Shown here: piece by piece, positions 1 to 64,000 of the stretch | How positions within the stretch are numbered: the first letter of the stretch is position 1 | How the letters are laid out: the number at the start of each line of letters is the position of its first letter | Source of the DNA: Lytechinus pictus | Taxonomy: Eukaryota | Assembly: GCF_037042905.1 (NCBI RefSeq) | Contig: NC_087250.1 | Coordinates: 26,786,001 to 26,850,000 of the forward strand | Direction of reading: 5' to 3' | Length of the DNA: 64,000 nt | Translations under genes and position numbers: made by a program | Notes under the pieces: model-generated | Told to the model about the DNA's origin: nothing | What the model saw: the letters and a program-made list of their open reading frames with translations, nothing else | Databases searched by the model: none

Positions 1-122
1 CCTCATCCAGAAGGCAGAAGAGATAGCCAGCAAGTATAATACTTTGCTAAAGCTGTTCGGGGCATGCCACCGGGGTATAAACACGGGTACTTTCCTGGAC
101 GACTCAGTCATCGACAAGCTGG
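1..122 (+). CDS. Partial penultimate exon of a Chapaev/Transib/RAG1-like DDE transposase (5' part lies outside the window)
   Basis: Open frame from nt 2 (LIQKAEEIASKYNTLLKLFGACHRGINTGTFLDDSVIDKL) ends at G|GTAAG and joins the exon at 318 in phase. Confidence 0.7.
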
Positions 123-317
123 GTAAGAGTCTAAGAGATCATGATCATAAAGGTCAGCTGCAAAAAAAAAATGAAATGCAAGTAATTTTCATATCAAATA
201 AATAAAGAGTGACAGAGCAAGAAAATATCAATTGACACTGAAGAAGCAAAAATATTACTAGAAAATAACATTTATAGATCTCTATTTTTGTTTTTTCTAT
301 CGTTTATTTACTGACAG

Positions 318-601
318 ACAAAGACATCAAAGAGTATATGTTGTTCTACCGTCAGAACTTCCCCACAGAGAGCGTGACCCCCAAACAGCATCTATTGCAG
401 TATCATGTCATCCCCTGGTTCAGAGACTGGAGAGCAAGCCTTGGGATGATGGGTGAACAAGGGGGAGAGTCGGTCCACTGCCAACTCAACAACATTTCAA
501 GAGATTTGAGGGGCTACAACGATGACCTCAAACTCAATATACAATGTGTAAAAAATCAGTGGATATTAAGTAGCCCCTCAAATTACAATAAGTTCAGTTA
601 G
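318..601 (+). CDS. Last exon of a Chapaev/Transib/RAG1-like transposase (C-terminal H-x4-H motif and catalytic Glu region)
   Basis: Acceptor tttactgacag|AC. Translation TPKQHLLQYHVIPW...LGMMGEQGGESVH matches the HxxxxH...(S/G)EQGxES pattern of CMC/Transib/RAG1 transposases. TAG stop at 599-601. Confidence 0.75.
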
Positions 602-1884
602 ATCCACTCTAAATACCCTCTCAATCTCGGAGTAGAGAAGTAGAGAAGTGTACACTGAATTCTATGTATACAGAGCTTGTGGGGTCTTTAATTTTTTTTA
701 TTCATCTTATTTTATTCTATTATTTTTTATATTTTTTATTTGCAATCTAAGAATATATTCTTGCCTTGGGAATTAAACTTAGAATTAAATAAGAGTGTAT
801 ATAGCATTAAACAAAAAATTGATTCGAATGGCTTTACTGAAGTAGGTCACCTTTTTGTTCTCTGTAATAGACATGCAGTAGAGAATTATGTTGAAACTTT
901 AATCTATGACTATATTTCAAAAACATTGTATAGAATAGAATGATTGATTAGAATGCATTATGTATTTACATATATAGTCTAATAAAGTCTGTTCTGCAAT
1001 ATCTGGAATCTGCAATATCAGCTAGATACCAGTATCCATTAGCGGATGAAGTACAGAGAATCAGAGATACATGTACTACTGCCAGTGTGTAGGATTTAGG
1101 ATCAGTGGACAAGTATCCAGACTTATTATTATTATTATCATCATTATTATCATCATTATTATTATCATCATTAATTATTATTACTTTTATTTGTATCAAT
1201 ACATTTAACTTCATCAGGCTGTAGACATTTGTTTATGAACAAAAATCAGAAACATTTACGTCTGGTCACAAAGAGTGTACCAATATTTATGTCTGGATAA
1301 CTTGTGCACTAGACTAATGTGCACATTATTGCATTTGACTTTGACAAGTTCGGTTGATATTGAGAATAGAGAGAGAATAAAAGAATAAATACATCAACTA
1401 TGACAGAATTTGAGAAAACAGTGGCTGGAATAAGGTCTGTGATGTTAATTGTCTTTGTTAATGCAGATTTCTAAACATGATGGGTGATCATAATCATATG
1501 GATGTGATAACTGACAAGCTGTTTGGAATCACTTCTGGGTACATTTTTGTAGAAAAAGTCACAGAATTTTGACAGACATATATACATGTATACACAGTTG
1601 TAAATTTAGGAAACACAAGAGCTAGAGCCAACAGCCCACAGAAACTCCCCAACAGAGTAATATTTTCCCAAGGGATTAAATTTTACAAAAAGCCTGCAGT
1701 GCTCAGCTGAGGGAAAATATAGTCCGAGGGAAAAAATAAAAAATAAAATAACATACATGTAGCATTTCCATTGGAGATCCGCATGCTCAAGTTGCTGCAG
1801 CTCTTATCCCCTCTAGGCTTTACTGTAGAAGATGTGATGGCATTTGGACGTTCATGTACCTCTACTCAGTATCTGTAATAGACC

Positions 1885-2193
1885 CAGGCGCGTAGCCAGG
1901 GGGGAGGGGGGGCGCTAGCCCCCCCCCCAAAAAAAAAAAACCGCCAGCCAAAAAGAGAGAGAGAGAGAGAGAAAAAAAAGTAAGAGGACGTAAAATTATA
2001 TAAAGAAAAAGCAGACAAAGAAACATTTTTTAATATTCAGACAAGGATTATAAGAGTCGAGAACGGTACAACGAATCGTCTTCTTACTCGAATAATTTAA
2101 TGAAATGTCAACACTCCCCCCCCCTGCACCCACACGCTTCGCGTGCTCACTACCGCCCCCCCCCCCTAAAATAAAATCCTAGCTACGTGGGTG
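1885..2193. mobile_element. hAT-like MITE with 8-bp TSD
   Basis: Imperfect TIRs CAGGCGCGTAGCCAGG / CCTAGCTACGTGGGTG; AATAGACC at both 1877-1884 and 2194-2201. Confidence 0.75.
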
Positions 2194-2999
2194 AATAGAC
2201 CTATTAAATTTAATATAATACAACATTAATACTCAAAGACACTAATAAATTAAATAATACTAGGTCTAGACCTAATAATAATATATGCCTATTAATAATA
2301 TTTTTTATACCATTACCAATTACAATAACAATTACATTTCTATACTATAGTATAGGCCCTAGACAATACGCATTACCATTACATTAGCATTGACTCTCTA
2401 TGCTTTAAATCAGCTGGAGTGGGCCCTACCCCTACTCCCTTGCTCAAAATTATACCCGACCCGGAACATCTTGCATTCTGTAGACTCTAGTCTCTACTTC
2501 TAGTTCTAACTTCTAGGACTAGGCCTATCATAAAAATAATACAATTGGGTCTATTATTATGTTAACAAAACAATTGAAGTGCCTTGTTCAAGTTGTTCCA
2601 CGATTTAGCCAAAAGTGTGATACAGCAACGCTGTTTCGTGTTAGGGCCGACTGTGTATACGCGTACCCCCGACCAAGTTGTCTCAGTCATCGAAGTGGGA
2701 CTGGGAGTCTACGCCTACGCAAACGGCGGTGGAGCGTACACCGCGCCGCTGTAATCGAACATCTGCGGCTTTTGGCAAACAGCACATTGTATTTTACAGT
2801 AAGTTAGACAAGTAAACATACTTTGATCAAGATCACATTCAAATCAGACACTCTCAAACATTCATCTCCATTAAAATCACGATCTTAACCGACTGCAGTG
2901 CTTGAATGGTGACGTCATGTTCAGACAGTGGCAATTTTTCAACCAAAAATCTTTAATATTTACCTAAAAGTAGCACCAACCCAAGGAGAAGTCTACCCA

Positions 3000-4225
3000 G
3001 GTAAAAAAACCAGTTGAAACCAGTTGAAATTTTAACTGGTTTCAACTGGAGTCAACTGGTACCAGTTGAAACCAATTGGCACAACTGGTAAACTCCCACC
3101 ATGCCAGTATATTCCAGTTGAAACCCATTGTCTCAACTGGACATGCTGAAAACATACAAGTTTATTCCAGTTGAAACCAATTAACTATACTGGTATAAAT
3201 TAGTACACCAGTTAATACCAGTTAAAACCAATAGGCCTTTCTGGTTTATCTACCAATAGATTCCAGTTTAAAACCCATTAGCCAAACTGGACCATTTGAT
3301 GCCAGTTGGAACCCATAGAAACCCAATGGGTGTATATACCAGTTAATGCCACCTTAAACCCATAAACCATACTGGTATATCATTAAACCAATTGATACCA
3401 GTTAGAACCAACATGCATTACTGGTATACCTACCAGTTGATTCCAGTTAAAACCCATAAACCAAACTGGATCAGAGTGTTCCAGTTGGAACCCATAGACC
3501 TCCCATAACCCCACTTGAAACCCATTAACCATACTGGAATATCAAACAAATGGATACCAGTTAGAACCAATATAGGCATTACTGGCATATCTACCAGCTG
3601 ATTCCAGTTAAAAGCCATAAACCATACTGGAGCAGATTATACCAGTTGGAACCCATAGACCTCCCATAACCCACTTGAAACCCATTAACCATACTGGAAT
3701 TTCAAACCAATTGATACCAGTTAAACCAGCATACATTACTGGTATACTACCAGTTGATTCCAGTTAAAACCCATAAACCAAACTGGAACATATTTTACCA
3801 GTTGGAACCCATAGACCTCCCATAACCCACTTGAAACCCATTAACCATACTGGAATATCAAACCAATTGATACCAGTTAAAATTCAACATACATTACTGG
3901 TATACTACCAGTTGATTCCAGTTAAAACCCATAAATCAATTAAACTGGGACATATTTTACCAGTTGGAACCCATAGACCTCCCATAACCCACTTGAAACC
4001 CATTTACCATACTGGAATATCAAACCAATTGATACCAGTTAGAACCAATAGGCATTACCAGTATATATCTACCAGCTGATTTCAGTTAAAACCCATAAAC
4101 CAAACTGGAACAGATTATACCAGTTGGAACCCATAGGCCACCCATAACCCACTTGAAACCCATTAACCATACTGGAATATCAAACCAAATGATACCAGTT
4201 AGAACCAATAGGACTTACCAGTTGA
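3000..4225. repeat. Left subterminal array, ~160-bp units rich in CCAGTT/ACTGG
   Basis: CCAGTTGGAACCCATAG recurs at about 3302, 3481, 3642, 3798, 3960 and 4120. Confidence 0.9.
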
Positions 4226-4321
4226 TTTTAGTAAGAACCTGTATATACATATATAATATATACATATATATATATGTATATTAGAGGCATAGTGGTAATG
4301 CATTGTACTTATTTCCAACAG

Positions 4322-4372
<51 letters not shown>

Positions 4373-5689
4373 AGAACTATGTTTTCATACCTTTGTTGTT
4401 TTATTTGTCGCTTCTCTTAAACTGACTTTTGAAATATTTTTGTAATTGTTGATATCTGCAGTAATCATTCAAATTTCTTATCCGACAAGTCACTGGCTCA
4501 ATATAGCTGTAACCCACTTTACATTAATATTTATATTTTTTGTACAGATCATATTACTTCAAAGTCCTCTTATCTTTGTTTTTAATTCCTTTTGAGATAA
4601 TTCTTTATGATTATCATTCATGAATGTGTTTCCTATAACTATTATTATTGTTACCATCAACAAAGCGTTACTTTTCTTTAAAAAAAGCAAGTATTATTTC
4701 ATACAATCCACTCTTTAATCTACATGTATTGTTATTCATTCAACATTGGTTAAATATATATTTATGTGAAAATGTTCATTATGTTAAAGGTATATACATT
4801 TAGCCTACTCCCAACCTTTGCCCGTTCCTGCTTTTGACATTACTCCCCCCCCCCCTGTATACTTTTCTTTTTGTATCCCCTTTCCAATATTATACATTAG
4901 TATACTTTGTTATTTTTTTGTTGCTTATTTGTTTACTGAAATTTTGCTCTGTACAAATTCATGTAATTCAGCCTTTTACCACAATAAATGCCATGCATTT
5001 ATCCATCCTATACACAGCTCGATTGAGGATAAGAGGAAAAAAATATCTACATAATAACTAACTTAATTATTCTTTATGTTAATTTTAATATTTCCACCTT
5101 GAAAAGTTTCATTAAAGTATGTGGTTCGATATTACCATATAACTTAAATCGAAACATGTTATTCTCAGTGAAATTTTCTAGTTTACATTAAAAAAATTGT
5201 TATCCTAGATATTTGTTGCGAGAAAAAAATTTCTTCCTATTTAATCCCTTTTTTCTAATTTAAGTTAAAGAGGAATATTTTACACTATTTTTACAAATCA
5301 CATAAAAATTATTGTATTTTTCTTTTTTTAACTCACTGATATTTTAAAAATATTTTTGAAGGTGAATATAATAGCTATTTTTTTCTATTTATAACGCGCA
5401 TATTTATTGCTAGTTTACAACCTTGCCATGTTAAGCAAGGCTATCTTTATCTTTCAAATAAAAAGAAAATAAATAAAATAGAAATAAAGAACAAATATTA
5501 AGCTAATTCATTCTTAAACTTTCAAAGAAAAAAAAAAGCTCCAAAAGCAGAGGCAAAAATCGTCATTTCTTGACTGGTTGCCAACCAAAACCAAACAAGA
5601 AGAAATTTGTATGTTAAGAAGTTCGTATTTCTATTTTAAAACTTCTTTCTTGCTTTAGACCCCCCCCCCCCCCTTCGTTATTCAATCAC

Positions 5690-5990
5690 CGGGCGCGGGC
5701 GGGCCTGCGCATGCGCACTGAGTGCCACTGATCGCTATCGTCGATAAATTATGCAAATTAACCAGCGCCGCCAAAATTAAACGTAAACGCAAACCGCCAA
5801 TCTAATTTGAATTTGAAAGAGCCATCTTCGCCGCGCCGTTAATTTGCACCGCACTTTTATCGAGTGCTAGTGCGATAAAGAAGGGTAAAGAAGGCCGTTT
5901 TAATAATAATTCAACCACTGAAATCACACGGACCAGATTTGGACAATGACTTGAAAGCTAAGACATTCGCAGTAGGCTCTACAGGTAAGT
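5690..5990 (+). promoter_or_regulatory. CpG-rich promoter-like segment and candidate first exon inside the 9.1-kb element
   Basis: GCGCATGCGC (NRF1-like), ATGCAAAT octamer, local CpG density, strong donor ACAG|GTAAGT at about 5984/5985. Confidence 0.4.
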
Positions 5991-6564
5991 TAACAATTTT
6001 CTATGATTTTCTTTTCGTAGTTTGTTAAATGGCGCGGCTCGCAGCAGCTAGCTGCGGGGCTAGCTGTAACGTTAGAGTTCGTCAGGACATCCTGTTACTG
6101 CCCCTCAGCGCTGCCTGCCGGCCGCGACTAGCCGGGCGTGGATGTGTGGCTGCCATGCCGGTGCAAGTCTGCGCACATACATCATATTGACCTTACGATT
6201 TGTGTTAAGATTTAACATGAATTTCTTTTTATTTCACAAAATATTTCAGTTGATATTGTTCCATATATTGTTATAAGTAAATGAGAGAGATATGTGATCG
6301 AATGTGAAACTGATTTTCTTGGTCTTGGAAAAAATCTGAGAGTGAGACTCAGCCAGTTATGATTTTCAATTTCAGATTTAACATTATGATACTTTGATAG
6401 TGGCCAGCGCCTCGTGTCTGCGCACCAATCACTTTACACACGATTTGAGGATTTTGATGAGATTTTGAAATGCCGAAAATCGAAATTCATTATTTTTTCC
6501 ACCATTTTAAGAGTCTGATTTTTTCATGAATAGCTGTTTATCACTTTTTGACTGTGTATTTCAG

Positions 6565-6750
6565 GAGAGAGGGAGACCCAAAACCACCTGGAGTCATACT
6601 GAGCCTCGAGGAGGAGATGAAGTCAGTGAACATGACCTGGGGTACCGGTAGTTTCCAGAAGAAGGCCCAGCTCAGAACCGCCAGGACTCAGGAGTGGAGA
6701 TCCGAATACTTCGTTGCTGCCCTCCATATGAGGAGGCTGTAAGTTAGGTA
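6565..6750 (+). mobile_element. 3' fragment of an RTE-clade LINE ORF
   Basis: Across frameshifts it reads RGRPKTTWS...EEEMKSVNMTWG...QKKAQ...QEWRS.FVAALH, the typical C-terminus of RTE reverse transcriptase ORFs. Confidence 0.6.
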
Positions 6751-7171
6751 ATTCAGATGTCAAGTTTTCTTTTGGGGTCTTTGTGTATCTTCTATTATGA
6801 GAATTATGGAAAAGAGATGGTGATTTAATGGTTTTAAAGATGTAAAATATGAAATTCTAGCACTTTTTTTAGGCCTAATATGAGTTCGGACACCCTACTT
6901 ATAATTTTTTTTTGAGGAGCGCGATATTTTTGTACATGACCCAAGCCTAGTTTCACCACAGATTAATTAATAGCTACACAGCTGTTGCATTTACAATTTT
7001 AATAACAATCTACAACAATTGAGCATTTTATAAAATTGAGTGTGTCTAGGAAAGCAAATTCGGAGGCATAAGGAGAGCCATTTATTGAGCTCCATGGAAT
7101 TATAAACATGAAGGACTGATCTCTGCGACATCGATTTCAGAAGTATTCCCAAGACCAAGTGAACTTACTCA

Positions 7172-8130
7172 TTTTTGTCTCACCTGCATAGCAGAGTGAG
7201 ACTATAGGCGCCGCTTTTCCGACGGCGACGGCGGCGGCGGCGTCAACACCAAATCTTAACCTGAGGTTAAGTTTTTGAAATGACAGCATAACTTAGAAAG
7301 TATATGGACCTAGTTCATGAAACTTGGCCATAAGGTTAATCAAGTATTACTGAACATCCTGCCTGAGTTTCATGTCACATGACCAAGGTCAAAGGTCATT
7401 TAGGGTCAATGAACTTAGACCATGTTGGGGGAATCAACATCAAAATCTTAACCTAAGGTTAAGTTTTTGAAATTTCATCATAACTTAGAAAATATATGGA
7501 CCTAGTTCATGAAACTTATACATAAGGTTAATCAAGTATCACTGAACATCCTGCTTGAGTTTCACATCACATGACCAAGGTCAAAGGTCATTTAGGGTCA
7601 ATGAACTTTGGCCGAATTGGGGGTATCTGTTGAATTACCATCATAACTTTGAAAGTTTATGGATCTGATTCATGAAACTTGGACATAATAGTAATCAAGT
7701 ATTACTGAACATCCTGTGCAAGTTTCAGGTCACATGATCAAGGTCAAAGGTCATTTAGGGTCAATGAACTTTGGCCAAATTGGGGTATTTGTTGAATTAC
7801 AGCCATAAATTTGAAAGTGTGTTGGTCTAGTTCATAAAACTTGGACATAATAGTAATCAAGTATTACTGAACATCCTGTGCGAGTTTCAGGTCACATGAT
7901 CAAGGTCAAAGGTCATGTAAGGTCAAAGAACTTTGGCCACGTTGGGGGTATTTGTTGAATTGCCATCATATCTCTATAAGTGTATTGGTCTAGTTCATAA
8001 AACGTGGAAATAAGAGTAACCAAGTATCACTGAACATCTTGTGCGAGTTATAGTAGTTTTCAAAATCAGCACTGCTGCTATATTGAATCGCGTGATGCAG
8101 GTGAGACGGCCAGAGGCATTCCACTTGTTT
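7172..8130 (+). mobile_element. HINE/DINE-1/pearl(Tsp)-like Helentron-associated non-autonomous element
   Basis: Subterminal inverted repeats GTCTCACCTGCAT...ATGCAGGTGAGAC, (GGC)n microsatellite, about four 160-190-bp core repeats, T-rich flanks, no TSD; near-identical inverted copy at 24593-25582. Confidence 0.75.
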
Positions 8131-8172
8131 AAATAAATATGATGATGTGCTGTTTATCATTATAGTTGAATC

Positions 8173-9184
8173 ATTGATTCACAATCCCATGTATTTTTCT
8201 TAATGTGCAAATGGAATTTTACAACACTCTGTAGTAACCCTTGCCCGCCTTAGGTGTAGACATGTATTGCTATTCACTGTAATATAGACGCATTTTTATT
8301 CACTGTTCACTGTACTGATTATTTTTCTCTCCATTGTATTAAAAAAATTATTCAGATACATCGCATCTACCAGCAAAGAACGTGTGCCAGTACAGGGAAG
8401 GAATGTACCTGTCGCACGTGAACTCTTCAGAGGCAGTGAGGACAACAAGATCTGCAAGCAAGTGATCCTTTTTGTAAGAAAATTTCCAATTAGTACATTT
8501 CACAATTAATTTTTTTAAAGCCTTTGTACACATTTAGAGTATCAAGGCTTACAAAATGTAAAAATTAAATGTTTGCCCAAAAATCATTATGGGAAAGGTG
8601 GATTTCCGAGGAAAAATCAAATCTATCTTTGTTTACACAGTTGTACGAGCAACCTTATAGGAGGCTTGTCTAGGCTCCGTGATGAAAATACAATGTAAAA
8701 ATTGATTCACAATCCCATGTATTTTTCTTAAAGTGCAAATGGAATTTTACAACACTCTGTAGTAACCCTTGCCCGCCTTAGGTGTAGACATGTATTGCTA
8801 TTCACTGTAATATATACGTATTTGTTATTCGCTGTTCACTGTACTGATTATTTTTCTCTCCATTGTTTTTGAAAAAAATTCTTCAGATACATCGCATCTA
8901 CCAGCAAAGAATGTGTGCCAGTAGAGGAAAGGAATGTACCTGTCGCACGTGAACTCTTCAGAGGCAGTGAGGACAAGATCTGCAAGCAAGTGATCCTTTT
9001 TGTAAGAAAATTTCCAATTTGTACATTTTACAATAAAATTTTTTTAAAGCCTTTGTACACATTTAGAGTATCAAGGCTTACAAAATGTAAAAATTTAATG
9101 TTTGCCCAAAAATCATTATGGGAAAGGTGGATTTCCGAGGGAAATCTATCTTTGTTTACACAGTTGTACGAGCAACCTTATAGG
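8173..9184. repeat. ~528-bp tandem duplication (2 copies), with a third diverged copy at ~10411-10760
   Basis: ATTGATTCACAATCCCATG...GCAACCTTATAGGA occurs at both 8173 and 8701. Confidence 0.9.
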
Positions 9185-9490
9185 ATGTAAAATGATTAAA
9201 TTATCTTCATGGAGTCCTCTAGGCTAGCCAGTGACATGGGCCCATGCCCATCAATTTTAATTCATGCTTTTGCATAACCAAATGGCGTGAATTTGGAACT
9301 GGAAGTATAATTTCAGATTGACCTCAGAAATGAAACGTGCACAATTAGTCTGAACTAAAATAACATTTCCTGAATTTTTCTTAAATCTGGAGGCTGAAGT
9401 ATTTTTTTATCTTTGAAATTAAATTGGTTCTCGTTGTTTTTTACCTCTGACTTACCAGTATGTGTGGGGGTACCGTAGAAGTAGAATTAA

Positions 9491-10076
9491 AGGGATGGTC
9501 CAGGCTGGAAACATATCTCAATAAATAGAGTAAAATTCACAGAGCAAAATGCTGAAAACTTGATCAAAATTTGATAACTAATTAAGGTTTTGAATTTTAA
9601 AGATTTGCATTATTCCGGTGAAATAGTTCTAGGCATGTCTTTATGAATATTCATTAGGTTGGCTGATGATGTCATATCCCAATTGCCCTTTTGTATTTTA
9701 TTATATGAGATTAGGTTTATTAAGATATTTTTAACCAAGAACTATTGACAATTGGATTGACAACTGATTAGGTGCATTAGTTATTGACGCAACTTATTTC
9801 ATTACAATGGAGACGCATCATTTACACATGTATGAAAAAATCAAACATTTATGATTTCATCTAGTAACATAAAAAAAGGAAAGTGGAGATGTGACATCAG
9901 CCCACCTAATGATTATTCATGACGAAGTGCATACAACTGTTTTCACAAAATATTGATAAACTTTAAAATTCAATAACTTCTTGTTATCCTATTTTGATGA
10001 AATTTTCATCATTTTGCTCTGTGAATTTTACTCAAGTATTATTTAGATGTAAATATTTTCGGCCCGGACCATCCCT
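9491..10076. mobile_element. Kolobok-like non-autonomous element (TTAA TSD)
   Basis: TTAA-AGGGATGGTCCAGGC ... GCCCGGACCATCCCT-TTAA. Confidence 0.7.
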
Positions 10077-11439
10077 TTAATCCTCGGATAAAATTTTGTA
10101 TTTCATTTTTTTTTTTTTTTGCTTTGTCTTGCGTTTTTAAACATGTTCTGGGAACTGCTTTTTGAAAGTTGTCAGCATTAACAAGTTGTCTTTTTCCGAC
10201 AGTTACCATAGTAACAGTCAGAGGCCAGTGCTTCTCAGCCAATCAAAAGCAATGATTTCACTGAAATAGTCGGCACTGACGATCATGAAATACCCATCAG
10301 ATGTTAGCAGATAATGTGCAACATAGACTCCTAGATACATATATGCAAACATACATAGTCTAAGTCTTTATTATTAAAATAAATGTATAGGTATAAGGTC
10401 GAGGCAATTTCATCTCTGCGATGTCAATTTCAGAAGTATTCCCAAGACCATGTGAACTTACTATACATGTTGTAATAAAAATGATGATGTGCTGTCTATC
10501 ATTTATAATTGAATCATTGAAATATGGAACTTAGAGAAGTTTCACTATCCCATGTATTTTCTTTATGTGCAGATATAATTTTACACCACTGAAATTTTGT
10601 ATTACGGTATTCACTGTACTTATTATTTTTCATTCCATTGGTTTTTTTTTCTAATCTTCAGATACATCGCATCTACCAGCAAAGATCAAGTGCCACTACA
10701 GGAAAGGAAGGTACCTGTTTCACGTTTCCTCTTCAGAGCCAGTGAGGGCCCCAAGATCTCAATAAATAATAATTAAAAAAAGACTCCTTTATCATTCCTT
10801 TAAAAATAGTACATATTATTTATTGAAGGTAAATGCTTAGATGCATTATATTCAAATTTTGTCTCCAAGCTAGCATGTAAAAATTGGATTGACTACATAT
10901 TTACTGTGTAAGTTAATGATCTTTGTTGACACATAATACAAGAATTATACACAGCATGTTACAGTTTGTAACATAATTTTCTTTCATTAAATTCCTAGTT
11001 TAAATACCATATAGATGTTTTTTGTGACTTTTGTCATTCTCTGATGTTTTTTGGTACAGATTTCAAGAGACTGAGGGATTGATTTACCAGAGCAAGTTTA
11101 CAGTCCAATCCTGTTATATTGTGCATGTGGAAATTAACAAGGTTTCAATACAATGCTACAAATTTACCTTGATTCATTTCATCAGTCCTATGTGCAAGGA
11201 TAATTATTTCACTTGTCCATGCACATTGTTATAACAGGAGTGGACATTCAATGTAAAGATAATTGAAGATAATTTATAATTGAAATAACCGCCTGAGAGG
11301 GGGGGGGGGGGGGGTGTTGGTACCAATATTCTAATGTGTGTGTGCGCAAGGAAAACGAAGGAGTGATTATATGAGAAGAGTAAAAGATCGGGAATGTACA
11401 TATCCACATGATTCATTTTTGTTTATGCTATACATTGCA

Positions 11440-12094
11440 GGGTGTTTCTAACTGGTACCACTTGACAATTTATGTTTCCAACTGGTCCTAACTGGTGCTT
11501 TCAACTTGTTCTAACTGGCACCAGTTGACAACTGGTGTTTCCAACTGGTTTTAACTGGCACCAGTTGACAACTCATGTTTCCAACTGGTCCTAACTGGCA
11601 CCAGTTGACAATTGGTGTTTCCAACTGGTTTTAACTGGCACCAGTTGACACCTCATGTTTCCAACTGGTCCTAACTGGCACCAGTTGACAATTTGTGTTT
11701 CCAACTGGTTTTAACTGGCACCAGTTGACAACTCATGTTTCCAACTGGTCCTAACTGGCACCAGTTTACAATTGGTGTTTCCAACTGGTTTTAACTGGCA
11801 CCAGTTGACAACTCATGTTTCCAACTGGTCCTAACTGGTACCAGTTAGGACCAGTTGTCAACTGGTACCAGTTGCTAACTGGTACCAGTTAGGACCAGTT
11901 GCCAACTGGTATTTCCAACTGGTACCAGTTACAATTTGTCAACTGGATTCCAGTTGATTCCAGTATTGGAATCAACTGGAATCCAGTTGATTCCAGTATT
12001 CCAATTTCCATATTGAATCCAGTTCGCTAACTGGAATCAACTGGTACCAGTGCCAGTTGGATGAACTGGTCCTTAACTGGTTTTTTGACCTGGG
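11440..12094. repeat. Right subterminal array: alternating 40-bp A/B units forming an 80-bp higher-order repeat
   Basis: 11521-11840 is 4 x (CCAGTTGACAACTGGTGTTTCCAACTGGTTTTAACTGGCA + CCAGTTGACAACTCATGTTTCCAACTGGTCCTAACTGGCA), with minor variants. Confidence 0.95.
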
Positions 12095-15000
12095 TAGTTG
12101 ATCAAAAAACTGTAGGATGGTCAAAAATGAGAAGAATGAGAAGTATATGTCCTCGTTCCCTATTATGCAAAAGCTAAAAATAGTAAAAATTATAGTTTTT
12201 CCTAAAACGCATATTTTGGGAAGGTTTAAAAATTGAAATTTTATTTAACAATTTTTTGGCAAAATAAGGTATTTTATCATAAAGGTATAATTCAAAAAAT
12301 AGATACGATTGGTAATGATTGCTACCCTCGAAATAATAATATGAATACGTATTTCAGGGGTATGTTTTTGTTTCACGTCATGTTTTAGTCATTTTTGATT
12401 GGTAGTTTGGCAAACATGTGGCAACTTTTGTTTACATTCTTCCTCGGTTCGCGACGATTCGACCTACTTTGTGGATGACGTCATAAGACAAAATGGATGC
12501 GCACGTTACGCGCCCCTACAGTAAATTACGTGGGATCATCTCAACGAATGTTGGCGCTCAGCGGGATTTTCCACAGGGGGGTGAAACTCCGCTTCTGCAT
12601 CCGGTCAGAATTGAAGAAAATTTTGGAGGGTCAAAAGTGCACACTGCTCCCATTTTTCGTATACAAGCCTATGGACACCGCCACTGTTTTGGTACACCAG
12701 CGAAATGAAGGCGTGGTCACGGAACGTCCTTCGCGCATAGCGTAAAAATATGTAAATTAGTATTTTGTCACTAATTAGCATAATGCGCGACCTGATTAAT
12801 AATCGTTTATGGTGTCTGTCAGTGATTACATCATGTCAGATCATTCGTTTTTTTCCTCCTCAGAGTTTTATTATTCATCTATTTTAATGATCTATTTGTT
12901 ATTGCTTGTTACGATTATTACTGCATCTTTGCTTTGTTTTAGCTGCAAACGGCCAGGATCTTTGCTAAAAAATATTACAGAGGAGGTTCCCAAAGAAAAT
13001 GTTGCCATATACGATGACATCTCTTTAAGTTTCTGGAGCCCTTTTTTCTTTTTATTGCAGAAAACGAAATGAACCTCTTTTCATAATATAAACAAAGATA
13101 ATAACAAATCAAATTCTTTTCCATAATTGTAGTCTCCAATATAAGTCCTATTATGAATAGCAGTCCTCGGAGCACTTAATTTTAAATGGCGACTTCTATG
13201 TCAAACATCAATAATCATGACCTAGGTATATACCATATTTTAGGGGGGAGGGGGTTCTCAAAATTAAATAGGCAAGAGAGCAAACCGATCGTAGGCTATT
13301 TCTTTTTTATTTTCAACTGAAAATGAATCTGGTGTAATTTTCATTTGGAAAGAAAAAATACATTTTATATGCAGGTTTAAAAAATTTGGAGAAATAATTT
13401 GCCCCCCCCCCGTCATGAACAGTAAGGTCTTATGATTGCTTCTTTCAAAACAAACTGAACTTTCACCCCCCCCCCCATCTCTCTCTCTTTCTGTCTGTCT
13501 CTCTCTCAGAAACTGACATAACTATATGCATACAAGCAAATAATCTCCTGTCATTTTACTTTCTTTCCCACTCTTATCCTTATTTTTCTTGAATAATATT
13601 TTAATTGACTGCTGTTTGATCTCATGTAACAGTGGTATCATCACATTTCAGTACAATGCAACATCTTGTGCCATTTGTGCATAACAGCTCAGAAGCAATA
13701 CATCATCACAATTAATTGATAAATGAAAATTACCAAGATCAAAAAATTCAATTCAAAATTAACATGTTTATTAAGGAATCCATTTTCTAAAACATTGACA
13801 TTAACATAAAAATAATAATTAGCATCTACCAAGCATTAAATTGTATTTAAAAAAATGAAGGCAATGCATAGCTAAAAAGGGCTGTTACTGGGTAAGGGTA
13901 GTATGGGGTGGGTATATGAATGTACAAAAATAGGATTAAGTACATTTTTCTACATTGTACAATGTTTGTTAAAATTTCATTCAAAGGATCTCGATGAGCC
14001 TATAGTTAATATTCCATAAAAGAGCATAAAAACCTTTGATATTCGTTTATTTTCTTCCACAAAAGTTTATCACTCAAAAAAATTGGTAAATTCCTTTCAA
14101 ATTTGCTGACAAGAAATAGTCTTCTGATGTGAGAGCACTCCTCATAAGGGGGGGGGGGGTGGGACACAATGCCAGAATCCTAAAGAGTGCCTTCCCCAAT
14201 CAATACATTAGCGAATCATTAACAAAATTTGATTTGTCTACTGTCACTGTGCTTAGAATTCAATCTATTTTTGAAATATAGTCTATTTATATATTATTGC
14301 AGTGTTAGCCCATTTCACATTTTTTTTAAATGAAGATAACAATAAATGCAACTTAATAACCCTACATAATTTATGAAGACTTGCAGTGGCGTACCGTGGG
14401 TCACGGCATCGGGGGGGCACCAGCAAAAATTTTGAGACCGTTTCATATCTCTTCTTGGCACTTATGTTGTGATACCAGTACTTAAACAGCTTAGGAAGTG
14501 GGAAACCTGCATGGTAAAAAAGAGAAAAGAACATAATAAGCTGTAAATTATTTTTACTCATCTAGTCCAGTTTAGTAAAAAAAAGATGTAAACTCTATTT
14601 TATATCTTCAGTGATAAAACAAGTTTAGCACATGCAGTCACTTTCGTCCCACATCCAGATAAATTCATATATCAATATAACTATCTACAGTATGTTTTGA
14701 AAATAAAGAGTGAAAATTAATTCAAATATTTATCAGAATTTTGTGATAACTGTTAATATCTTGGGTTTTTTATGCAAATGCATGTATAGACAGGAGATAT
14801 GGATAATTAGTATGCAGTGTTAGAAATGGAAATACTGGTGAATCTGAATTCAAACAAATATTAACTCACAATGGAACTTTAACATTACATGATATCGCAT
14901 CATGTTTCAGCACAATTGGCCATAGCCCACCCCCTCCCAAAAAAGGGGAAATATTCATTTTTTTTTTTTTTGGGGGGGGGGGTGATGAGCTTAGATACAG

Positions 15001-15694
15001 CCTGTATATTATCAAAACAGTAAGCATACCTTGCAATTTTTCCATTCAGATATCCTGTTCCTCATTAGATTGTAACTAACACTTGCTGATCGGCATGGTT
15101 CTCAATTTTGTACTTCTGACTAGGTGTGAACTGCTAAGAACTTGGTCCCACTGGATCTGCAATTGACAATTTAAATTTGAGAGTTTTAGAGATAATAAAA
15201 TTACTCTTCTTAAACAATGTTTTTGAAATTTCTAGCTGCCCATATCCCAGGTCTATGAATGAATATTCCAAACTAGAACAAAAAAGTTATCTGGACCCGA
15301 AACTTCATTCTCTATCACATAGAGGCATAGGCCTACCTCACTCTGTTTATAAAAGTAAAATGATTCCAACCACATATTTCTACAGCTGTAATAGCTGAAT
15401 CTGGTCTATGCTGGGCCTGTATAACTTAAGAATCACGTCACATTTGAATGAAGTAAACACTAAGAACGTTTTCAAATTACCACCCCAGGCCGGACCCAGG
15501 GTATCCTGTTCAAATAGACTTGATTTAGGTCTAGGGTAGGCTACGCCATTTCATTCAAATCTAAGACTAAGACAAGTAACACTTAACATAACAGACATTA
15601 ATGCTAAGTCAATCGTATTTCAACACTGATTATTCTGAAGTAAAGCGTTCCTGAATAAAAGAAACTGCTGAGAATTATACTTATTCATATGAAG

Positions 15695-15776
15695 ATGAAA
15701 TAGAGGGGACGGACTAGGCCTAAACTTCAACTTTCAAGCTTGAAGTTTGGGCCTAGTCCGTCCCCGCTATTTTCAT
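15695..15776. other. Near-perfect ~82-nt inverted repeat (hairpin)
   Basis: Arms ATGAAATAGAGGGGACGGACTAGGCCTAAACTTCAA and TTGAAGTTTGGGCCTAGTCCGTCCCCGCTATTTTCAT around a short loop. Confidence 0.85.
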
Positions 15777-16634
15777 ACCCCATGACTACATCGACAATCT
15801 CGCTCGGCTAGCACCGGCGATATCAAAGGCCGGATCCCGCTCTGACCATATCCCTACATTGACCTAAATTTGAATAGGCCTAAAATCGACAGTTTGTCGT
15901 TACTAAAAAACAGGAGGTCGGAAACAAGTCCACATCTACCCCTGATAATTGTCTAATCACAATAAAACTGAAATAAAGGTTTACTTTGGACCTACATGAA
16001 GCATTCCGATGAATGTCTAGATCTACGACAAACTATATAGACCCCTAGTCCTAGAAACTCAATGATCGATCACACTTATTTGGAAGTCAGGCAAAAGAAA
16101 TATTGAAATTGAGGTTTACATAGTGCGTAATACAGGATGAGCCCCGAACCCCGGCAAACACATTACAATTTGCAAGTGAGATCAAAACATGAAAATGAGC
16201 GTAACTTACTTTTATTCCTATGGAATGTCATTAGAATAGTATTGATGTTCCCTCCAAGATTTTCCGCTCCAATGAAGTTCACTCAGAAACCATGATTTCG
16301 AACATCAATTCTATAAACAGATAATTAGTCTAGCTATTTCGTTTCAGAAACTTCAAATTCGCAGAGTCCAAAAGAACGACACTTCGCACAGATATCGTAG
16401 GGAATTGTGGGACGGAAAAAAATGTTTAATGCATGAGTACATGAATAAAACATTAGCGTTTAATCCAATCATACAAGTGCATTATGCGTATTTTGACGTC
16501 ATTCTCATGAATAAAACATTGACCCTCCAAAATCATCCTTCAAATTGTCCGCCGGCAGCCATGTTGGCTATGTACAAAACCTATGGGAAATAAAAACGCG
16601 CGGAAAGAGTTCCCTCTCTAGCTCCCTTCGGGAG

Positions 16635-19544
16635 CACGTACGTGCAGTCGCCGCTGGCTAACGTCAGCTTAATGGACGACGCCATATTGCCAGATTCAGG
16701 CAGATTTGGCCCGCGCCCTCTCCGGCTAACGCTCGGCTAAAGCTCGAACGCCATTCACCCATACACTAATTCCCCTTGATTACCGTTGTTAAAAACCTCT
16801 GTCATATCTTTTCCAGCATTTTTATGAATTAGCGATTGATGTTTTTCCGTTTATCAGATATCCTTCATTATACACATATTTTTTTCATATTTATAACATT
16901 TTTATTTTAATCACAATTTTAGTCCAAACGCGGGTCAGTTTTTGTTAACCCACGTTGTTTGTGCATGCCCACGTATAGCCTTACGCGTATTGAAAGGAAT
17001 GATGTTGGGTCGAAAAACAGAATTGTTATTGTTTGTTCCTTGTTTGTTGGGGATGAAACTATGATGGCGACCAGTCACGTTTGACTGTACCGCCAAATAG
17101 TTAAGATTAATTAATTAAGGTCAAGGTGAGATAAGAGAAATGAGCAAGGGGCATTGTGGTGGGGGAGGGGGAGGGGGAGAGGGAGAGAGGGGGGGGGGGG
17201 TTACGAGGGCCGAGTGGGGATACAGTTTCATCATGCAGTACAGGGCGTCGATGAACACTTTTATTTTTTTCTCCAAAATATGGAAAGTGACAGAATAATC
17301 AGAAAAAGGTTGATTGGTTCTGATTTTGAAAAAAAAAACAGAATTTATCAAGATTGCTGTTATTCTTCATGGTTGTAGAATTTAATTTAGTTTCTCTGAT
17401 AAGTATAATTCTTTCAAACAACTCAAATTTTGATTAATCGTATTTCATTTATTTCACTCTTTTCTTTCGCCTCGTTTTTTTTTCTTCCAAAAAACCAGGG
17501 AGCTGAAAAATATGAGAGCTAGAACCTAAAGATATGGGGTAGCTATGACGTTGGAGGGGGCGCAGCCTCATGCACTTGCAGATCCAAATCAATTTTCACA
17601 GGGGAGACACTTAGAGTAGCCCCTATTTCTTTAATATTATTTTTACAAGCAAAAAGAAGTCAATGAAGACATCAGGCCACCGACAGCTGCCTCGTCAAAG
17701 GGGGGGGGGGGGGCGGTCGATTATTTTGAGTATTTTTTTTTCATTTTGTCCTCAATAAGGGGGGGGGGGGGTTCAATTAATTCTATATACACTTCTATTG
17801 TCTTTATATATGGGGGGGTCTGCTACTGAGCATGTTTTTAAAAGGGCTTAATAAGGGGCTTAATACAACAGAAATTGTACGATTTAATACAATAAAATGT
17901 ATCATCGAGGTTAATACTAAATTAATACACAATTAATAATTGTTTTAATTGAAAATGAAAATAATAAAGGCACCCATATAGATCTTAACATCTCATAAAT
18001 ACAGGCCTATAAACCTGTATTGGAAGTTGAACAGGCATAAAGTATAAATGTTTAGCTATATAGCTGATGCTTTGATCCCGCAACCAAATAATGTTATCAT
18101 AAACTAGTAGATGTTATATCAGTCATGTCAGTGGCGTAACAAGTGAAAATAATTGAGGGTACTACGATATGGCGTATCAGGCAAAATTTATAATATATAG
18201 TTGCAAGCAAGCGACATAAGCATAATTTTGACTTTTGGTTACAAAAATCCAATTGAACAATTTCGCAAGATTCTCTTACCTTTTCCTTTTTTTTCTTGTT
18301 CGTGAATTGGGGGCATGCAAGACCCCACCCCCCCCCCATACAGCACCACTCTTTGTTGTCACTGTCTAAAATGTGATTTAAACTTTGAGAATTTGAATTT
18401 CTTATCTAAGTAATCCAAAGGGATAAGACAAAAATATTTGCAGATTACTTATTTCAAAGTATTTTTATACCTAGTATAACTCCCCAACTCTGCTCTAGCT
18501 GCACTGCACGTTGCCTAACGGCCTTCCACCAAAGGGCCAGGCCGACTCGCCCCGTGAGCAAGTGACCGCGTTCGCGTAAGTTCACCCGAAGCCAGGACTA
18601 AATTCTGACCATAAACATCACCTAACTAATCACTCTCTGACAATATTTCAAAGTATCTTTTATTACAGTCGATCCTTTGGGCCATTAAACGATAATATTT
18701 CCAATGTTATCATGACAAACAATTTTAATGAGATAGTGGCATTGTAGAAAAAACAAATTTATAAGCACGAAATGGCACCAGATAAATCATCAAACATACA
18801 GCGCAGCGTTCGGGACTGGTGAGTGGTACGGCTCTCTTGGAGTTTTCGCCCCGACGAATTCGGCGAAAACGCTACCATTGCGCCGTGCGAATGTTCAATC
18901 TGCGGCTCTCAATCAGAGACTTGAATGTCTCTTTTTGCATTATCGAAAATGTATCATAGACTTTGTTTGATTTGTTTACAAGTAAGTTGCATATCCGTCG
19001 TGATAATTAGGAAAATCCATGATGTCTTCTTCTAATTCTGTAAAAATTACCTCTTCAATGTGCCTGTGTCAGAAAATTGCCGGAAATCGTAAAAACTTGC
19101 CTAAAATGTCTCTTTTTGAAAGTTCATCCATGGTCTGGAAAAAAATGTTATAATTTATGTAGACGTATACCGTAAACAAATACATCCTCGATCACTGAAA
19201 TGAAGTGTTTGCTAAGCTTTTATATCTCAGACCGCGTTACCATGGCAACTTGGGAAAACCTTTATTTTTTACTAATAAAATTCTGGTTTTAAGGGTCATT
19301 TTAGAGACATAAAACTAACCATATTTTGAAGTATTGGGTTTAAATTTCACATAAAACTGAATTATCTATGTTTATACTTTCGTATATGAATATTCATATT
19401 TCTTGTAGAATCTTAGTTTTTGATTGGTCAATGTTTCAGTCATGGGTAATAACTGAGCGTTAAAAAATCTGAAAATGCGCATTTTATCGGCAACCAACAA
19501 GCAAGATGGCGGAACACATTAAGTTGGCGCTATGCACGTACGTG
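16635..19544. mobile_element. Non-autonomous Chapaev-like DNA transposon (CAC...GTG, 4-bp TSD)
   Basis: TIR CACGTACGTGCA / TGCACGTACGTG; GGAG at 16631-16634 and 19545-19548; removing it restores a palindrome and an open reading frame. Confidence 0.7.
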
Positions 19545-22500
19545 GGAGCTTATACGTAAGATCGTATCTCTGTGATTTTCCAAGGCCCTATATAAACAAG
19601 GTTGCGACACCGGAAGTTGCCGTCATTTGCTCATGGAGCTTTTGAATAGTTCCAAACTCACCGAAGTCAATGGGGGAGATTTTTCGACAGCAAATTTCAG
19701 GTAATTACAATTGTTATTAAGAAAAACAAAATGATCGTTTTTAACGAGAATTTTATGTGCTTCATTTCTATGTGATCGATTTGCAATAATTTTGAATTTT
19801 AACATGCTTTTTTACTAATTTTTAATAGTTCCAAGGCATAAACATGACAGTAAAGATACGGTATGGGACTGGCAACCGTGGCCGGCAGTGGGGCTGGCTC
19901 AGTAGGCCGATATACGCTGTGACTGGTTGTGTTTCCTGACGGGTTGGGCGTCCGGACTCATGAGTTTTTCCTTTCGATTTTGAAAAGTTTACAAGCAATG
20001 TCTTTGATTTTTTTAGCACAGAATGTAAGAAAATATTATAAAGAACAAATAATGATGGTGATAAGCATTATTCAAGCTATATTTTTTGCTTTATTTTCCT
20101 GAGAAGTGAGATAAAAATAAAAAAACAAGTGAGATAAAAATAAAAAAACAAGTGAGATAAAAAAAAAAAAAAAAAAAAAAAACAGCAAGCCTAGAGTACT
20201 TCTACATAGGATGGGGGTCGGGTGTCCGGACACTTTATATTTTTGAAGCCTTCTTTTTTGTCTTTATATGAATTTAATAGTTGTAATCATCTTCTATTTT
20301 GTTCTTTGTAATATATTCCTTAACATTTTGTACTAAAAATTGATGAAACTTCGCTTGTAAATTTTTCCAGACGACTTTCTAAAGTAAAATTGATCGCCCG
20401 GACACACAACAACTGGGTATACAAGGCTTCATTTTTCAGTGTCCAGACACCCAACCCCTCATCGATGTTTCCACAGATCCAAAACAAATTTCCTGAAAAT
20501 GAACCCCAAATTTTCTAAAATTCATAGACAATTCCTGGAATTTTCAATTTTGATTTTCAACGAAAATCTGGCAATAATAAATAATAATTAATACAGTGAG
20601 CTTAAATTTGGTCCAAGAAGTGACCAAAATCAAGAAATTTAACAGTTTTTGTTCATCATGTCCTCTTGAAAAATAGGAACAAAATTAGGAAATAACGAGC
20701 GCAGAAAATTATAAGTTTCGATGATGGAGCCTAATTGGAGCCTACGTCTGGATCCGGAGGAAGATCTAATGTTAGATCTAAATCTTTATAAAATATTACA
20801 TGAATATTTTAAAGTTGCTACGGTTAATTGTTGTTTAATTGTAATCATGGGCGGATCCAGTATTTTCCAAAACGGGAGGCACATTTTTCTGAGGAAAGAT
20901 TTAACAACGCTAAAAGAAAAGGGTCTTCACTTTCAAGGGGGGGGGGCAGGGGCACACTTCTACATTTCTACATTACAATTTTTAGTTTTGCTTCTCAAGG
21001 GGTCTTGGGGGGCACAAGCTGGCTTTGCCACCCCTCCCTCTTGCAATTTTTGGATTTCCTGAATTTCCTGGAATTTTTTTCATTTCTGGAACCTTTCCTG
21101 GAAAAAGTTTTTAAAATTCTCAAATTTATGGAAGAGTGGAAGCACCCCATCCACTTGCACTCTTCAACCACCCTGTCTGTCTTGAGTCAATGCAACATAC
21201 ATGTACAATGCACACTCAAAAAGTCTTTAAAATATCACTTTTTTTTTACATTAAAAAAACTCAGATCCATTCAGTTATTTGTTTTCATTCTAAACTTAGA
21301 AAAAAAAAATTTATTCACCAGAGCGCTCAAAAATTTTAATTTTGAGCATATTTTTGTGAGGCCTTCTGAGATTGATGCAGATCTTCATCTCCACAGACTC
21401 TCTTTTTAATCCCTTTTTTATTAGAAAAAATAATAATTTCAAGAATTCAATTTAGTTTTGTGCCAAGGCATTTTTTTATGATGATGAATTCACTGTATAG
21501 TCAAAATTGACTGTTCCAAAATATCAAGTATTCATCCAGTCTAGATCAAGAGAAAATCAACAATCTTGTTTACAATCTTGTTCACCGCATAGGTTACTAA
21601 CTGCGGACAAGGACAGGTTATCACAACCTTGTGATAAAAGTGGTGTTAGCTTAGGACTGCATTTTTTTAAAGTGGTGTTAGACCACATGGATGTTATCAC
21701 AACCTTATAATATTGGATAAGTGCCCCCATCATACCACTAGTTGCATGTCCGGACAGGTTGGGTATCTAGACCGAAAATTTCTTCCACTAGGCCAAGTAA
21801 TTTGAAATGGTTTGGAATTAAAATCAATTCTTTGTAGTTTTTCAAAGAAACTTTTAGAATTTGGAGGCCTAATGTAGCATACATGTACATGTAGACCTCT
21901 ACTCTGTTGATATGTAGTATGGATTGGTGTGATAAGTAATTACAAAAGCCAATGACAATACATGCTTAGTTGACTAGATAATCACTGATGCACGATCATG
22001 CACCAAACTTATCTAAGTTAGATCTAAATGTAGATTTTTTTTTCAATTTGATTGTGGACAATAAAATAGGCCCTAATTGCTGCCGATTGATCTGTTTTGG
22101 ATGAGAGGAACTACTGGATAAGCCTGTAAGCTGTGAAAGTATGATTGTTTGATTTCCATCATTATAGTAATAAGATGTGATTATATTACATACATGTAGG
22201 GCTACATTGTGCAATCAATCTTTCTTATTTCCTTTAAATCTTCTCCTTTAAATCTTGCATCATGTATCAGTCCGCCTGTCTTCTGACTGCATTTTGTGCA
22301 ATGTTGGATGAGTTCGACTCTCATGAAGTTCAAAATTTAAATTCAGAACTTTCATTGGTGGCAACAGCATAAAATGAGGGTCAATCTCTCACTCTCTACC
22401 TCTTCTTTCTTTTATTTTATATTTAGTGTACATGTAATGATAATATAGTTGGATCATGCATTAATTTAGATAGTTGTAAAGAGGTTGTTTTATTAAGCAA

Positions 22501-24592
22501 ATACATTTTAATGCCAATATGAACTTTATATGGCATTGGATGGGTGAGGATGTGCCATGGCCGCATTAGTCTGCAGGCACAGACCGAATGAAACTTGTTC
22601 TAAGTGTGGCTCCAAGGAAGATACATGGTGACCATGAAACCTACTACACTGTCTCAGATGTTGTTCTGCTACACTATTCTTCTTCGCCATGGAAAATTCC
22701 AGAAGTTACAACATCTGAGATGGTACAGAGATTGAAGCTTTTTGGTCTAGAAAATGTGCAAAATATTGGCAGTGCAGAAATGAAAAAAAAAAAAAAAAGG
22801 AAGCTACATGCAAACCAACTGGATTACTAAACTCATTTGTCCATGTACTGACACCATGAAAGCATTTAGGGTTATCATAGACCTAGTGGTCAATGATGTT
22901 CGAATATGCCTTGTGAGAATTGAACTCACCCAGTACACAACAAAGAGTTTATAGCCAAATTGGTACTAAGCTAGACAGGAATAACCATCGTTTCTGGGGA
23001 TTTATTTAACAATTTCTGACATTTTACTAATAAGTGAGAGAAGCCAACGCAGTTCAGCGAAACAACCAAATACAGAGACTGATGCTTTTGGTCTAGTACT
23101 GTACTAGGCCTACCTGGGTATTTCACTTGCCTTCGGAATAGTTTTACATCACAGTGGCAACTATAAGGATAGCCCTGGCCTGTATCATATATGAAAATAA
23201 AATAAGGCATGTTAATCTCGAGAGCACCGAGGTACAAGTGTGTAAGGCATGATTATAATGTAAGTGGTATAAAATCCAAAGAACACCATGGTATGTTTTT
23301 ACAGGGCATAAAGGGTAGAATTATTAAGAACGCTATAAAAAATTATGTAGCGATAGGAATATAAGGGGATACTAGCTCTGGGCTTTTGTAATTCTGGTGA
23401 CAACTGACAAGACCACTTATCCAAAGTAAAAGGTTATGACATAAACCTAACCTTATCCTCAGTTAGTAACCCCTGTGCTGTGTGGTGATTGAAATGAATA
23501 AGTATTTATTTACTTTTTTTTTGTATGTTCTTTTGATCTAAACTGGATAAATGCTTCATTATTTGGCACAGTCCTGGTTGTAAATTCATCTTATGCCTTT
23601 GCTCCAAAATAAATTGAATTCTTGAAATTAATTTTGTTCTAATTAAAAATAAAGTTTGTGAATGTGAATATCTCACTTATCTCACTTTCCACCAAATAAT
23701 AGGCAATATATGTTTCATCTTCAAAATCTAAATTCACAAAATTGATTCTAATTCAATTGTCAAAGTTGATTATCAAATGAACGTAATTCCCAAGGATACC
23801 AATTACCTTTCTTATAACATCTTTGCATACATTTTTTGCCTGTATTTTGTCATGTTTATTTATAACTCACTGCATGTAGATCTAGATCTATTTGGTATTA
23901 TAGGTCTATCTGATCTTATTCTTAGTTAGACTTGCCTATTTAGATCTAGTAGTAATATTTTTTGCTGCTCTTTTTTGTTAATAGGGTCACATGGAAGACC
24001 ACCAAGTTAATGATATGTGCCACCCTGTGACCTGTTTAAATATCAGAAATTTAAAAAAATCAATTCTCACAGTCACAGTCCACTCACACTATTGCGAGGT
24101 TAGTATATGCTATACGGTCACAGACTCACAGTCAAACTGAAACTCGATCAGTCAAAGACAAAAGCACAAAGTAAAAAATATGCTCAAATCAATCATGTTT
24201 TTGAGCTCTCTTGTAAAAAAAAATCAAAATCAGCTAAATTTACAACGGCACAAAATCTACAATAAGAATTTAGGATATGAAACTAGTATTTATGTCACCA
24301 CATACATCTCAGTCTCACCTCTCGCTCTCCAAACGACCCGTGGGGGACCAGCAGAACCTTACATCCAGCCCGACAGTTCCGGGGAAAATTAGTGCAGCGT
24401 CCCACTCGCTACCAGCAGCAGTGAGCATTTACGGCTTGCGACGAACTCGGCTGCCATTTTTCAACTCAACGATATTTCACGTATTTTGTTATAATCTCGT
24501 ACAAATTTGATAAATTTAGGTGGTCGCTAATATATTGGTATGAATGTGCAGCGTAAAAATAAATTTCTAACGTCTATTTCCGATATAATTAT

Positions 24593-25489
24593 AAACAAGT
24601 GGAATGCCTCTGGCCGTCTCACCTGCATCACGCGATTCAATATAGCAGCAGTGCTGATTTTGAAAACTACTATAACTCGCACAAGATGTTCAGTGATACT
24701 TGGTTACTCTTATTTCCACGTTTTATGAACTAGACCAATACACTTATAGAGATATGATGGCAATTCAACAAATACCCCCAACGTGGCCAAAGTTCTTTGA
24801 CCTTACATGACCTTTGACCTTGATCATGTGACCTGAAACTCGCACAGGATGTTCAGTGATACTTGATTACTATTATGTCCAAGATTTATGAACTAGACCA
24901 ACACACTTTCAAATTTATGGCTGTAATTCAACAAATACCCCCAATTTGGCCAAAGTTCATTGACCCTAAATGACCTTTGACCTTGATCATGTGACCTGAA
25001 ACTTGCACAGGATGTTCAGTAATACTTGATTACTATTATGTCCAAGTTTCATGAATCAGATCCATAAACTTTCAAAGTTATGATGGTAATTCAACAGATA
25101 CCCCCAATTCGGCCAAAGTTCATTGACCCTAAATGACCTTTGACCTTGGTCATGTGTCGTGAAACTCATGCAGGATGTTCAGTGATACTTGATTAACCTT
25201 ATGTATAAGTTTCATGAACTAGGTCCATATATTTTCTAAGTTATGATGACATTTCAAAAACTTAACCTTAGGTTAAGATTTTGATGTTGATTCCCCCAAC
25301 ATGGTCTAAGTTCATTGACCCTAAATGACCTTTGACCTTGGTCATGTGACATGAAACTCAGGCAGGATGTTCAGTAATACTTGATTAACCTTATGGCCAA
25401 GTTTCATGAACTAGGTCCATATACTTTCTAAGTTATGCTGTCATTTCAAAAACTTAACCTCAGGTTAAGATTTGGTGTTGACGCCGCCG

Positions 25490-25526
<37 letters not shown>

Positions 25527-25582
25527 CGCCGTCGGAAAAGCGGCGCCTATAGTCTCACTCTGCTATGCAGGTGAGACAAAAA
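24593..25582 (-). mobile_element. HINE/pearl-like element, second copy (inverted)
   Basis: Reverse complement of 7172-8130 with few substitutions and a longer (GCC)n tract. Confidence 0.8.
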
Positions 25583-25697
25583 TGATTCAAAACTTTGCAC
25601 GCATTTCCAATGGTAGCAGTCGACAAAAAGGCCCGGTTGGAACTATTCGAGACCCTTCAAATTTGACCTTTGACCCCTGTTGTCGCAACCTTGTTTA

Positions 25698-26241
25698 TGT
25701 TGTAAAAATGAGAGTTGTGGTGTTAGCGATGGTGTGATGGCACGAGATACGATACAATACGATGGCGAGTGGTTAAACTTACAATTACAACACTGACAAT
25801 GGTTACGACTCACGAATACACGAATGGGTTACTGACGGTACGAAACAGTGACAACAACTAATACTTACCTGACTCTTGTACTGACGATGCCACACGGTAG
25901 ATACAGATAACAGGTTTCTTATAAGACTTCTAATAACAGACCACGGCGCCGGGTGGGGATGCAGCTGGGTTGATGCGTCCACACTCGTTGGCGTCTCGGG
26001 GTCTTCTCTCTGTGGTGTCTAGTCTGGATCTAATCTCTCAGCACCAGCTTGTGTACGTGCTGTGCAACGCACACACGTAGCAGGCGTAGGAGCATATAAA
26101 GGCTCCTCCAATCAGGAGCGCTCCTCGCATACACACAGCACATACACAGACTTAATATACATGAACATAGATCAATACATATATACTAATACACAGACTA
26201 ATACATATATGGTACTACAGGTACATGGCAAATTTACTACA
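25698..26241 (-). repeat. 3' LTR
   Basis: Preceded on the minus strand by the polypurine tract; 26016-26241 is identical to 33111-33336. Confidence 0.92.
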
Positions 26242-27250
26242 TTCCTCCCGGTTCCATCAGATTGCGACATATATTGACAAATCTATGAATTGACTATATT
26301 GTGCAATCTCAATAGAAAAATACAGATATGAAGAACTGACAGAGGAATGTAATATATGCCTATATGATTAAAACTGATTAAATACATGACATCAATAAAA
26401 TACCTCAAATACATAAAAAGCATGATCTGAGGACATAAACTTGTTTCTATAATAACTTGTTCATTTAAAAAGGTTGCTGGTCCAGCAAAATCAAATATCT
26501 TATCGCTTGAGACCAGCAAATATACACTTTGAGAAACAAGAACAAGTTAATGGTAAGTAATCCGGCCAGTCTGGCCCAGTTTTGTCTATGTATTGATAGT
26601 TGAAACAAAGAATATATTCTTATTTAGTGCAAGTCTAAAAGACTGAAAGAAGGTGTGTTCATCCTTCAAAGTGCACTTCTTTACATATAGATTGTTCAGG
26701 TTGACTCTTGGTCAGTGCTGCATATCAAGTTGTATATTGTACTATTAATAAGCATAATAATGAAATAAAGCCAATTTGGCTGGAGCTCTGTTACCAATAT
26801 ATAGGCCTGTACAATGTGACCTTTACAAATATGATATATGATTGGTAATATGTTTGAGCTCTTAAAAGCATGTAAAGTAATGATACTTCAACCAGATCTG
26901 GTGCAAATAAATATAACAACCTGGACTTGACATACATACATAGTATTTTCTCTTGAGAAAAACTACTACTATTTCAACATCCTGTATGACAATATTTCCA
27001 GGGTTGTTTATATTAGCCTTTGCAAACAAGGTAAAGGATCTATGGTTGAAATATCTATATCTTTTATGAAGTATAAAATATATACAAATATGATAAAAGA
27101 ATTATCTATTGCATAACCAGTGTTTGCACCAATTACTTCATATGTCACCTGAAGAGGTAAAAACTATTGAAAAATAAGAAGTGTGCCTTCACCTTCAGTG
27201 ACTATTAAAAGGAAATACAATGTATAACATAAATTTCAATTGCAGGACTT

Positions 27251-28795
27251 TCAGCAACTGATCAAGGAGATACTACTCCATTCTTGGGGTGGTGGCCAGG
27301 GAGGAAGGAGCCAAGGACAAGATGTAAGAAATGGGTTGTTACCTAAACTACAAACATACCTCTGGTTCCACCACAAGAAAGAACTGAGGAATTCAAGGAT
27401 AGAGAACTTAGGAGGGGTAATTCCCAAAAGTAATTGCACAAGATAACTTTGCCCATACTTGGCATCCTCAGTAGAGGCTCGACTGTCCTCTGACACAGTT
27501 ACAAGACTTGCATTATCTACACCTATATTATTTACAGTATCATCACTTACACATGTAGTATGTACAGTTACATCATCTACACATGTGGTATTTACAGTTA
27601 CTTCATCTACACTTAAGATATCTACATGTGTTATTGCTAAACGTTCTGGACAGTTCCTCTTAAAATGTCCAGATTTGTTGCATGCAAAACAAACATCACG
27701 ACAAGACACCTTGGATTCAGTGTCTTCTGTCGAAGGAGAACGTGTAGGCTCATTCAGCTCTTGAACAGCCGTGACCAATGCCTGGACTGTAGACTGTAAG
27801 GACTTCATCTGTGTCTCTAGAGATTGAAGGTTGTCGACCTTCTTCTCAATACTTGACAAACGGTCCTCCAGCCTGTCCAGACGAGAGGGCAGCTGAGCAT
27901 TAGAAGCGCGCCCGGAAACACCCATACGGTTGATTCTGGGATCCTCCTCAACAGTATCGTACGGCATTTGTCTTGCATACTTCTGCTTACACTGAAACAA
28001 CTGAACTCTGTAAATGGCTTCCTCAAGAGTCTGCGGATGTGAATTAAGAGCATATTGTCCCGCTTCATGGTCTAAGGAACCCTGGCAAAATTTATAAATG
28101 ATTTTCTTCCCAACAATCTCCTCAGGCTGTCCTTCAAATGCACGTGCGGCAAGAGATAAGACACAACGTGCCCAATCTATTTCAGATTCAGTTGTAGCCT
28201 GTTTTGACGAATTGAATATCAATTCGTCTTTAGGAGTCTCCTGGGAAACAAATCTTTGTTCAAACTTCTTGATCAAATTTGTATAGGTAATGCTTTGTTC
28301 GCGACCAAGAACTAATGCCAGAAATTCACTTGCACTTCCCTCTAAACAGTAGCAAAACTGATTGCGCTCTTGGGCTTGATCCCAACCATTTGTCTCAGAA
28401 TACAGTTGGAATTTACATAAGAAAGACTGCCAACTCCCTCTGCCATCGAAGGTCAAGAACTTGGGCAACGAGGAAACCCCCGCACCAGAAGTACTCCCAC
28501 GAGAATAAGAACTGTGGGCACCACAACCTCGATTGAAGGGGGGAGGCTTTGCACAATCATAACGGCATTTATTGGCACATTTAAGTACAAGATCTGCTAG
28601 ATGGAAATCGGATATACCATATGCCTGTGAATAATCAAACGTAGTACCAAACTCAACTACAAAATTGTCAGGATAATCTAGCTTGTATAGATTCCTTGCC
28701 AGTAAACCCTCAGTTAAGTATCTGTTTCTCGTACGAAGGTGTAAAATGTCTTCAACTAATCTTTGTTTTGCTCTAGCGATATCACTTTGCATCAT
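27251..28795 (-). CDS. gag: Retrotransposon Gag (capsid-like domain, coiled coil, CCHC zinc knuckle); first ATG at 28795
   Basis: Intact ORF with FDGRGSWQSFLCKF...NGW...LEGSASEF capsid-like motif, LDRLEDRLSSIEKKVDNL coiled coil and CFACNKSGHFKRNC knuckle. Confidence 0.9.
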   Translation of the reverse strand: MMQSDIARAKQRLVEDILHLRTRNRYLTEGLLARNLYKLDYPDNFVVEFGTTFDYSQAYGISDFHLADLVLKCANKCRYDCAKPPPFNRGCGAHSSYSRGSTSGAGVSSLPKFLTFDGRGSWQSFLCKFQLYSETNGWDQAQERNQFCYCLEGSASEFLALVLGREQSITYTNLIKKFEQRFVSQETPKDELIFNSSKQATTESEIDWARCVLSLAARAFEGQPEEIVGKKIIYKFCQGSLDHEAGQYALNSHPQTLEEAIYRVQLFQCKQKYARQMPYDTVEEDPRINRMGVSGRASNAQLPSRLDRLEDRLSSIEKKVDNLQSLETQMKSLQSTVQALVTAVQELNEPTRSPSTEDTESKVSCRDVCFACNKSGHFKRNCPERLAITHVDILSVDEVTVNTTCVDDVTVHTTCVSDDTVNNIGVDNASLVTVSEDSRASTEDAKYGQSYLVQLLLGITPPKFSILEFLSSFLWWNQRYVCSLGNNPFLTSCPWLLPPWPPPQEWSSISLISC

Positions 28796-31700
28796 TATGC
28801 ATTCCAAATAAATTCAGAAAAGTATTATTGATGATCACCCTGGTGATTCAAAGGCATACTCTTAAACATATTTATTAACTGTCATAAATCCAAATTCAAC
28901 GATCTACAGTGTATTAAACTTAACAGAATAAAACTTGCAGATCAGTGAAAGAACTTAACTACCGGTAGGTTTGATATACTTCTTTAATCCTGTGTCACTG
29001 AATACACTTACTGCCAAGGAAAGAGTGAAGTATTGCAATACTTGTACTGCTACGAACAAGCGTCTCAATAATAATAATAGATGTACACACTCCACTCCTG
29101 TAGCAATGGATATATTCAGTGAAAGTATATTTACAAATTACAGTGCAGCTTCAAGTTTCAGAGACTACACTTGTAGAATAGAATGTATCAAACTTGTACT
29201 ACTCTGAGTAATCGCAGAAGTGTCAATAAGTTTTACTTACTCTACGACTATTAAAAGAACCTAACAAGGATTCAACTTATCGAAGCCTCAACGATTTACA
29301 GGAGTAGCATTCAATAATAATTGTTTATTTCTGATGAATGCAATATATAAATGCAATATATAAATGTTTATTTCTGATGAATGCAATATATAAATGTCAA
29401 ACACACATTTATCCCACATCCAATTTTCTTTCTTTTTTTTCTTTTTTTTTAGAATGGGGATAAGTTACCAACTAAAAAATGATGAGACTACTATTTAGAA
29501 ATCAACTTGCGCAAAATGACAGCAGTGAATTTTGTACTTCACTGATGAATGGGATTCTAGAGCCTGAATAGAAATTTGCAAATTTTCAGCGCAAGAATGA
29601 TTCTCCAAAAATACAACAGAGCAAACTATTTGAACAAATTGATTTTTTTTTTGTATTTTTTTTTTCCAAAGAATGTTGATATCAAACATTTATTCTGATA
29701 TCAAAGATTGATAGTATCTGTACTTTCACTTAAAATCAGAGTAAAGAGTTGGTTTAATTAAAATAAGTATCTTCAAGAGCCTTATTAAAATTTAATTCAG
29801 TACTTCTTGTACCTTCAGTGAGATCTATCTTTCCTTAAAATCTAGAAATTAAATTTACAAGCAAGAATTATTCCAAAGAAAAATTCCTGATCTAACAATG
29901 CTTGTTAAAATTAATCAACTAAGAAAAACTGACTTTCAAACAGACACAAAGACAATCCAGGATAACCTCCAAGAAAAATTTCCTAGAAAGAACTAAGGGC
30001 CTGAAATTAAATTCCAAGTCCTCGTTCAAACAAGTTAACACCGAGTCAAAAGGCAAAGCAAAACAATTGCACTTGTTGGCTCCAGGTATACACTGTCGGG
30101 AAATTACAAACACCTGAGAGATTAAACAAGATTATCGGCTGCAAAGATTCCTAAAATCCTAAGTAATAATGGGATTTGATATCAAATTAAGACAATAGGA
30201 TTTTCTAACCTGGACTAAATTAAGTATTTTAGCGTTAGGGTTAGAAATTGAACTTCCAAGATTTTTAGTAATCTGGACAAGTGCTTATTTACTGATCCAC
30301 TAATCTAAGTAAATTAAAGATCCAAAAAGACTAACGTTAATTTTAACCTCTGTATTGTTAACGTTAAATCTGAAGGTAAGCTCAGAAGATTAATTAAATA
30401 AATTCTTTTGAGTTTCCAGTGAGACAGTCGAACTGACTGTATCTCATCAAAGATACAAAACTGCAAAGTGCTACTGCACAAACGGTCACAGGTAGTCTAG
30501 TAATATAAACTCGATGTACCGGTACGGTACCGTACCCGGTACACCAGACAAAGCTAAGCCTAACTAAGCTTGGGCCCTCGGGGAAATAAATTTAACTAGA
30601 TCTACGAAAAAGAAATATGACAATATTGAAACAAGGAATTTATCTCTGTTTGCATAAATATTGAGTCAGAAGCGATTGACAGCTAAATCCATCAAATTGT
30701 CAGTAAAAATCGACGAAATGAAAACTCGTTCAGAATTTGCCTTCACGGAGACGATAGCCGGCTCGTGAACGTTTTCCCTGCCTGGAGCTACGGGCCAGAT
30801 AGAGAGGTGCGTTGCGCTGGGGTTGGTTTGGAAACTGCGCGACGTTAGACCTAAAATTAACTAATAAAGAATGATCAAATTACAAAAACAACTTCTACGA
30901 GTTCCTGCTTGGAACTAATCTTTAGAATAAATCAACAGTCAATCGCGATAATCGTATAAAGTCAGAGTTTAGCAAATTCTAACTCTGATCGACTGTGGTG
31001 TTTACTTCAACGAGAGTCGATCTCGATCAAGTGAAAAATATAAGTCACGTGATTCGGCTCGGCAGTCTTTCGCCAAGCGAGCTAGGCGATCGAGGGTAGA
31101 TTGTACTAGTCAAAAACAATCTTGTTACTTTTTGACTTGCAATTAAATGGTAATCAAAATAAGCACATAGATTTATCAATGTGTTGATTCAATTTTAGTT
31201 CGAATCAAAACGACATATAAACATGTAACATGAAGAACATAGAGAACAATTTATCTAAGTTATCAAGAAATTAATAGCCTACCGGTTTCTCTGCAAAACT
31301 ACACAATTTCAAAAAATTATGGAGCCTACACCCAACCAGCCCAAACTACCAATTATTTGATGTGGAAGATGAAATTATTCAGACTTCTCTTTCCCAGTCC
31401 CAACGGGTCTGACACTGGTATTGACAGAAGTCTATTCACATAAATATTTCAGACGTCTATTTTTTCCAGTCCCAACGGGTCTGACACTGGAATTATTTAT
31501 AGAAGTCTATATATTCACACACAATTCTACCGAATGGGTGAACAATTAGCAACAATGAATAACAATAACTTTTAGATTGAATTTAAGACAATGACAATCA
31601 CAGTTATTACAAGAAACAATCACAATATGAGATGTGATGAATGAAATGCTTTAAGAAAATTCACAAGATGTGTATTAATTAAAACAATAATCAAGAGTAT

Positions 31701-32768
31701 ATTTTTCAAGTTACAGGTAAGATCCGAAGCTCAGAAAAACCCACCTATTTTTCTAGTAACAGGTAAGATCTGAAGTTCAGAAAAACCAACCTATAACCAA
31801 CGACACAAGTGTAATTTCGAGTTGGGTAAATGTTTGAAGTAAATTCAGATTACTAAACTCGGCAGCCAGGAGTATTAGAACTTCTAACACTCTTTCTGCC
31901 ACCCAATGTGTACAGAACTGGTTGTAAAAACACTTGCTGAATGTCGATAAAAAACATACACTGAAAATAGAAATGTATGAACAGCAACTCTACGCCCTCA
32001 AAAGATTAGTACACTGCCCAATACAAGAGTATGAAATTCTAGGAAACTTACACCATCTGGAATAATTACTGAGGATCGATAGAGGACTCAAATTTCAAGT
32101 TCAAACTTTTTCAATCCAATAAAACCACCAAATACTCACACCCGACTTTTTTTGAAGTGGTGTGGTGTGAACGTTCCGAATTCGGAAGAAATCTTAAAGA
32201 CAATGGCGGACTAAAAATATCCAAGCCTAGATGCAGATTTCAAAGAATTCACAAACAAAAGCAACGAGACGGTATAATAAAGTTACGCAAAAATATGCAA
32301 GGAACGAAATTCTTGATCGCGAGCCAAACAATAGAAGAGACTCGCGAAGAATGCGATAAGAAATGCAAGTGCAACTAAACAATGTAGGGCGTATGCACCG
32401 TGTGCATAGAGTCGACCACGTGCGTTGCAATGAAAATGCAACGCAGTGGACATGAAATAACTTCCCAGATATGGCAAATATGTATCAAAATTGACTTGTA
32501 TCAAACAAGAAATTATATCATGTACGGAAAAATGGTAAAACTAAAACAAGATGTGTGCGAGATGCATGCGAATCCACGCAATTACGGCACGCAAAATGAC
32601 AATTCTCGGTAGAGAGCGGAAAACTTTCCACTCACTCTCCGTTCGTTATACACTTCAAAATCACTCACAAATGACTTTCATGAGCAAGTATGAAGTATGA
32701 ACGGACATGAAATGATGAAAATGAAAATGACAGGCGCACAGGACGATCCGAAAACTCGCAATCGCCAA

Positions 32769-33336
32769 TGTTGTAAAAACTGTATAGGTTGATGGTGAGG
32801 GTGACTGATGTGATGGCACGAGATACGATAAGTTACGATGGCGAGTGGTTAATTATGACAAGTACAACACTGACAAGGGTTACGACTCACTAATACACAA
32901 ATGGGTTACTTCGACGGTACGGGACAGTGACAACAACTTATACTCACCTGACACTTGTACAGGCGATGCCACACGGTAGAAACAGGAACATTTATACTAA
33001 TCACAGGTTCGGTAGATACTTCTAACTTAGTTGTAGACCATGGCGCCAAGTGGGGAACAGCTGGGATGCGTGTCCACACTCGATGGCGTCTCGGGGTCTT
33101 CTCTCAGTGTTGTCTAGTCTGGATCTAATCTCTCAGCACCAGCTTGTGTACGTGCTGTGCAACGCACACACGTAGCAGGCGTAGGAGCATATAAAGGCTC
33201 CTCCAATCAGGAGCGCTCCTCGCATACACACAGCACATACACAGACTTAATATACATGAACATAGATCAATACATATATACTAATACACAGACTAATACA
33301 TATATGGTACTACAGGTACATGGCAAATTTACTACA
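32769..33336 (-). repeat. 5' LTR
   Basis: Followed on the minus strand by T-TGGCG... (PBS-like); TG/CA termini. Confidence 0.92.
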
Positions 33337-33352
33337 TTTATATAGGGCCTTG

Positions 33353-34308
33353 GGATTTTCTGAACACGCTTCAAGTCTCATCGCCCTCTCTTGGCGAGAT
33401 AGAACCAACCAATTCGAATCGGCATGGAAGCAGTGGCTTCGCTGGTGTGGTGAACAATCGATTGATCCCTTTAAATCATGCTTAGTTAATGTAATTAACT
33501 TTCTTAGTTCTGAACAAAGTCAGGGAAAATCGTATTCTACTATTAACTCATATCGCTCAGCGCTCTCTTCTGTTCTTCCTCCAATTGAAGGTTATGCTAT
33601 TGGCAAACATCCCATGGTAGTTAGGTTATTAAAGGGAATATTCAATGCTAATCCTCCTAAACCAAGGTATCAAAATACCTGGGAAGTGTCCCGAGTGTTG
33701 GATTATTTATGTTCATTGGCAGAGAATAGCCAACTTTCTTTATTTCAATTAAGTAAAAAACTTGTGTCGTTAGTGGCGCTTGTAACAGCGCAACGTATAC
33801 AGACACTCAACCATCTGGATATTTCTTTCTTGCACATTTCTGATGATCGTGCAGTTTTTCAAGTCATGGAAATCTTGAAAACCACAACTCCAAAACGGAG
33901 TATTGCAAATCAACTAGTTGAACTTCCTTCCTTTCCTTTGAATAAGAAATTGTGTGTTTTATCAACCCTCAATTAGGAATATCTTTATCGTACTAAACCG
34001 CTTCGTGAGTGTCATGGTCAATCAAAGCTCTTTATTTCTACTAAGAAACCTCACAAATCTTTATGTTCCAGTCCTTTGGCAAGATGGCTGAAATCCACTT
34101 TTTGTGCTTCGGGCATTGATACCTCAGTGTTTTCAGCTCATAGTTTCAGAAGTGCAGCTACCTCTTCTGCATACGCACATGGCGTCACATTGAAAGAAAT
34201 AATGAAGAAAGCTGACGGTCAAATGCCCGAACTTTCAAACAATTTTACCACAAACCCATCGTCGTTACAGATTCTTTTGCGTCTTCCGTTTTGGAACAAA
34301 CTTCATAA
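33353..34308 (+). pseudogene. DIRS-type tyrosine recombinase remnant
   Basis: Motifs SWR...KSYSTINSYRSALS...GKHPMVVRLLKG...PKPRY..TW, AQR (catalytic R) and AHSFRSA (HxxR). In-frame TAG at 33974-33976; a frameshift at ~34217 precedes (W)SNARTFKQFYHKPI, which carries the catalytic Y. Confidence 0.9.
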
Positions 34309-36901
34309 ATAAATGGTTTTTACCCCATGACATATCACTTTGACGTAGAGTTAAAGCTGTAATTGAATAGATTTTGTTAGTTTAAGAAGGGCGAAGTCAT
34401 TTAGTCTGTGCGTTTTCCGATCACTCATGATAATTCTACATGGGTGTGAAATGTTGTTTTTCCTTTTTTGTAAGAAAGTGTTAATTTTTCCTCCCGAGTG
34501 TTTTTTCAATCATCGATTCCTATTTATAGGGTCCCTTACCTCATTAGAATTTTAAATTACTTTGAATTTCTTTTGTGTGGTCTCTCTGCCTAGCACCTGG
34601 AAATATGCTAACCCTCTTCGACTTGTACTACATTATTACTAATAGAATTCTTATTATACTTCATGTTATTTGCATAATTTAGGAATTATATGACATATCA
34701 ATATAGATTAGTCACCCATCCACCTATTATATTAGTAGGTCCTACAAGATTAAACTAGAACAATGTCAACTAGAACAATGTTTGGCTGTAGATGGCGCTA
34801 TTTATATTACTGGTAAGGTCGGATTTGACACTTCAATTTGCCATCAGGGGCCCTATTTCATAAAATTTGTTTTAATAACAAATCAAGTTTGCGATAGCAG
34901 TTAAACGCTACTCAAATACTAAAATCTGATTGGCCGATAGCAAATTTGTTATCGAAATTATGCATTTCGCATTATGACAAGTCTATATGAAACAGGATTT
35001 ACAATTTAAATGTTCTACTCTCAAAGGGAAAAATTGACCCTGAAAATAAGTTGTTAATAAAAGCTAAACAACAGAAACAAAAAGCAATAGTTGGGATTAT
35101 TTTTTAGTTTATACACTCATATATTTCATCGATGATATGTTGTCCGATAGAAACTTCCAAAATGGATTTTTCATATTGTCACTGTTATCATTGTCATTTA
35201 CCATTATCGTCTTTCGTGTTATTGCTATTGCTGTTGGTATTATCATAGTAATGTCAGTCACAGTTTTTCATTATTGTTATAAATATAAATCAGCCATATT
35301 ATAAGTTGTTGTGGTATAATTTGTAAAACCAACTCCAGTACTGTCATCGCTCTAGCTTCTAGAAAGCAGATGTAAAGTGCAGCCATTGGAGACGAAAACT
35401 GTTGTTGAAGTTAATATTATTCCAAAGCGGTCCTTTTATATCGGTGTAATATTGATAACGATAATATCTTATTTTTCATACGTATTATATTCCCAGCTGT
35501 TATTGACTTACTGCTTTCCAAAATATGACTAATCTATAGAGACAGAAACATAGAGAGAACTGACAATCCACCTTTGAAGGTGGTTTCATTGTGATATAAT
35601 TACGATTATAAAAAGTCTGCAAAAAAGTTAAAACTGCACACGCAGAAAAGTACGCAACTTCGAACAACTTCAAAACTACAACTGTAAACAACTTTAAAGA
35701 GGTTGTACACTAATGTAACAACATTAATTGTTAAATTCATAAAAAATGAAAGAGATATGTATGTAAAGCGCAACCTCAAAACCTATTTAAACAAAACACC
35801 AAAAACAGATAAGATGGGAAAATCAATTAGTACGTACATTTATCAACGAGATAGAATCGACATCATTTGTAATTATTTTTATTTTATACAGGCTTTTCGT
35901 CGCAAATGCTTTGTCACCAACGTCATAAAGTAATATTAATGCGAGCTTATGAGCTGCAGGAAACATTTCTGCAAAGCTACTCTGTGCGACGCATTATTAC
36001 GTCAACGTATCAATATACCAATGTATTTTCACAAATAATCATAAATGCACAGATGTATTTGATTTTGATTATCGACTCCCATTGTCGTTCACGGTATACA
36101 ACATACGTGTGTTATTTATTATGAAATGGTATAACTGTAGTACACATGGTATATTTGTCTTCCAAGATGCTCCATGAATAATAATAACATAATGCACAAC
36201 TGTACATGTAAGTGCACTCAAATTGTGTCACAACATTTTTTTAAAATCAAACTCTTTAAACTTGAATACTCTAACACTGTTTTGTTGTGGATGGTACCGA
36301 TTAAAAGACATGTTCCAGTGGATGTGATTTTCTATGAAATATTTTGATCACTTTCTTCTTCTTCTTCTTCTTCATCTTGTTGATATAAAATAACTTCATG
36401 GAATTTCTTGAAAATGTCAGAAAATATCCTTTGCTCATTGCTTTTTGATACGGTACCACTAAAGTCATGAAAATAATTGAATTTTGCATTCAAAGAAAAT
36501 TAATAACCGTGATAGTGAAATAAATGTATACAAAAGTAACATGACATTATTTATAAAGAAACAAAGGATTCAAAATAGAACCCTTTTCAAGATTGCCATT
36601 CGCGCCGATATATCAATGTTATTCACAGTTTTTAATTCTTAACTCCGAACAGCTTCAAAAAAAATATATTACACTAACTGCAAAGGAAGCAAGAAAAGAC
36701 AGATACTCATGTTTACTCTAAGCTAGGATATATAAGATTGACAAGAGTTTATTGCCCCAAAATTAGAAGACGGTCCAAAAATACAGAAACATTTACAGAA
36801 AAGGTTCACAAAGAAATCACCTATAAGTGTATTAAACGCGGCTAGTTTTATAATAGCATGGTGTTACTCTAAATGAACTTCAATGTATTCTTTGTATCTT
36901 A

Positions 36902-37758
36902 AGGCCACCGCACACCTTACGACCCGACTGGTCGGCGACTGGCTTGCGACTGAGAGAGGGGATCCGGAGATGAATCGCAATTAAAGGCCACCGCACACCT
37001 TACGACCCGACCAGTCGCCGACTGGCTTGCGACTGGGTGAGGGGAGATGTGACGTCACAGCGCATGTCAGCTTCAGAGTCGCAGACCGGTCAGAGACAAG
37101 TCGCAAGGAAAATCGGAAGGATTTGACATGTCGAATCCTTATGACTGGATCGCAAGCTCAATCCAAATTCCAGCCAATCAGACAGCAGAGTTGCACGACG
37201 CGTATATGATAAACAACGCGCATACGCAGTAGTAAACGCATTCTCTTTGTTGTTATGCCAAAAAGCAAAAAGCGCATGCGTGAGTCGCAAATCGGATCGC
37301 AAGGTGTGCGGTGTCGTGGCTTATGACTACCTTGCGATTCATCTCCCCTCTCTCAGTCGCAAGCCAGTCGCCGACCAGTCGGGTCGTAAGGTGTGCGGTG
37401 GCCTTAAGGCAGTCATAAGCCTCGACACCGCACACCTTGCGATCCGATCTGCGACTCACGCATGCGCTTTTTGCTTTTTGGCATAGCATGCAACTGAGAA
37501 AGTGCACTTACTACTGCGTATGCGCGTTGTTTATCATAATACGCATCGTGCAACTCTGCTGTGTGATTGGCTGGAAGTTGGATTGAGCTTGCGATCCAGT
37601 CATAAGGATTCGACAGGTCAAATCCTTCCGATTTTCCTTGCGACTTGTCTCTGACCGGTCTGCGACTCGAAGCTGACAAGAGCTGTGACGTCACATCTCC
37701 CCTCACCCAGTCGCAAGCCAGTCGGCGACTGGTCGGGTCGTAAGGTGTGCGGTGGCCT
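36902..37758. mobile_element. PIF/Harbinger-like MITE copy A, interrupted by copy B
   Basis: TIR AGGCCACCGCACACCTTACGACCCGAC; TTA at 36899-36901 and 37759-37761. Confidence 0.85.
36985..37404. mobile_element. Same MITE family, copy B, nested in A in the opposite orientation
   Basis: TAA TSD at 36982-36984 and 37405-37407; body is the reverse complement of copy C. Confidence 0.85.
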
Positions 37759-37850
37759 TTAGGTCCGACGTACATAAATTTTTTTTCACTTAAAATATAT
37801 CTTTAGTTTACATTTTTACACAGGTCGAACAGAAAGGCTAAGTATGGTAA

Positions 37851-38273
37851 AGGCCAACGCACACCTTACGACCCGACCGGTCGCCGACTGGCTTGCGACT
37901 CAGTGAGGGGAGATGAATCGCAAGGCAGTCATAAGCCTCGACACCGCACACCTTGCGATCCGATCTGCGACTCACGCATGCGCTTTTTGCTTTTTGGCAT
38001 AGCATCTGAGAAATTGCGCTCAATACTGCGTATGCGCGTTGTTTATCATAATACGCGTTATATGCAACTCTGCTGTCTGATTGGCTGGAGGTTGGATTGA
38101 GCTTGCGATCCAGTCATAAGGATTCGACATGTCAAATCCTTCCGATTTTCCTTGCGACTTGTCTCTGACCGGTCTGCGACGCTCAAGCTGGCAAGAGCTA
38201 TGACGTCACATCTCGCCTCACCCAGTCGCAAGCCAGTCGGCGACTGGTCGGGTCGTAAGGTGTGCGGTGGCCT
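37851..38273. mobile_element. Same MITE family, copy C (uninterrupted)
   Basis: TAA TSD at 37848-37850 and 38274-38276. Confidence 0.85.
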
Positions 38274-39409
38274 TAAGTTCCCCCATGTCTGCGCGGTCTC
38301 CCAAGTCTGCGCACCCGCGTATCTGGGCGATTCTAGTAAAAGAGGATACGCAACGAGCACGAACTTTACACATGCAATACATAGACAGGTATTCATAAAA
38401 AAATCCGACTCAAAATGGTGGAAAAATAATGAATTCAGGGAATTTCATGTGACGGCCTCAAAATGCAGCCTTTGTCATCAAAATCCCTGAATCGTGTGCA
38501 AAGTGAATGAGTGCGCAGACATGGGGTACCATTTTTTCTTCAATCTGAAAACGACTGCCCAAAGGTTTTTCAAGAAAATCTTATATTTTCTTTCATTTTT
38601 TAATGAGAAATTTGGTACACTTACTCTTAATAATGTAAGGAATACTATTAACCAAAAGATTTTGTGAAATAAGAAAAAATTCATGATAAATCTTAACTCA
38701 AACTGTTAGGTGCGCAGACTTGGGGCCCACCATCATACGTGATAATAATATAGATACATGGTAATTGCTCAGTTTAATATAATATATACATGTACATCGC
38801 TATATTTGATTTTGATAGTCGATTTAGCTTTGGCATACAAACATGACAATTAAGAGTCTACACATCATTAAATATTCATGTCCGGTACATTAATATGAAT
38901 ATACCGTCATACAGCATGATATATTTACACGTCCGCATGTGTCTGCGTACAAATTATCCTACAGTCAAACCAATCGAGGTGTTTTTTTTTTTCAATATGC
39001 TTCCAGTGCTAATTCATACTATTCAGATTTCATACTTTACAGATTTGATACAATACACGATAATAATTGTTTTTCAATATTAATACATGGTGGTCATATC
39101 AACCATGTATGCACCCTATGGTAACAATAAAGAACTAAAAACAAACAGGAATATTATACACATTCACACCTTATTCACCTATTAAAAGAAAAAGCTAAAA
39201 AAAAAATGTTTCCATACAAATACATTGTGCACAACTTCACCTGATCTACGATATTAGCCTTGTGCTTATTTCTTAAAGGATGATACATTTCTCAATTCCC
39301 TTTTGAGTGATACAAACCGTTCCTTAAGATATTAGATTATATATTTAATATTTTACTACCATAAAAGACAGTGTCCAAGTTTAATGAAAGAGGATCTCAG
39401 CTACATGTC

Positions 39410-40197
39410 TTAACCCAGCCTCCCCCAGAACGAGTCGAAGTCCCGGGGGGGGGGGGGGGGGCCACTTACATTGACGAGTGGATACCATGCGCGACCAAAA
39501 AAACACGTAAAAAGGATGTCTTTTTCACGATAGGGCACGTTACGTACGTAACGTGATAAGGGTGTCAAAAACACAAAAATAATGAAAAAGAGTATCTATT
39601 TCGCGAGGACAATACGTGTTTAGGATCGAATTTGCGGGGATAATAAAACAAAATTAAAATGTTTTATAAAGGATGTCCTTTTTGCCCCAACACTTCGTGT
39701 TTAGAGTCCAATTTGCAAGAGGTGTAGAAAGTGGGGTCGTACTTAACCAAATAAGGTAAAGCCGACGACGAAGGACCCGTAACAATAAAACATTCCTGTA
39801 CTTGTTTAGGGGTTCATTTCAGGGAATATTTGCCAAGGGTATCGTTTTGTTTCCAATACTTGTTAAGGGTAGGGTTTCACACGCCAATACTTGATAAGGG
39901 GTGCATTTTCAGAATATGGGAAATTACGTGTTTAGGGTGCTTTTCGAGACCCATGGTCGCGCATGGTATCCACTCGTGAATGGAAGTGCCCCCCCCCCCC
40001 GGGGTCGAAGTTCCTTAACCTTTTCATTTGGTCGGACACAATGTCCCCAATTAGTCCCGATATGGAGACGTCCCAAGCTGAGAATTCATTCCCGACGAGG
40101 TATTTTTCCCCTGTTGAGTAGGAGGAACGAAGCGTCTCTTTTCTCGCACATTAACTCAGATAACGATGCAACATGTTGATTGCTCTTTCGGTATCGT
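39410..40197 (-). pseudogene. Disrupted exon with a GST C-terminal-domain-like motif
   Basis: After removing two MITEs: acceptor CCCCTTTCTATCTTGCAG| then DTERAINMLHRYLS*CARKE...EKYLVGNEFSAWDVSI...FDSFWGRLG*. Confidence 0.4.
39442..40003. mobile_element. Non-autonomous TIR element with CCCGGGGG termini and 8-bp TSD (superfamily unassigned)
   Basis: ~50-bp TIRs including GAGTGGATACCATGCGCGACC; GTCGAAGT at 39434-39441 and 40004-40011. Confidence 0.85.
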
Positions 40198-40203
40198 CTG
40201 CAA

Positions 40204-40501
40204 CACTAGCGTACCCCCCTGACGAGCCACAACCCATACAAAAGACATATCCCTGCCCCCCCCTGACGAGCTTAAAAGAACTTTTTGCCCCCCTGACGAG
40301 CTTGAAGACATTTATTGCCCCCCCCCCCCCCCTGATGAGCTTGAAGCCCTTTTTTTTTTTTTTTTTTTTTTGCTTGTCAATTTTTTTTCAGTTACGAAAA
40401 CCTGTATTTTTTATTGAAGGCCATTTTTTTTTTTGCTTGTCAATTTTTTTGGCGGCCGATTGTGCCCCCCCCCCCTGTGGAAAATCCTAGGTACGCCACT
40501 G
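40204..40501. mobile_element. hAT-like MITE with 8-bp TSD
   Basis: Ends CACTAGCGTAC / GTACGCCACTG; GTCTGCAA at 40196-40203 and 40502-40509. Confidence 0.75.
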
Positions 40502-40735
40502 GTCTGCAAGATAGAAAGGGGTGTGCAAATATGTCAGAAGGTGAGCATCGCCACTCTGTCTCCACTTTCAATAAAAAGACCCGAGAGTAATATATGTCGT
40601 CTGTAACATCTTATGTTATGCAGGGCCCGATGGTAGAGCAGTTTAACTGAAGTGGCTACCCTAGGTATTATTATTATTATCATTATTACTACTACTACTA
40701 CTACTTCTACTACTACTAGTACTACTACTACTACT

Positions 40736-40771
<36 letters not shown>

Positions 40772-42732
40772 AGGTCGGCCACTCTGATTGATTAACCTAG
40801 ACTAACCGTGGCTAAGACCCCCCCCCCCCCTTAGCCCCACTAATTTTCCGGGGTTATTCATAAAGAAAAGTGCATTGTCAAAAGAATAATAGACACACAT
40901 CCCCACCAGGCACGATTCTAGACTAAAATGTGTTTGGGGCGCTCCATGGGGCTTGAAAAGTAACGTATAGGTCCTTTCAATACATGGAAAATGTTGTATC
41001 GTGGATGGGAGACGAGGTTGGCAGATATCATGGATATTGATGTCTGTCATTATCGGGTTTTTTCACCACACGAAATGTCCTGGAGTGGGTAGTCGCTACT
41101 GACACCCCCCCCCCACACACACACACAAACACACACACTGCACCTGGCAAAGACAAAATAATTTAATACAATCAGATTGTAGGCTCACATATTTCGTTTT
41201 ATTCGTCTCTCAATATTTGAGAATTCAAATTACTTCAAACATAGGCCAACGTCAGAAGTTTATCAAGCCCAACCAACCATGCATTATTGCAGGTACAGTC
41301 CTTCGAATTCCATTCGTGATTAGGTACTCTAATTGTCAATATAAAAAAATATTCACCTCCTCATGCTTGTCATCAGATAGCAGAAGTGCACGAGGCTTTG
41401 AATAACTACCTAAATGCAGTCATTATCAACTGTTGTTTCATAGATATTGGAGATAGAGACAATGCCGTGATACTTTTTGTGATTTTTTTTTTTTTTTTTT
41501 TTTTTGGGGGGGGGGGGTGAGCATGAGTGCCTAACGCAGGATTATCACGCCTATAATATGCGGGACCCGGCATGTCTGTAGCAAGATATTGTGTTTCATT
41601 GGAATTGATTACTAATAATGTGAAAGTTGGGGACATGAATCAAACAACAGCAAAATACAACAGAGAATGAAAAAATGTCAACGTCTTGCAGTCCGTTGCT
41701 TTAGTGAAATTTCGTTTCCCTTTCAATGGGTATGGAAAATAAGATTTCCCTGTTAATACTACAGAAAATAAAACGGGAACAGGATGTAACACATCTACAG
41801 TATCTGTAACATACTAAGATTATATTACATGGAGTGAAATATAAAAAAATAAAAATAAATGGCACAAATTAGAGGATACATTGTATAAAAAAATAGCGTA
41901 TTCGCAAAGCATACATACAATGAAGAATTCATTTTGGTCATAAACATCTAATTGATGACTATTTTAATCATCTAAAATATATTTGTTTGAATTTGAATTC
42001 ACAATGCCTGACTTTGTGCCATTCTATGTGTATACACTAGAGTAAGCTGTCGTCTATGACAATTCTGTAAGGATGGTGATAAGTGTTCTATTAATGAAGT
42101 AGGATATAATTAACATAGATAAATAAAATGCATACAGACTGATCTTATTTCAATTGCATTCATATAAATTCAGCTCTCCCGAAGGTTCTGCTAAAGAACA
42201 GAACAGAAGAAATTATAACTTGAAAAATAAATGATAACATTCTCCACTGCTATTTTTTTTCATATGACGCAGAACACCCCCCCCCCCCCGCCTTCCCAGA
42301 TATGACATTCATAGATAAAAGTGCAGAAATGCTGTAAATCTCCTTATTAACTAAATAAATAAGAGCAGTAGAGGGCAACATTTCACCGACAGTTTTCAAG
42401 CATACAAATCCTTTGGATACAAGCATGGAATAATTATTCAGAAAAGCTTTCATTGCTAGAATATGTTATTAGTATTGTATTGTCCATTTCACCAAGAGCA
42501 ATGTTTGACAGTAGATGGCGCTATTTCCTTTACTATTTGGGTCGGATTAGGCACTTCCATTATGATCAGAGTCCCCATTTCATAATACTTGTTCTAATAA
42601 CAAGTTTGAAATAACAGTTAAAATCTACTGAAATATTTGTTACGGAAATTATGCAATTGTTCTTTTAACAAGTCTTTATGAAACGGGACCCAAGATAATG
42701 AAAACGCTAAAATTCAAATGTTCAACTTATAA

Positions 42733-43425
42733 AGGAAAAATTGACCCTGACGATAAGATGTTAGTAAAAGCAAAAAATAAAAGTAAATTGAATTAAAAGA
42801 TACAATAAAGAAAGAAATATATCGGTGAAGGTTTGAAAAATCCATCAAAAATAGCAGAGATTAGTATTTAAGTTATAAATCTTCTACTGGAAATTTATGA
42901 CAACTGTAAAGTTGAAACTCACAATTACAGGTGGTAGTGAGAATTGTGCTAGTTGTGAGTTTAACCGTATAATGTTCACAAATTACCTGTAAAATATTTA
43001 TAACTGTGGAATATTTCAACCTTAATAGATGAATCATAATGTTCATTAATTTTTTTGACAGAGATCAATCTTAAAAAAATAATAATTTGGGACGTCATAG
43101 GCAAGCAGCTCCCCAATATATCATGTAATATACATTTCATAATTTTTCTTAAACAGAAAATTGATTAGATATTTTCTTTCAGAAGGGGTATGAAATGATG
43201 TGTCTGATGATTTATACATTGCATATTGATAAAATTACTTATGTTTCAGTCATATGGGGTTGCAAGTCTGTGAAGCAAAAAAAATAGAAACTTAAAAAAT
43301 TCCTTATTTTTTTATTCTTCAATGGTTTATCAAATGTTAACCGACATTTTTCTTTATTTTTATTTTATCCATTTCTTTTTCTTTCTTTTGCTGAAACCAA
43401 TTTATTGTCTGGGTCAACTTCCCCT
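42733..43425. mobile_element. Decayed Kolobok-like element
   Basis: AGGAAAAATTGACCC ... GGGTCAACTTCCCCT followed by TTAA; the left flank is ATAA. Confidence 0.5.
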
Positions 43426-44758
43426 TTAAGAAACCAAAAAGAAAAAAAATAGGTAAGCACTTTATCAAACACGCTATGCATTTTCAAATCTTCCCTTATC
43501 TTACATCAAGTCATGTGACAAGACAGGTGACAAGTCATGTGACACAAACCATTGCAATTGATCATAATATTGATTTGTATGCAAGACGGCACAGTATTTT
43601 CAATGCAATCAAGCCAAAAATCAGCTTTGTGTAAAACAACCTATCACATGTGTTTAGTTGACTTTTTTTGTTTTGAATAATATTTTATTGACCTGTGTGG
43701 TGGACATTATATGTCGCCCTCTAGTGTTAAAACTCATAATATATGCAGCAATGAAATTCTAATCACATACATTCAAATTCATGTCTTTATTATTTTACAG
43801 TTTTCAATTGAGACATAACATGAAATCTTCCTTTAGCAATAGCTTTTCACAAAACATGCACTGAGTGGAAGAATTTCTCATGAAATACACCCCTATCATA
43901 TAAAAGTGGTGCTGACCCACTCAAGATATAAACTATGCTATAAATACAATACAGGACCATTCCATTCCAAGCAGGAGGGAAGATCAAGAGCATCTACAAG
44001 AGGAAAAGGTAAATAATTACAAGAGAAATCCTGCCAAACAAATACAAACGGAAATAAGTGAGAAAAAAATGAGAGACACTTCCTGTGAATATGTAACAAG
44101 ACAAACATATTTGTCATTTAATATCATTTTAATACAATACTACGATGACCCATGGAGCATTGCCTTTAAAGGATAGAAAGGAAAAATAATTCCTTTTTCA
44201 TTTGGGGTGGGGGTTGGCTTCTTTTCGCAATCAACTCACAAAACCTGATTTCAAGTCCGGTGTCGGCCTTGGTGTTGAAATTTGGATTGCTTCCCCTAGC
44301 TCCAAAACTTATTCAGAGTTTGTAAAACTGATCTAGATCACATTATTGACACCTCAACAACTAGTGAGTTACTTTTCAGGTCCATCTTCATTTTATGTTT
44401 GGCGTTATAATCGTGCAAAAAGTGACCTAACACCAACACCAAAAGGTCAACACTGAACTTGAAATCACCCATTGGATAAGCTTTAACATTGCAGTCATTT
44501 AAATGACATAGTTTGCATATTTTTAGACAATGACATAAAACAGCACTTAGTAGCTAATAGCTAAAGAAAAATATTAAGTAAAGTCAGGGTTGAATAAATG
44601 ACTCTAATTTAGCATCAAACTTTGGGGACTGTGTCACAAAATTTAGTATCTGATCATAGGTCTGATTTATATGATTGATTACATTTGATTATTATGTAGT
44701 ATCAATCCTAAGAATCAATGTTATGATCATTCACTTAGCTCTGTGAAATGCGCACCAG

Positions 44759-45013
44759 GGTCCCGTCTTACAAAGAGTTGCGATTCATCCGATCAACCTT
44801 TGTATGGAAAGCCATCAATGTCGTAATTTTTCCTACATGAAATTCTCAAAATTTCCTATTGTAAACAGATTGAGGAGCATGTCAAGAAAACCATGAATAT
44901 AAATCATATCTAGAGAATAATTTAAACAAACATGCATTTTAGAAGTTGATGTTGCTGGCTTTCTATAGTTGTGGTTGATCGGATCAATCGCAACTCTTTG
45001 TAAAGACGGGGCA
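44759..45013. mobile_element. ~250-bp MITE with CAG/CTG TSD (Harbinger-like); related copies at 46214-46426 and 47234-47473, fragment at ~49447-49507
   Basis: TIR CCCGTCTTACAAAGAGTTGCGAT...ATCGCAACTCTTTGTAAAGACGGG; CAG on both flanks. Confidence 0.7.
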
Positions 45014-45536
45014 CAGGACTGTCGTCACTTGCTTCCATTTGAAATGAAAAGCAGGTTTCTATATATAATGATATATACATATAATCTTTCCTACATTTGA
45101 AAGCAATACACACATCTACTGCACCAAATTTCATCTGTTTGTTTTTCAATCATATATAAACACACACAAAGCAAGAAAATAAATCTGTCCCAATGATATA
45201 CCCCAGTAGGAAGTATACTCCTCTACGTTTCATGGAAGAATCACATACAACAGTGTGAACAGCCCTATGGCAAATAACTTAAAGTGTTCCCAAGTACAAG
45301 TTTATGCAATGCAAAGCTTGATTTTGTTGATATGCAGCCGCTATAATGTATGCATTTAAAAAAAAATCATTTATTAGATTTACAATTAATATCATTAAAT
45401 GACTTCATTTTATTAGTCAATTAAGTTTCACATTCAACCCAGGTCCATGGCACATAATTATCAAGTTAGGACTAAAATATAATTGTAGCATTCGAGATAC
45501 TTTGTAATAATACCTATTCTGCCCAAGTCCCATATA

Positions 45537-45774
45537 CAGTGAAACCTGCCTATAGTGACCACCTATAAAGGGAAATACAAAATGTGGCATTTATAGCAAG
45601 GTGGCTGCTATAAACAGGTTCTTATACACACAATCTGCCTCCATGGAAGCTGTTTCAGTGGTCACTATAGACAGGAGGCTGCTATAGACAGGTTCTTATA
45701 CACACAATCTCCCTCCATGGGAATCGGTTTCAGTGGTCACTATAGGCAGGTGGGCACTGACACAGGTTTGGCTG
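45537..45774. mobile_element. Tc1/mariner (Tigger-like) MITE
   Basis: TA-CAGTGAAACCTG ... CAGGTTTGGCTG-TA. Confidence 0.55.
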
Positions 45775-47649
45775 TATAAAGACTTCAGAAATGCTACATG
45801 TTTGCGAAATTCAACTTCACCACGTTTGGCATATTCTGATCTGTAAGACTACTTTCACTAAAAACAAATATTTAGCTTATGAAAGGTCCTTTACAAATCA
45901 AGATTCTTATGTATATGAAAATCGCTTTCGTACGTAGGCTTTAAACCATTTTAAGAGGTTTGTTTCAATACTCTACCTAATCCTTGACCAAACTTTTTAT
46001 CAAAATGACCCACGTTCCTTGGAAAATCGTTTCCAAAATAATATTTTGAAAAAAATTGTTGTAGAAAAATAATATCAAGCTTAGAATGATACAAAATGCA
46101 CTTAATACCAACTTTCATAGATAAAAATAATTTTGAAATGGAGCTGAACTCCTCCGACCTATTTTTCATTCAAATTGATTCTGTTTTCTGCAATTACTGG
46201 AGGATGAATCCTGGGCCCGGTCTCACAAAATGTTACGATTGATCCAATCAGTTGTAACTCTATGGAAATCCTTGCATGCCATAACTTTTTCTACAGGAAA
46301 TTTGAACAATGTCCTTTGTCAACAAAGATAATTTTAAAGAAAACAATGAATGCATGAATATACATCATAGAAAATATTTGTGTGGTGATTGATCGGATCA
46401 ATCGCAACTCTTTGTGAGACCGGTCCCTGGACACACTCTGCCATTATGTGTACTTACAGAAATTATACTGCAACGCGAGAGTTATGAAATCGGAATTGTG
46501 AAAACCTGCCAGCATGTTTCTTGTATTATTTAACAACAAAGATTACCATTAGCACCTGACAATCGTGGAGAGAAAAAAAATTACATTACCCAACACGTTG
46601 TGAAATAGGTGTAAAAAGAGACAAGATTTTAATTCAAGCAAATCAAATAACATGTACATTACAGTACAACAATGCATCTGACTGGTCAGGTGATTAAGTC
46701 ACATGACAGCTTCAAATGTCACATGTCAATAGTAGGCTAAAATATATACAAGCATGTGCTTTGAACCAATTGAATGAATATCTATAGCTATATGAATGAA
46801 ACTATTATTCCCTTTTAGCAGTAATCCTACTTTGCCTATTTATAAATCAAGTTTACAAATGCATAGATAACACAAGGGAAATCGGGGGAGCTCTTCATGA
46901 AAGTGCCGGCCAAATGTTTAACCAGAATCGTGCATTTTCCTTCAGAAAGCTTCGATTTCTTTTATAGAAGAGCAGGAATGCAGCATAAAACCACAATGTT
47001 GATATTTTGTTACCATGCAAATATTGTGGCATTGGTTTGTTAAAGAGTGGTGGAATATTATTATCATTCATTTGGGTAGATTTTATGAGACACCATAATT
47101 TAGTTGGAAGGTTGCATTGTGGGTAAACATCCAAGAACTATATAGGGGGTGTTGGAAGAAAATATATGCAATCAATTGCAAATATTCTGCTGCAATTTTG
47201 CAATTAATTAATTGATAGAGTGTAGCAAATCAGCGCCCCGTCTTACAAAGACTTCCGATTGATCCAATCAATTTCAACTATATAGAAATCCATCGATTTC
47301 ATAATTTTTCTTTTGAAAACATAGAGAAGCATACTAAATTGTCAAGAAATCAGAGAACGTATGAATATACATCATATCTATAAAACATTTTGAACAAGCA
47401 TAGATGTTGACATTGCTGGCCTTCCATAGTTGTGGTTGATTGGATCAATTGTAACTCTTTGTAAGACTGGGCCCAGACCAGAATACACTGCTTTGTTTTA
47501 AGAAGCAGATTAGCAATCAATCACAAATTTGCAATTAATTTCAAGACTTATGATTGATTTCCGGACCTAAAATTGCCTTGCAATCGACTTCAAGTTTCTT
47601 GTAACACCCCATGGAGTATTTAGGCCTTCAGCTGGTGCTGTTTAAAGTG

Positions 47650-47894
47650 CACTGCAAACACACCGGTGTTTATTTAACACCAGCCTGGTATCTACATGAA
47701 TATCTTCCACACCAGAGAGGTGTTGAAACAAAACTGGTTTGACGTTAAAGACTAACATCAATTTGGCATTTATGCAATACCAATTGAAGTGTTAAGTGTT
47801 GATTTTTAACTGGTGTTGTTTCAACACCTTTCTGTTGTGGGCCAACATAGATAACGGGCTGGTGCTAAATCAACACCGGTGTGTTTTTGCAGTG
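47650..47894. mobile_element. CACTG-type (EnSpm-like) MITE
   Basis: CACTGCAAACACACCGGTGTT ... AACACCGGTGTGTTTTTGCAGTG. Confidence 0.6.
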
Positions 47895-48864
47895 TAGCTG
47901 TGCCATAACAGCTTGACGAATCCTTGCAACTCTCATAACCAAACACTAGGAATAATCTAATACTGCGAGCAGCAAGACATATTCCTCTTTATTTCTAAAA
48001 AAAAAGAGGAACTGGTATCATCCTATGATGCTACTGATGTAAATATGGACATTTGATTTTAAGATAAAAAAAACATATCAATTTGAGAAAAATATAATGA
48101 AATACAGTAGACATGGCAATTATAAGTGGAGCCAATAACACAAAGCTTAGCAAAGATCGTAGTACATTTCTCTACGACTGATTGCATTGACTACAATGTA
48201 GTCAATGCACAATTAATAGATAATTCAAGCATATGATTACTTGCTAACTTTTGTGCTATGGTCCCCTGATGTTACAAGCATGTCGTCATGGGGTGCATTG
48301 TGCAACTAAAATCAATTTCAAAATAAATCAATTCTGAACATGCTGCACCATGTAAACACGAATGATGCGCGACAAAACGCTCTCTGCTTCAAGTGTAAAC
48401 AGGCCTTTACACACTAAATAATAATTATAAGAGATTTGTACATACAGGTAACAATGTAATGAGCAATTTACACATAACAAAAACTCTGCTGAGAATTTTG
48501 TCTACTTAACCATTTGTACAGTAAGTATAAACAAATCTTTTTTTATTAAAAAAATTGTCTTTATGTATATAAGATTACAAGAAGGTATAGAGTAGTTAGT
48601 CTAGCTTCAATGCAAGAGGATTTATTTATTTATATATCCCTCTCCATATCACTTCCTCTCAATCTCAAATACACATTGAATTCCTTCATATACATCACCA
48701 AGCTAGGGCAGCACAAATTTGAAACCCAAATATATATTATTGGGAAGAGACTTCAAACTTGTTTTTTATTCTAAATCCCCTTGCAGAAGAGCTAGGTTAA
48801 GAAAAGTAGGCAGACATTTTTTTGTTTATTTTTTTTTTGTAATATATATATATGTTTGTGTTCA

Positions 48865-49007
48865 TCATGGTTTACTGTTAGCAGTGAGCCACGTTAGACC
48901 CTCCGATAGGCCCTCGCCTGACGTCGCACAAGCAGGTTGAACGTACCAGTTCCTGTCCCTAATTCTCGTCAAACCTAATCTCTCCTGGACTTCGATGGGT
49001 TTCATTG
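48865..49007 (-). CDS. ARF6: ADP-ribosylation factor 6, coding exon 4 (last)
   Basis: cag|CA ATG...: (A)[46 protein letters not shown]. The four exons total 82+104+199+143 = 528 nt, i.e. 175 aa plus stop. Confidence 0.97.
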
Positions 49008-50339
49008 CTGTGTATTAAAAAGAAAATAAGAGGAACAAGAATAATTATTATGACACAAAAAAAATTGAATGTAATCATTTCTTTATTACAAAGAAAGGCA
49101 GTATACAGATGAACAAAATCAAACAATTAAAAGTAACAAGCAAAACCAGGTCCATGAACCTATACTGGTTCAAGGCAGGTTGAAATGTACATAAAAAGTG
49201 AAATAACAATGACATATAAAAACATTGATTGCAAACAAAAAGTAATCATACAATAGGACTGAATACCGGTAGGTAAATCTGCATTATAACATCAAAAGAA
49301 TCGGCTTTATAATAATACTACTACTACTAATAATAACAATAATATGCAACATTTACATACATGTATCCTGCGCTTTAAATACAATGTTTCTAAGGGCTGT
49401 GAACTATTACTCCAGCTCTAGCACAGCTACTCTTATCAGGCGCTCTAATCGTAACTCTTTGTAGTTGTGATTGATTGGATCAATCGTAACTCTTTGTACG
49501 ACAGGGCCCAGATCTCATGCATTAATCCAATCATGAGTGCATTCTTACCACCACAAGATGATAAAATTACACTTATTATTGAAGGTTAATGCATTTTAAA
49601 TGAGCCTGCTATTTGGAATTAACAAGTTCACTGCTCCATGTTCAACAATGGACTCATTAATAATGTAGCCTTAAAAAGACTTGTAAATTAATAGCAACCT
49701 GAGGCAAAGACATGAATTAATTTTTTTGAAGATTCCCTCATATATTGTACATGCTTAATCACTGTGAAGGTATTATCACTTTATCAGAGCTGCCAAGTTG
49801 TATTTTGTATTTTCAGTATTCTTATCCCCCAAAATCAGTATTTTGACAAAAAAATCAGTATTTTTACCGTGTGAGATAAATATTTTGTATTTTTCCCTAA
49901 AAAAGTGTATTTCATAATAAAATGCTTGGCGCACTCGCCCATCACGGCGCTCAAGCTGCATGCAAGCTAGAATGCGCACTGCTCTTGCAGATGAAAAAAA
50001 AACCCCATTGAAACTTGTATATACATGTATCTCACCCTGGTTTTTACAAAATGATTGAAAAAAAAACAAGTTACCTGAAATTACATTGATCTAATATATA
50101 TTTGTGTACATTTTATGAAATAGAGACATATAGAGATGATTTTTCTCAATAAATTACGATTTTGTATAAAAAAACATATTTTTAAAAGAAAAAACGTACT
50201 GCCATATTTTGGTTGCAAAAACGTACTGGTTGGCAGGTCTGCTGTATCCAAATGTTTTATTCTTCGAAATGAACATGAAATTAAATAATCTTTTTATTGT
50301 TCAAAATAAACATGAAATGAAATACTCCAGAAATTTGCT

Positions 50340-50500
50340 TTGCCCAACTGATCATTGGCCCAGCAGCTGCTGTGCAGAGCCAGGTTGGCTAGGCTCTATC
50401 CCTTTAATACCTGAACGCCAAAGAGGGTAGCAGCAACTCCCATCTTTGAACATCTTTTAGTCTGACATGGCTGGGGTTTGAACTCCCGACCTCACGGTTG
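50340..50500 (-). mobile_element. tRNA-derived SINE fragment
   Basis: Minus strand carries a B-box-like GAGTTCAAACC followed by a SINE-like body (GATGGGAGTTGCTGCTACCC). Confidence 0.45.
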
Positions 50501-50580
50501 TCAACTTTGTGAAAATTAACGTTTTCAAGACGTTCAATTTTTTTGTAAAACTTTTTTTAATATACTGAAAACGTATTTGC

Positions 50581-51350
50581 TGGTTTGACATACGAGGGGA
50601 AAAATCACACAGGGGTTCAGGCCGATTCTTCCCCCGGAATGCTCAGAGGAGCCAGAGAAAACCCCCCATTCACTGCCATGTGAAAGCAGATTTAGGCAGT
50701 ACTGTAGGTTGTGATAACTAGCCCCAGATAATATCAAATCATTTTATTTACGGGGGCAGCTTTTTTATTGGGGGAGGGGTCTTAGCTTCTGAAAGTTCTT
50801 GTCCACTTTAGTTTGAAAATGACCATGTGTGATGGTTTAACATACGAGGGCGAAAATCACAGAGGGGTTCGGGTCGATTCTGCCCCTGTAATACTCAGAA
50901 GAGCCCCTAAAAACACCCATTTAATGCCATGTTAAAGGGCAGCAGAATTAGGCAGTAGGATGTAATAATTAGCCCCAGAAAATAACAAATAATTTTATTT
51001 ACGCAGGGGGGGGGGGGCTTTTTGGGGGGGAGGGTTGGTCTTACCATCTGGAAGGTCTTGTCCACTTTAGTTCGAAAATGACCATGTGTGATGGTTTGAC
51101 ATATGAGGGGGAAAATCACACAGGGGTTTGGACCAAGGAGATGATATAGATCTCCTTTTTTGGACAGATTCTGCCCCTGTAATACTCAGAAGAGCCCCTA
51201 AAAACACCCATTTAATGCCATGTTAAAGGGCAGCAGAATTAGGCAGTAGGATGTGAAAAGTAGCCCCAGAAAATAGGGGGAAAAAATCATTGTTATTTTC
51301 GGGGGCGGTTTTTTTTTGGGGTGTGGTCTTACCATCTGGAAGGTCTTGTT
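50581..51350. repeat. Three ~250-290-bp tandem units that include the end of ARF6 exon 3 and its splice donor
   Basis: Units start at TGGTTTRACATAYGAGGG (~50581, ~50833, ~51092); GGTCTTACCATCTGGAAGGTCTTG occurs at both ~51037 and ~51325. Confidence 0.85.
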
Positions 51351-51531
51351 TATTTGCGAAGATGAGGATTATGGCTTCTTTCATTTCCCTGTCGTTTATT
51401 ATCCGATGAAGTTCTTGCCTTGCTTCGTCTATCCTATCTCTATCGGCACAATCTACTACAAAGATTAACCCTTGAGTTCCCGTGTAATAATGCCTCCATA
51501 AAGGTCGAATTTTGTCTTGACCGCCGACATC
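51333..51531 (-). CDS. ARF6: ARF6 coding exon 3
   Basis: ttgcag|DVGGQDKIRPLWRHYYTGTQGLIFVVDCADRDRIDEARQELHRIINDREMKEAIILIFANKQDLPD G|gtaag. Confidence 0.98.
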
Positions 51532-52629
51532 CTGCAAAGAAAAGGAATATTTGATGGATTGATCTAAAGATATGAGTTGCACTGTACTAAGTAACTGGTT
51601 TTATTAAGGTGTGGCCAAAGTATTTCCTCTGAAGGAAAACCATGCAATACAGTACAGAAAGTGTAACAGGTAGATAGATTTTGACTGCAATAGCCAAGTG
51701 TAGAATTCATCATGGCTTTGGGAAGCAGTGTAATCACTACTGGTGCTGGTGCTGAAACACCCGCACTATTTTGTGGGGGGGGGGTGCAGTTATTCTCCAC
51801 AAGCAGCACTCCTGGAATTCTGTAAGGTGTGCCAAAATGGAGAAATATAACCAAAATGGCATTCATCTTGTAGTGAAACTGTTTTGGCGGGTTGCTTTTG
51901 CTAGTCACATTTCTCGCGACAGACAAAATGACCTTCACTTTGTAGTGAAGCCTTTTTTGAGGGGCTTGCCCAATTAAAATCAGCACCCCCAGAAAAAAAA
52001 ATCATTCCCAGTGGCCTGGTACTTTAATAACTTTTTTTCATGAAATATATTTTGACCCCTACATGTAACTTCCCAGCCCACCTCGAGGACATGTATCTAC
52101 ATGTAAAAGTCAAGGTGAAAGTCACTTTCAACTTGAAATTCTCCTTATATTACCAAGAGATGACAACCAAAGTATGGGTACTCTATTCTTCCTTTTGAAA
52201 TGAATGAAATCAAGGGGAAAGGTGAAAGGATTGGATTAATGTCATACAAATCCTTTGATGAAAGCCAAATGATCTTTTGTTTCCAATGAAAAGGGAACAA
52301 GAACACAAAATATCAAAGGCTGAAAGTGAGGTGAAAACATCAATTGGGAATTGAGAAAATTATAGTGGTGAATAGCGGCATACAACGCTATCACCTACAT
52401 AGTGTTTGAATTCTTACAAGATCAGTTCCAATCTAATATGGTACTGAAATAAGCATACTGTACAAGTCTAAATATATTCAGAATGCAATTAAAATAAATG
52501 ATTAATTGCCTTTTCTTTTAGAGCTTGTCATTAGATAAAAACGGGCACAACACTAATGCCAATAGCAAGCTGGTATTATAGAAGAACAAAATTGTATCAG
52601 GAGATTAGGGAGGGGGAAGGGGGGGAGGT

Positions 52630-53466
<837 letters not shown>

Positions 53467-56400
53467 TTATTAAGGAAAGCAACTGACAAATACCGATAAA
53501 AATAGGAATTATGAAATTACTATCACTATCAAAACATAAATACCAAATACAGAACATGTATGTGCTCTCTGTATTAAAGGTACACATAATTTCAAGAGAG
53601 CTGTATATCAATTTTCTTTTATCTTTCAATAGTCAAAATTCATTTGGCCAAACCACAAATTTATGTGGTCGGTCATGCTGTTCAATAAATAATAGTTTCT
53701 TGGAATCACATTGGAATTACATGTACATTTATCATTCAGAATTTCATACTTTGCTGATCATCATTCACCCTGCCCAATGTGCATAGAACATTAACTATTA
53801 TAAATGTACAGTACTACACTATGTGTAATTGTGATTTGAAACTTTGTTTGAATTCGGAACAATGTAAATTAAATGTACTTGAACATATTCATGCACTGTT
53901 CATATCTATACATGTATTACAATGCCTGTACGAGTCCCTGTACAATGTACACTGACTGGTATAACGTATGAAGGGATGTACTAAATGAAAAAAATATGAG
54001 AACCTGATGAAGATGATGAGTCACGGTGATTATATTTGAGCAGAGCCTGAGCCAAGACAACTTCATGTTCAACTAAATCTGCTATTTCCTTTTCAAGCAA
54101 ACTTTAATAATAGGACATGCTATATTCAGAGCGGATTTATTTTTAGGTCTTTATAAATTCACATTGCTCCTCAAATTGGCAATACACTACATGTATGATA
54201 GGGGCAAATTAAATTATGATTATATAGACTACCAGCCGTATAATTTACTTTATTTCTTTTAGTATTGTATCTTAACATTGACATCATCATCTCATGTTAT
54301 ATGTATTTGTATGTACTTTGTATCTGTTATTTTATATACGGAAATAAAACAAACAAACAATTATCTCACAATGCTAATGTACATATGTTCAAAATGTCTA
54401 TGTAGACTTTGGTTCCATGACATTTGCTCTGGCGATAATTGCTCCGCTGTTAGTTTCACACACTATCACATTTACCCATTTCAACCCTTGATTTAACACT
54501 ATACATGTACCCTATCCTACATCGACTGTCTCATTTGCATATCACTGAGTTGTGCATATCACTGTTTTGTGAAAAATAGCGAAACTTTAAGATGTCATAA
54601 CTTTCTTATTTTACATCCGATTTTGATGAAATTTTCAGTGTTATGCTAGTTTGATTTTTCTCTACTTATTCAGATCAGAGCAAGGCATCAATGCATAATG
54701 GTCTGACGCCGTGAATAAATAAATTTTCACCTGTTTTTATAACAAAGTGTGTCTGCACATTTTGCAAATAATCCCAAGTTGTCTTAGGATTGCAATCTTA
54801 AAGATTAATCCTGCGAACTAGCGCGATAATTGCACCTCCATTACAAATAATCTCGAGATTGTTCAGATCGGGATAATTAACGATCAGAAATAGCGCGCTA
54901 ATTTTGAAAACTTGGGCTGGTGCAGACGGCCCTTTTGTGGATTCATAGTACAATGCACTTCTGGAAGCAAAGTTTCTATCGGACCGAGTTCACCAACTAA
55001 TGTTTCAAAACACTCACTCGTCCTCATGCTACATATAGGAGTACAAAACCAAGCGTTAATGCATCCTCATTTTTTGTTTGATTTCCTTCTCTGTCAAAGC
55101 AAACTCAATCGCTTCCTTCCTATAACACTCAATACCTATTCTGATCAAACTTGAACGCAATATACATGTTAAACTGTACAGTGCATTGATGCTTCAATGA
55201 ATCAATGTTATTACAGTGTCTCAGGCCAACTTACACGTTCCCGAAAATCAGCAGTACATGACGGTACCGTACTAAAATGCAGGGTGCTACATAAGCACTT
55301 GCCTGATTGCCCGGGGCAAGTAAAAGTTAGAGTCAGGCAAGTGATTTGAAGTAAAGACCAAAACTACTTGCCCAAATTGGGCAAGCAAAATTCTCACAGT
55401 AAAATGACAAAAATTTAGGGTCGATATGATACATGATATTGACCCTAATTTTGGTCGTGACAGGCAAGATAAAATCACTTTGGAAAAAGAAATGTAATAA
55501 CAAGGTAGATCAGTTCATGTCAAAAGAGAGAAAAGGGTCAATAGTTTATAAAACCGCAATACTTTCTTTTGAAGAGGTAAAACTTTTTTTCAGGATTTTT
55601 TTCGGGCAAGTATATTGCCACTATTCAAAAATTTACTTCTAAAAATTTATGAAAATGTGATCTGGTCTTTGCATTGTAGTTATGTACTGTACAGCCTACA
55701 TGTAGTTCTGGTCTTGAAAATGTTCTAAAGAGTAAAGACAATCTGAAAATTGTTTAGAAAATCTGTCTGTCTTGCAGAAAAAAAAAACGGATGCATACAT
55801 AATAGAGGCACACCCATATTTTCCTGAAACATGTGTATTGTTTCTCAAGAAAGTTCTCTTTGTAATAACCTAGGTTTACATGATAGTACAGTACCGGTAA
55901 GTTGAATTCAAAGATAAATGCCAGTAAGTGGTGACAATCTCAGAAATGATTTTGAACAGAATCTAATGAAATGACCACCCAAGCGCTTAAAATGTGTGCC
56001 AAATGGCTCTTGGAAAAAACTGTGTAATTGCTGAGAAATGAACATGGAATTCTATAAAAATGTCAGGTATTTGTATTTTTCCAAGCAATATTAATATTAA
56101 TACATTGTCCCACACATGCCTTTTTGTGTGAGTAATCATCATAATTATCAGTTTTTTCAGCCAAGTTTTAATGATTTCACAAAGATAAATTAATTTCAAT
56201 GTAGCAGATCTACATACTGTATGGCAATCAACCTTGATTTTAAAGGCATTCTCATAAAATGACTATTTGCTGCAACTACTTTCTTTATTAAAAATAATAC
56301 CTTTAAGTTTATAGCATTTTATAGAACGCATGTACCGTACATTTAATTTCATGTTCATGTACATACAGTGTCTGCTACATCCTACACTGTAATATTCAGT

Positions 56401-58574
56401 ACACAGTACATGTGCACACTCTCTTTAGTACAGTTCATGTACTAATTCACCCGTGACAATAGAGCCTACCCGAAGCATGAGTAATTGAATGTCCTGTGTT
56501 AATTGCTGCAGGAAAAAGCGGAAATATTTTCTCAGTGTTTCTCAGTTTCTCAGTGTATAATACCCCAGTCAGGGAAGCGTGCAGGGAAACAAAGCTGACG
56601 CATGCCATGTTAAAGGGGGAGGGGAGCTCCATGTGGGAGAAAAGTAAACAGAATTATTGCAAGTTCTTTGCTCTGTAATTCAAGAAGTAGAATAAAATAT
56701 TCATAAAAGAGCTACATGTAACTACGAACAGTACTGACAGCAAGCGAATCATTCTTGCATTATTAGTATTTGCTATTTGGCTATACACATTCATACTTCT
56801 CCACATTGCTGCCTACATAGTCTCCTTTCAGTCACTGTATGGTACAGAAAATACTGTAGAGTACAGTTTCATATTAATTAACCCAGGGAATAATTTTGCT
56901 TTACAAATTTGAATAGCATTTTTGGTCACAAGAGAAAAGCTCTCAACTATAATGTACAGTCCTACATGTATGTAAAAATATATGTATAAAAAAATGCACA
57001 TGATCCTGGCTTACACTGACATACATGTAGCCTACAATGTACATTATGTAAAACAAATAGTTTTCTGTACGAAGAAGTAACGCTGGGAGTTCTGTCATAA
57101 TCTGATTTAACAATGTCATTGTATTTTAAAGATTAGCAATAGTTTGTGAAAACAGTTTATTTGCATGGTGATGCCATCATATTCATAAAAATTAACTTAA
57201 CAATTAATACAGTGTAGACAGTTGGGCTGTCATGTCCCCATTTTCTCTTCTCTGTACAGTACATTGTCAATTTACCATCACAAGTAATCACTATCTCATA
57301 ATTTTGTATCTCCTTTGTACATGTACCGGGGTAAGTTACAGCATTAAATATCTTACACATTAAATCCCTAGTCACTCCATATGTTTCTATTTCTCTGAAT
57401 CAGACTGAAGATGATTTAGAATATGATTTCTTATAAAATACCTCAAAAAAAAATGTTGGGACATGACATCATCTGCTTGCTTAAATTGCATATTCACGAG
57501 AGAGAACTGTTTCACCGAAATAATACAAAACTTACATGTCATAGCACTGTTATTCCCTATCTAATTTTTATGAAATTAAGTTTTGCTGTCTAATTTTACT
57601 TCATCTGTTCAAATCATTATTTTCAGCCTGGAGTATAAAGTGTATTAAACCCTTTTGCAAGTCCACCCAAACAAATAGTTATTGATAGGAAAAAAATAAA
57701 CTACTTTATAGCATAAAAGTAAAAATTTCATAAGAATCGAATGAAAAATATTAGTTAGGACATCCTAAAAATTTGTTCATTTTTCACAAAACAGTAATAG
57801 GAACAAAGATTCAATGAGAGGGAAAGAATTCACTGACTCATCGACTATAAAATAAGTTTCTTTGCAAATAATTTTATTTCATTTTCATTTCTCGCAGATT
57901 TAATCATGTAAAAACTCTTCATTGATTAACTGTAGCAAATGGCAATTCAACAAGTTCAAGGAGAGACCTTTGTTTCACATTTTAATGAGAAAATAAAAAT
58001 ATTTCATATTTGATATGAAGTTAAAAAAAGAAACAGTGAGGGAGTGACCATCATCCCCTCCCTCATTTGCATACCGGCCAGGATTTGCATACCATACACT
58101 GTACTTCGTACTGTTTTGTGGAATCAAGCAAAACTTTTTTAATTCAATATGACGACCACTTTTTCATGAAACTTTCACCTAAAGCTTGCTTGATTTTTCT
58201 CTGTTTGGGTGGAATTGACCATTAAATGAGAATGAAAACCATGGAACATGTAAGCTTGTGTGTAAGCAGAAAAATCAAAGAGCAAGAGAAACAAAGTTTC
58301 GAGTGAAATCAGACTTTGTAACAATAAGAAAGATTAATATGAACATTTGAATGTTGAGATCACCGTTACTAGGAATATCCTTCCATCGGCAATGTGAACA
58401 AGTTCTGTGATGTCATCAAACATCATTACATGTACACCCCCCTCCCTCTTAGACCCTGGAAAATATATACTCATACATGTATTGATTTTTCTCATTCTAA
58501 TGATAGGACAAACAGGACAATAATATTACTGTGAAACCTCTATTGCAACGTCCTCTCAATGAATAGAACACCAG

Positions 58575-59043
58575 GGGAGTGTTTCATCAACATTTTCATC
58601 TGACAAGTTGTCAGATCTGACAACTTTCCTTGATTTTGATTGGCTGAGAGGCATTGTTCCTATGGTAACTGTCGGATAAAATGGAACTTGTCGGATAAAA
58701 CTTCTGACAAGTCCTTTCATGAAACACTCCCCAGGGCTCCGTAACACAAAGATTAACGATCAATCGCTAAATGAACTGACCAATCAATATCAATGTTACA
58801 CGCGCATGAGGTTTTAAATACTGACCAGGGACCAATCAGTGCAGTTCTTTCACATTTGCAATTCATCGCAAACCTTTGTGTTACGGAGCCCAGGGGGGGC
58901 GTTTCCTGAAAGGACTTGTCAGACGTTTTATCCTACCTGATAAAGTCCTCTTTTATCCAACAGTTACCATAGGAACCAATCAAAATAAAGGAAAGTTGTC
59001 AGATCTAACAACTTGTCAGACTAGAAGATGATGAAAGACTCCA
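58575..59043. mobile_element. Three abutting MITEs (58575-58731, 58735-58890, 58894-59043) separated by CAG
   Basis: Each has its own TIRs; CAG at 58572, 58732, 58891 and 59044. Confidence 0.75.
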
Positions 59044-59129
59044 CAGACTTTGCGACAGACTAGACCAATGAGAATATGGTGGTGATTTTTTTACCTAATT
59101 GCTATTAAAGAAAGCATTCAATGCTTGAG

Positions 59130-59282
59130 AGCAAGCAACCAGAGGGCCAACAGCTTAAGGTCCTCTCCGAGGGACCTAGTAATGAGGATTAATGCCTTAC
59201 CAAAGGGCACTAGCACACTGAGTGGGAATCGATCCCGGGTCAGCGGAATCCGAAACCCCCCTCTTCCGACTGAGCTATCGCG
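59130..59282 (-). mobile_element. tRNA-derived SINE
   Basis: A-box TAGCTCAGTCGG, degenerate B-box GGATCGATTCC, then a non-tRNA body (GTGCCCTTTGGTAAGGCATT...). Confidence 0.7.
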
Positions 59283-60336
59283 AAACGTGTAATGGGGAAA
59301 ATTAAACGTGTGTGACATCATACATGTAGATCTTTAGTCACAATTAAGCACAATGCCAATGGGAAGATCTACATGGTATAGTCATCACAAATATCTACTT
59401 CAAACTAGGTTTAATATTTGGAAAGCAGTTTATATTGGAAACCAGTTAAACATACAAGAGAGGCGCATAGGAGTCTTGGAAGCGATCTTAAATGTTCTTC
59501 CAAACCAATGTTTGCATACAATCAGCAGGCTACATACATGTATGCAAGCATCCTTTAGCAAGGCATTTAATAATCAACACACTTTGCCACTAGTCTGCAG
59601 TCACAGACCTTTGGTTTTCACAATTTGCATTTGATACATTATACAGAGTCTGAAGTGAAGAGACTAGATTCACTCATTTTCACTGTGTACTGTGGCTCGC
59701 TCTATTTTGACACAGACACTAGTCTTAGGAGTCTAGTCTTTGACTTTAGACCTGTTAATGGTTGAAGTATCAAATATGAGTCTGTGCATGCAGACTACTT
59801 TGCCACTCTCCAACCAGGTGGGTGTTTCATAAAACTGTTTGTACAGTTACGCACAACTTTACGCACGACTGGAACCTGTTCTTAGGCGCTAAATCAGTTA
59901 CATAGCGATATCATTTAGCACAATAAATGGTCACCAGTCGTACGTAAAGTCATTCGTAACTTACAAACAGCTTTATGAAATAGTCCACAGGTGTTAAAAT
60001 GGTACCTAATAGGATATGAACTCCTATGATATGGACATGTAGAATACATACTGTACATGTACAAATGATATGTAATTTACGATAGCGTCTTGGAACTCAT
60101 TTTCGGAATGCTCCCATGGGAGTGGAGAAGGTCTTGGTGCATACATTGTGTGCGGGCATGCCACAATCCCATGACCGGCGTGAACAAAGAGTGCTTAGAA
60201 GCATCTTAATGCATTTAATGCTGTACGTACTATTATTGTGATGATCACAATGTACACCTGTACAATTTAACGTATACCCAGCTCTGTGTTTAGAGTATTG
60301 GATTATTTAATTGTATTTTTTTTTTTCAAAGGATAC

Positions 60337-60418
60337 TTGTCTTGCCTGCAGCGTCCAATCCTAGCATAAGAATCCGAAGATCCTTCTTGCCGAAGATCTT
60401 TGAAAGCATTTTACCCAT
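60337..60418 (-). CDS. ARF6: ARF6 coding exon 1; the exon probably extends as 5' UTR to the acceptor at 60736
   Basis: MGKMLSKIFGKKDLRILMLGLDAAGKT plus 1 nt; Gly2 myristoylation site and P-loop. Confidence 0.97.
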
Positions 60419-63239
60419 TTTGAAAGAGTCCTTTATTTCTCTCTTCTTCGATACAAAGAATCTTTTGTCCGTTCCCTGATGCACTCTCAACAATTCACAG
60501 AATGAGAGGATCGACTCTGGTCCTGTTAACTGTTCTTCATGTAGGATTGCAACTCTTCCTTCTTCAAACGTGTAGTCCCATAAACAGTATTCTGTGTGTT
60601 CCTTCTTCAAATGTGTAGTCCCATGCACAGTATTCTGTGAGGGTCAAGACTACTTCCCTTCTGACAACAGTGGTATGTTTTGTTCTTTGAAAGTCTCTTC
60701 CGATGTTCCTTTTTCGTCAGAAAAGAGACTTCATACCTGGCAAGATAAATAACAAAATTTGAAAAAAAGCTCATTACAACAAGCAGAGCAAAATTCAGAA
60801 CATATTGTTATATTATATAATAGTAATTATTTACAACTAAAATTAAAATTTTATGTACGTAATTACTATTTGGTAAATAATTTGTCCATAGCGTGGGTCA
60901 TCGCAGATAATGTGCGCCATCATGGAGCGAGTCAAGCCCATTATATTAAGCATAATAAGTAACCTCAGGTTTGGCTGATTTAAATCACGATTCAAATCAC
61001 CATGATTTTTTTTTTAATCATTGATTTAAATCACTTCCATTGAAACATGTACAAATTATTGACTTTTTTTGTTGAAGCAGTTTGTTGAAGCAGTTTTATT
61101 TTTTTTCACTCAAAAGAAAAAGATTTATAAACTTTATATCAAAACATGAACAAATCCTTCATATTTACTCAGAGCAATTGACATCAAGTCAATAAGATCT
61201 GGGCCCGTTGCAGAAAGAGCTACGATCAAACGCAACTAAAAAAATCTTGCGCAACTTGATTTTCAGTCAATGAAGCACCTGTACTCGGGACTTGTGTTTA
61301 AACGCAACTCTTTCTGCAACAGGCCCCAGGTCGCAACTCTTTCTGCAACGGGCCCCTGATCTTATTGACTGGTTAATCTTTCAAAACTAAAGATGTACTA
61401 CGTAGTGGTCAACACTTAAGACCCCCACTCCACTTTAAAGTAGACTTTAATAGTTACATTTTCCCCGTAAACTTTTTCTTTTCTTGATAGTAAACAAAGT
61501 TCTTGTATCTTTATGTAAAAATCCAAGTCTTTTAGAGGACAGTTTTTAAGAAAATATAAGAGTAAGAAAAGGGTTATTGGCAGTAAGTTCTATTCTGATC
61601 ATTCACAATAGCAAACTGCACTTCAGAACCAAAAATATGTAGAGGAAATTATAAAAGAAACCCTGAACTTAGAACATACATGTATAAGGCATGAATTCCA
61701 TCAGAAATGTTTGCCACGATGGGTTCGACTCAAGGCCTGTTCAGACTTTCTGTATACAATCGTGCTTCATTCAGCTGAGTACAATGAGGAAGGTCCAGTA
61801 ATCAATGTATTACAAATGTAAGCATGCTCTTGGTATAGGACACTAAATCATGGCAACATACATACATTTATAGCGCCCTATGCCAAAAGTGAGCATTTAT
61901 TTTTGTACATTTCTCAGTGAATGTGTTGAATTGAGTGCAATAATACATAGACATGCAAAATCTATGTTTATTCACAAGATACAAGACCTTAAAATTCCTT
62001 TTTAAATGCCACATCAAAATTATGTTAGTAAAAAGATGTAAACGAAGTAGGTTATTTGGAGCAGTCTTTCCTCTTTTTATACCAAAATCATTAAATTTGG
62101 ACGACGCCCAACACTAAACAGGATCAGGCAAGATTTCCATATGCACCCCCCACTAAAATTGAAAATAAAAACATGGAGAAGATTCAAAATAATATCTCTG
62201 ACCTAATATACAACATATATAATGGGGGAGTGGAAATACATACCAAAATATGGCTTTATTCTGTCAAATTTCGCGCAGGATCTAGTGCGTGTAATTGTCC
62301 AGACATCGGTTTATTTTTAGTCAGTAAAGGGTCTATGAGTGACTGTGAGTTAAGACTACATGTAGTCGAACTATCAGCTGATAATTGTTAAAATACCCCT
62401 TCCGGTATCAGCGCTTTTCGCTAGCATAGCGGGAAGAGGTCTTGACTGCAGATAAAACGAGGTGAGTTCGAGTCCCAACTAAGTTTTGTAAGTAAGGTAT
62501 CTTCATGTATAAAGCAACAGTAAAAAAATAATAGAAAAATCTGAAGTGAACAAACTTTAAGTCTCGACAATCTTTTGTTAGTTTTGGTGGGGGGTGCATA
62601 GATAACTCTTTCCCAGGATCATATGTCAGAAATGCATTGAACTTTGATTTTTCCCTCAAAACCATGACAATTTTTGGCTGTGTGAATGCGGTGAAAAGGG
62701 CGATTTTTTTTGCTCTGTGACGTGTGCAGTCACCCTACCATGACTACTAACTACTACTACTAGTACTACTAGTAGTACTACAGCCTGTAATACCAGTGGG
62801 AAGATCTCAATTTTCTTCTGACCACCACCTCTAAATTCAATCTAATGGCTGCTCGATCTAGTATTGTATTTCTAATTTCTAATAATAAAGTTAACGACAG
62901 AACATTGACTTTTGTCTTTAATTAAATTAAGTTGAAAGTTTATGGCAATATGGGACGGTCTACGAGTACAACTACGGTACGGCCGGGTCTGGTTTTCAAA
63001 TTACACTTGCGTTAAGTTGCATGCGGCCTTGCGGGTAACAACACTACTTTAGTCTAGACTTAATTCATGTTATTTCTTGAATACTGTATCACGAAAACGT
63101 GTGGGGTTTAGCCGAAGTGCGTGCATTAAAAATCGCACGCATCAATGAGGGAGATGACTTATCACACAGCTCACCTTATTCACACACACAGCTCACGTCA
63201 CCCGACGTCTCTGTAACTTTCAGTACACGAACGTGCCGC

Positions 63240-63480
63240 AAGCATACACTACCGACTTCCGGGAATAAAATAAGTCCCTAATTCAATCACCAACATTCAT
63301 CAAACGCTTAATAGAACATAAATTACGTCTTATTTACCTCAAATGTCCTTAAGCGAAACATTGTGACGACGATGGACAAGAGTCGAATGCAGAAAAAGTA
63401 ACGTTTGACACTTTCTTTTCATTCATCGAGCACGGGAAGTAAATTATACGCGCGCGGTGAGTGAAACCGCAGTACAAAGC
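63240..63480 (-). promoter_or_regulatory. Candidate ARF6 promoter and non-coding first exon (donor at 63338/63337)
   Basis: Local CpG enrichment, Ets-like GGAAGT motifs, donor GAG|GTAAAT. Confidence 0.4.
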
Positions 63481-64000
63481 ATAATATTTGAGCGATTAAA
63501 AATAAAGTTCTCATTGAAGCTGAGATATTTTGCATTATTTCCTGAATTAAAGTAGATTATGTGAGTTTATATTCATAATAAAAATAACAACTTAACTTAT
63601 ATTTTTTATTGTTGGAGCAAAGAAACAAATTTTCATGAAATCTTTAAAAAGTACATGAATACATATCAGCTTTGAAGTGAATTGTCATGGGCGTGGTGAC
63701 GTTATCAACAGGCTCGTTCCAAAATTATTGGTAAAATGTAAGTCCCACATGTTGAGAATTGTGTATTTAATTGATAAGAAATTCATTATTAGGATTTTTT
63801 CGCAATTATTTTATGCTAAAAAGTTTACAAATTGTCTACATTCTGAAGCATGAAGTAAGGATATTTTGCAAATAAGCTCCGATATTTGTAATTTTGAGCG
63901 TTTGATTAAATCCGATTCATGGCGGGAATTCCCCCTCAAAGACGACGCAGGCGCAGGTACAGGTGTACGTATATGTGCACTTCCCAAGTATGTGAAAGAG

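Follow-up and report, generated by a model that had tools for sequence, protein, structure and literature searches.

A dead DIRS recombinase gene split across about 22 kb by nested transposons in Lytechinus pictus

Where does the start of the DIRS tyrosine-recombinase gene lie whose body is found at 33353–34308, and what has separated the two? The window, that is, the whole stretch of DNA analysed, comprises 64,000 nt of Lytechinus pictus (NC_087250.1:26,786,001–26,850,000, + strand). An initial annotation had rebuilt the start by removing two insertions, 16635–19544 and 19581–33352, and joining 16623–16634 and 19549–19572 to the sequence from 33353 onward. We find that this headline join used the wrong pieces while the nest itself holds: the locus is a dead DIRS recombinase gene split across about 22 kb by transposons nested in one another, and the pile-up of insertions is genuine yet ordinary. 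The whole scheme, in which an inactivated DIRS element became a landing pad for serial ordinary insertions, including element X in the duplication of a P-like element and a presumed Chapaev element Y, is in our judgement very probable. The locus provides a worked example of transposon archaeology, with target duplications ordering five to six insertions and no mutation assumed.

The recombinase body (33353–34308, + strand) starts with the right duplication GGATTTTC and is 82% identical to S. purpuratus XP_030830505, its closest protein. Its open reading frame is disrupted by a stop at 33974–33976 and a frame change near 34217, and its PF00589 stretch (E 0.0017) stays under the Pfam cut-off. 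A DIRS-type tyrosine recombinase of this kind is shared by 80 metagenome loci, many with upstream RT/RNase H/MT motifs, although at no more than 54% in the best segment they are too distant for comparison at the DNA level. The tail of pol overlaps the recombinase start in the +1 frame, reaching about 33485. Both the recombinase and the overlap with a pol tail in another frame, the latter as in distant intact loci, resemble the sea-urchin DIRS1-like retrotransposons (PMC2685390, in part). Unlike those elements, this copy is broken and retains only 39 bp left of the P-like insertion site; neither its left end nor gag, RT, RNase H or methyltransferase was found in the window, and no ITR or ICR was identified. 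Inverted terminal repeats plus an ICR would mark a DIRS1-like element and split direct repeats a PAT-like one; a short direct repeat (34327/34690) is all that 34300–34800 holds, and the left end is absent from the window.

A tblastn search with residues 36–49 of the relative P0046 located the true upstream piece at 12533–12571 (+ strand). This is DIRS sequence, contrary to the earlier statement that none is recognisable left of 16621. It reads DHLNECWRSA in the recombinase frame and IISTNVGAQRDF in the pol frame, and it ends, in the correct frame, with GGATTTTC (12564–12571), the left 8-bp duplication of the P-like element; this 8-mer occurs only three times on the + strand of the window. Seven of its ten residues are identical to P0046, compared with two of ten for the pieces joined earlier, and on the right side of the junction P0046 is matched at 16 of 18 residues. 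When all 127,942 ten-codon stretches of the window were scored against five urchin proteins, the piece ranked first with a summed score of 126, the next stretch reaching 88. It outscored the earlier pieces in 12 of 14 relatives, with one tie and one loss; against P0076 and P0006 it brought no improvement. The pol frame was examined in the 18 of the 80 loci whose tail was found by pattern, a selection biased toward the I-S of the new piece: a spacing of 12 from W to F was found in all 18 and is matched by 12533–12571, which outscored the earlier pieces in 15 of them. Read in the +1 frame, 12532–12570 and 33354–33485 agree with the pol tail found in intact relatives.

Homology in both frames stops at 12532/12533, where DIRS is probably cut again by a Chapaev element, Y. 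The last two exons of a Chapaev-type DDE transposase lie at 2–598 (2–142 and 317–598, + strand), with their start and the left end of Y upstream of the window. PF06918 is matched in P0090, the product of this DNA (100%), and in S. purpuratus XP_794084 (96%); the domain is DUF1280, which a part of PMC3985635 equates with the Chapaev transposase. An Atlas search with the Y exon returned only unnamed clusters, plus a RAG1 lead at 0.82. The presumed right end of Y (12098–12532, + strand) ends in AATTACGTG and reads CACGTA from outside, like the Chapaev-type element E1 described below. Between transposase and presumed end lies a large inverted-repeat element with satellite-like arms (2993–12097), whose ends match as inverted repeats at 22 of 25 positions and which carries arrays at 3154–4222 and 11416–11934; no target duplication was recognised for it. 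Y shares the DUF1280 transposase and the GTG right end with Chapaev (PMC3985635, in part) but shows neither left end nor duplication in the window. An autonomous Y would have inserted into DIRS at a point 31 bp upstream of the P-like insertion, carrying the RT/RNase H/methyltransferase half beyond the window. If there were no Y, a deletion would have cut DIRS at 12533, and the transposase would be an unrelated neighbour, as would the GTG end at 12532. This reading, to which we give a minor but real chance, is consistent with two negative results for the window, which yielded no pol match and no inverted counterpart of the end at 12532; a tblastn search of the window with 379 ORFs from the 80 loci found no RT, RNase H or methyltransferase (this search had no positive control). 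Against it, homology breaks in two frames exactly at a CACGTA-type end, and a Chapaev transposase points to that end over a distance of 12 kb, a further insert making up 9.1 kb of it. A probable Y is the reading that we carry forward.

The largest insertion, 19581–33352, is a non-coding DNA transposon with an 8-bp duplication, P-like or hAT-like. Its ends, as placed by the initial annotation, were confirmed: it starts with CAAGG and has 29-bp terminal inverted repeats (TIRs), the left 29 bp matching the right end perfectly once 25681–25693 and 33341–33352 are joined with one copy of TTTA. However, its left flank is not an exact copy of the 8-bp duplication: 19573–19580 reads TGATTTTC, which agrees with GGATTTTC at 33353–33360 in seven of eight bases, and the exact partner lies at 12564–12571. 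In other runs, contigs diverge from the window at 19581 (X1 record 5) and at 33353 (X16 record 24), and another does so at 16635, the left end of E1 (X16 record 18), so that all three positions are real element ends. The contig of X16 record 24 extends 385 bases to the left of 33353 and points to an intact DIRS copy in this genome. A 6-bp duplication with CCAAGG ends was considered and rejected, as a contig exits at 19581, not 19580, and the exact 8-mer is present at 12564. Elements of the P superfamily are characterised by an 8-bp duplication and CA...TG TIRs. Both features are seen here and are shared with non-autonomous P and hAT elements alike, so that ends and duplication length do not separate the two superfamilies; six-frame Pfam searches of 19581–24593 gave no match, including none to THAP or P transposase.

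Without its two identified inserts the P-like element measures about 5.1 kb. One insert is an LTR retroelement (25698–33336, − strand; LTRs 25698–26241 and 32769–33336) located, as already reported, within the P-like right TIR and flanked by the 4-bp duplication TTTA. It has TG...CA ends, its LTRs are identical at 501 of 540 aligned bases, and a gag-like ORF with a zinc knuckle occupies 27251–28813. The other is a very high-copy DINE-1/HINE-like repeat (24594–25582), which lies some 127 bp short of the right end of the P-like element, with subterminal inverted repeats, 163-nt tandem units and a GCC microsatellite; a second copy lies at 7172–8129. The P-like element lacks this repeat, with a joint at 24593–25578, in three of four runs. 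DINE-1/HINE elements, which are non-autonomous Helentrons including Tsp of sea urchin, share with it subterminal inverted repeats, central tandems, a microsatellite, very high copy number and the absence of a clear duplication (PMC4067079, in part). No duplication accompanies the inner inverted repeats 19982–20367, 21310–24221, 21414–23649 and 15698–15772, and we did not accept them as insertions. The high-copy repeat dominated a comparison of contigs with 15400–35300; of its 1,283 joints, the 15 listed include none that spans E1 or the P-like element.

The initial annotation had also suspected a further insertion or a deletion left of its pieces, and an insertion is indeed present: element X, an unclassified non-coding DNA transposon, spans 12572–19574 (CACAG...CTGTG; 4,089 bp without E1) between 6-bp duplications of ATTTTC at 12566–12571 and 19575–19580. 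The occurrence of ATTTTC followed by CACAG at a junction fixed by homology has a chance of about 9e-7. The termini match as inverted repeats over only 5 bp (6 of 7), and a 15-bp subterminal inverted repeat (12620–12634 and 16519–16533) has a length reached by none of 1,973 random pairs. Partners of the 24-bp spacer of the initial annotation, sought in the window, were only 12-mers with two mismatches and a 5-bp partner at 12572. No Pfam family matched the ORFs of X or a six-frame read-through of its left 4.1 kb (0 families). E1 (16635–19544) in turn is an insertion with its own ends, as first described, with perfect 12-bp TIRs (CACGTACGTGCA), CAC...GTG termini and a GGAG duplication at 16631–16634 and 19545–19548. 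It is at best non-autonomous. CAC...GTG with a 4-bp duplication agrees with the 3–4-bp duplications of Chapaev (PMC4079192, in part), but E1 has no transposase match: its ORFs of at least 48 aa gave no Pfam match above the curated cut-off, and tblastn with four DUF1280 proteins found nothing in it. Across the 104 ORFs searched against Pfam, no match above cut-off fell within X, E1 or the P-like element.

These duplications show the order. The P-like transposon entered the recombinase/pol overlap, duplicating GGATTTTC, and X next inserted into the left one of the two copies, duplicating its final six bases and giving GG-ATTTTC [X] ATTTTC [P-like] GGATTTTC. We place X after the P-like element because this order needs no mutation, whereas the reverse needs one. 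E1 landed in X, the LTR element in the P-like right TIR, and the HINE-like repeat in the P-like subterminal region. DIRS as the oldest layer and the LTR element within the P-like TIR agree with the sequence of events first proposed; the Chapaev-type element, however, landed in the tip of X and not in DIRS. Small DNA transposons swollen by internal LTR and DNA elements are likewise found in maize Ds nests (PMC3260210, in part), but the present nest has five or more layers, drawn from several superfamilies, and three of these layers lie no further than 31 bp from a terminus.

The superfamily of X is most likely hAT6-like. The hAT6 group of animal hATs has 6-bp duplications (PMC12730594, in part), and X shares these together with CA...TG ends, short TIRs, unlike ends and a subterminal repeat. 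It differs in being non-coding, in TIRs of just 5–7 bp and in a CAC start as in the CMCT clade, for which duplications of 2–5 bp are reported. The consensus of hAT ends is CA...TG. Other assignments were rejected: a Transib/RAG transposon needs a 5-bp duplication (PMC1131882 and 10.1101/100735, both in part), and the 5-base flanks of X differ (TTTTC versus ATTTT); Chapaev/CMCT fits the CAC/CA ends but not the duplication, 6 bp versus 2–5 bp; and IS3EU, as described for fungi, is expected to have TIRs above 30 bp and TAYGG..CCRTA, whereas X has CACAG..CTGTG (PMC12730594, in part). Cryptons carry terminal direct repeats of 4 or 6 bp, lack a TIR and have a tyrosine recombinase/DUF3504; X has a 6-bp direct repeat but also short inverted ends, and no recombinase match. 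A literature search found no CACAG transposon with 6-bp duplications like X; Repbase Reports, the usual venue, lay outside its scope. As the new, unclassified 6-bp-duplication element of the locus, X merits study at the family level. We see only a small chance that X belongs, as a non-autonomous element, to an undescribed CAC...GTG lineage with 6-bp duplications and that, in addition, several superfamilies target the tips and duplications of earlier insertions in this genome.

The P-like element, X and probably a Chapaev element all landed in the 39 bp of 12533–12571. Of the multi-superfamily hotspot proposed earlier, the landing of several superfamilies within a few dozen bases was borne out, though E1 did not land in DIRS. 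X cut in exactly at the first base of the P-like element, E1 lies 26–30 bp from the right end of X, and the LTR element is set 12–16 bp in from the end of the P-like element. Of nine candidate nested features, three are no more than 31 bp from a terminus (were landing uniform, the binomial probability would be 2e-4 to 1e-3, uncorrected for choice of locus), a count of nine that includes three inner inverted repeats not accepted as insertions. GC content averages 0.36 over the window; it is 0.51 at 12533–12571 and 0.60 on the left of E1, and is unremarkable at other sites (0.17–0.42 for 7 of 11 flanks). A preference for GC-rich targets has been reported for Transib and hAT (PMC1131882, in part). 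The clustering may arise because several transposases favour the GC-richer targets within AT-rich DNA, with survivorship added, in that an insertion in a terminus would pin the host element and the nest persist. A literature search for preferential nested insertion near TIRs found nothing on tip targeting. Should clustering persist across the genome once GC content and survivorship are controlled for, a targeting cue common to transposon ends would be indicated.

The site was also suggested to be a piRNA-cluster-like trap, kept for collecting transposon fragments, next to an intact housekeeping gene. The sole intact-looking host gene found, and the nearest, is an Arf-family small GTPase gene outside the nest (48876–60418, − strand; exon motifs at 60418, 53409, 51531 and 48939; Pfam Arf E 2e-31), which we take to be ARF6-like; measured rightward to its end, the distance is 14.6 kb from the recombinase and 29.3 kb from 19580, and the nest does not adjoin it. 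A trap would be compatible with the serial insertions favoured here, and the repeats are dense, with at least five kinds of element within 22 kb, but the rest of the window, Arf introns included, is also repeat-laden, and coding parts run in both directions (DIRS and Y on the + strand, the LTR element on the − strand). We regard a trap as improbable.

Alternative transposition beside element ends is known in maize. With this precedent, 12572–19574 might be rearrangement DNA, produced by a deletion between repeats or by the P-like end transposing aberrantly, in which case the 6-bp repeat would be left over from the 8-bp duplication; X indeed adjoins the P-like end, has a TIR of only 5 bp and is known here from one copy (the contig comparison covered 15400–35300). 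However, CAC/GTG ends stand exactly at both junctions together with the 15-bp subterminal inverted repeat, and summed contig depth over 15400–16727, the right part of X, exceeds that of the recombinase in all four runs, as for a repeat family. Rearrangement is thus very unlikely, and an inserted X remains the preferred account.

Finally, we give hardly any credence to the join of 16623–16634 and 19549–19572 as recombinase start, with E1 and the P-like element both in DIRS: the pieces do translate in one frame as written, agree with P0046 at 3 of 12 residues (two leucines and a serine) and have a left flank agreeing with the duplication at seven of eight bases, but they are background (8,707 and 21,161 of the 127,942 stretches score equally well), misfit the overlapping pol frame and are far outdone by 12533–12571 with its exact duplication. 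Neither piece is DIRS sequence. The first (16623–16634, + strand) is right subterminal sequence of X and holds the left duplication of E1, and the second, with TG added, is the last 26 bp of X (19549–19574, + strand); the peptide is a chance reading of the non-coding end of X. A frame-preserving join of 12 codons is no proof unless a relative is compared. In that comparison, which the initial annotation had itself proposed, intact relatives proved unrelated to the joined pieces upstream of GFSEH: XP_030830505 reads RLDYLNKGWRSA there, and four Diadema proteins resemble it.

The coordinates that the initial annotation had assigned to the two DNA transposons were accurate, as terminal inverted repeats (TIRs), duplications and contig ends agreed. 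The Chapaev-type element E1 (16635-19544) has perfect 12-bp TIRs and a GGAG duplication, and the P-like element (19581-33352) has a 29-bp TIR, within the right copy of which an LTR element is inserted (25698-33336; TG...CA ends, duplication TTTA). Contigs of other sequencing runs diverge from the window at precisely these element ends, namely 16635 (record 18), 19581 (record 5) and 33353 (record 24), and continue for 374, 334 and 385 unlike letters, respectively; in contig records on the minus strand, positions run opposite in direction to the window (cf. record 27). The translation across 16623-16634, 19549-19572 and 33353 onward, proposed as the start of the DIRS recombinase, also read as had been given. 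A detail that did not fit was the flanks of the P-like element, which are unequal (TGATTTTC on the left, GGATTTTC on the right). Inside this element, nested AT-rich, foldback-like inverted repeats occupy 21310-24221 and 19982-20367 without duplications, and the only ORF of at least 120 aa in the LTR element interior is gag-like. The two LTRs (25698-26241 and 32769-33336) are 99% alike over the last 267 bp (+ strand) and about 87% alike overall with many gaps (501/540), a mosaic that suggests recombination or conversion between two subfamilies.

Comparison with relatives showed that the joined pieces are not the recombinase start. The recombinase clusters with S. purpuratus XP_030830505 (82% over 33341-34216), and the relatives include four Diadema proteins at 57-65%. 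Before the glycine matching 33353, five relatives read RLDYLNKGWRSA, RLDYLSERWRTA, RLDHLGEQWEAE, RLGALRQRWQAT and RVDYLIGRMQSN; intact relatives thus carry unrelated sequence upstream of GFSEH, the observation that the initial annotation had named as speaking against its reconstruction. Right of the junction, 16 of 18 residues are common to the window recombinase and XP_030830505, and the pieces share with it 2 of the last 10. Scored against all 127,942 ten-codon stretches in the six frames of the window, the pieces lay at background level, being equalled or exceeded by 21,161 stretches with XP_030830505 and by 8,707 with five urchin proteins.

DIRS sequence had been thought absent left of 16621, yet tblastn with residues 36-49 of XP_030830505 gave a weak match (E 0.47) at 12531-12572, WDHLNECWRSAGFS. 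This upstream piece (12533-12571, + strand) topped the 127,942 stretches whether scored against XP_030830505 (40, runner-up 23) or against the five urchin proteins (126, runner-up 88), and it surpassed the pieces in 12 of 14 relatives, with one tie and one loss. It terminates at 12564-12571 in GGATTTTC, a word found three times on the + strand, in the right frame. The pol tail of intact loci reads L-x-A-W-x-x-S, followed by F or Y 12 residues past W (18/18 tails), and the pol frame of the upstream piece, IISTNVGAQRDF, is in register with it. In this frame the upstream piece outscored the pieces in 15 of 18 relatives, although the tails were found in 18 of 80 loci and the selecting pattern favours the new piece. 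The overlapping pol frame supports 12533-12571 as DIRS, short of proof. Altogether the DIRS copy comprises 995 bases dispersed across 21,776 bp, and its recombinase is also broken internally by one stop and one frame change. A search of the window, made without a positive control, found no match to RT, RNase H or methyltransferase. Several DIRS recombinase queries weakly matched 62060-62197 (best E 0.009, 24% identity), a match that may be fortuitous or may mark the remains of a very old recombinase.

Between the upstream piece and the P-like element lies an element of 7,003 bp (12572-19574), here called X, with termini CACAG and CTGTG and ATTTTC flanking either side. The joint chance of such a terminus and duplication at a junction fixed by homology is about 9e-7. 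X also has an inverted repeat of 15 bp, a length reached by none of 1,973 random pairs (maximum 12); its copies are 48 bp in from the left end and, with E1 excluded, about 127 bp in from the right. Summed contig depth, which does not equal copy number, was higher over 15400-16727 than over the recombinase in four of four runs (7.6-9.8 vs 1.2 in run X1), as expected of a repeat family. The two pieces are the final bases of X, separated by E1. No coding match to X was found with Pfam. A tentative assignment as hAT6-like, which fits the duplication length, is the reading we favour; a CMCT-like element with a longer duplication is unlikely, and a Crypton-like element, whose 6-bp direct repeat (PMC3212892) X shares, is doubtful, as is, to the same degree, some other kind. 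The 6-bp duplication does not fit Transib/RAG (5 bp) or Chapaev/CMCT (2-5 bp), and the ends do not match those of IS3EU. In the literature outside Repbase Reports and supplements (of which the termini tables of PMC3212892 and PMC12730594 may be informative on X), we found no description of an X-like element or of tip targeting. A small inverted repeat, AGCTCCC/GGGAGCT, in the right end of X (16622-16638 and 19545-19551) spans the E1 insertion point, with the E1 duplication in its right arm.

The arrangement in the window is GG-ATTTTC [X] ATTTTC [P-like] GGATTTTC. This arrangement results with zero mutations if the P-like element came first and X then entered its left duplication; had X preceded the P-like element, one change at 33353 would be needed. 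E1 is later than X. The P-like element, present without the high-copy repeat at 24594-25582 in three of four runs, predates both that repeat and the LTR element. The duplications show each step to be ordinary cut-and-paste or LTR integration. The nest is real, ordinary and deeper than had been reported, while the DIRS N-terminus rebuilt by excising two insertions was refuted and is replaced.

Left of 12533, DIRS homology ends at ...AATTACGTG, which reads CACGTA from outside, like the E1 end, and the window starts with the final two exons of a gene whose product carries DUF1280, the domain of Chapaev transposases (PMC3985635). Chapaev elements end in CAC/GTG and make duplications of 3-4 bp (PMC4079192). 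The DIRS copy was probably cut 31 bp from the P-like site by an autonomous Chapaev element, Y; the left end of Y lies outside the window, which keeps this step at probable. Y would itself carry a 9.1-kb element with terminal inverted repeats (2993-12097). Satellite-like arrays occupy the regions close to either end of this element (units of about 160-180 nt left, 40 nt right), which also contains further repeats, with no duplication recognised. The Chapaev-type transposase exon (2-598) shares 96% protein identity with S. purpuratus XP_794084, against 82% between the DIRS recombinase and its S. purpuratus relative, a contrast that may stem from a recent shared invasion or from horizontal transfer.

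Of the nine candidate nested features, three are at most 31 bp from a terminus (binomial 2e-4 to 1e-3), but the locus was chosen as striking, three of the features count as doubtful, and others sit mid-element. GC content is 0.51 at the DIRS site and 0.60 at the X tip vs 0.36 for the window, and most other flanks are not GC-richer. Transib and hAT are reported to prefer GC-rich targets (PMC1131882). Such a preference could be one cause of tip clustering; survivorship, a host element being pinned by insertion within its TIR, could be a second. TGGCGCT, a CTCF-like word that we treat as a lead only, occurs at 12552-12558, five bases short of the P-like duplication, and is one of seven copies on both strands of the window. 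Diverged repeat copies at 34763-35068, directly right of the DIRS remnant, and 42486-42775 contain GTAGATGGCGCT, a CTCF-like word.

The nearest host gene found is of the Arf family (60418 to ~48876, minus strand), 14.6 kb from the recombinase end. As to the suggested piRNA trap, whole-window repeat density and mixed coding orientation single out no special site and give no reason to invoke one here. The DIRS copy, E1, Y, the P-like element with its 8-bp duplication, the LTR element and the HINE-like repeat (24594-25582) each belong, or probably belong, to a known kind, and nesting within DNA transposons is already described, for example for maize Ds (PMC3260210). Elsewhere, copies of a palindromic family lie jumbled at 36898-38280 in both direct and inverted orientation; they are 65-217 bp long and 91-100% alike, and the family is apparently nested in itself. 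A 550-bp element at 39451-40000 has 47-bp inverted ends that start in a run of G.

Follow-up and report, generated by a model that had tools for sequence, protein, structure and literature searches.

An LTR retrotransposon of 7639 bp (~7.6 kb) with a single gag ORF lies on the minus strand of the Lytechinus pictus window, the whole 64-kb stretch of DNA that was analysed. Its features and those of its target site are listed below; the labels U3 and R/U5 were inferred from the sequence.

33337..33340, plus strand: right copy of the target site duplication (TSD), TTTA
33111..33336, minus strand: 5' LTR positions 1-226, putative U3 that may include the start of R; same sequence as 26016-26241
32769..33110, minus strand: 5' LTR positions 227-568, variant A, putative R-U5
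32940..32950, minus strand: variant A splice donor CAG/GTGAGT, exon end 32948, intron G 32947
32750..32768, minus strand: primer-binding-site-like (PBS-like) stretch, whose TGG starts one base past the LTR
28796..32749, minus strand: leader of ~4.0 kb without a minus-strand ORF of at least 100 aa
27251..28813, minus strand: gag-like ORF, open over 520 codons between stops, with its first ATG at 28795 and a CCHC zinc knuckle
26259..27250, minus strand: non-coding stretch of ~1.0 kb between gag and the polypurine tract
26242..26258, minus strand: polypurine tract (PPT), immediately adjoining the 3' LTR
26016..26241, minus strand: 3' LTR positions 1-226, identical to 33111-33336
25698..26015, minus strand: 3' LTR positions 227-544, variant B, putative R-U5
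25861..25871, minus strand: variant B splice donor CAG/GTAAGT, exon end 25869, intron G 25868
25694..25697, plus strand: left copy of the TSD, TTTA
19580..19609, minus strand: second, uninterrupted copy of the target repeat, found by flank matching

Both LTRs have TG...CA termini on the minus strand, and the two minus-strand splice donors lie where the sequence-only reading had placed them (intron G at 25868 and 32947). The TATA-like TTTATATG at LTR position 142 (33195) is presumably a TATA element, judged by the consensus. Neither AATAAA nor ATTAAA is found in either LTR, and no tRNA gene is found within the 64-kb window. Self-priming of the Tf1 type and priming from a splice junction both found no support: the best duplex between the PBS-like stretch and the element's own LTR was no better than shuffles (p 0.09-0.49, six tests), and pairing with the exon junction inside the LTR gave weak duplexes (-9.5 kcal/mol at best; local fold z 0.49).

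The gag ORF matches the zf-CCHC domain and has 2481 relatives; among 20 of these that were scanned, 10 carry a PNMA or Retrotrans_gag match and three a gag-type protease. With its zinc knuckle, the gag is of the Ty3/Gypsy type, and the element likewise has the direct LTRs with TG...CA ends, the short TSD and the PPT of that type. No protease, reverse transcriptase or integrase and no second long ORF were seen in the element, and a comparison with 151 relatives (three with a protease) gave no match in it outside gag. Two distant relatives (24% and 29% identity) carry the RT-RH-IN order. Close gag relatives comprise two proteins among 8000 scored candidates, with none among longer or shorter proteins, and the 18 pattern matches in viral contigs yielded no confirmed case. 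The 22-base motif common to variants A and B had no match in metagenome contigs; a check of 77 distant metagenome gag loci for LTR pairs found a direct repeat of at least 60 bp at one (109 bp, L015), and none matched the LTRs of this element. The suggestion that one LTR variant is tied to a pol-bearing helper found no support, as an X1 contig described below joins a B-type end to the element's own leader side; the sole other subfamily gag found (P0003) has the same non-pol tail, and longer proteins yielded no gag-pol relative, the latter being weak evidence. With its LTRs, PBS-like stretch, PPT and a single gag ORF but no pol, the element is similar to the plant TR-GAGs, which are moved in trans (PMC4350172); as described in the accessible part of that report, however, these are plant elements of <4 kb with a 5-bp TSD, whereas the element here measures 7.6 kb, has a leader of 4 kb and a TSD of 4 bp, and resides in an animal. 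The element works like a TR-GAG but, by its length and TSD, is not classed as one.

The sequence-only reading had noted an LTR pair that is identical on the U3 side and diverged on the R/U5 side, and this is borne out. Positions 26016-26241 and 33111-33336 agree letter for letter, with a longest common suffix of exactly 226 bases, whereas the remaining parts (318 vs 342 bp) differ by 39 substitutions over 314 aligned sites (14 transitions and 25 transversions) and by 15 gap events. Thus 12% of the sites differ, apart from gaps, and the longest identical run is 22 bases. All 54 events fall outside the first 226 bp, which would have a chance of ~2e-13 if they were spread evenly over the LTR; the divergence of the whole LTR pair is 7.6%, and the U3 pair is without any difference. 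Within the diverged part, the differences show no significant clustering (p 0.13-0.66), which was tested as a sign of selection, and the CpG observed/expected ratios of the two variants are 0.90 and 1.12 vs 0.64 for the window. The A-to-B switch is placed within ~17 bases before LTR position 227, where the first difference stands. For independent copies 2-5% apart, the chance of a 226-bp match is 1e-2 to 1e-5, and the identity points to one template.

The TSD is intact, as had been claimed, with TTTA at both ends (4 bp, no extension to 5 bp). Moreover, 19580..19609 matches 17 bases on either side of the element, the final ones of the left flank and the initial ones of the right flank, which overlap by exactly the 4-bp TSD, so that this second copy of the target repeat is an empty site carrying one TTTA. 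Both flanks of the element therefore belong to one site, and ectopic recombination of elements from separate sites, which had been offered as an origin, is excluded.

Public reads from samples X1, X9, X21 and X22, with the RNA runs chosen by species label, were compared with the element; they represent copies of the family. In these reads, the two sequences on the R/U5 side behave like variants of the family and not like private decay, and at least two further LTR variants appear. A-like relatives in other samples have loose ends at 33071, 32980 and 32948. One X1 contig, aligned up to 32779, continues with B-type letters (12/12), joining the B end to the leader side; variant B is a working 5'-LTR type, as seen in one contig over 12 letters. 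Mixed A/B-like joints with other breakpoints are present in X1 and X22, a U3 variant is present in X1 (loose end at 26117), and an X9 contig departs from the shared U3 at position 220. At 25833, a letter other than that of the window is found in 7/7 X21 reads and in all of the X1 depth, and likewise in most reads at 25874; no exact B donor copy was found among the reads examined. In X9, the depth is 13.2 in the bin with most of U3 vs 2.4 for B and 0.83 for A. The gag of other copies is nearly the same as that of the element, with three differences in an 815-nt X1 contig and none in two X9 pieces (220 and 193 nt).

RNA from copies of the family uses both LTR splice donors, exact to the base. 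Loose ends of RNA reads fall exactly at 32948 for variant A (3 reads in X21 and 9 in X22) and exactly at 25869 for variant B (6 in X21 and 11 in X22), with 3 more at 25867; the reads at the B donor carry a third variable segment and therefore come from other copies. In RNA, the LTR donor joins exons absent from this element, and the two main downstream exon motifs are absent from the 64-kb window. At the low depth of these runs (138 and 43 reads), no joint from the LTR donor into the leader or gag was listed, and no pile-up at a transcription start or poly(A) site was seen. Sense reads extend to at least LTR position 256, and the RNA start is bracketed at ~150-256: the X22 depth over LTR positions 1-150 is 0.23 vs 3.64, with a weaker contrast in X21 (0.71 and 0.60 vs 3.53 and 1.28). 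This bracket is soft because reads of copies with a diverged U3 would be missed. The TATAA motif, at position 341 in A and 319 in B, was rejected as the promoter of the expressed copies, whose reads reach further upstream. The A/B switch appears to fall where the family RNA seems to begin.

Under simulated neutral decay at half the A/B distance, gag stayed open in 0/3000 simulations with indels and in 1.4% with substitutions only, and the internal region is not as decayed as the diverged part of the LTRs. The element is young, since its gag is open against this simulated decay and is nearly identical in other copies.

Based on the results presented above, the reading that we favour, with evenly balanced confidence, is that the element is a non-autonomous reverse-transcription hybrid of two co-packaged variant RNAs, born with unlike LTRs. 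One particle would have held a variant A RNA and a variant B RNA; minus-strand strong-stop DNA made on B would have jumped to the 3' end of A, giving a 3' LTR with the U3 of A and the R-U5 of B, a step described before, while the 5' LTR would have kept A's own R-U5. The two-template origin proposed from the sequence thus remains the best reading, but not in its ordinary form: co-packaging with an intermolecular first jump predicts the same mosaic in both LTRs, which is absent here, and one further unusual step is therefore needed. By one route, the minus strand may have run on through the unused primer site of A as far as the RNA's 5' end and paired through R with plus-strand strong-stop DNA, leaving a heteroduplex 5' LTR to be resolved after integration. 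By the other, the second jump may have been intermolecular, from a cDNA already bearing the same U3 with variant A. Integrase supplied in trans would then have inserted the product with its 4-bp duplication.

The premise that normal reverse transcription gives an identical LTR pair agrees with the review PMC6894440, in whose accessible part standard reverse transcription, recombinant included, yields identical LTRs; this counts against the hybrid reading, as does the view, in the accessible part of PMC5651808, that divergence in R disfavours an intermolecular first transfer. Also against it are the softness of the RNA-start bracket, the lack of an exact B donor copy among the reads and the single contig, with its 12 letters, behind variant B at the 5' end. 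No paper showing a minus-strand read-through was found, so that this route is put forward on our reasoning, and the literature searched gave no precedent for the exact pattern of a discordant LTR pair. LTR recombination is already known; the discordant pair described here rests on one locus. A doubtful extension of this reading is that the family regularly releases cDNA whose LTR pair combines a single U3 with two different R-U5 modules, by way of minus-strand read-through and a heteroduplex 5' LTR.

Several known systems share parts of the pattern, as far as the accessible text of their reports goes. In ONSEN/COPIA78 (PMC5668417), where reverse transcription recombines elements pairwise with breakpoints in R, and in Ty1/Ty2 hybrids (PMC4022208, PMC3511429; review PMC6894440), the U3 of one parent is combined with the R-U5 of the other, the switch lies in or beside R, and divergent family members recombine in pairs. 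In contrast to the present pair, in which the mosaic would be one LTR, theirs is a mosaic in both LTRs. For HIV-1, proviruses made by an intermolecular second transfer were proposed (PMC5651808); similarly, both cDNAs of a heterozygous particle are used and the two LTRs come from different templates, but that proposal was inferred from next-generation recombinants, and whole LTRs including U3 should differ unless the parents share U3. The template-switch complex insertions of Triticeae (PMC1950507) also go back to an abnormal switch from one RNA to another ahead of a single integration, and their TSD is intact; they consist of three LTRs, of which the outer ones are similar, and two internal regions, whereas here there are two LTRs, which are unlike.

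A tentative but serious alternative to the hybrid reading is recombination after integration at the same site, with another genomic copy or with A-type cDNA, either linear or circular with one LTR. Either a resident B-type solo LTR or full element would have made the TSD, and all but the last 318 bp would then have been replaced or added, or the starting point would have been an A/A element whose 3' LTR was converted on its R-U5 side by a B copy. Such an event preserves the TSD and flanks, requires only variants known to exist and is in keeping with the mixed joints in X1 and X22. However, it leaves the position of the switch at the apparent RNA start unexplained, its circle version requires parents that share U3, and the distance between A and B (12% of sites plus gaps, no identical run above 22 bases) counts against it, such diverged sequence being a poor substrate for homologous recombination. 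Precedents at existing sites, with hybrid elements or partly homogenised LTRs, are found in the accessible parts of two reports. In 1/4 clones, integrase-independent recombination of Tf1 cDNA converted a resident Tf2 in part, making it a hybrid (PMC11042837), and conversion tracts of 100-1000 bp, within or between elements, were predicted in ~25% of plant LTR pairs (PMC7251063); in both, the breakpoints have no tie to R.

An assembly artefact is improbable. The true locus would hold either a concordant element or a B-type solo LTR, and the assembler would have used the identical 226 bp to loop through an element of type A; the structure matches exactly the product of such a loop and the stretch is not spanned by any of the reads or contigs listed, but the window has no N and suggests a long-read assembly, by which a 226-bp repeat would be easily spanned. 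Still less credible is a built-in asymmetry, in which a non-standard replication route would give every copy of the family variant A at its 5' end and variant B at its 3' end: U3 seems more conserved than R-U5 in X9, which would be unusual if real, but contig depth is no copy number, an X1 contig has a B-type end next to the leader side, and there are two or more additional variants. Finally, an old insertion with U5 variants unique to it, whose LTRs decayed to ~14% divergence before the outer 226 bp were converted between its own LTRs, can largely be set aside: the unclustered differences are as expected under neutral decay and intra-element conversion is described in the accessible part of PMC7251063, but gag is open (0/3000 simulations) and nearly identical elsewhere, CpG is retained in both variants, transversions outnumber transitions, the donor, ends and TSD are intact, and other samples contain A-like and B-like sequences.

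LTR-pair divergence is the standard clock of insertion age. At 7.6%, pipelines would date this element as old or discard it, despite its identical U3 pair and nearly identical gag. If the pair was born unlike, it records the template of each strand transfer, which is normally erased. If the doubtful regular read-through route were true, this locus would preserve, in frozen form, an intermediate of a reverse-transcription route that has so far been guessed at only, donor-bearing R-U5 modules would be shuffled under a common promoter, and spliced transcripts from LTR to host would be seeded. As the LTR donor is used in RNA and joined to exons outside the element, other transcripts of a model sea urchin can obtain first exons from the family.

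The two LTRs of the minus-strand retrotransposon at 25698-33336, numbered from their TG ends, are bounded as follows.

25698-26241 (544 bp), minus strand, 3' LTR with TG start and CA end
32769-33336 (568 bp), minus strand, 5' LTR with TG start and CA end

In the minus-strand reading, a PBS-like TGG comes after the LTR edge at 32769 and a polypurine tract before the one at 26241, and the copy at 32769-33336 is therefore the 5' LTR. The two copies show no difference over LTR positions 1-226 (here labelled U3 by inference), whereas the R/U5-side remainders, variant A in the 5' LTR (32769-33110) and variant B in the 3' LTR (25698-26015), differ at 39 of 314 aligned sites by substitution and by 15 gap events (Jukes-Cantor distance 0.136), confirming the identity and divergence noted in the sequence-only reading. 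With even spacing, the chance of all 54 events sparing the first 226 bp is about 2e-13. No significant clustering of the A/B differences was seen (p 0.13-0.66), a point in favour of decay in an old insertion, and hence their spacing does not demonstrate selection. At 33183-33200 and 26088-26105, the TATA-like word of the LTRs lies between the arms of a 5-bp inverted repeat and also reads TATAAA on the opposite strand.

A 4-bp TTTA duplication could arise by chance in AT-rich DNA, and at first sight the flanks are unrelated, the left being a repeat and the right a DIRS-like recombinase remnant.

19580-19609, minus strand, uninterrupted target copy matching, in each flank, the 17 bases next to the element
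33341-34312, plus strand, recombinase-frame remnant with an in-frame stop near 33976 and a weak Phage_integrase match (E 0.004)

The two 17-base matches within 19580-19609 overlap by exactly four bases; therefore, both flanks are one site, the target-site duplication described as intact is upheld, and the LTR pair cannot stem from a crossover of elements that sat at separate places. The element entered a short repeat (25586-25697 and 33341-33353) 13 bases from its end; this repeat may be one end of a small DNA transposon, and its last 30 bases recur unchanged elsewhere in the window (copy 19580-19655, minus strand). The tyrosine recombinase remnant, which we take to be DIRS-like from its sequence pattern, starts a few bases past the end of the target repeat. 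Two inverted-orientation copies, 96% alike, of a 1-kb repeat with 163/192-bp units lie at 7169-8131 and 24592-25585, the latter stopping 112 bases ahead of the element. The window also holds a 40-bp tandem array (11416-11923), a GC-rich cluster of repeats, 90-97% alike and in both direct and inverted arrangement (36898-38281), perhaps nested foldback elements, a degenerate CAT/CAC-rich tract (52638-53258), and one gene piece.

51223-51600, minus strand, exon-like fragment from a gene of the Arf GTPase family (Pfam Arf, E 1.9e-31)

The alternative of an old insertion with recent conversion fails. Across 3000 simulations of random decay over half the distance between A and B, the gag frame stayed open in 1.4% when only substitutions were allowed and in none once indels were added; moreover, an 815-nt gag-region contig of contig run X1 has 3 differences from the element, and gag pieces of 220 and 193 nt from contig run X9 have none. 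Also counted against old-insertion decay are the retained CpG (observed/expected 0.90 in A and 1.12 in B, versus 0.64 in the window) and the excess of transversions over transitions (25 versus 14).

The element (7639 bp) consists, apart from its LTRs, of a 4.0-kb leader, a single open frame of 520 codons with a CCHC knuckle, and 1.0 kb behind the frame. At an E cutoff of 0.001 this frame has 2481 relatives, 20 of which (about 17 longest of the top 150, plus best matches) were scanned for domains: 10 matched PNMA or Retrotrans_gag, 3 a gag-type protease, and 9 (P0004, P0005 and P0008 among them) a helix-hairpin-helix at the N-terminus, no trace of which was found in the element's gag frame or leader. 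Two distant gag relatives on metagenome contigs stand ahead of RT-RNase H-integrase frames. A search of the window with 151 gag relatives, 3 of them known protease carriers and none a known RT carrier, turned up no pol remnant. By its sequence, the element is thus classed as gag-only, with a Ty3/Gypsy-type gag, and would therefore require enzymes in trans. Neither self-priming nor splice-junction priming finds support: the PBS pairs with the element's own LTR no better than shuffled sequences do (p 0.09-0.49), and it is complementary to none of the donor-acceptor junctions. The closest protein, a gene model from Lytechinus pictus, mismatches at 3 of 409 residues; two of the three sit where the model translates the same DNA in a different frame, and the model thus derives from a copy or allele with an indel there. 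A second L. pictus model, the GPATCH4-like P0003, starts with about 190 residues of the family gag (71% identical), which suggests a family copy inside or beside that gene. These matches make L. pictus very probably the host.

Four of the 23 listed runs were mapped on 25590-33110 at 88% likeness, namely the contig runs X1 and X9 plus two runs of raw RNA reads, X21 and X22, of which about 6% each was read (138 and 43 reads mapped). Among the matches listed, 6 X21 and 11 X22 reads stop matching exactly at the predicted donor 25869, 3 and 9 exactly at 32948, and 3 more at 25867; the splice donors predicted in both variants are therefore used in RNA of family copies. In X22, all depth in both LTR bins is first-mate-plus, as most stranded libraries would give for RNA in the sense of the element. 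Beyond the donors the reads carry letters that occur nowhere on the mapped stretch; their two main sequences are missing from the whole window as well. A hypervariable segment (LTR positions ~305-357; 32980-33032 and 25903-25932) immediately precedes the conserved donor block; the window, X1, X21 and X22 together show at least four versions of it. Since segments unlike A and B appear at 25903 and 32980 (X21, X22; among the matches listed), the spliced transcripts probably derive from additional variants located elsewhere. The matches listed also include A-like relatives (departing at 33071), a U3 variant (26117), and mixed joints (25932 to 33032, 32927 to 25848, 25920 to 33030), with no exact B copy, which counts against the two-template reading preferred below: at 25833 every read, and at 25874 most reads, differ from the letter in the window. 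One X9 contig departs from the shared U3 at LTR position 220.

The proposal that one variant comes from a pol-bearing helper finds no support. One X1 contig mapped up to 32779 runs on with letters matching the B end (12/12), and, only 11 terminal bases being common there, it must be leader-anchored; B ends thus join the element's own leader side, and nothing ties B to pol. On these 12 letters, B-type ends appear to serve as 5' LTRs in the family. P0003 has the element's non-pol tail, and no gag relative turned up among longer proteins, though this counts as weak evidence. Packaging of two gag-only variants together with enzymes from a helper would fit equally well.

The RNA start probably lies between about 150 and 256 of the LTR. 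Sense reads extend to at least position 256, the TATA-like word is at position 142, and depth in the bins with positions 1-150 is low (0.23 versus 3.64 in X22; 0.71 and 0.60 versus 3.53 and 1.28 in X21); this bracket is soft, because copies with diverged U3 would escape mapping. No pile-up of RNA starts or ends was seen (X21, X22; among the matches listed), nor a canonical poly(A) signal in either LTR. The A/B switch falls inside the bracket, within about 17 bases before position 227.

In ONSEN, an intermolecular first jump has been shown to couple the U3 of one RNA to the R-U5 of another (PMC5668417), but the second jump normally places the mosaic in both LTRs (PMC6894440); consequently, a discordant pair requires one more step. 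The suggested origin from two co-packaged RNAs holds insofar as a two-template hybrid is preferred, but a simple first jump is insufficient, as it would give identical LTRs. The minus strand would be primed on B and move to A by an intermolecular first jump, then read through, copying A to its 5' end and pairing with plus-strand strong-stop DNA via R; the 5' LTR would become an A/B heteroduplex and resolve to A. Such read-through, a step proposed here, is the simplest that also accounts for the perfectly identical U3. An intermolecular second jump, as proposed for HIV-1 (PMC5651808), would have the same outcome if the parents already had a common U3. Jointly, these two routes have, in our judgement, an even chance of explaining the pair. 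Recombination after integration, by cDNA entering a resident LTR or element (as for Tf1 and Tf2, PMC11042837) or conversion by another copy (PMC7251063), preserves the target-site duplication equally well but makes no prediction of a switch near the RNA start; it is a tentative second choice. An assembly loop through the 226-bp repeat would yield the same picture and is judged unlikely.

Recombinant LTRs and LTR conversion are already described, as are gag-only elements, under the name TR-GAG (PMC4350172). Full-text searches of the open-access literature, which takes in few subscription journals and little of the older work on retroviral strand transfer, revealed no LTR pair whose U3 is identical and R-U5 discordant within a verified target-site duplication. 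This is a single locus, real and well defined, for which two mechanisms are live.

Follow-up and report, generated by a model that had tools for sequence, protein, structure and literature searches.

Why do retroelements without pol retain a Gag that appears to be under selection? The question is raised by a 7,639-bp Ty3/Gypsy-type LTR retrotransposon on the minus strand at 25698..33336 of the window (the whole 64,000-nucleotide stretch of Lytechinus pictus DNA analysed here), and the sea urchin offers a laboratory embryo model in which to pursue it. Its capsid gene is open, and no pol could be detected in it. We consider it likely, with a probability of roughly 0.7, to belong to an old gag-only family of many copies that would use the enzymes of a relative.

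Cis signals and the two LTRs

The 5′ LTR (32769..33336, minus strand; 568 nt) and the 3′ LTR (25698..26241, minus strand; 544 nt) both have TG..CA ends. Within the 5′ LTR, ATTGG lies at LTR position 130, a TATA-like site, from which the U3/R boundary was inferred, at 144, and a splice-donor-like AG/GTRAGT at 388; the donor-like motif is present in both LTR variants. The primer-binding site (PBS; 32756..32767, minus strand) is of tRNA type and begins with TGG one base from the 5′ LTR. Visual comparison with the 3′ ends of echinoderm tRNAs (PMC13524379, supplement file 4) gives the best fit for tRNA-Arg(UCG) and the next best for tRNA-Ser(GCU) (11/12 and 10/12 paired, G:U counted); no tRNA genes were found within the 64-kb window. 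Tf1-like self-priming was considered and rejected, as the best duplex between the PBS and the element's own LTR transcript, which sits near the LTR end, reached −16.3 kcal/mol and was matched by 32 of 200 shuffles. A polypurine tract (PPT; 26242..26255, minus strand; 12/14 purines) adjoins the 3′ LTR.

The leader (28796..32755, minus strand) contains short internal repeats and is common to other family members. Counted up to the LTR (28796-32768) it comprises 3,973 nt with 25 ATGs, in keeping with the ~4-kb non-coding leader reported from the sequence-only reading. Only ~1 kb separates the gag stop from the PPT; this 3′ non-coding region (26256..27250, minus strand), where pol would be expected, is likewise common to other copies. 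Rfam returned no matches across 25500-33500. A spliced gag mRNA is possible, given the donor-like motif of the LTR and seven acceptor-like sites in the leader. Four sequencing runs (X21, X1, X9 and X12) were aligned to the element at 80% likeness and in 30 bins, and no joint linking the donor in the LTR with an acceptor in the leader was seen among the 15 of 20 joints listed from the read runs.

The sequence-only reading had listed LTRs, PBS, PPT and a target site duplication (TSD) as cis signals; the first three hold, the TSD is uncertain, and that reading had overlooked that the LTRs are mosaic, that the flanks do not match and that both ends of Gag are remodelled. Over the first 226 columns of their alignment the LTRs show no mismatches; the other 310 contain 34, along with 16 gap events (p=4e-9), so that divergence is 0 before position 227 and 11% from there on. 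The first 226 nt of the 5′ LTR (33111..33336, minus strand), likely U3 and the start of R, are identical to 26241-26016, and this block stops about 50 nt past the inferred transcription start. The last ~320 nt of the 3′ LTR are an R-U5 variant unlike that of the 5′ LTR. Dating by LTR identity would make this copy brand-new or very old, depending on the half compared. TTTA stands on both sides (25694..25697 and 33337..33340, plus strand) as the two halves of a putative 4-bp TSD of uncertain status. The right flank opens within a tyrosine-recombinase ORF (PF00589, E=4e-5), and the left flank is a non-coding repeat without a Pfam match in any of nine frames. Relatives of this recombinase were sought in contig collections and none were found, which left no means of placing the left boundary of the recombinase element exactly. 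The LTR split at position 227 and the unrelated-looking flanks together indicate that this copy is a mosaic, arising after or during insertion or through assembly, and leave the TSD uncertain.

There is about an even chance that the locus is a composite, in which the 5′ LTR and interior come from one copy and the R-U5 end with its flank from another, brought together through ectopic recombination or an assembly error, with the TTTA pair coincidental. Such a join would be specific to this locus and compatible with a gag-only family. According to a review (PMC6894440), ordinary reverse transcription yields identical LTRs even from two different RNAs, and two-LTR elements without a TSD are on record as products of inter-element recombination (PMC4079214). 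The abrupt change at position 227 and the contrast between the recombinase ORF on the right and the Pfam-blank left flank also favour a join. Old age was rejected as the cause of the divergence, as an ORF aged like the R-U5 halves stayed open in 30 of 2000 simulations (indels ignored). Weighing against a join are the chance of a matching flanking 4-mer, only 0.6-0.9% if there is no target preference, and the imprecisely placed edge of the recombinase element.

That match is instead expected if the locus is one true insertion with a real TSD, a reading that again concerns this locus alone and to which we give a little under even odds. The LTR mismatch would then stem from a later overwrite, in which the 5′ R-U5 was replaced from another subfamily, or from two co-packaged RNAs, which would have left a mismatched LTR at second-strand transfer. 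An identical block ending ~50 nt beyond the inferred transcription start is consistent with this. At the site corresponding to 26184 both U3 blocks read T, whereas X1 and X12 show G at their full depth, so the two blocks come from one recent template. Contigs in X1 and X12 join the two R-U5 variants (5 among the 15 of 20 joints listed), and, being aligned at 80% likeness, may be ordinary intermediates. The true-insertion reading sits poorly with the unrelated-looking flanks and with the identical LTRs predicted by the reviewed model (PMC6894440), and its heteroduplex route is our own suggestion, absent from the literature consulted. If co-packaging did occur, the mismatch would be a direct trace of two different RNAs in one particle.

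A Gag altered at both ends

The gag ORF (27251..28795, minus strand) encodes 514 aa, and the uninterrupted Gag claimed at the outset was borne out by the open frame, by a CCHC knuckle and by a predicted capsid fold. The chance of such an open frame is about 1e-14. The capsid domain (about aa 108-276; 27968..28474, minus strand) is predicted to have a Ty3/Gypsy-derived fold with pLDDT 93-98 in most 10-residue blocks; Foldseek matched the predicted structure to PNMA2 (E=1.7e-4) and dArc1 (E=5e-4), with Arc and Ty3 also among the top rows. Relatives at E<=0.001 number 2,477, and the Pfam families Retrotrans_gag, PNMA and gag-asp_proteas occur among relatives. A long helix or coiled coil is predicted at aa 302-348 (27752..27892, minus strand), followed by the CCHC zinc knuckle at aa 369-382 (27650..27691, minus strand; PF00098, above the Pfam cut-off). 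By capsid fold and knuckle the element is of Ty3/Gypsy type, a placement that rests on Gag rather than on RT.

At the N-terminus, residues 12-34 (28694..28762, minus strand) bear a weak trace of the helix-hairpin-helix (HhH) of the clade (4.5 bits, E=0.002; equally high scores in 3/1000 shuffles), with the hairpin motif absent. The motif was found in 31 of 149 relatives, the nearest rows in a quick tree carry the HhH motif, and no HhH-bearing Gypsy Gag was found described in the literature searched. A separate broken HhH exon was sought in the leader and not found, the best HhH trace being the start of Gag itself. The C-terminus is a 132-aa tail (27254..27649, minus strand) containing a 30-bp repeat and a segment of mild hydrophobicity, in contrast to the 106 of 110 knuckle-bearing relatives that end within 52 aa. 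Our searches revealed no homologues of the tail outside the family. The ESM Atlas gave none for the tail and no match >=0.9 for the N-terminus, blanks that are uninformative. Comparison with relatives thus suggests a remodelled Gag, in which the N-terminal HhH of the clade has decayed and the 132-aa tail stands in place of the usual ~30 aa. Its branch length in the quick tree is 1.13 against a median of 0.45 (78 of 81 rows; P0110, P0135 and P0145 were left out as too short). A word-index protein search returned two matches of near length, two longer and none shorter; the longer two (24% identity, E about 1e-5 to 1e-6) have C-termini that look protease-like, with a Pfam protease in one.

Absence of pol and members of the family

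No Pfam family for protease, RT, RNase H or integrase was detected at E<=1 in any of 12 read-through frames of the leader and 3′ region, in a search whose positive control revealed the protease in three of six control relatives. When 160 relatives were used as tblastn queries, five of which continue into protease sequence, the best match outside gag had E=0.04; these queries reached protease at most, RT, RNase H and integrase being checked by Pfam only. The earlier claim of no recognisable pol remnant is upheld at these thresholds. Searches of viral, metagenome and prokaryote contigs with Gag alone, with an alignment of four rows and with an LTR motif of 22 nt yielded neither a pol-bearing helper nor a second full-length copy.

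Pieces related to the leader, to gag and to the non-coding kilobase downstream of it occur under three organism labels. The initial proposal of a gag-only, helper-dependent element within a family is supported by these pieces, which cover the whole internal region, and by the lack of detected pol. Depth was found in 26, 30, 29 and 29 of the 30 bins in X21, X1, X9 and X12, respectively, and related pieces in 16/16 leader bins in X1 and 15/16 in X12. The depth in X12 was 302-575 in the four 3′ non-coding bins against 82-1107 over gag. The pieces are unphased contigs whose depth cannot be read as copy number, and the type of run is presumed for X1, X9 and X12. Where pol would be expected, X9 record 16 spans 26971-27323 over the stop codon without pol (16 other letters, 3 gaps), the X12 and X9 pieces listed tile 26287-27323 with a gap at 26770-26803, and an X12 contig extends 56 letters each side of 27674, over the knuckle end.

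A protein from L. pictus in nr (P0002) has the knuckle and tail in common with this Gag at 71% identity over 212 columns. A second gag type is represented by X1 record 2 and X9 record 17, in which 310 other nt stand where this copy has 307 nt of capsid sequence; beyond that block, towards the 3′ end, X1 record 2 has 83% identity. The same 3′ part in a second gag type suggests that the gag-plus-tail layout likely predates the split of the two types. P0001 (99%) and X1 record 3 (3 other letters in 815) are near-identical gags that could be alleles of this same locus. The family appears to recombine, because copies diverge more in the part that encodes the capsid than in their non-coding parts and because the LTRs of this copy carry different R-U5 variants behind identical U3. 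The evidence covers 24 of 233 loose ends and 40 of 863 variants, the ones listed, and therefore pol-bearing branches may be hidden.

Of ten gag variants, a support-ranked subset of the 863-row list, seven are synonymous and eight at third positions, against an expected synonymous fraction of 0.28 (p=0.007), which in this small sample points to purifying selection on gag. Among the tail variants listed, 3/5 are synonymous and 4/5 at third positions. Family RNA is low-level and strand-biased: 180 of 8.7 million records in the RNA run X21 align to the element, 16 of them >=99% alike to this copy, and first-mate depth is 66 on the plus versus 18 on the minus strand, which is sense to gag under the usual stranded protocol. 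Among indexed runs, no RNA run was listed as a carrier of the sequence.

The role of Gag and known gag-only elements

In the gag-only family that we favour, a tRNA would prime the RNA, which would be packaged and then reverse-transcribed and integrated by the enzymes of a pol-bearing relative, a mobilisation in trans in which Gag may co-assemble with the helper's Gag-Pol. Co-assembly would be the simplest reason for keeping Gag; it is not assured, because the Gag branch is long and its ends are altered. These same features, together with the largely synonymous tail variants and the requirement for Bik-1 Gag in zebrafish development (PMC12067270), would also suit a Gag kept for a purpose other than packaging its own RNA, either as a dominant-negative brake on the helper or as a protein used by the host. 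We regard this as unlikely, since the retained PBS, PPT and LTR signals and the multi-copy appearance fit a selfish satellite and the only run of raw reads that was aligned (X21) shows little RNA.

A bolder and rather improbable reading combines several of these elements into a long-lived echinoderm satellite with a re-engineered capsid protein, swapping capsid modules on a shared backbone and co-assembling with its helper, with use in the embryo possible and the split LTRs as a two-RNA record. If it were true, the HhH hairpin would have been lost, the new tail conserved and the backbone non-coding; co-assembly would hijack or throttle the helper's Gag-Pol, and the sea-urchin embryo may use Gag as zebrafish uses Bik-1 Gag. 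That this is an ordinary gag-pol element which lost pol by a single deletion after insertion is very improbable. The relatives are ordinary Gypsy Gags (3/110 reading into protease) and a second full-length copy was not seen, but the same tail and 3′ region recur under three organism labels and in a second gag type with 71% identity, and contigs bridge the junctions at the pol site without pol.

The gag-only family reading can be set against several known systems. TR-GAG elements of plants are defined as <=4 kb, with a 5-bp TSD and at least two genome copies (PMC4350172). They resemble this element in having LTRs, PBS, PPT and one GAG ORF without protease, RT, RNase H or integrase, but it is 7,639 bp with its 4-kb leader, has a 4-bp match at best and lives in an animal; of further copies, P0002 and contig pieces were seen and no second full-length one. 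It exceeds 4 kb as LARDs do, but has an open gag where they have no internal coding region. The TG..CA termini are those of Ty3/Gypsy elements, and their 4-6-bp TSD has as its counterpart a 4-bp match that may be chance. A marine-invertebrate Ty3/Gypsy HhH-Gag clade (P0005-P0153; Saccostrea, Mytilus, Mercenaria) has the capsid, coiled-coil and knuckle layout in common with it at 30-40% identity, whereas the sea-urchin HhH is weak and hairpin-less, a 132-aa tail replaces a short conserved C-terminal end and no pol follows.

Among helper-dependent retroelements of animals, MaLR has a gag-derived ORF, and Culex CM-gag is reportedly another, to judge by its title. Mammalian MaLR is non-autonomous (PMC6466679) and in this resembles our element, but is related to ERV-L. 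Sea urchins also harbour the non-autonomous Troyka, which is described with CG..CG ends and a TSD of 3 bp (PMC12440569), neither of which is seen here, where the ends are TG..CA.

The gag-only type had been taken to occur mainly in plants, which needs correcting: in zebrafish, the BHIKHARI families Bik-1 and Bik-2 are gag-only LTR elements with recent activity, chicken ENS-1/ERNI is a non-autonomous gag-coding variant, and no partner is identified for Bik-1 either (PMC12067270). As in the present element, gag is the one ORF of these animal LTR families, pol is lacking and a partner would be needed. Compared by description only, they are endogenous retroviruses (lokiretrovirus relatives; an ERV-L sister group), unlike the sea-urchin Gag with its CCHC knuckle and Ty3/Gypsy relatives in bivalves, and recent mobility, seen as polymorphic insertions with perfect TSDs, and a host role have been shown for Bik. 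Our literature search, with Repbase and most subscription journals outside it, found no such family described in sea urchins; it may already be catalogued. The gag-only LTR lifestyle is already known in plants, zebrafish and chicken, and the sea-urchin family adds a case, a Ty3/Gypsy and echinoderm example of gag-only LTR parasites.

Anatomy of the element and the search for pol

The element occupies 7,639 bp of the minus strand (33336–25698) and is bounded by a 5′ LTR of 568 nt (33336–32769) and a 3′ LTR of 544 nt (26241–25698), both of which start with TG and end with CA. The primer binding site (PBS) starts with TGG one base beyond the end of the 5′ LTR, and a purine tract (12/14 purines) directly precedes the 3′ LTR. 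The sole long ORF is gag (28795–27251, minus strand; 514 aa), with a chance expectation of about 1e-14, and the leader comprises 3,973 nt containing 25 ATGs. The LTRs, PBS-like site, polypurine tract, uninterrupted Gag of ~514 aa and ~4-kb non-coding leader described in the sequence-only reading were all recovered.

No protease, RT, RNase H or integrase family was detected by Pfam at E ≤ 1 in any of the 12 read-through frames of the leader and 3′ region, where the only match was an unrelated pilin (E = 0.01). As a control, the protease was recovered in three of six relatives. A tblastn search of 160 relatives against the element gave a best E of 0.04 outside gag; decayed RT and integrase remnants were assessed by Pfam alone. 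The same reading had claimed that pol is absent and had named detectable pol as evidence to the contrary; none was detected by either method.

Split LTRs and mismatched flanks

The LTRs are indeed paired, but the earlier description overlooked a change in likeness along their alignment: 226 columns without a difference are followed by 310 columns that hold 34 mismatches and 16 gap events, a contrast that uniform divergence would give with p = 4e-9. Age was rejected as the cause, as an ORF aged equally remained open in 30 of 2,000 trials, indels ignored. Both U3 blocks bear one letter at 26184 that is absent from all depth in X1 and X12 (public sequencing runs of organism labels A and C), and so share a single recent template; the two R-U5 halves, by contrast, represent different variants. 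Reverse transcription of two co-packaged RNAs yields mosaic yet identical LTRs, according to the available part of PMC6894440, which argues for some other event at this locus.

The right flank opens, at the LTR edge, within a tyrosine-recombinase ORF with one internal stop (33338–34312, plus strand; PF00589, E = 4e-5). From its motifs we take this ORF to be of the DIRS type, and a short overlapping frame presumably resembles the DIRS pol C-terminus; the DIRS layout is a second ground for the label (PMC3266345, in part). On the left, the flank consists of a repeat with deep coverage, and none of the nine frames read there has a Pfam match. At 24.6 kb this repeat is split by a ~1-kb non-coding element, found as two inverted copies (about 24583–25585 and 7169–8140; 97–100% identical) with internal repeats of 163/192 bp. 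Reads without the ~1-kb copy pass from 25578 into sequence resembling 24563–24593.

We give even odds to the joining of two loci at this copy, by recombination or assembly, which would fit both the unlike flanks (recombinase ORF on the right, repeat without Pfam match on the left) and the switch from full to divergent LTR identity after 226 columns. The TTTA flanking the element on each side, a match expected by chance at 0.6–0.9%, speaks against such a join and for a single insertion whose LTR was converted or heteroduplex, a possibility we hold tentatively given the dissimilar flanks. The target site duplication proposed earlier is therefore present as a TTTA match, but with dissimilar flanks it may be due to chance.

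Elsewhere in the window, a spliced Arf-family GTPase gene (60418–48900, minus strand; exons near 60418, 53391, 51400 and 48978), presumably ARF6-like by its motifs, has its stop ~15 kb from the LTR element, which stands outside the gene. At 36898–38281, direct and inverted repeats are nested in a GC-rich, foldback-like cluster (arms of 68–217 nt, 92–100% alike). Two related tandem arrays (3046–4225 and 11416–11895) are built of 160-bp and 40-bp units and have in common a CCAGTTG-type motif, which lies on opposite strands in the two, and a long degenerate CAT/CAC microsatellite (52641–53312) yields spurious His-rich ORFs.

The Gag protein and its family

Both close matches of the Gag are nr proteins from Lytechinus pictus, namely P0001, matching at 99% across 409 columns, and P0002, at 71% across 212 columns. 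P0001 departs from the Gag by one residue close to the end and by frame near the start, and could represent a further copy, an allele, or the same locus in an older assembly. With residues 1–400 as query, a full HMMER scan gave 2,477 relatives at E ≤ 0.001, the named ones being bivalve sequences. The predicted model has a pLDDT of 93–98 across most of the capsid region and resembles PNMA2, dArc1, Arc and Ty3 capsids (best E 1.7e-4); a predicted long helix and a CCHC knuckle come after the capsid. Among 149 relatives, many of them fragments, 31 carry an N-terminal helix-hairpin-helix (HhH) motif. The element retains a weak trace at residues 12–34, without the hairpin (E = 0.002; 3/1000 shuffles as high), which indicates that translation starts at the homologous ATG and that the 4 kb before it are leader. 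Of 110 relatives, 106 have at most 52 aa left after the knuckle, with a median of 30, and three read into protease, while the element has a 132-aa tail with no match elsewhere in the ESM Atlas, where a blank is uninformative. Both ends of its Gag are altered. A quick tree built from 78 capsid cores gives it a branch length of 1.13 (median 0.45) and no support for its exact position; the HhH motif is present in the four rows nearest to it.

Four public runs were aligned to 25560–33110 at 80% likeness in 30 bins, giving depth in 26 bins for X21 (raw RNA, organism A), 30 for X1 (A), and 29 each for X9 (B) and X12 (C). Depth in X12, which is not a copy number, was 302–575 in 3′ non-coding bins, 82–1107 over gag, 113–904 in 15 of 16 leader bins and 651–5842 over LTR bins. 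The leader bin 30348–30599, which holds a short palindrome near 30515–30543, is the only one with zero depth in X12 and X21; it is covered in X1 and X9, and is possibly a lineage-specific insert. Record 16 of X9 (26971–27323) spans the gag stop without pol, the pieces listed cover 26287–27323 save 26770–26803, an X12 contig stretches 56 letters each way from 27674, and P0002 has its knuckle and tail in common with the element. Judged from these sequences, the sites where pol could sit are bridged without it.

At least two gag types occur among the pieces. One is near-identical to the element (X1 record 3, three other letters in 815, depth 5.5; X9 record 18, none in 220). In the second, deeper type (X1 record 2, depth 58; X9 record 17), 310 other letters replace 307 in the capsid, and likeness further 3′ is 83%. 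Non-coding pieces (X1 record 7, X9 records 16 and 19, X12 records 8 and 10) are about 92–97% alike. Since the capsid is more divergent between copies than the non-coding backbone, these unphased pieces suggest either that gag modules are exchanged between copies or that the capsid evolves fast. Of 863 variant rows, 40 were examined; the 10 in gag among those listed include eight at third positions and seven synonymous against 0.28 expected (p = 0.007). In X21, 180 of 8.7 million records align to the element, 16 of them at least 99% alike, with a first-mate depth of 66 on the plus and 18 on the minus strand, which is sense to gag under the usual protocol. Neither a helper nor a further full-length copy turned up among viral, metagenome and prokaryote contigs or in 24 of 233 loose-end rows.

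The shared pieces in three organism labels, pol-less junctions, gag variants and sense RNA argue against a unique deletion, the alternative that had been raised earlier. The element is real, and its best reading, at a probability of roughly 70%, is membership of a Gypsy family that has gag alone and depends on a helper.

The gene model of P0002 (XP_054750202.1) joins the family Gag knuckle and tail to a G-patch-domain-4-like host protein, and the break coincides with a donor-like AG|GTATGT within the tail, near window position 27356. This fusion could be a true chimeric transcript or an annotation artefact.

Proposed mechanism and known systems

Cis signals, an open capsid gene, no detected pol, family pieces and low RNA form the observed basis of the mechanism proposed here. 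Transcription would start from U3, where ATTGG lies at LTR position 130 and a TATA-like motif at 144. Reverse transcription would be primed by a tRNA; by eye, and with G:U counted, the PBS pairs at 11/12 positions with the sea-star tRNA-Arg(UCG) end and at 10/12 with tRNA-Ser(GCU), as given in part of supplement file 4 of PMC13524379. Self-priming found no support, with a duplex as strong in 32/200 shuffles. Because the element encodes neither RT nor integrase, both would be supplied in trans. Pol of Gypsy elements is as a rule taken into particles in the form of Gag-Pol, so the satellite Gag could aid its own RNA only through putative co-assembly with helper proteins. Given the 25 upstream ATGs, gag is perhaps translated from a spliced RNA; a donor-like AG|GTRAGT is kept in both LTR variants, and no joint from the LTR donor to gag was found among 15 of 20 joints listed.

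Gag-only elements had been described as occurring mainly in plants, a view that animal precedents correct. In the available part of PMC12067270, the zebrafish BHIKHARI family Bik-1 has 22 proviral copies, of which seven retain an intact Gag and none has pol, Bik-2 has gag but lacks pol and env, and chicken ENS-1 is a non-autonomous gag-coding variant. These are retrovirus-derived, whereas the present element is Ty3/Gypsy by its Gag. Non-autonomous Troyka and LARD, from partial sources, were rejected as its identity. No echinoderm gag-only Gypsy family is described in the literature searched, with Repbase outside the search. The plant TR-GAG elements, of at most 4 kb and with a 5-bp TSD (PMC4350172, in part), have a like mode of working, but at 7,639 bp and with a TTTA match of 4 bp the element falls outside their definition. 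Beside these systems, its points of note are a remodelled yet apparently selected Gag, capsid divergence between copies, and split LTRs.
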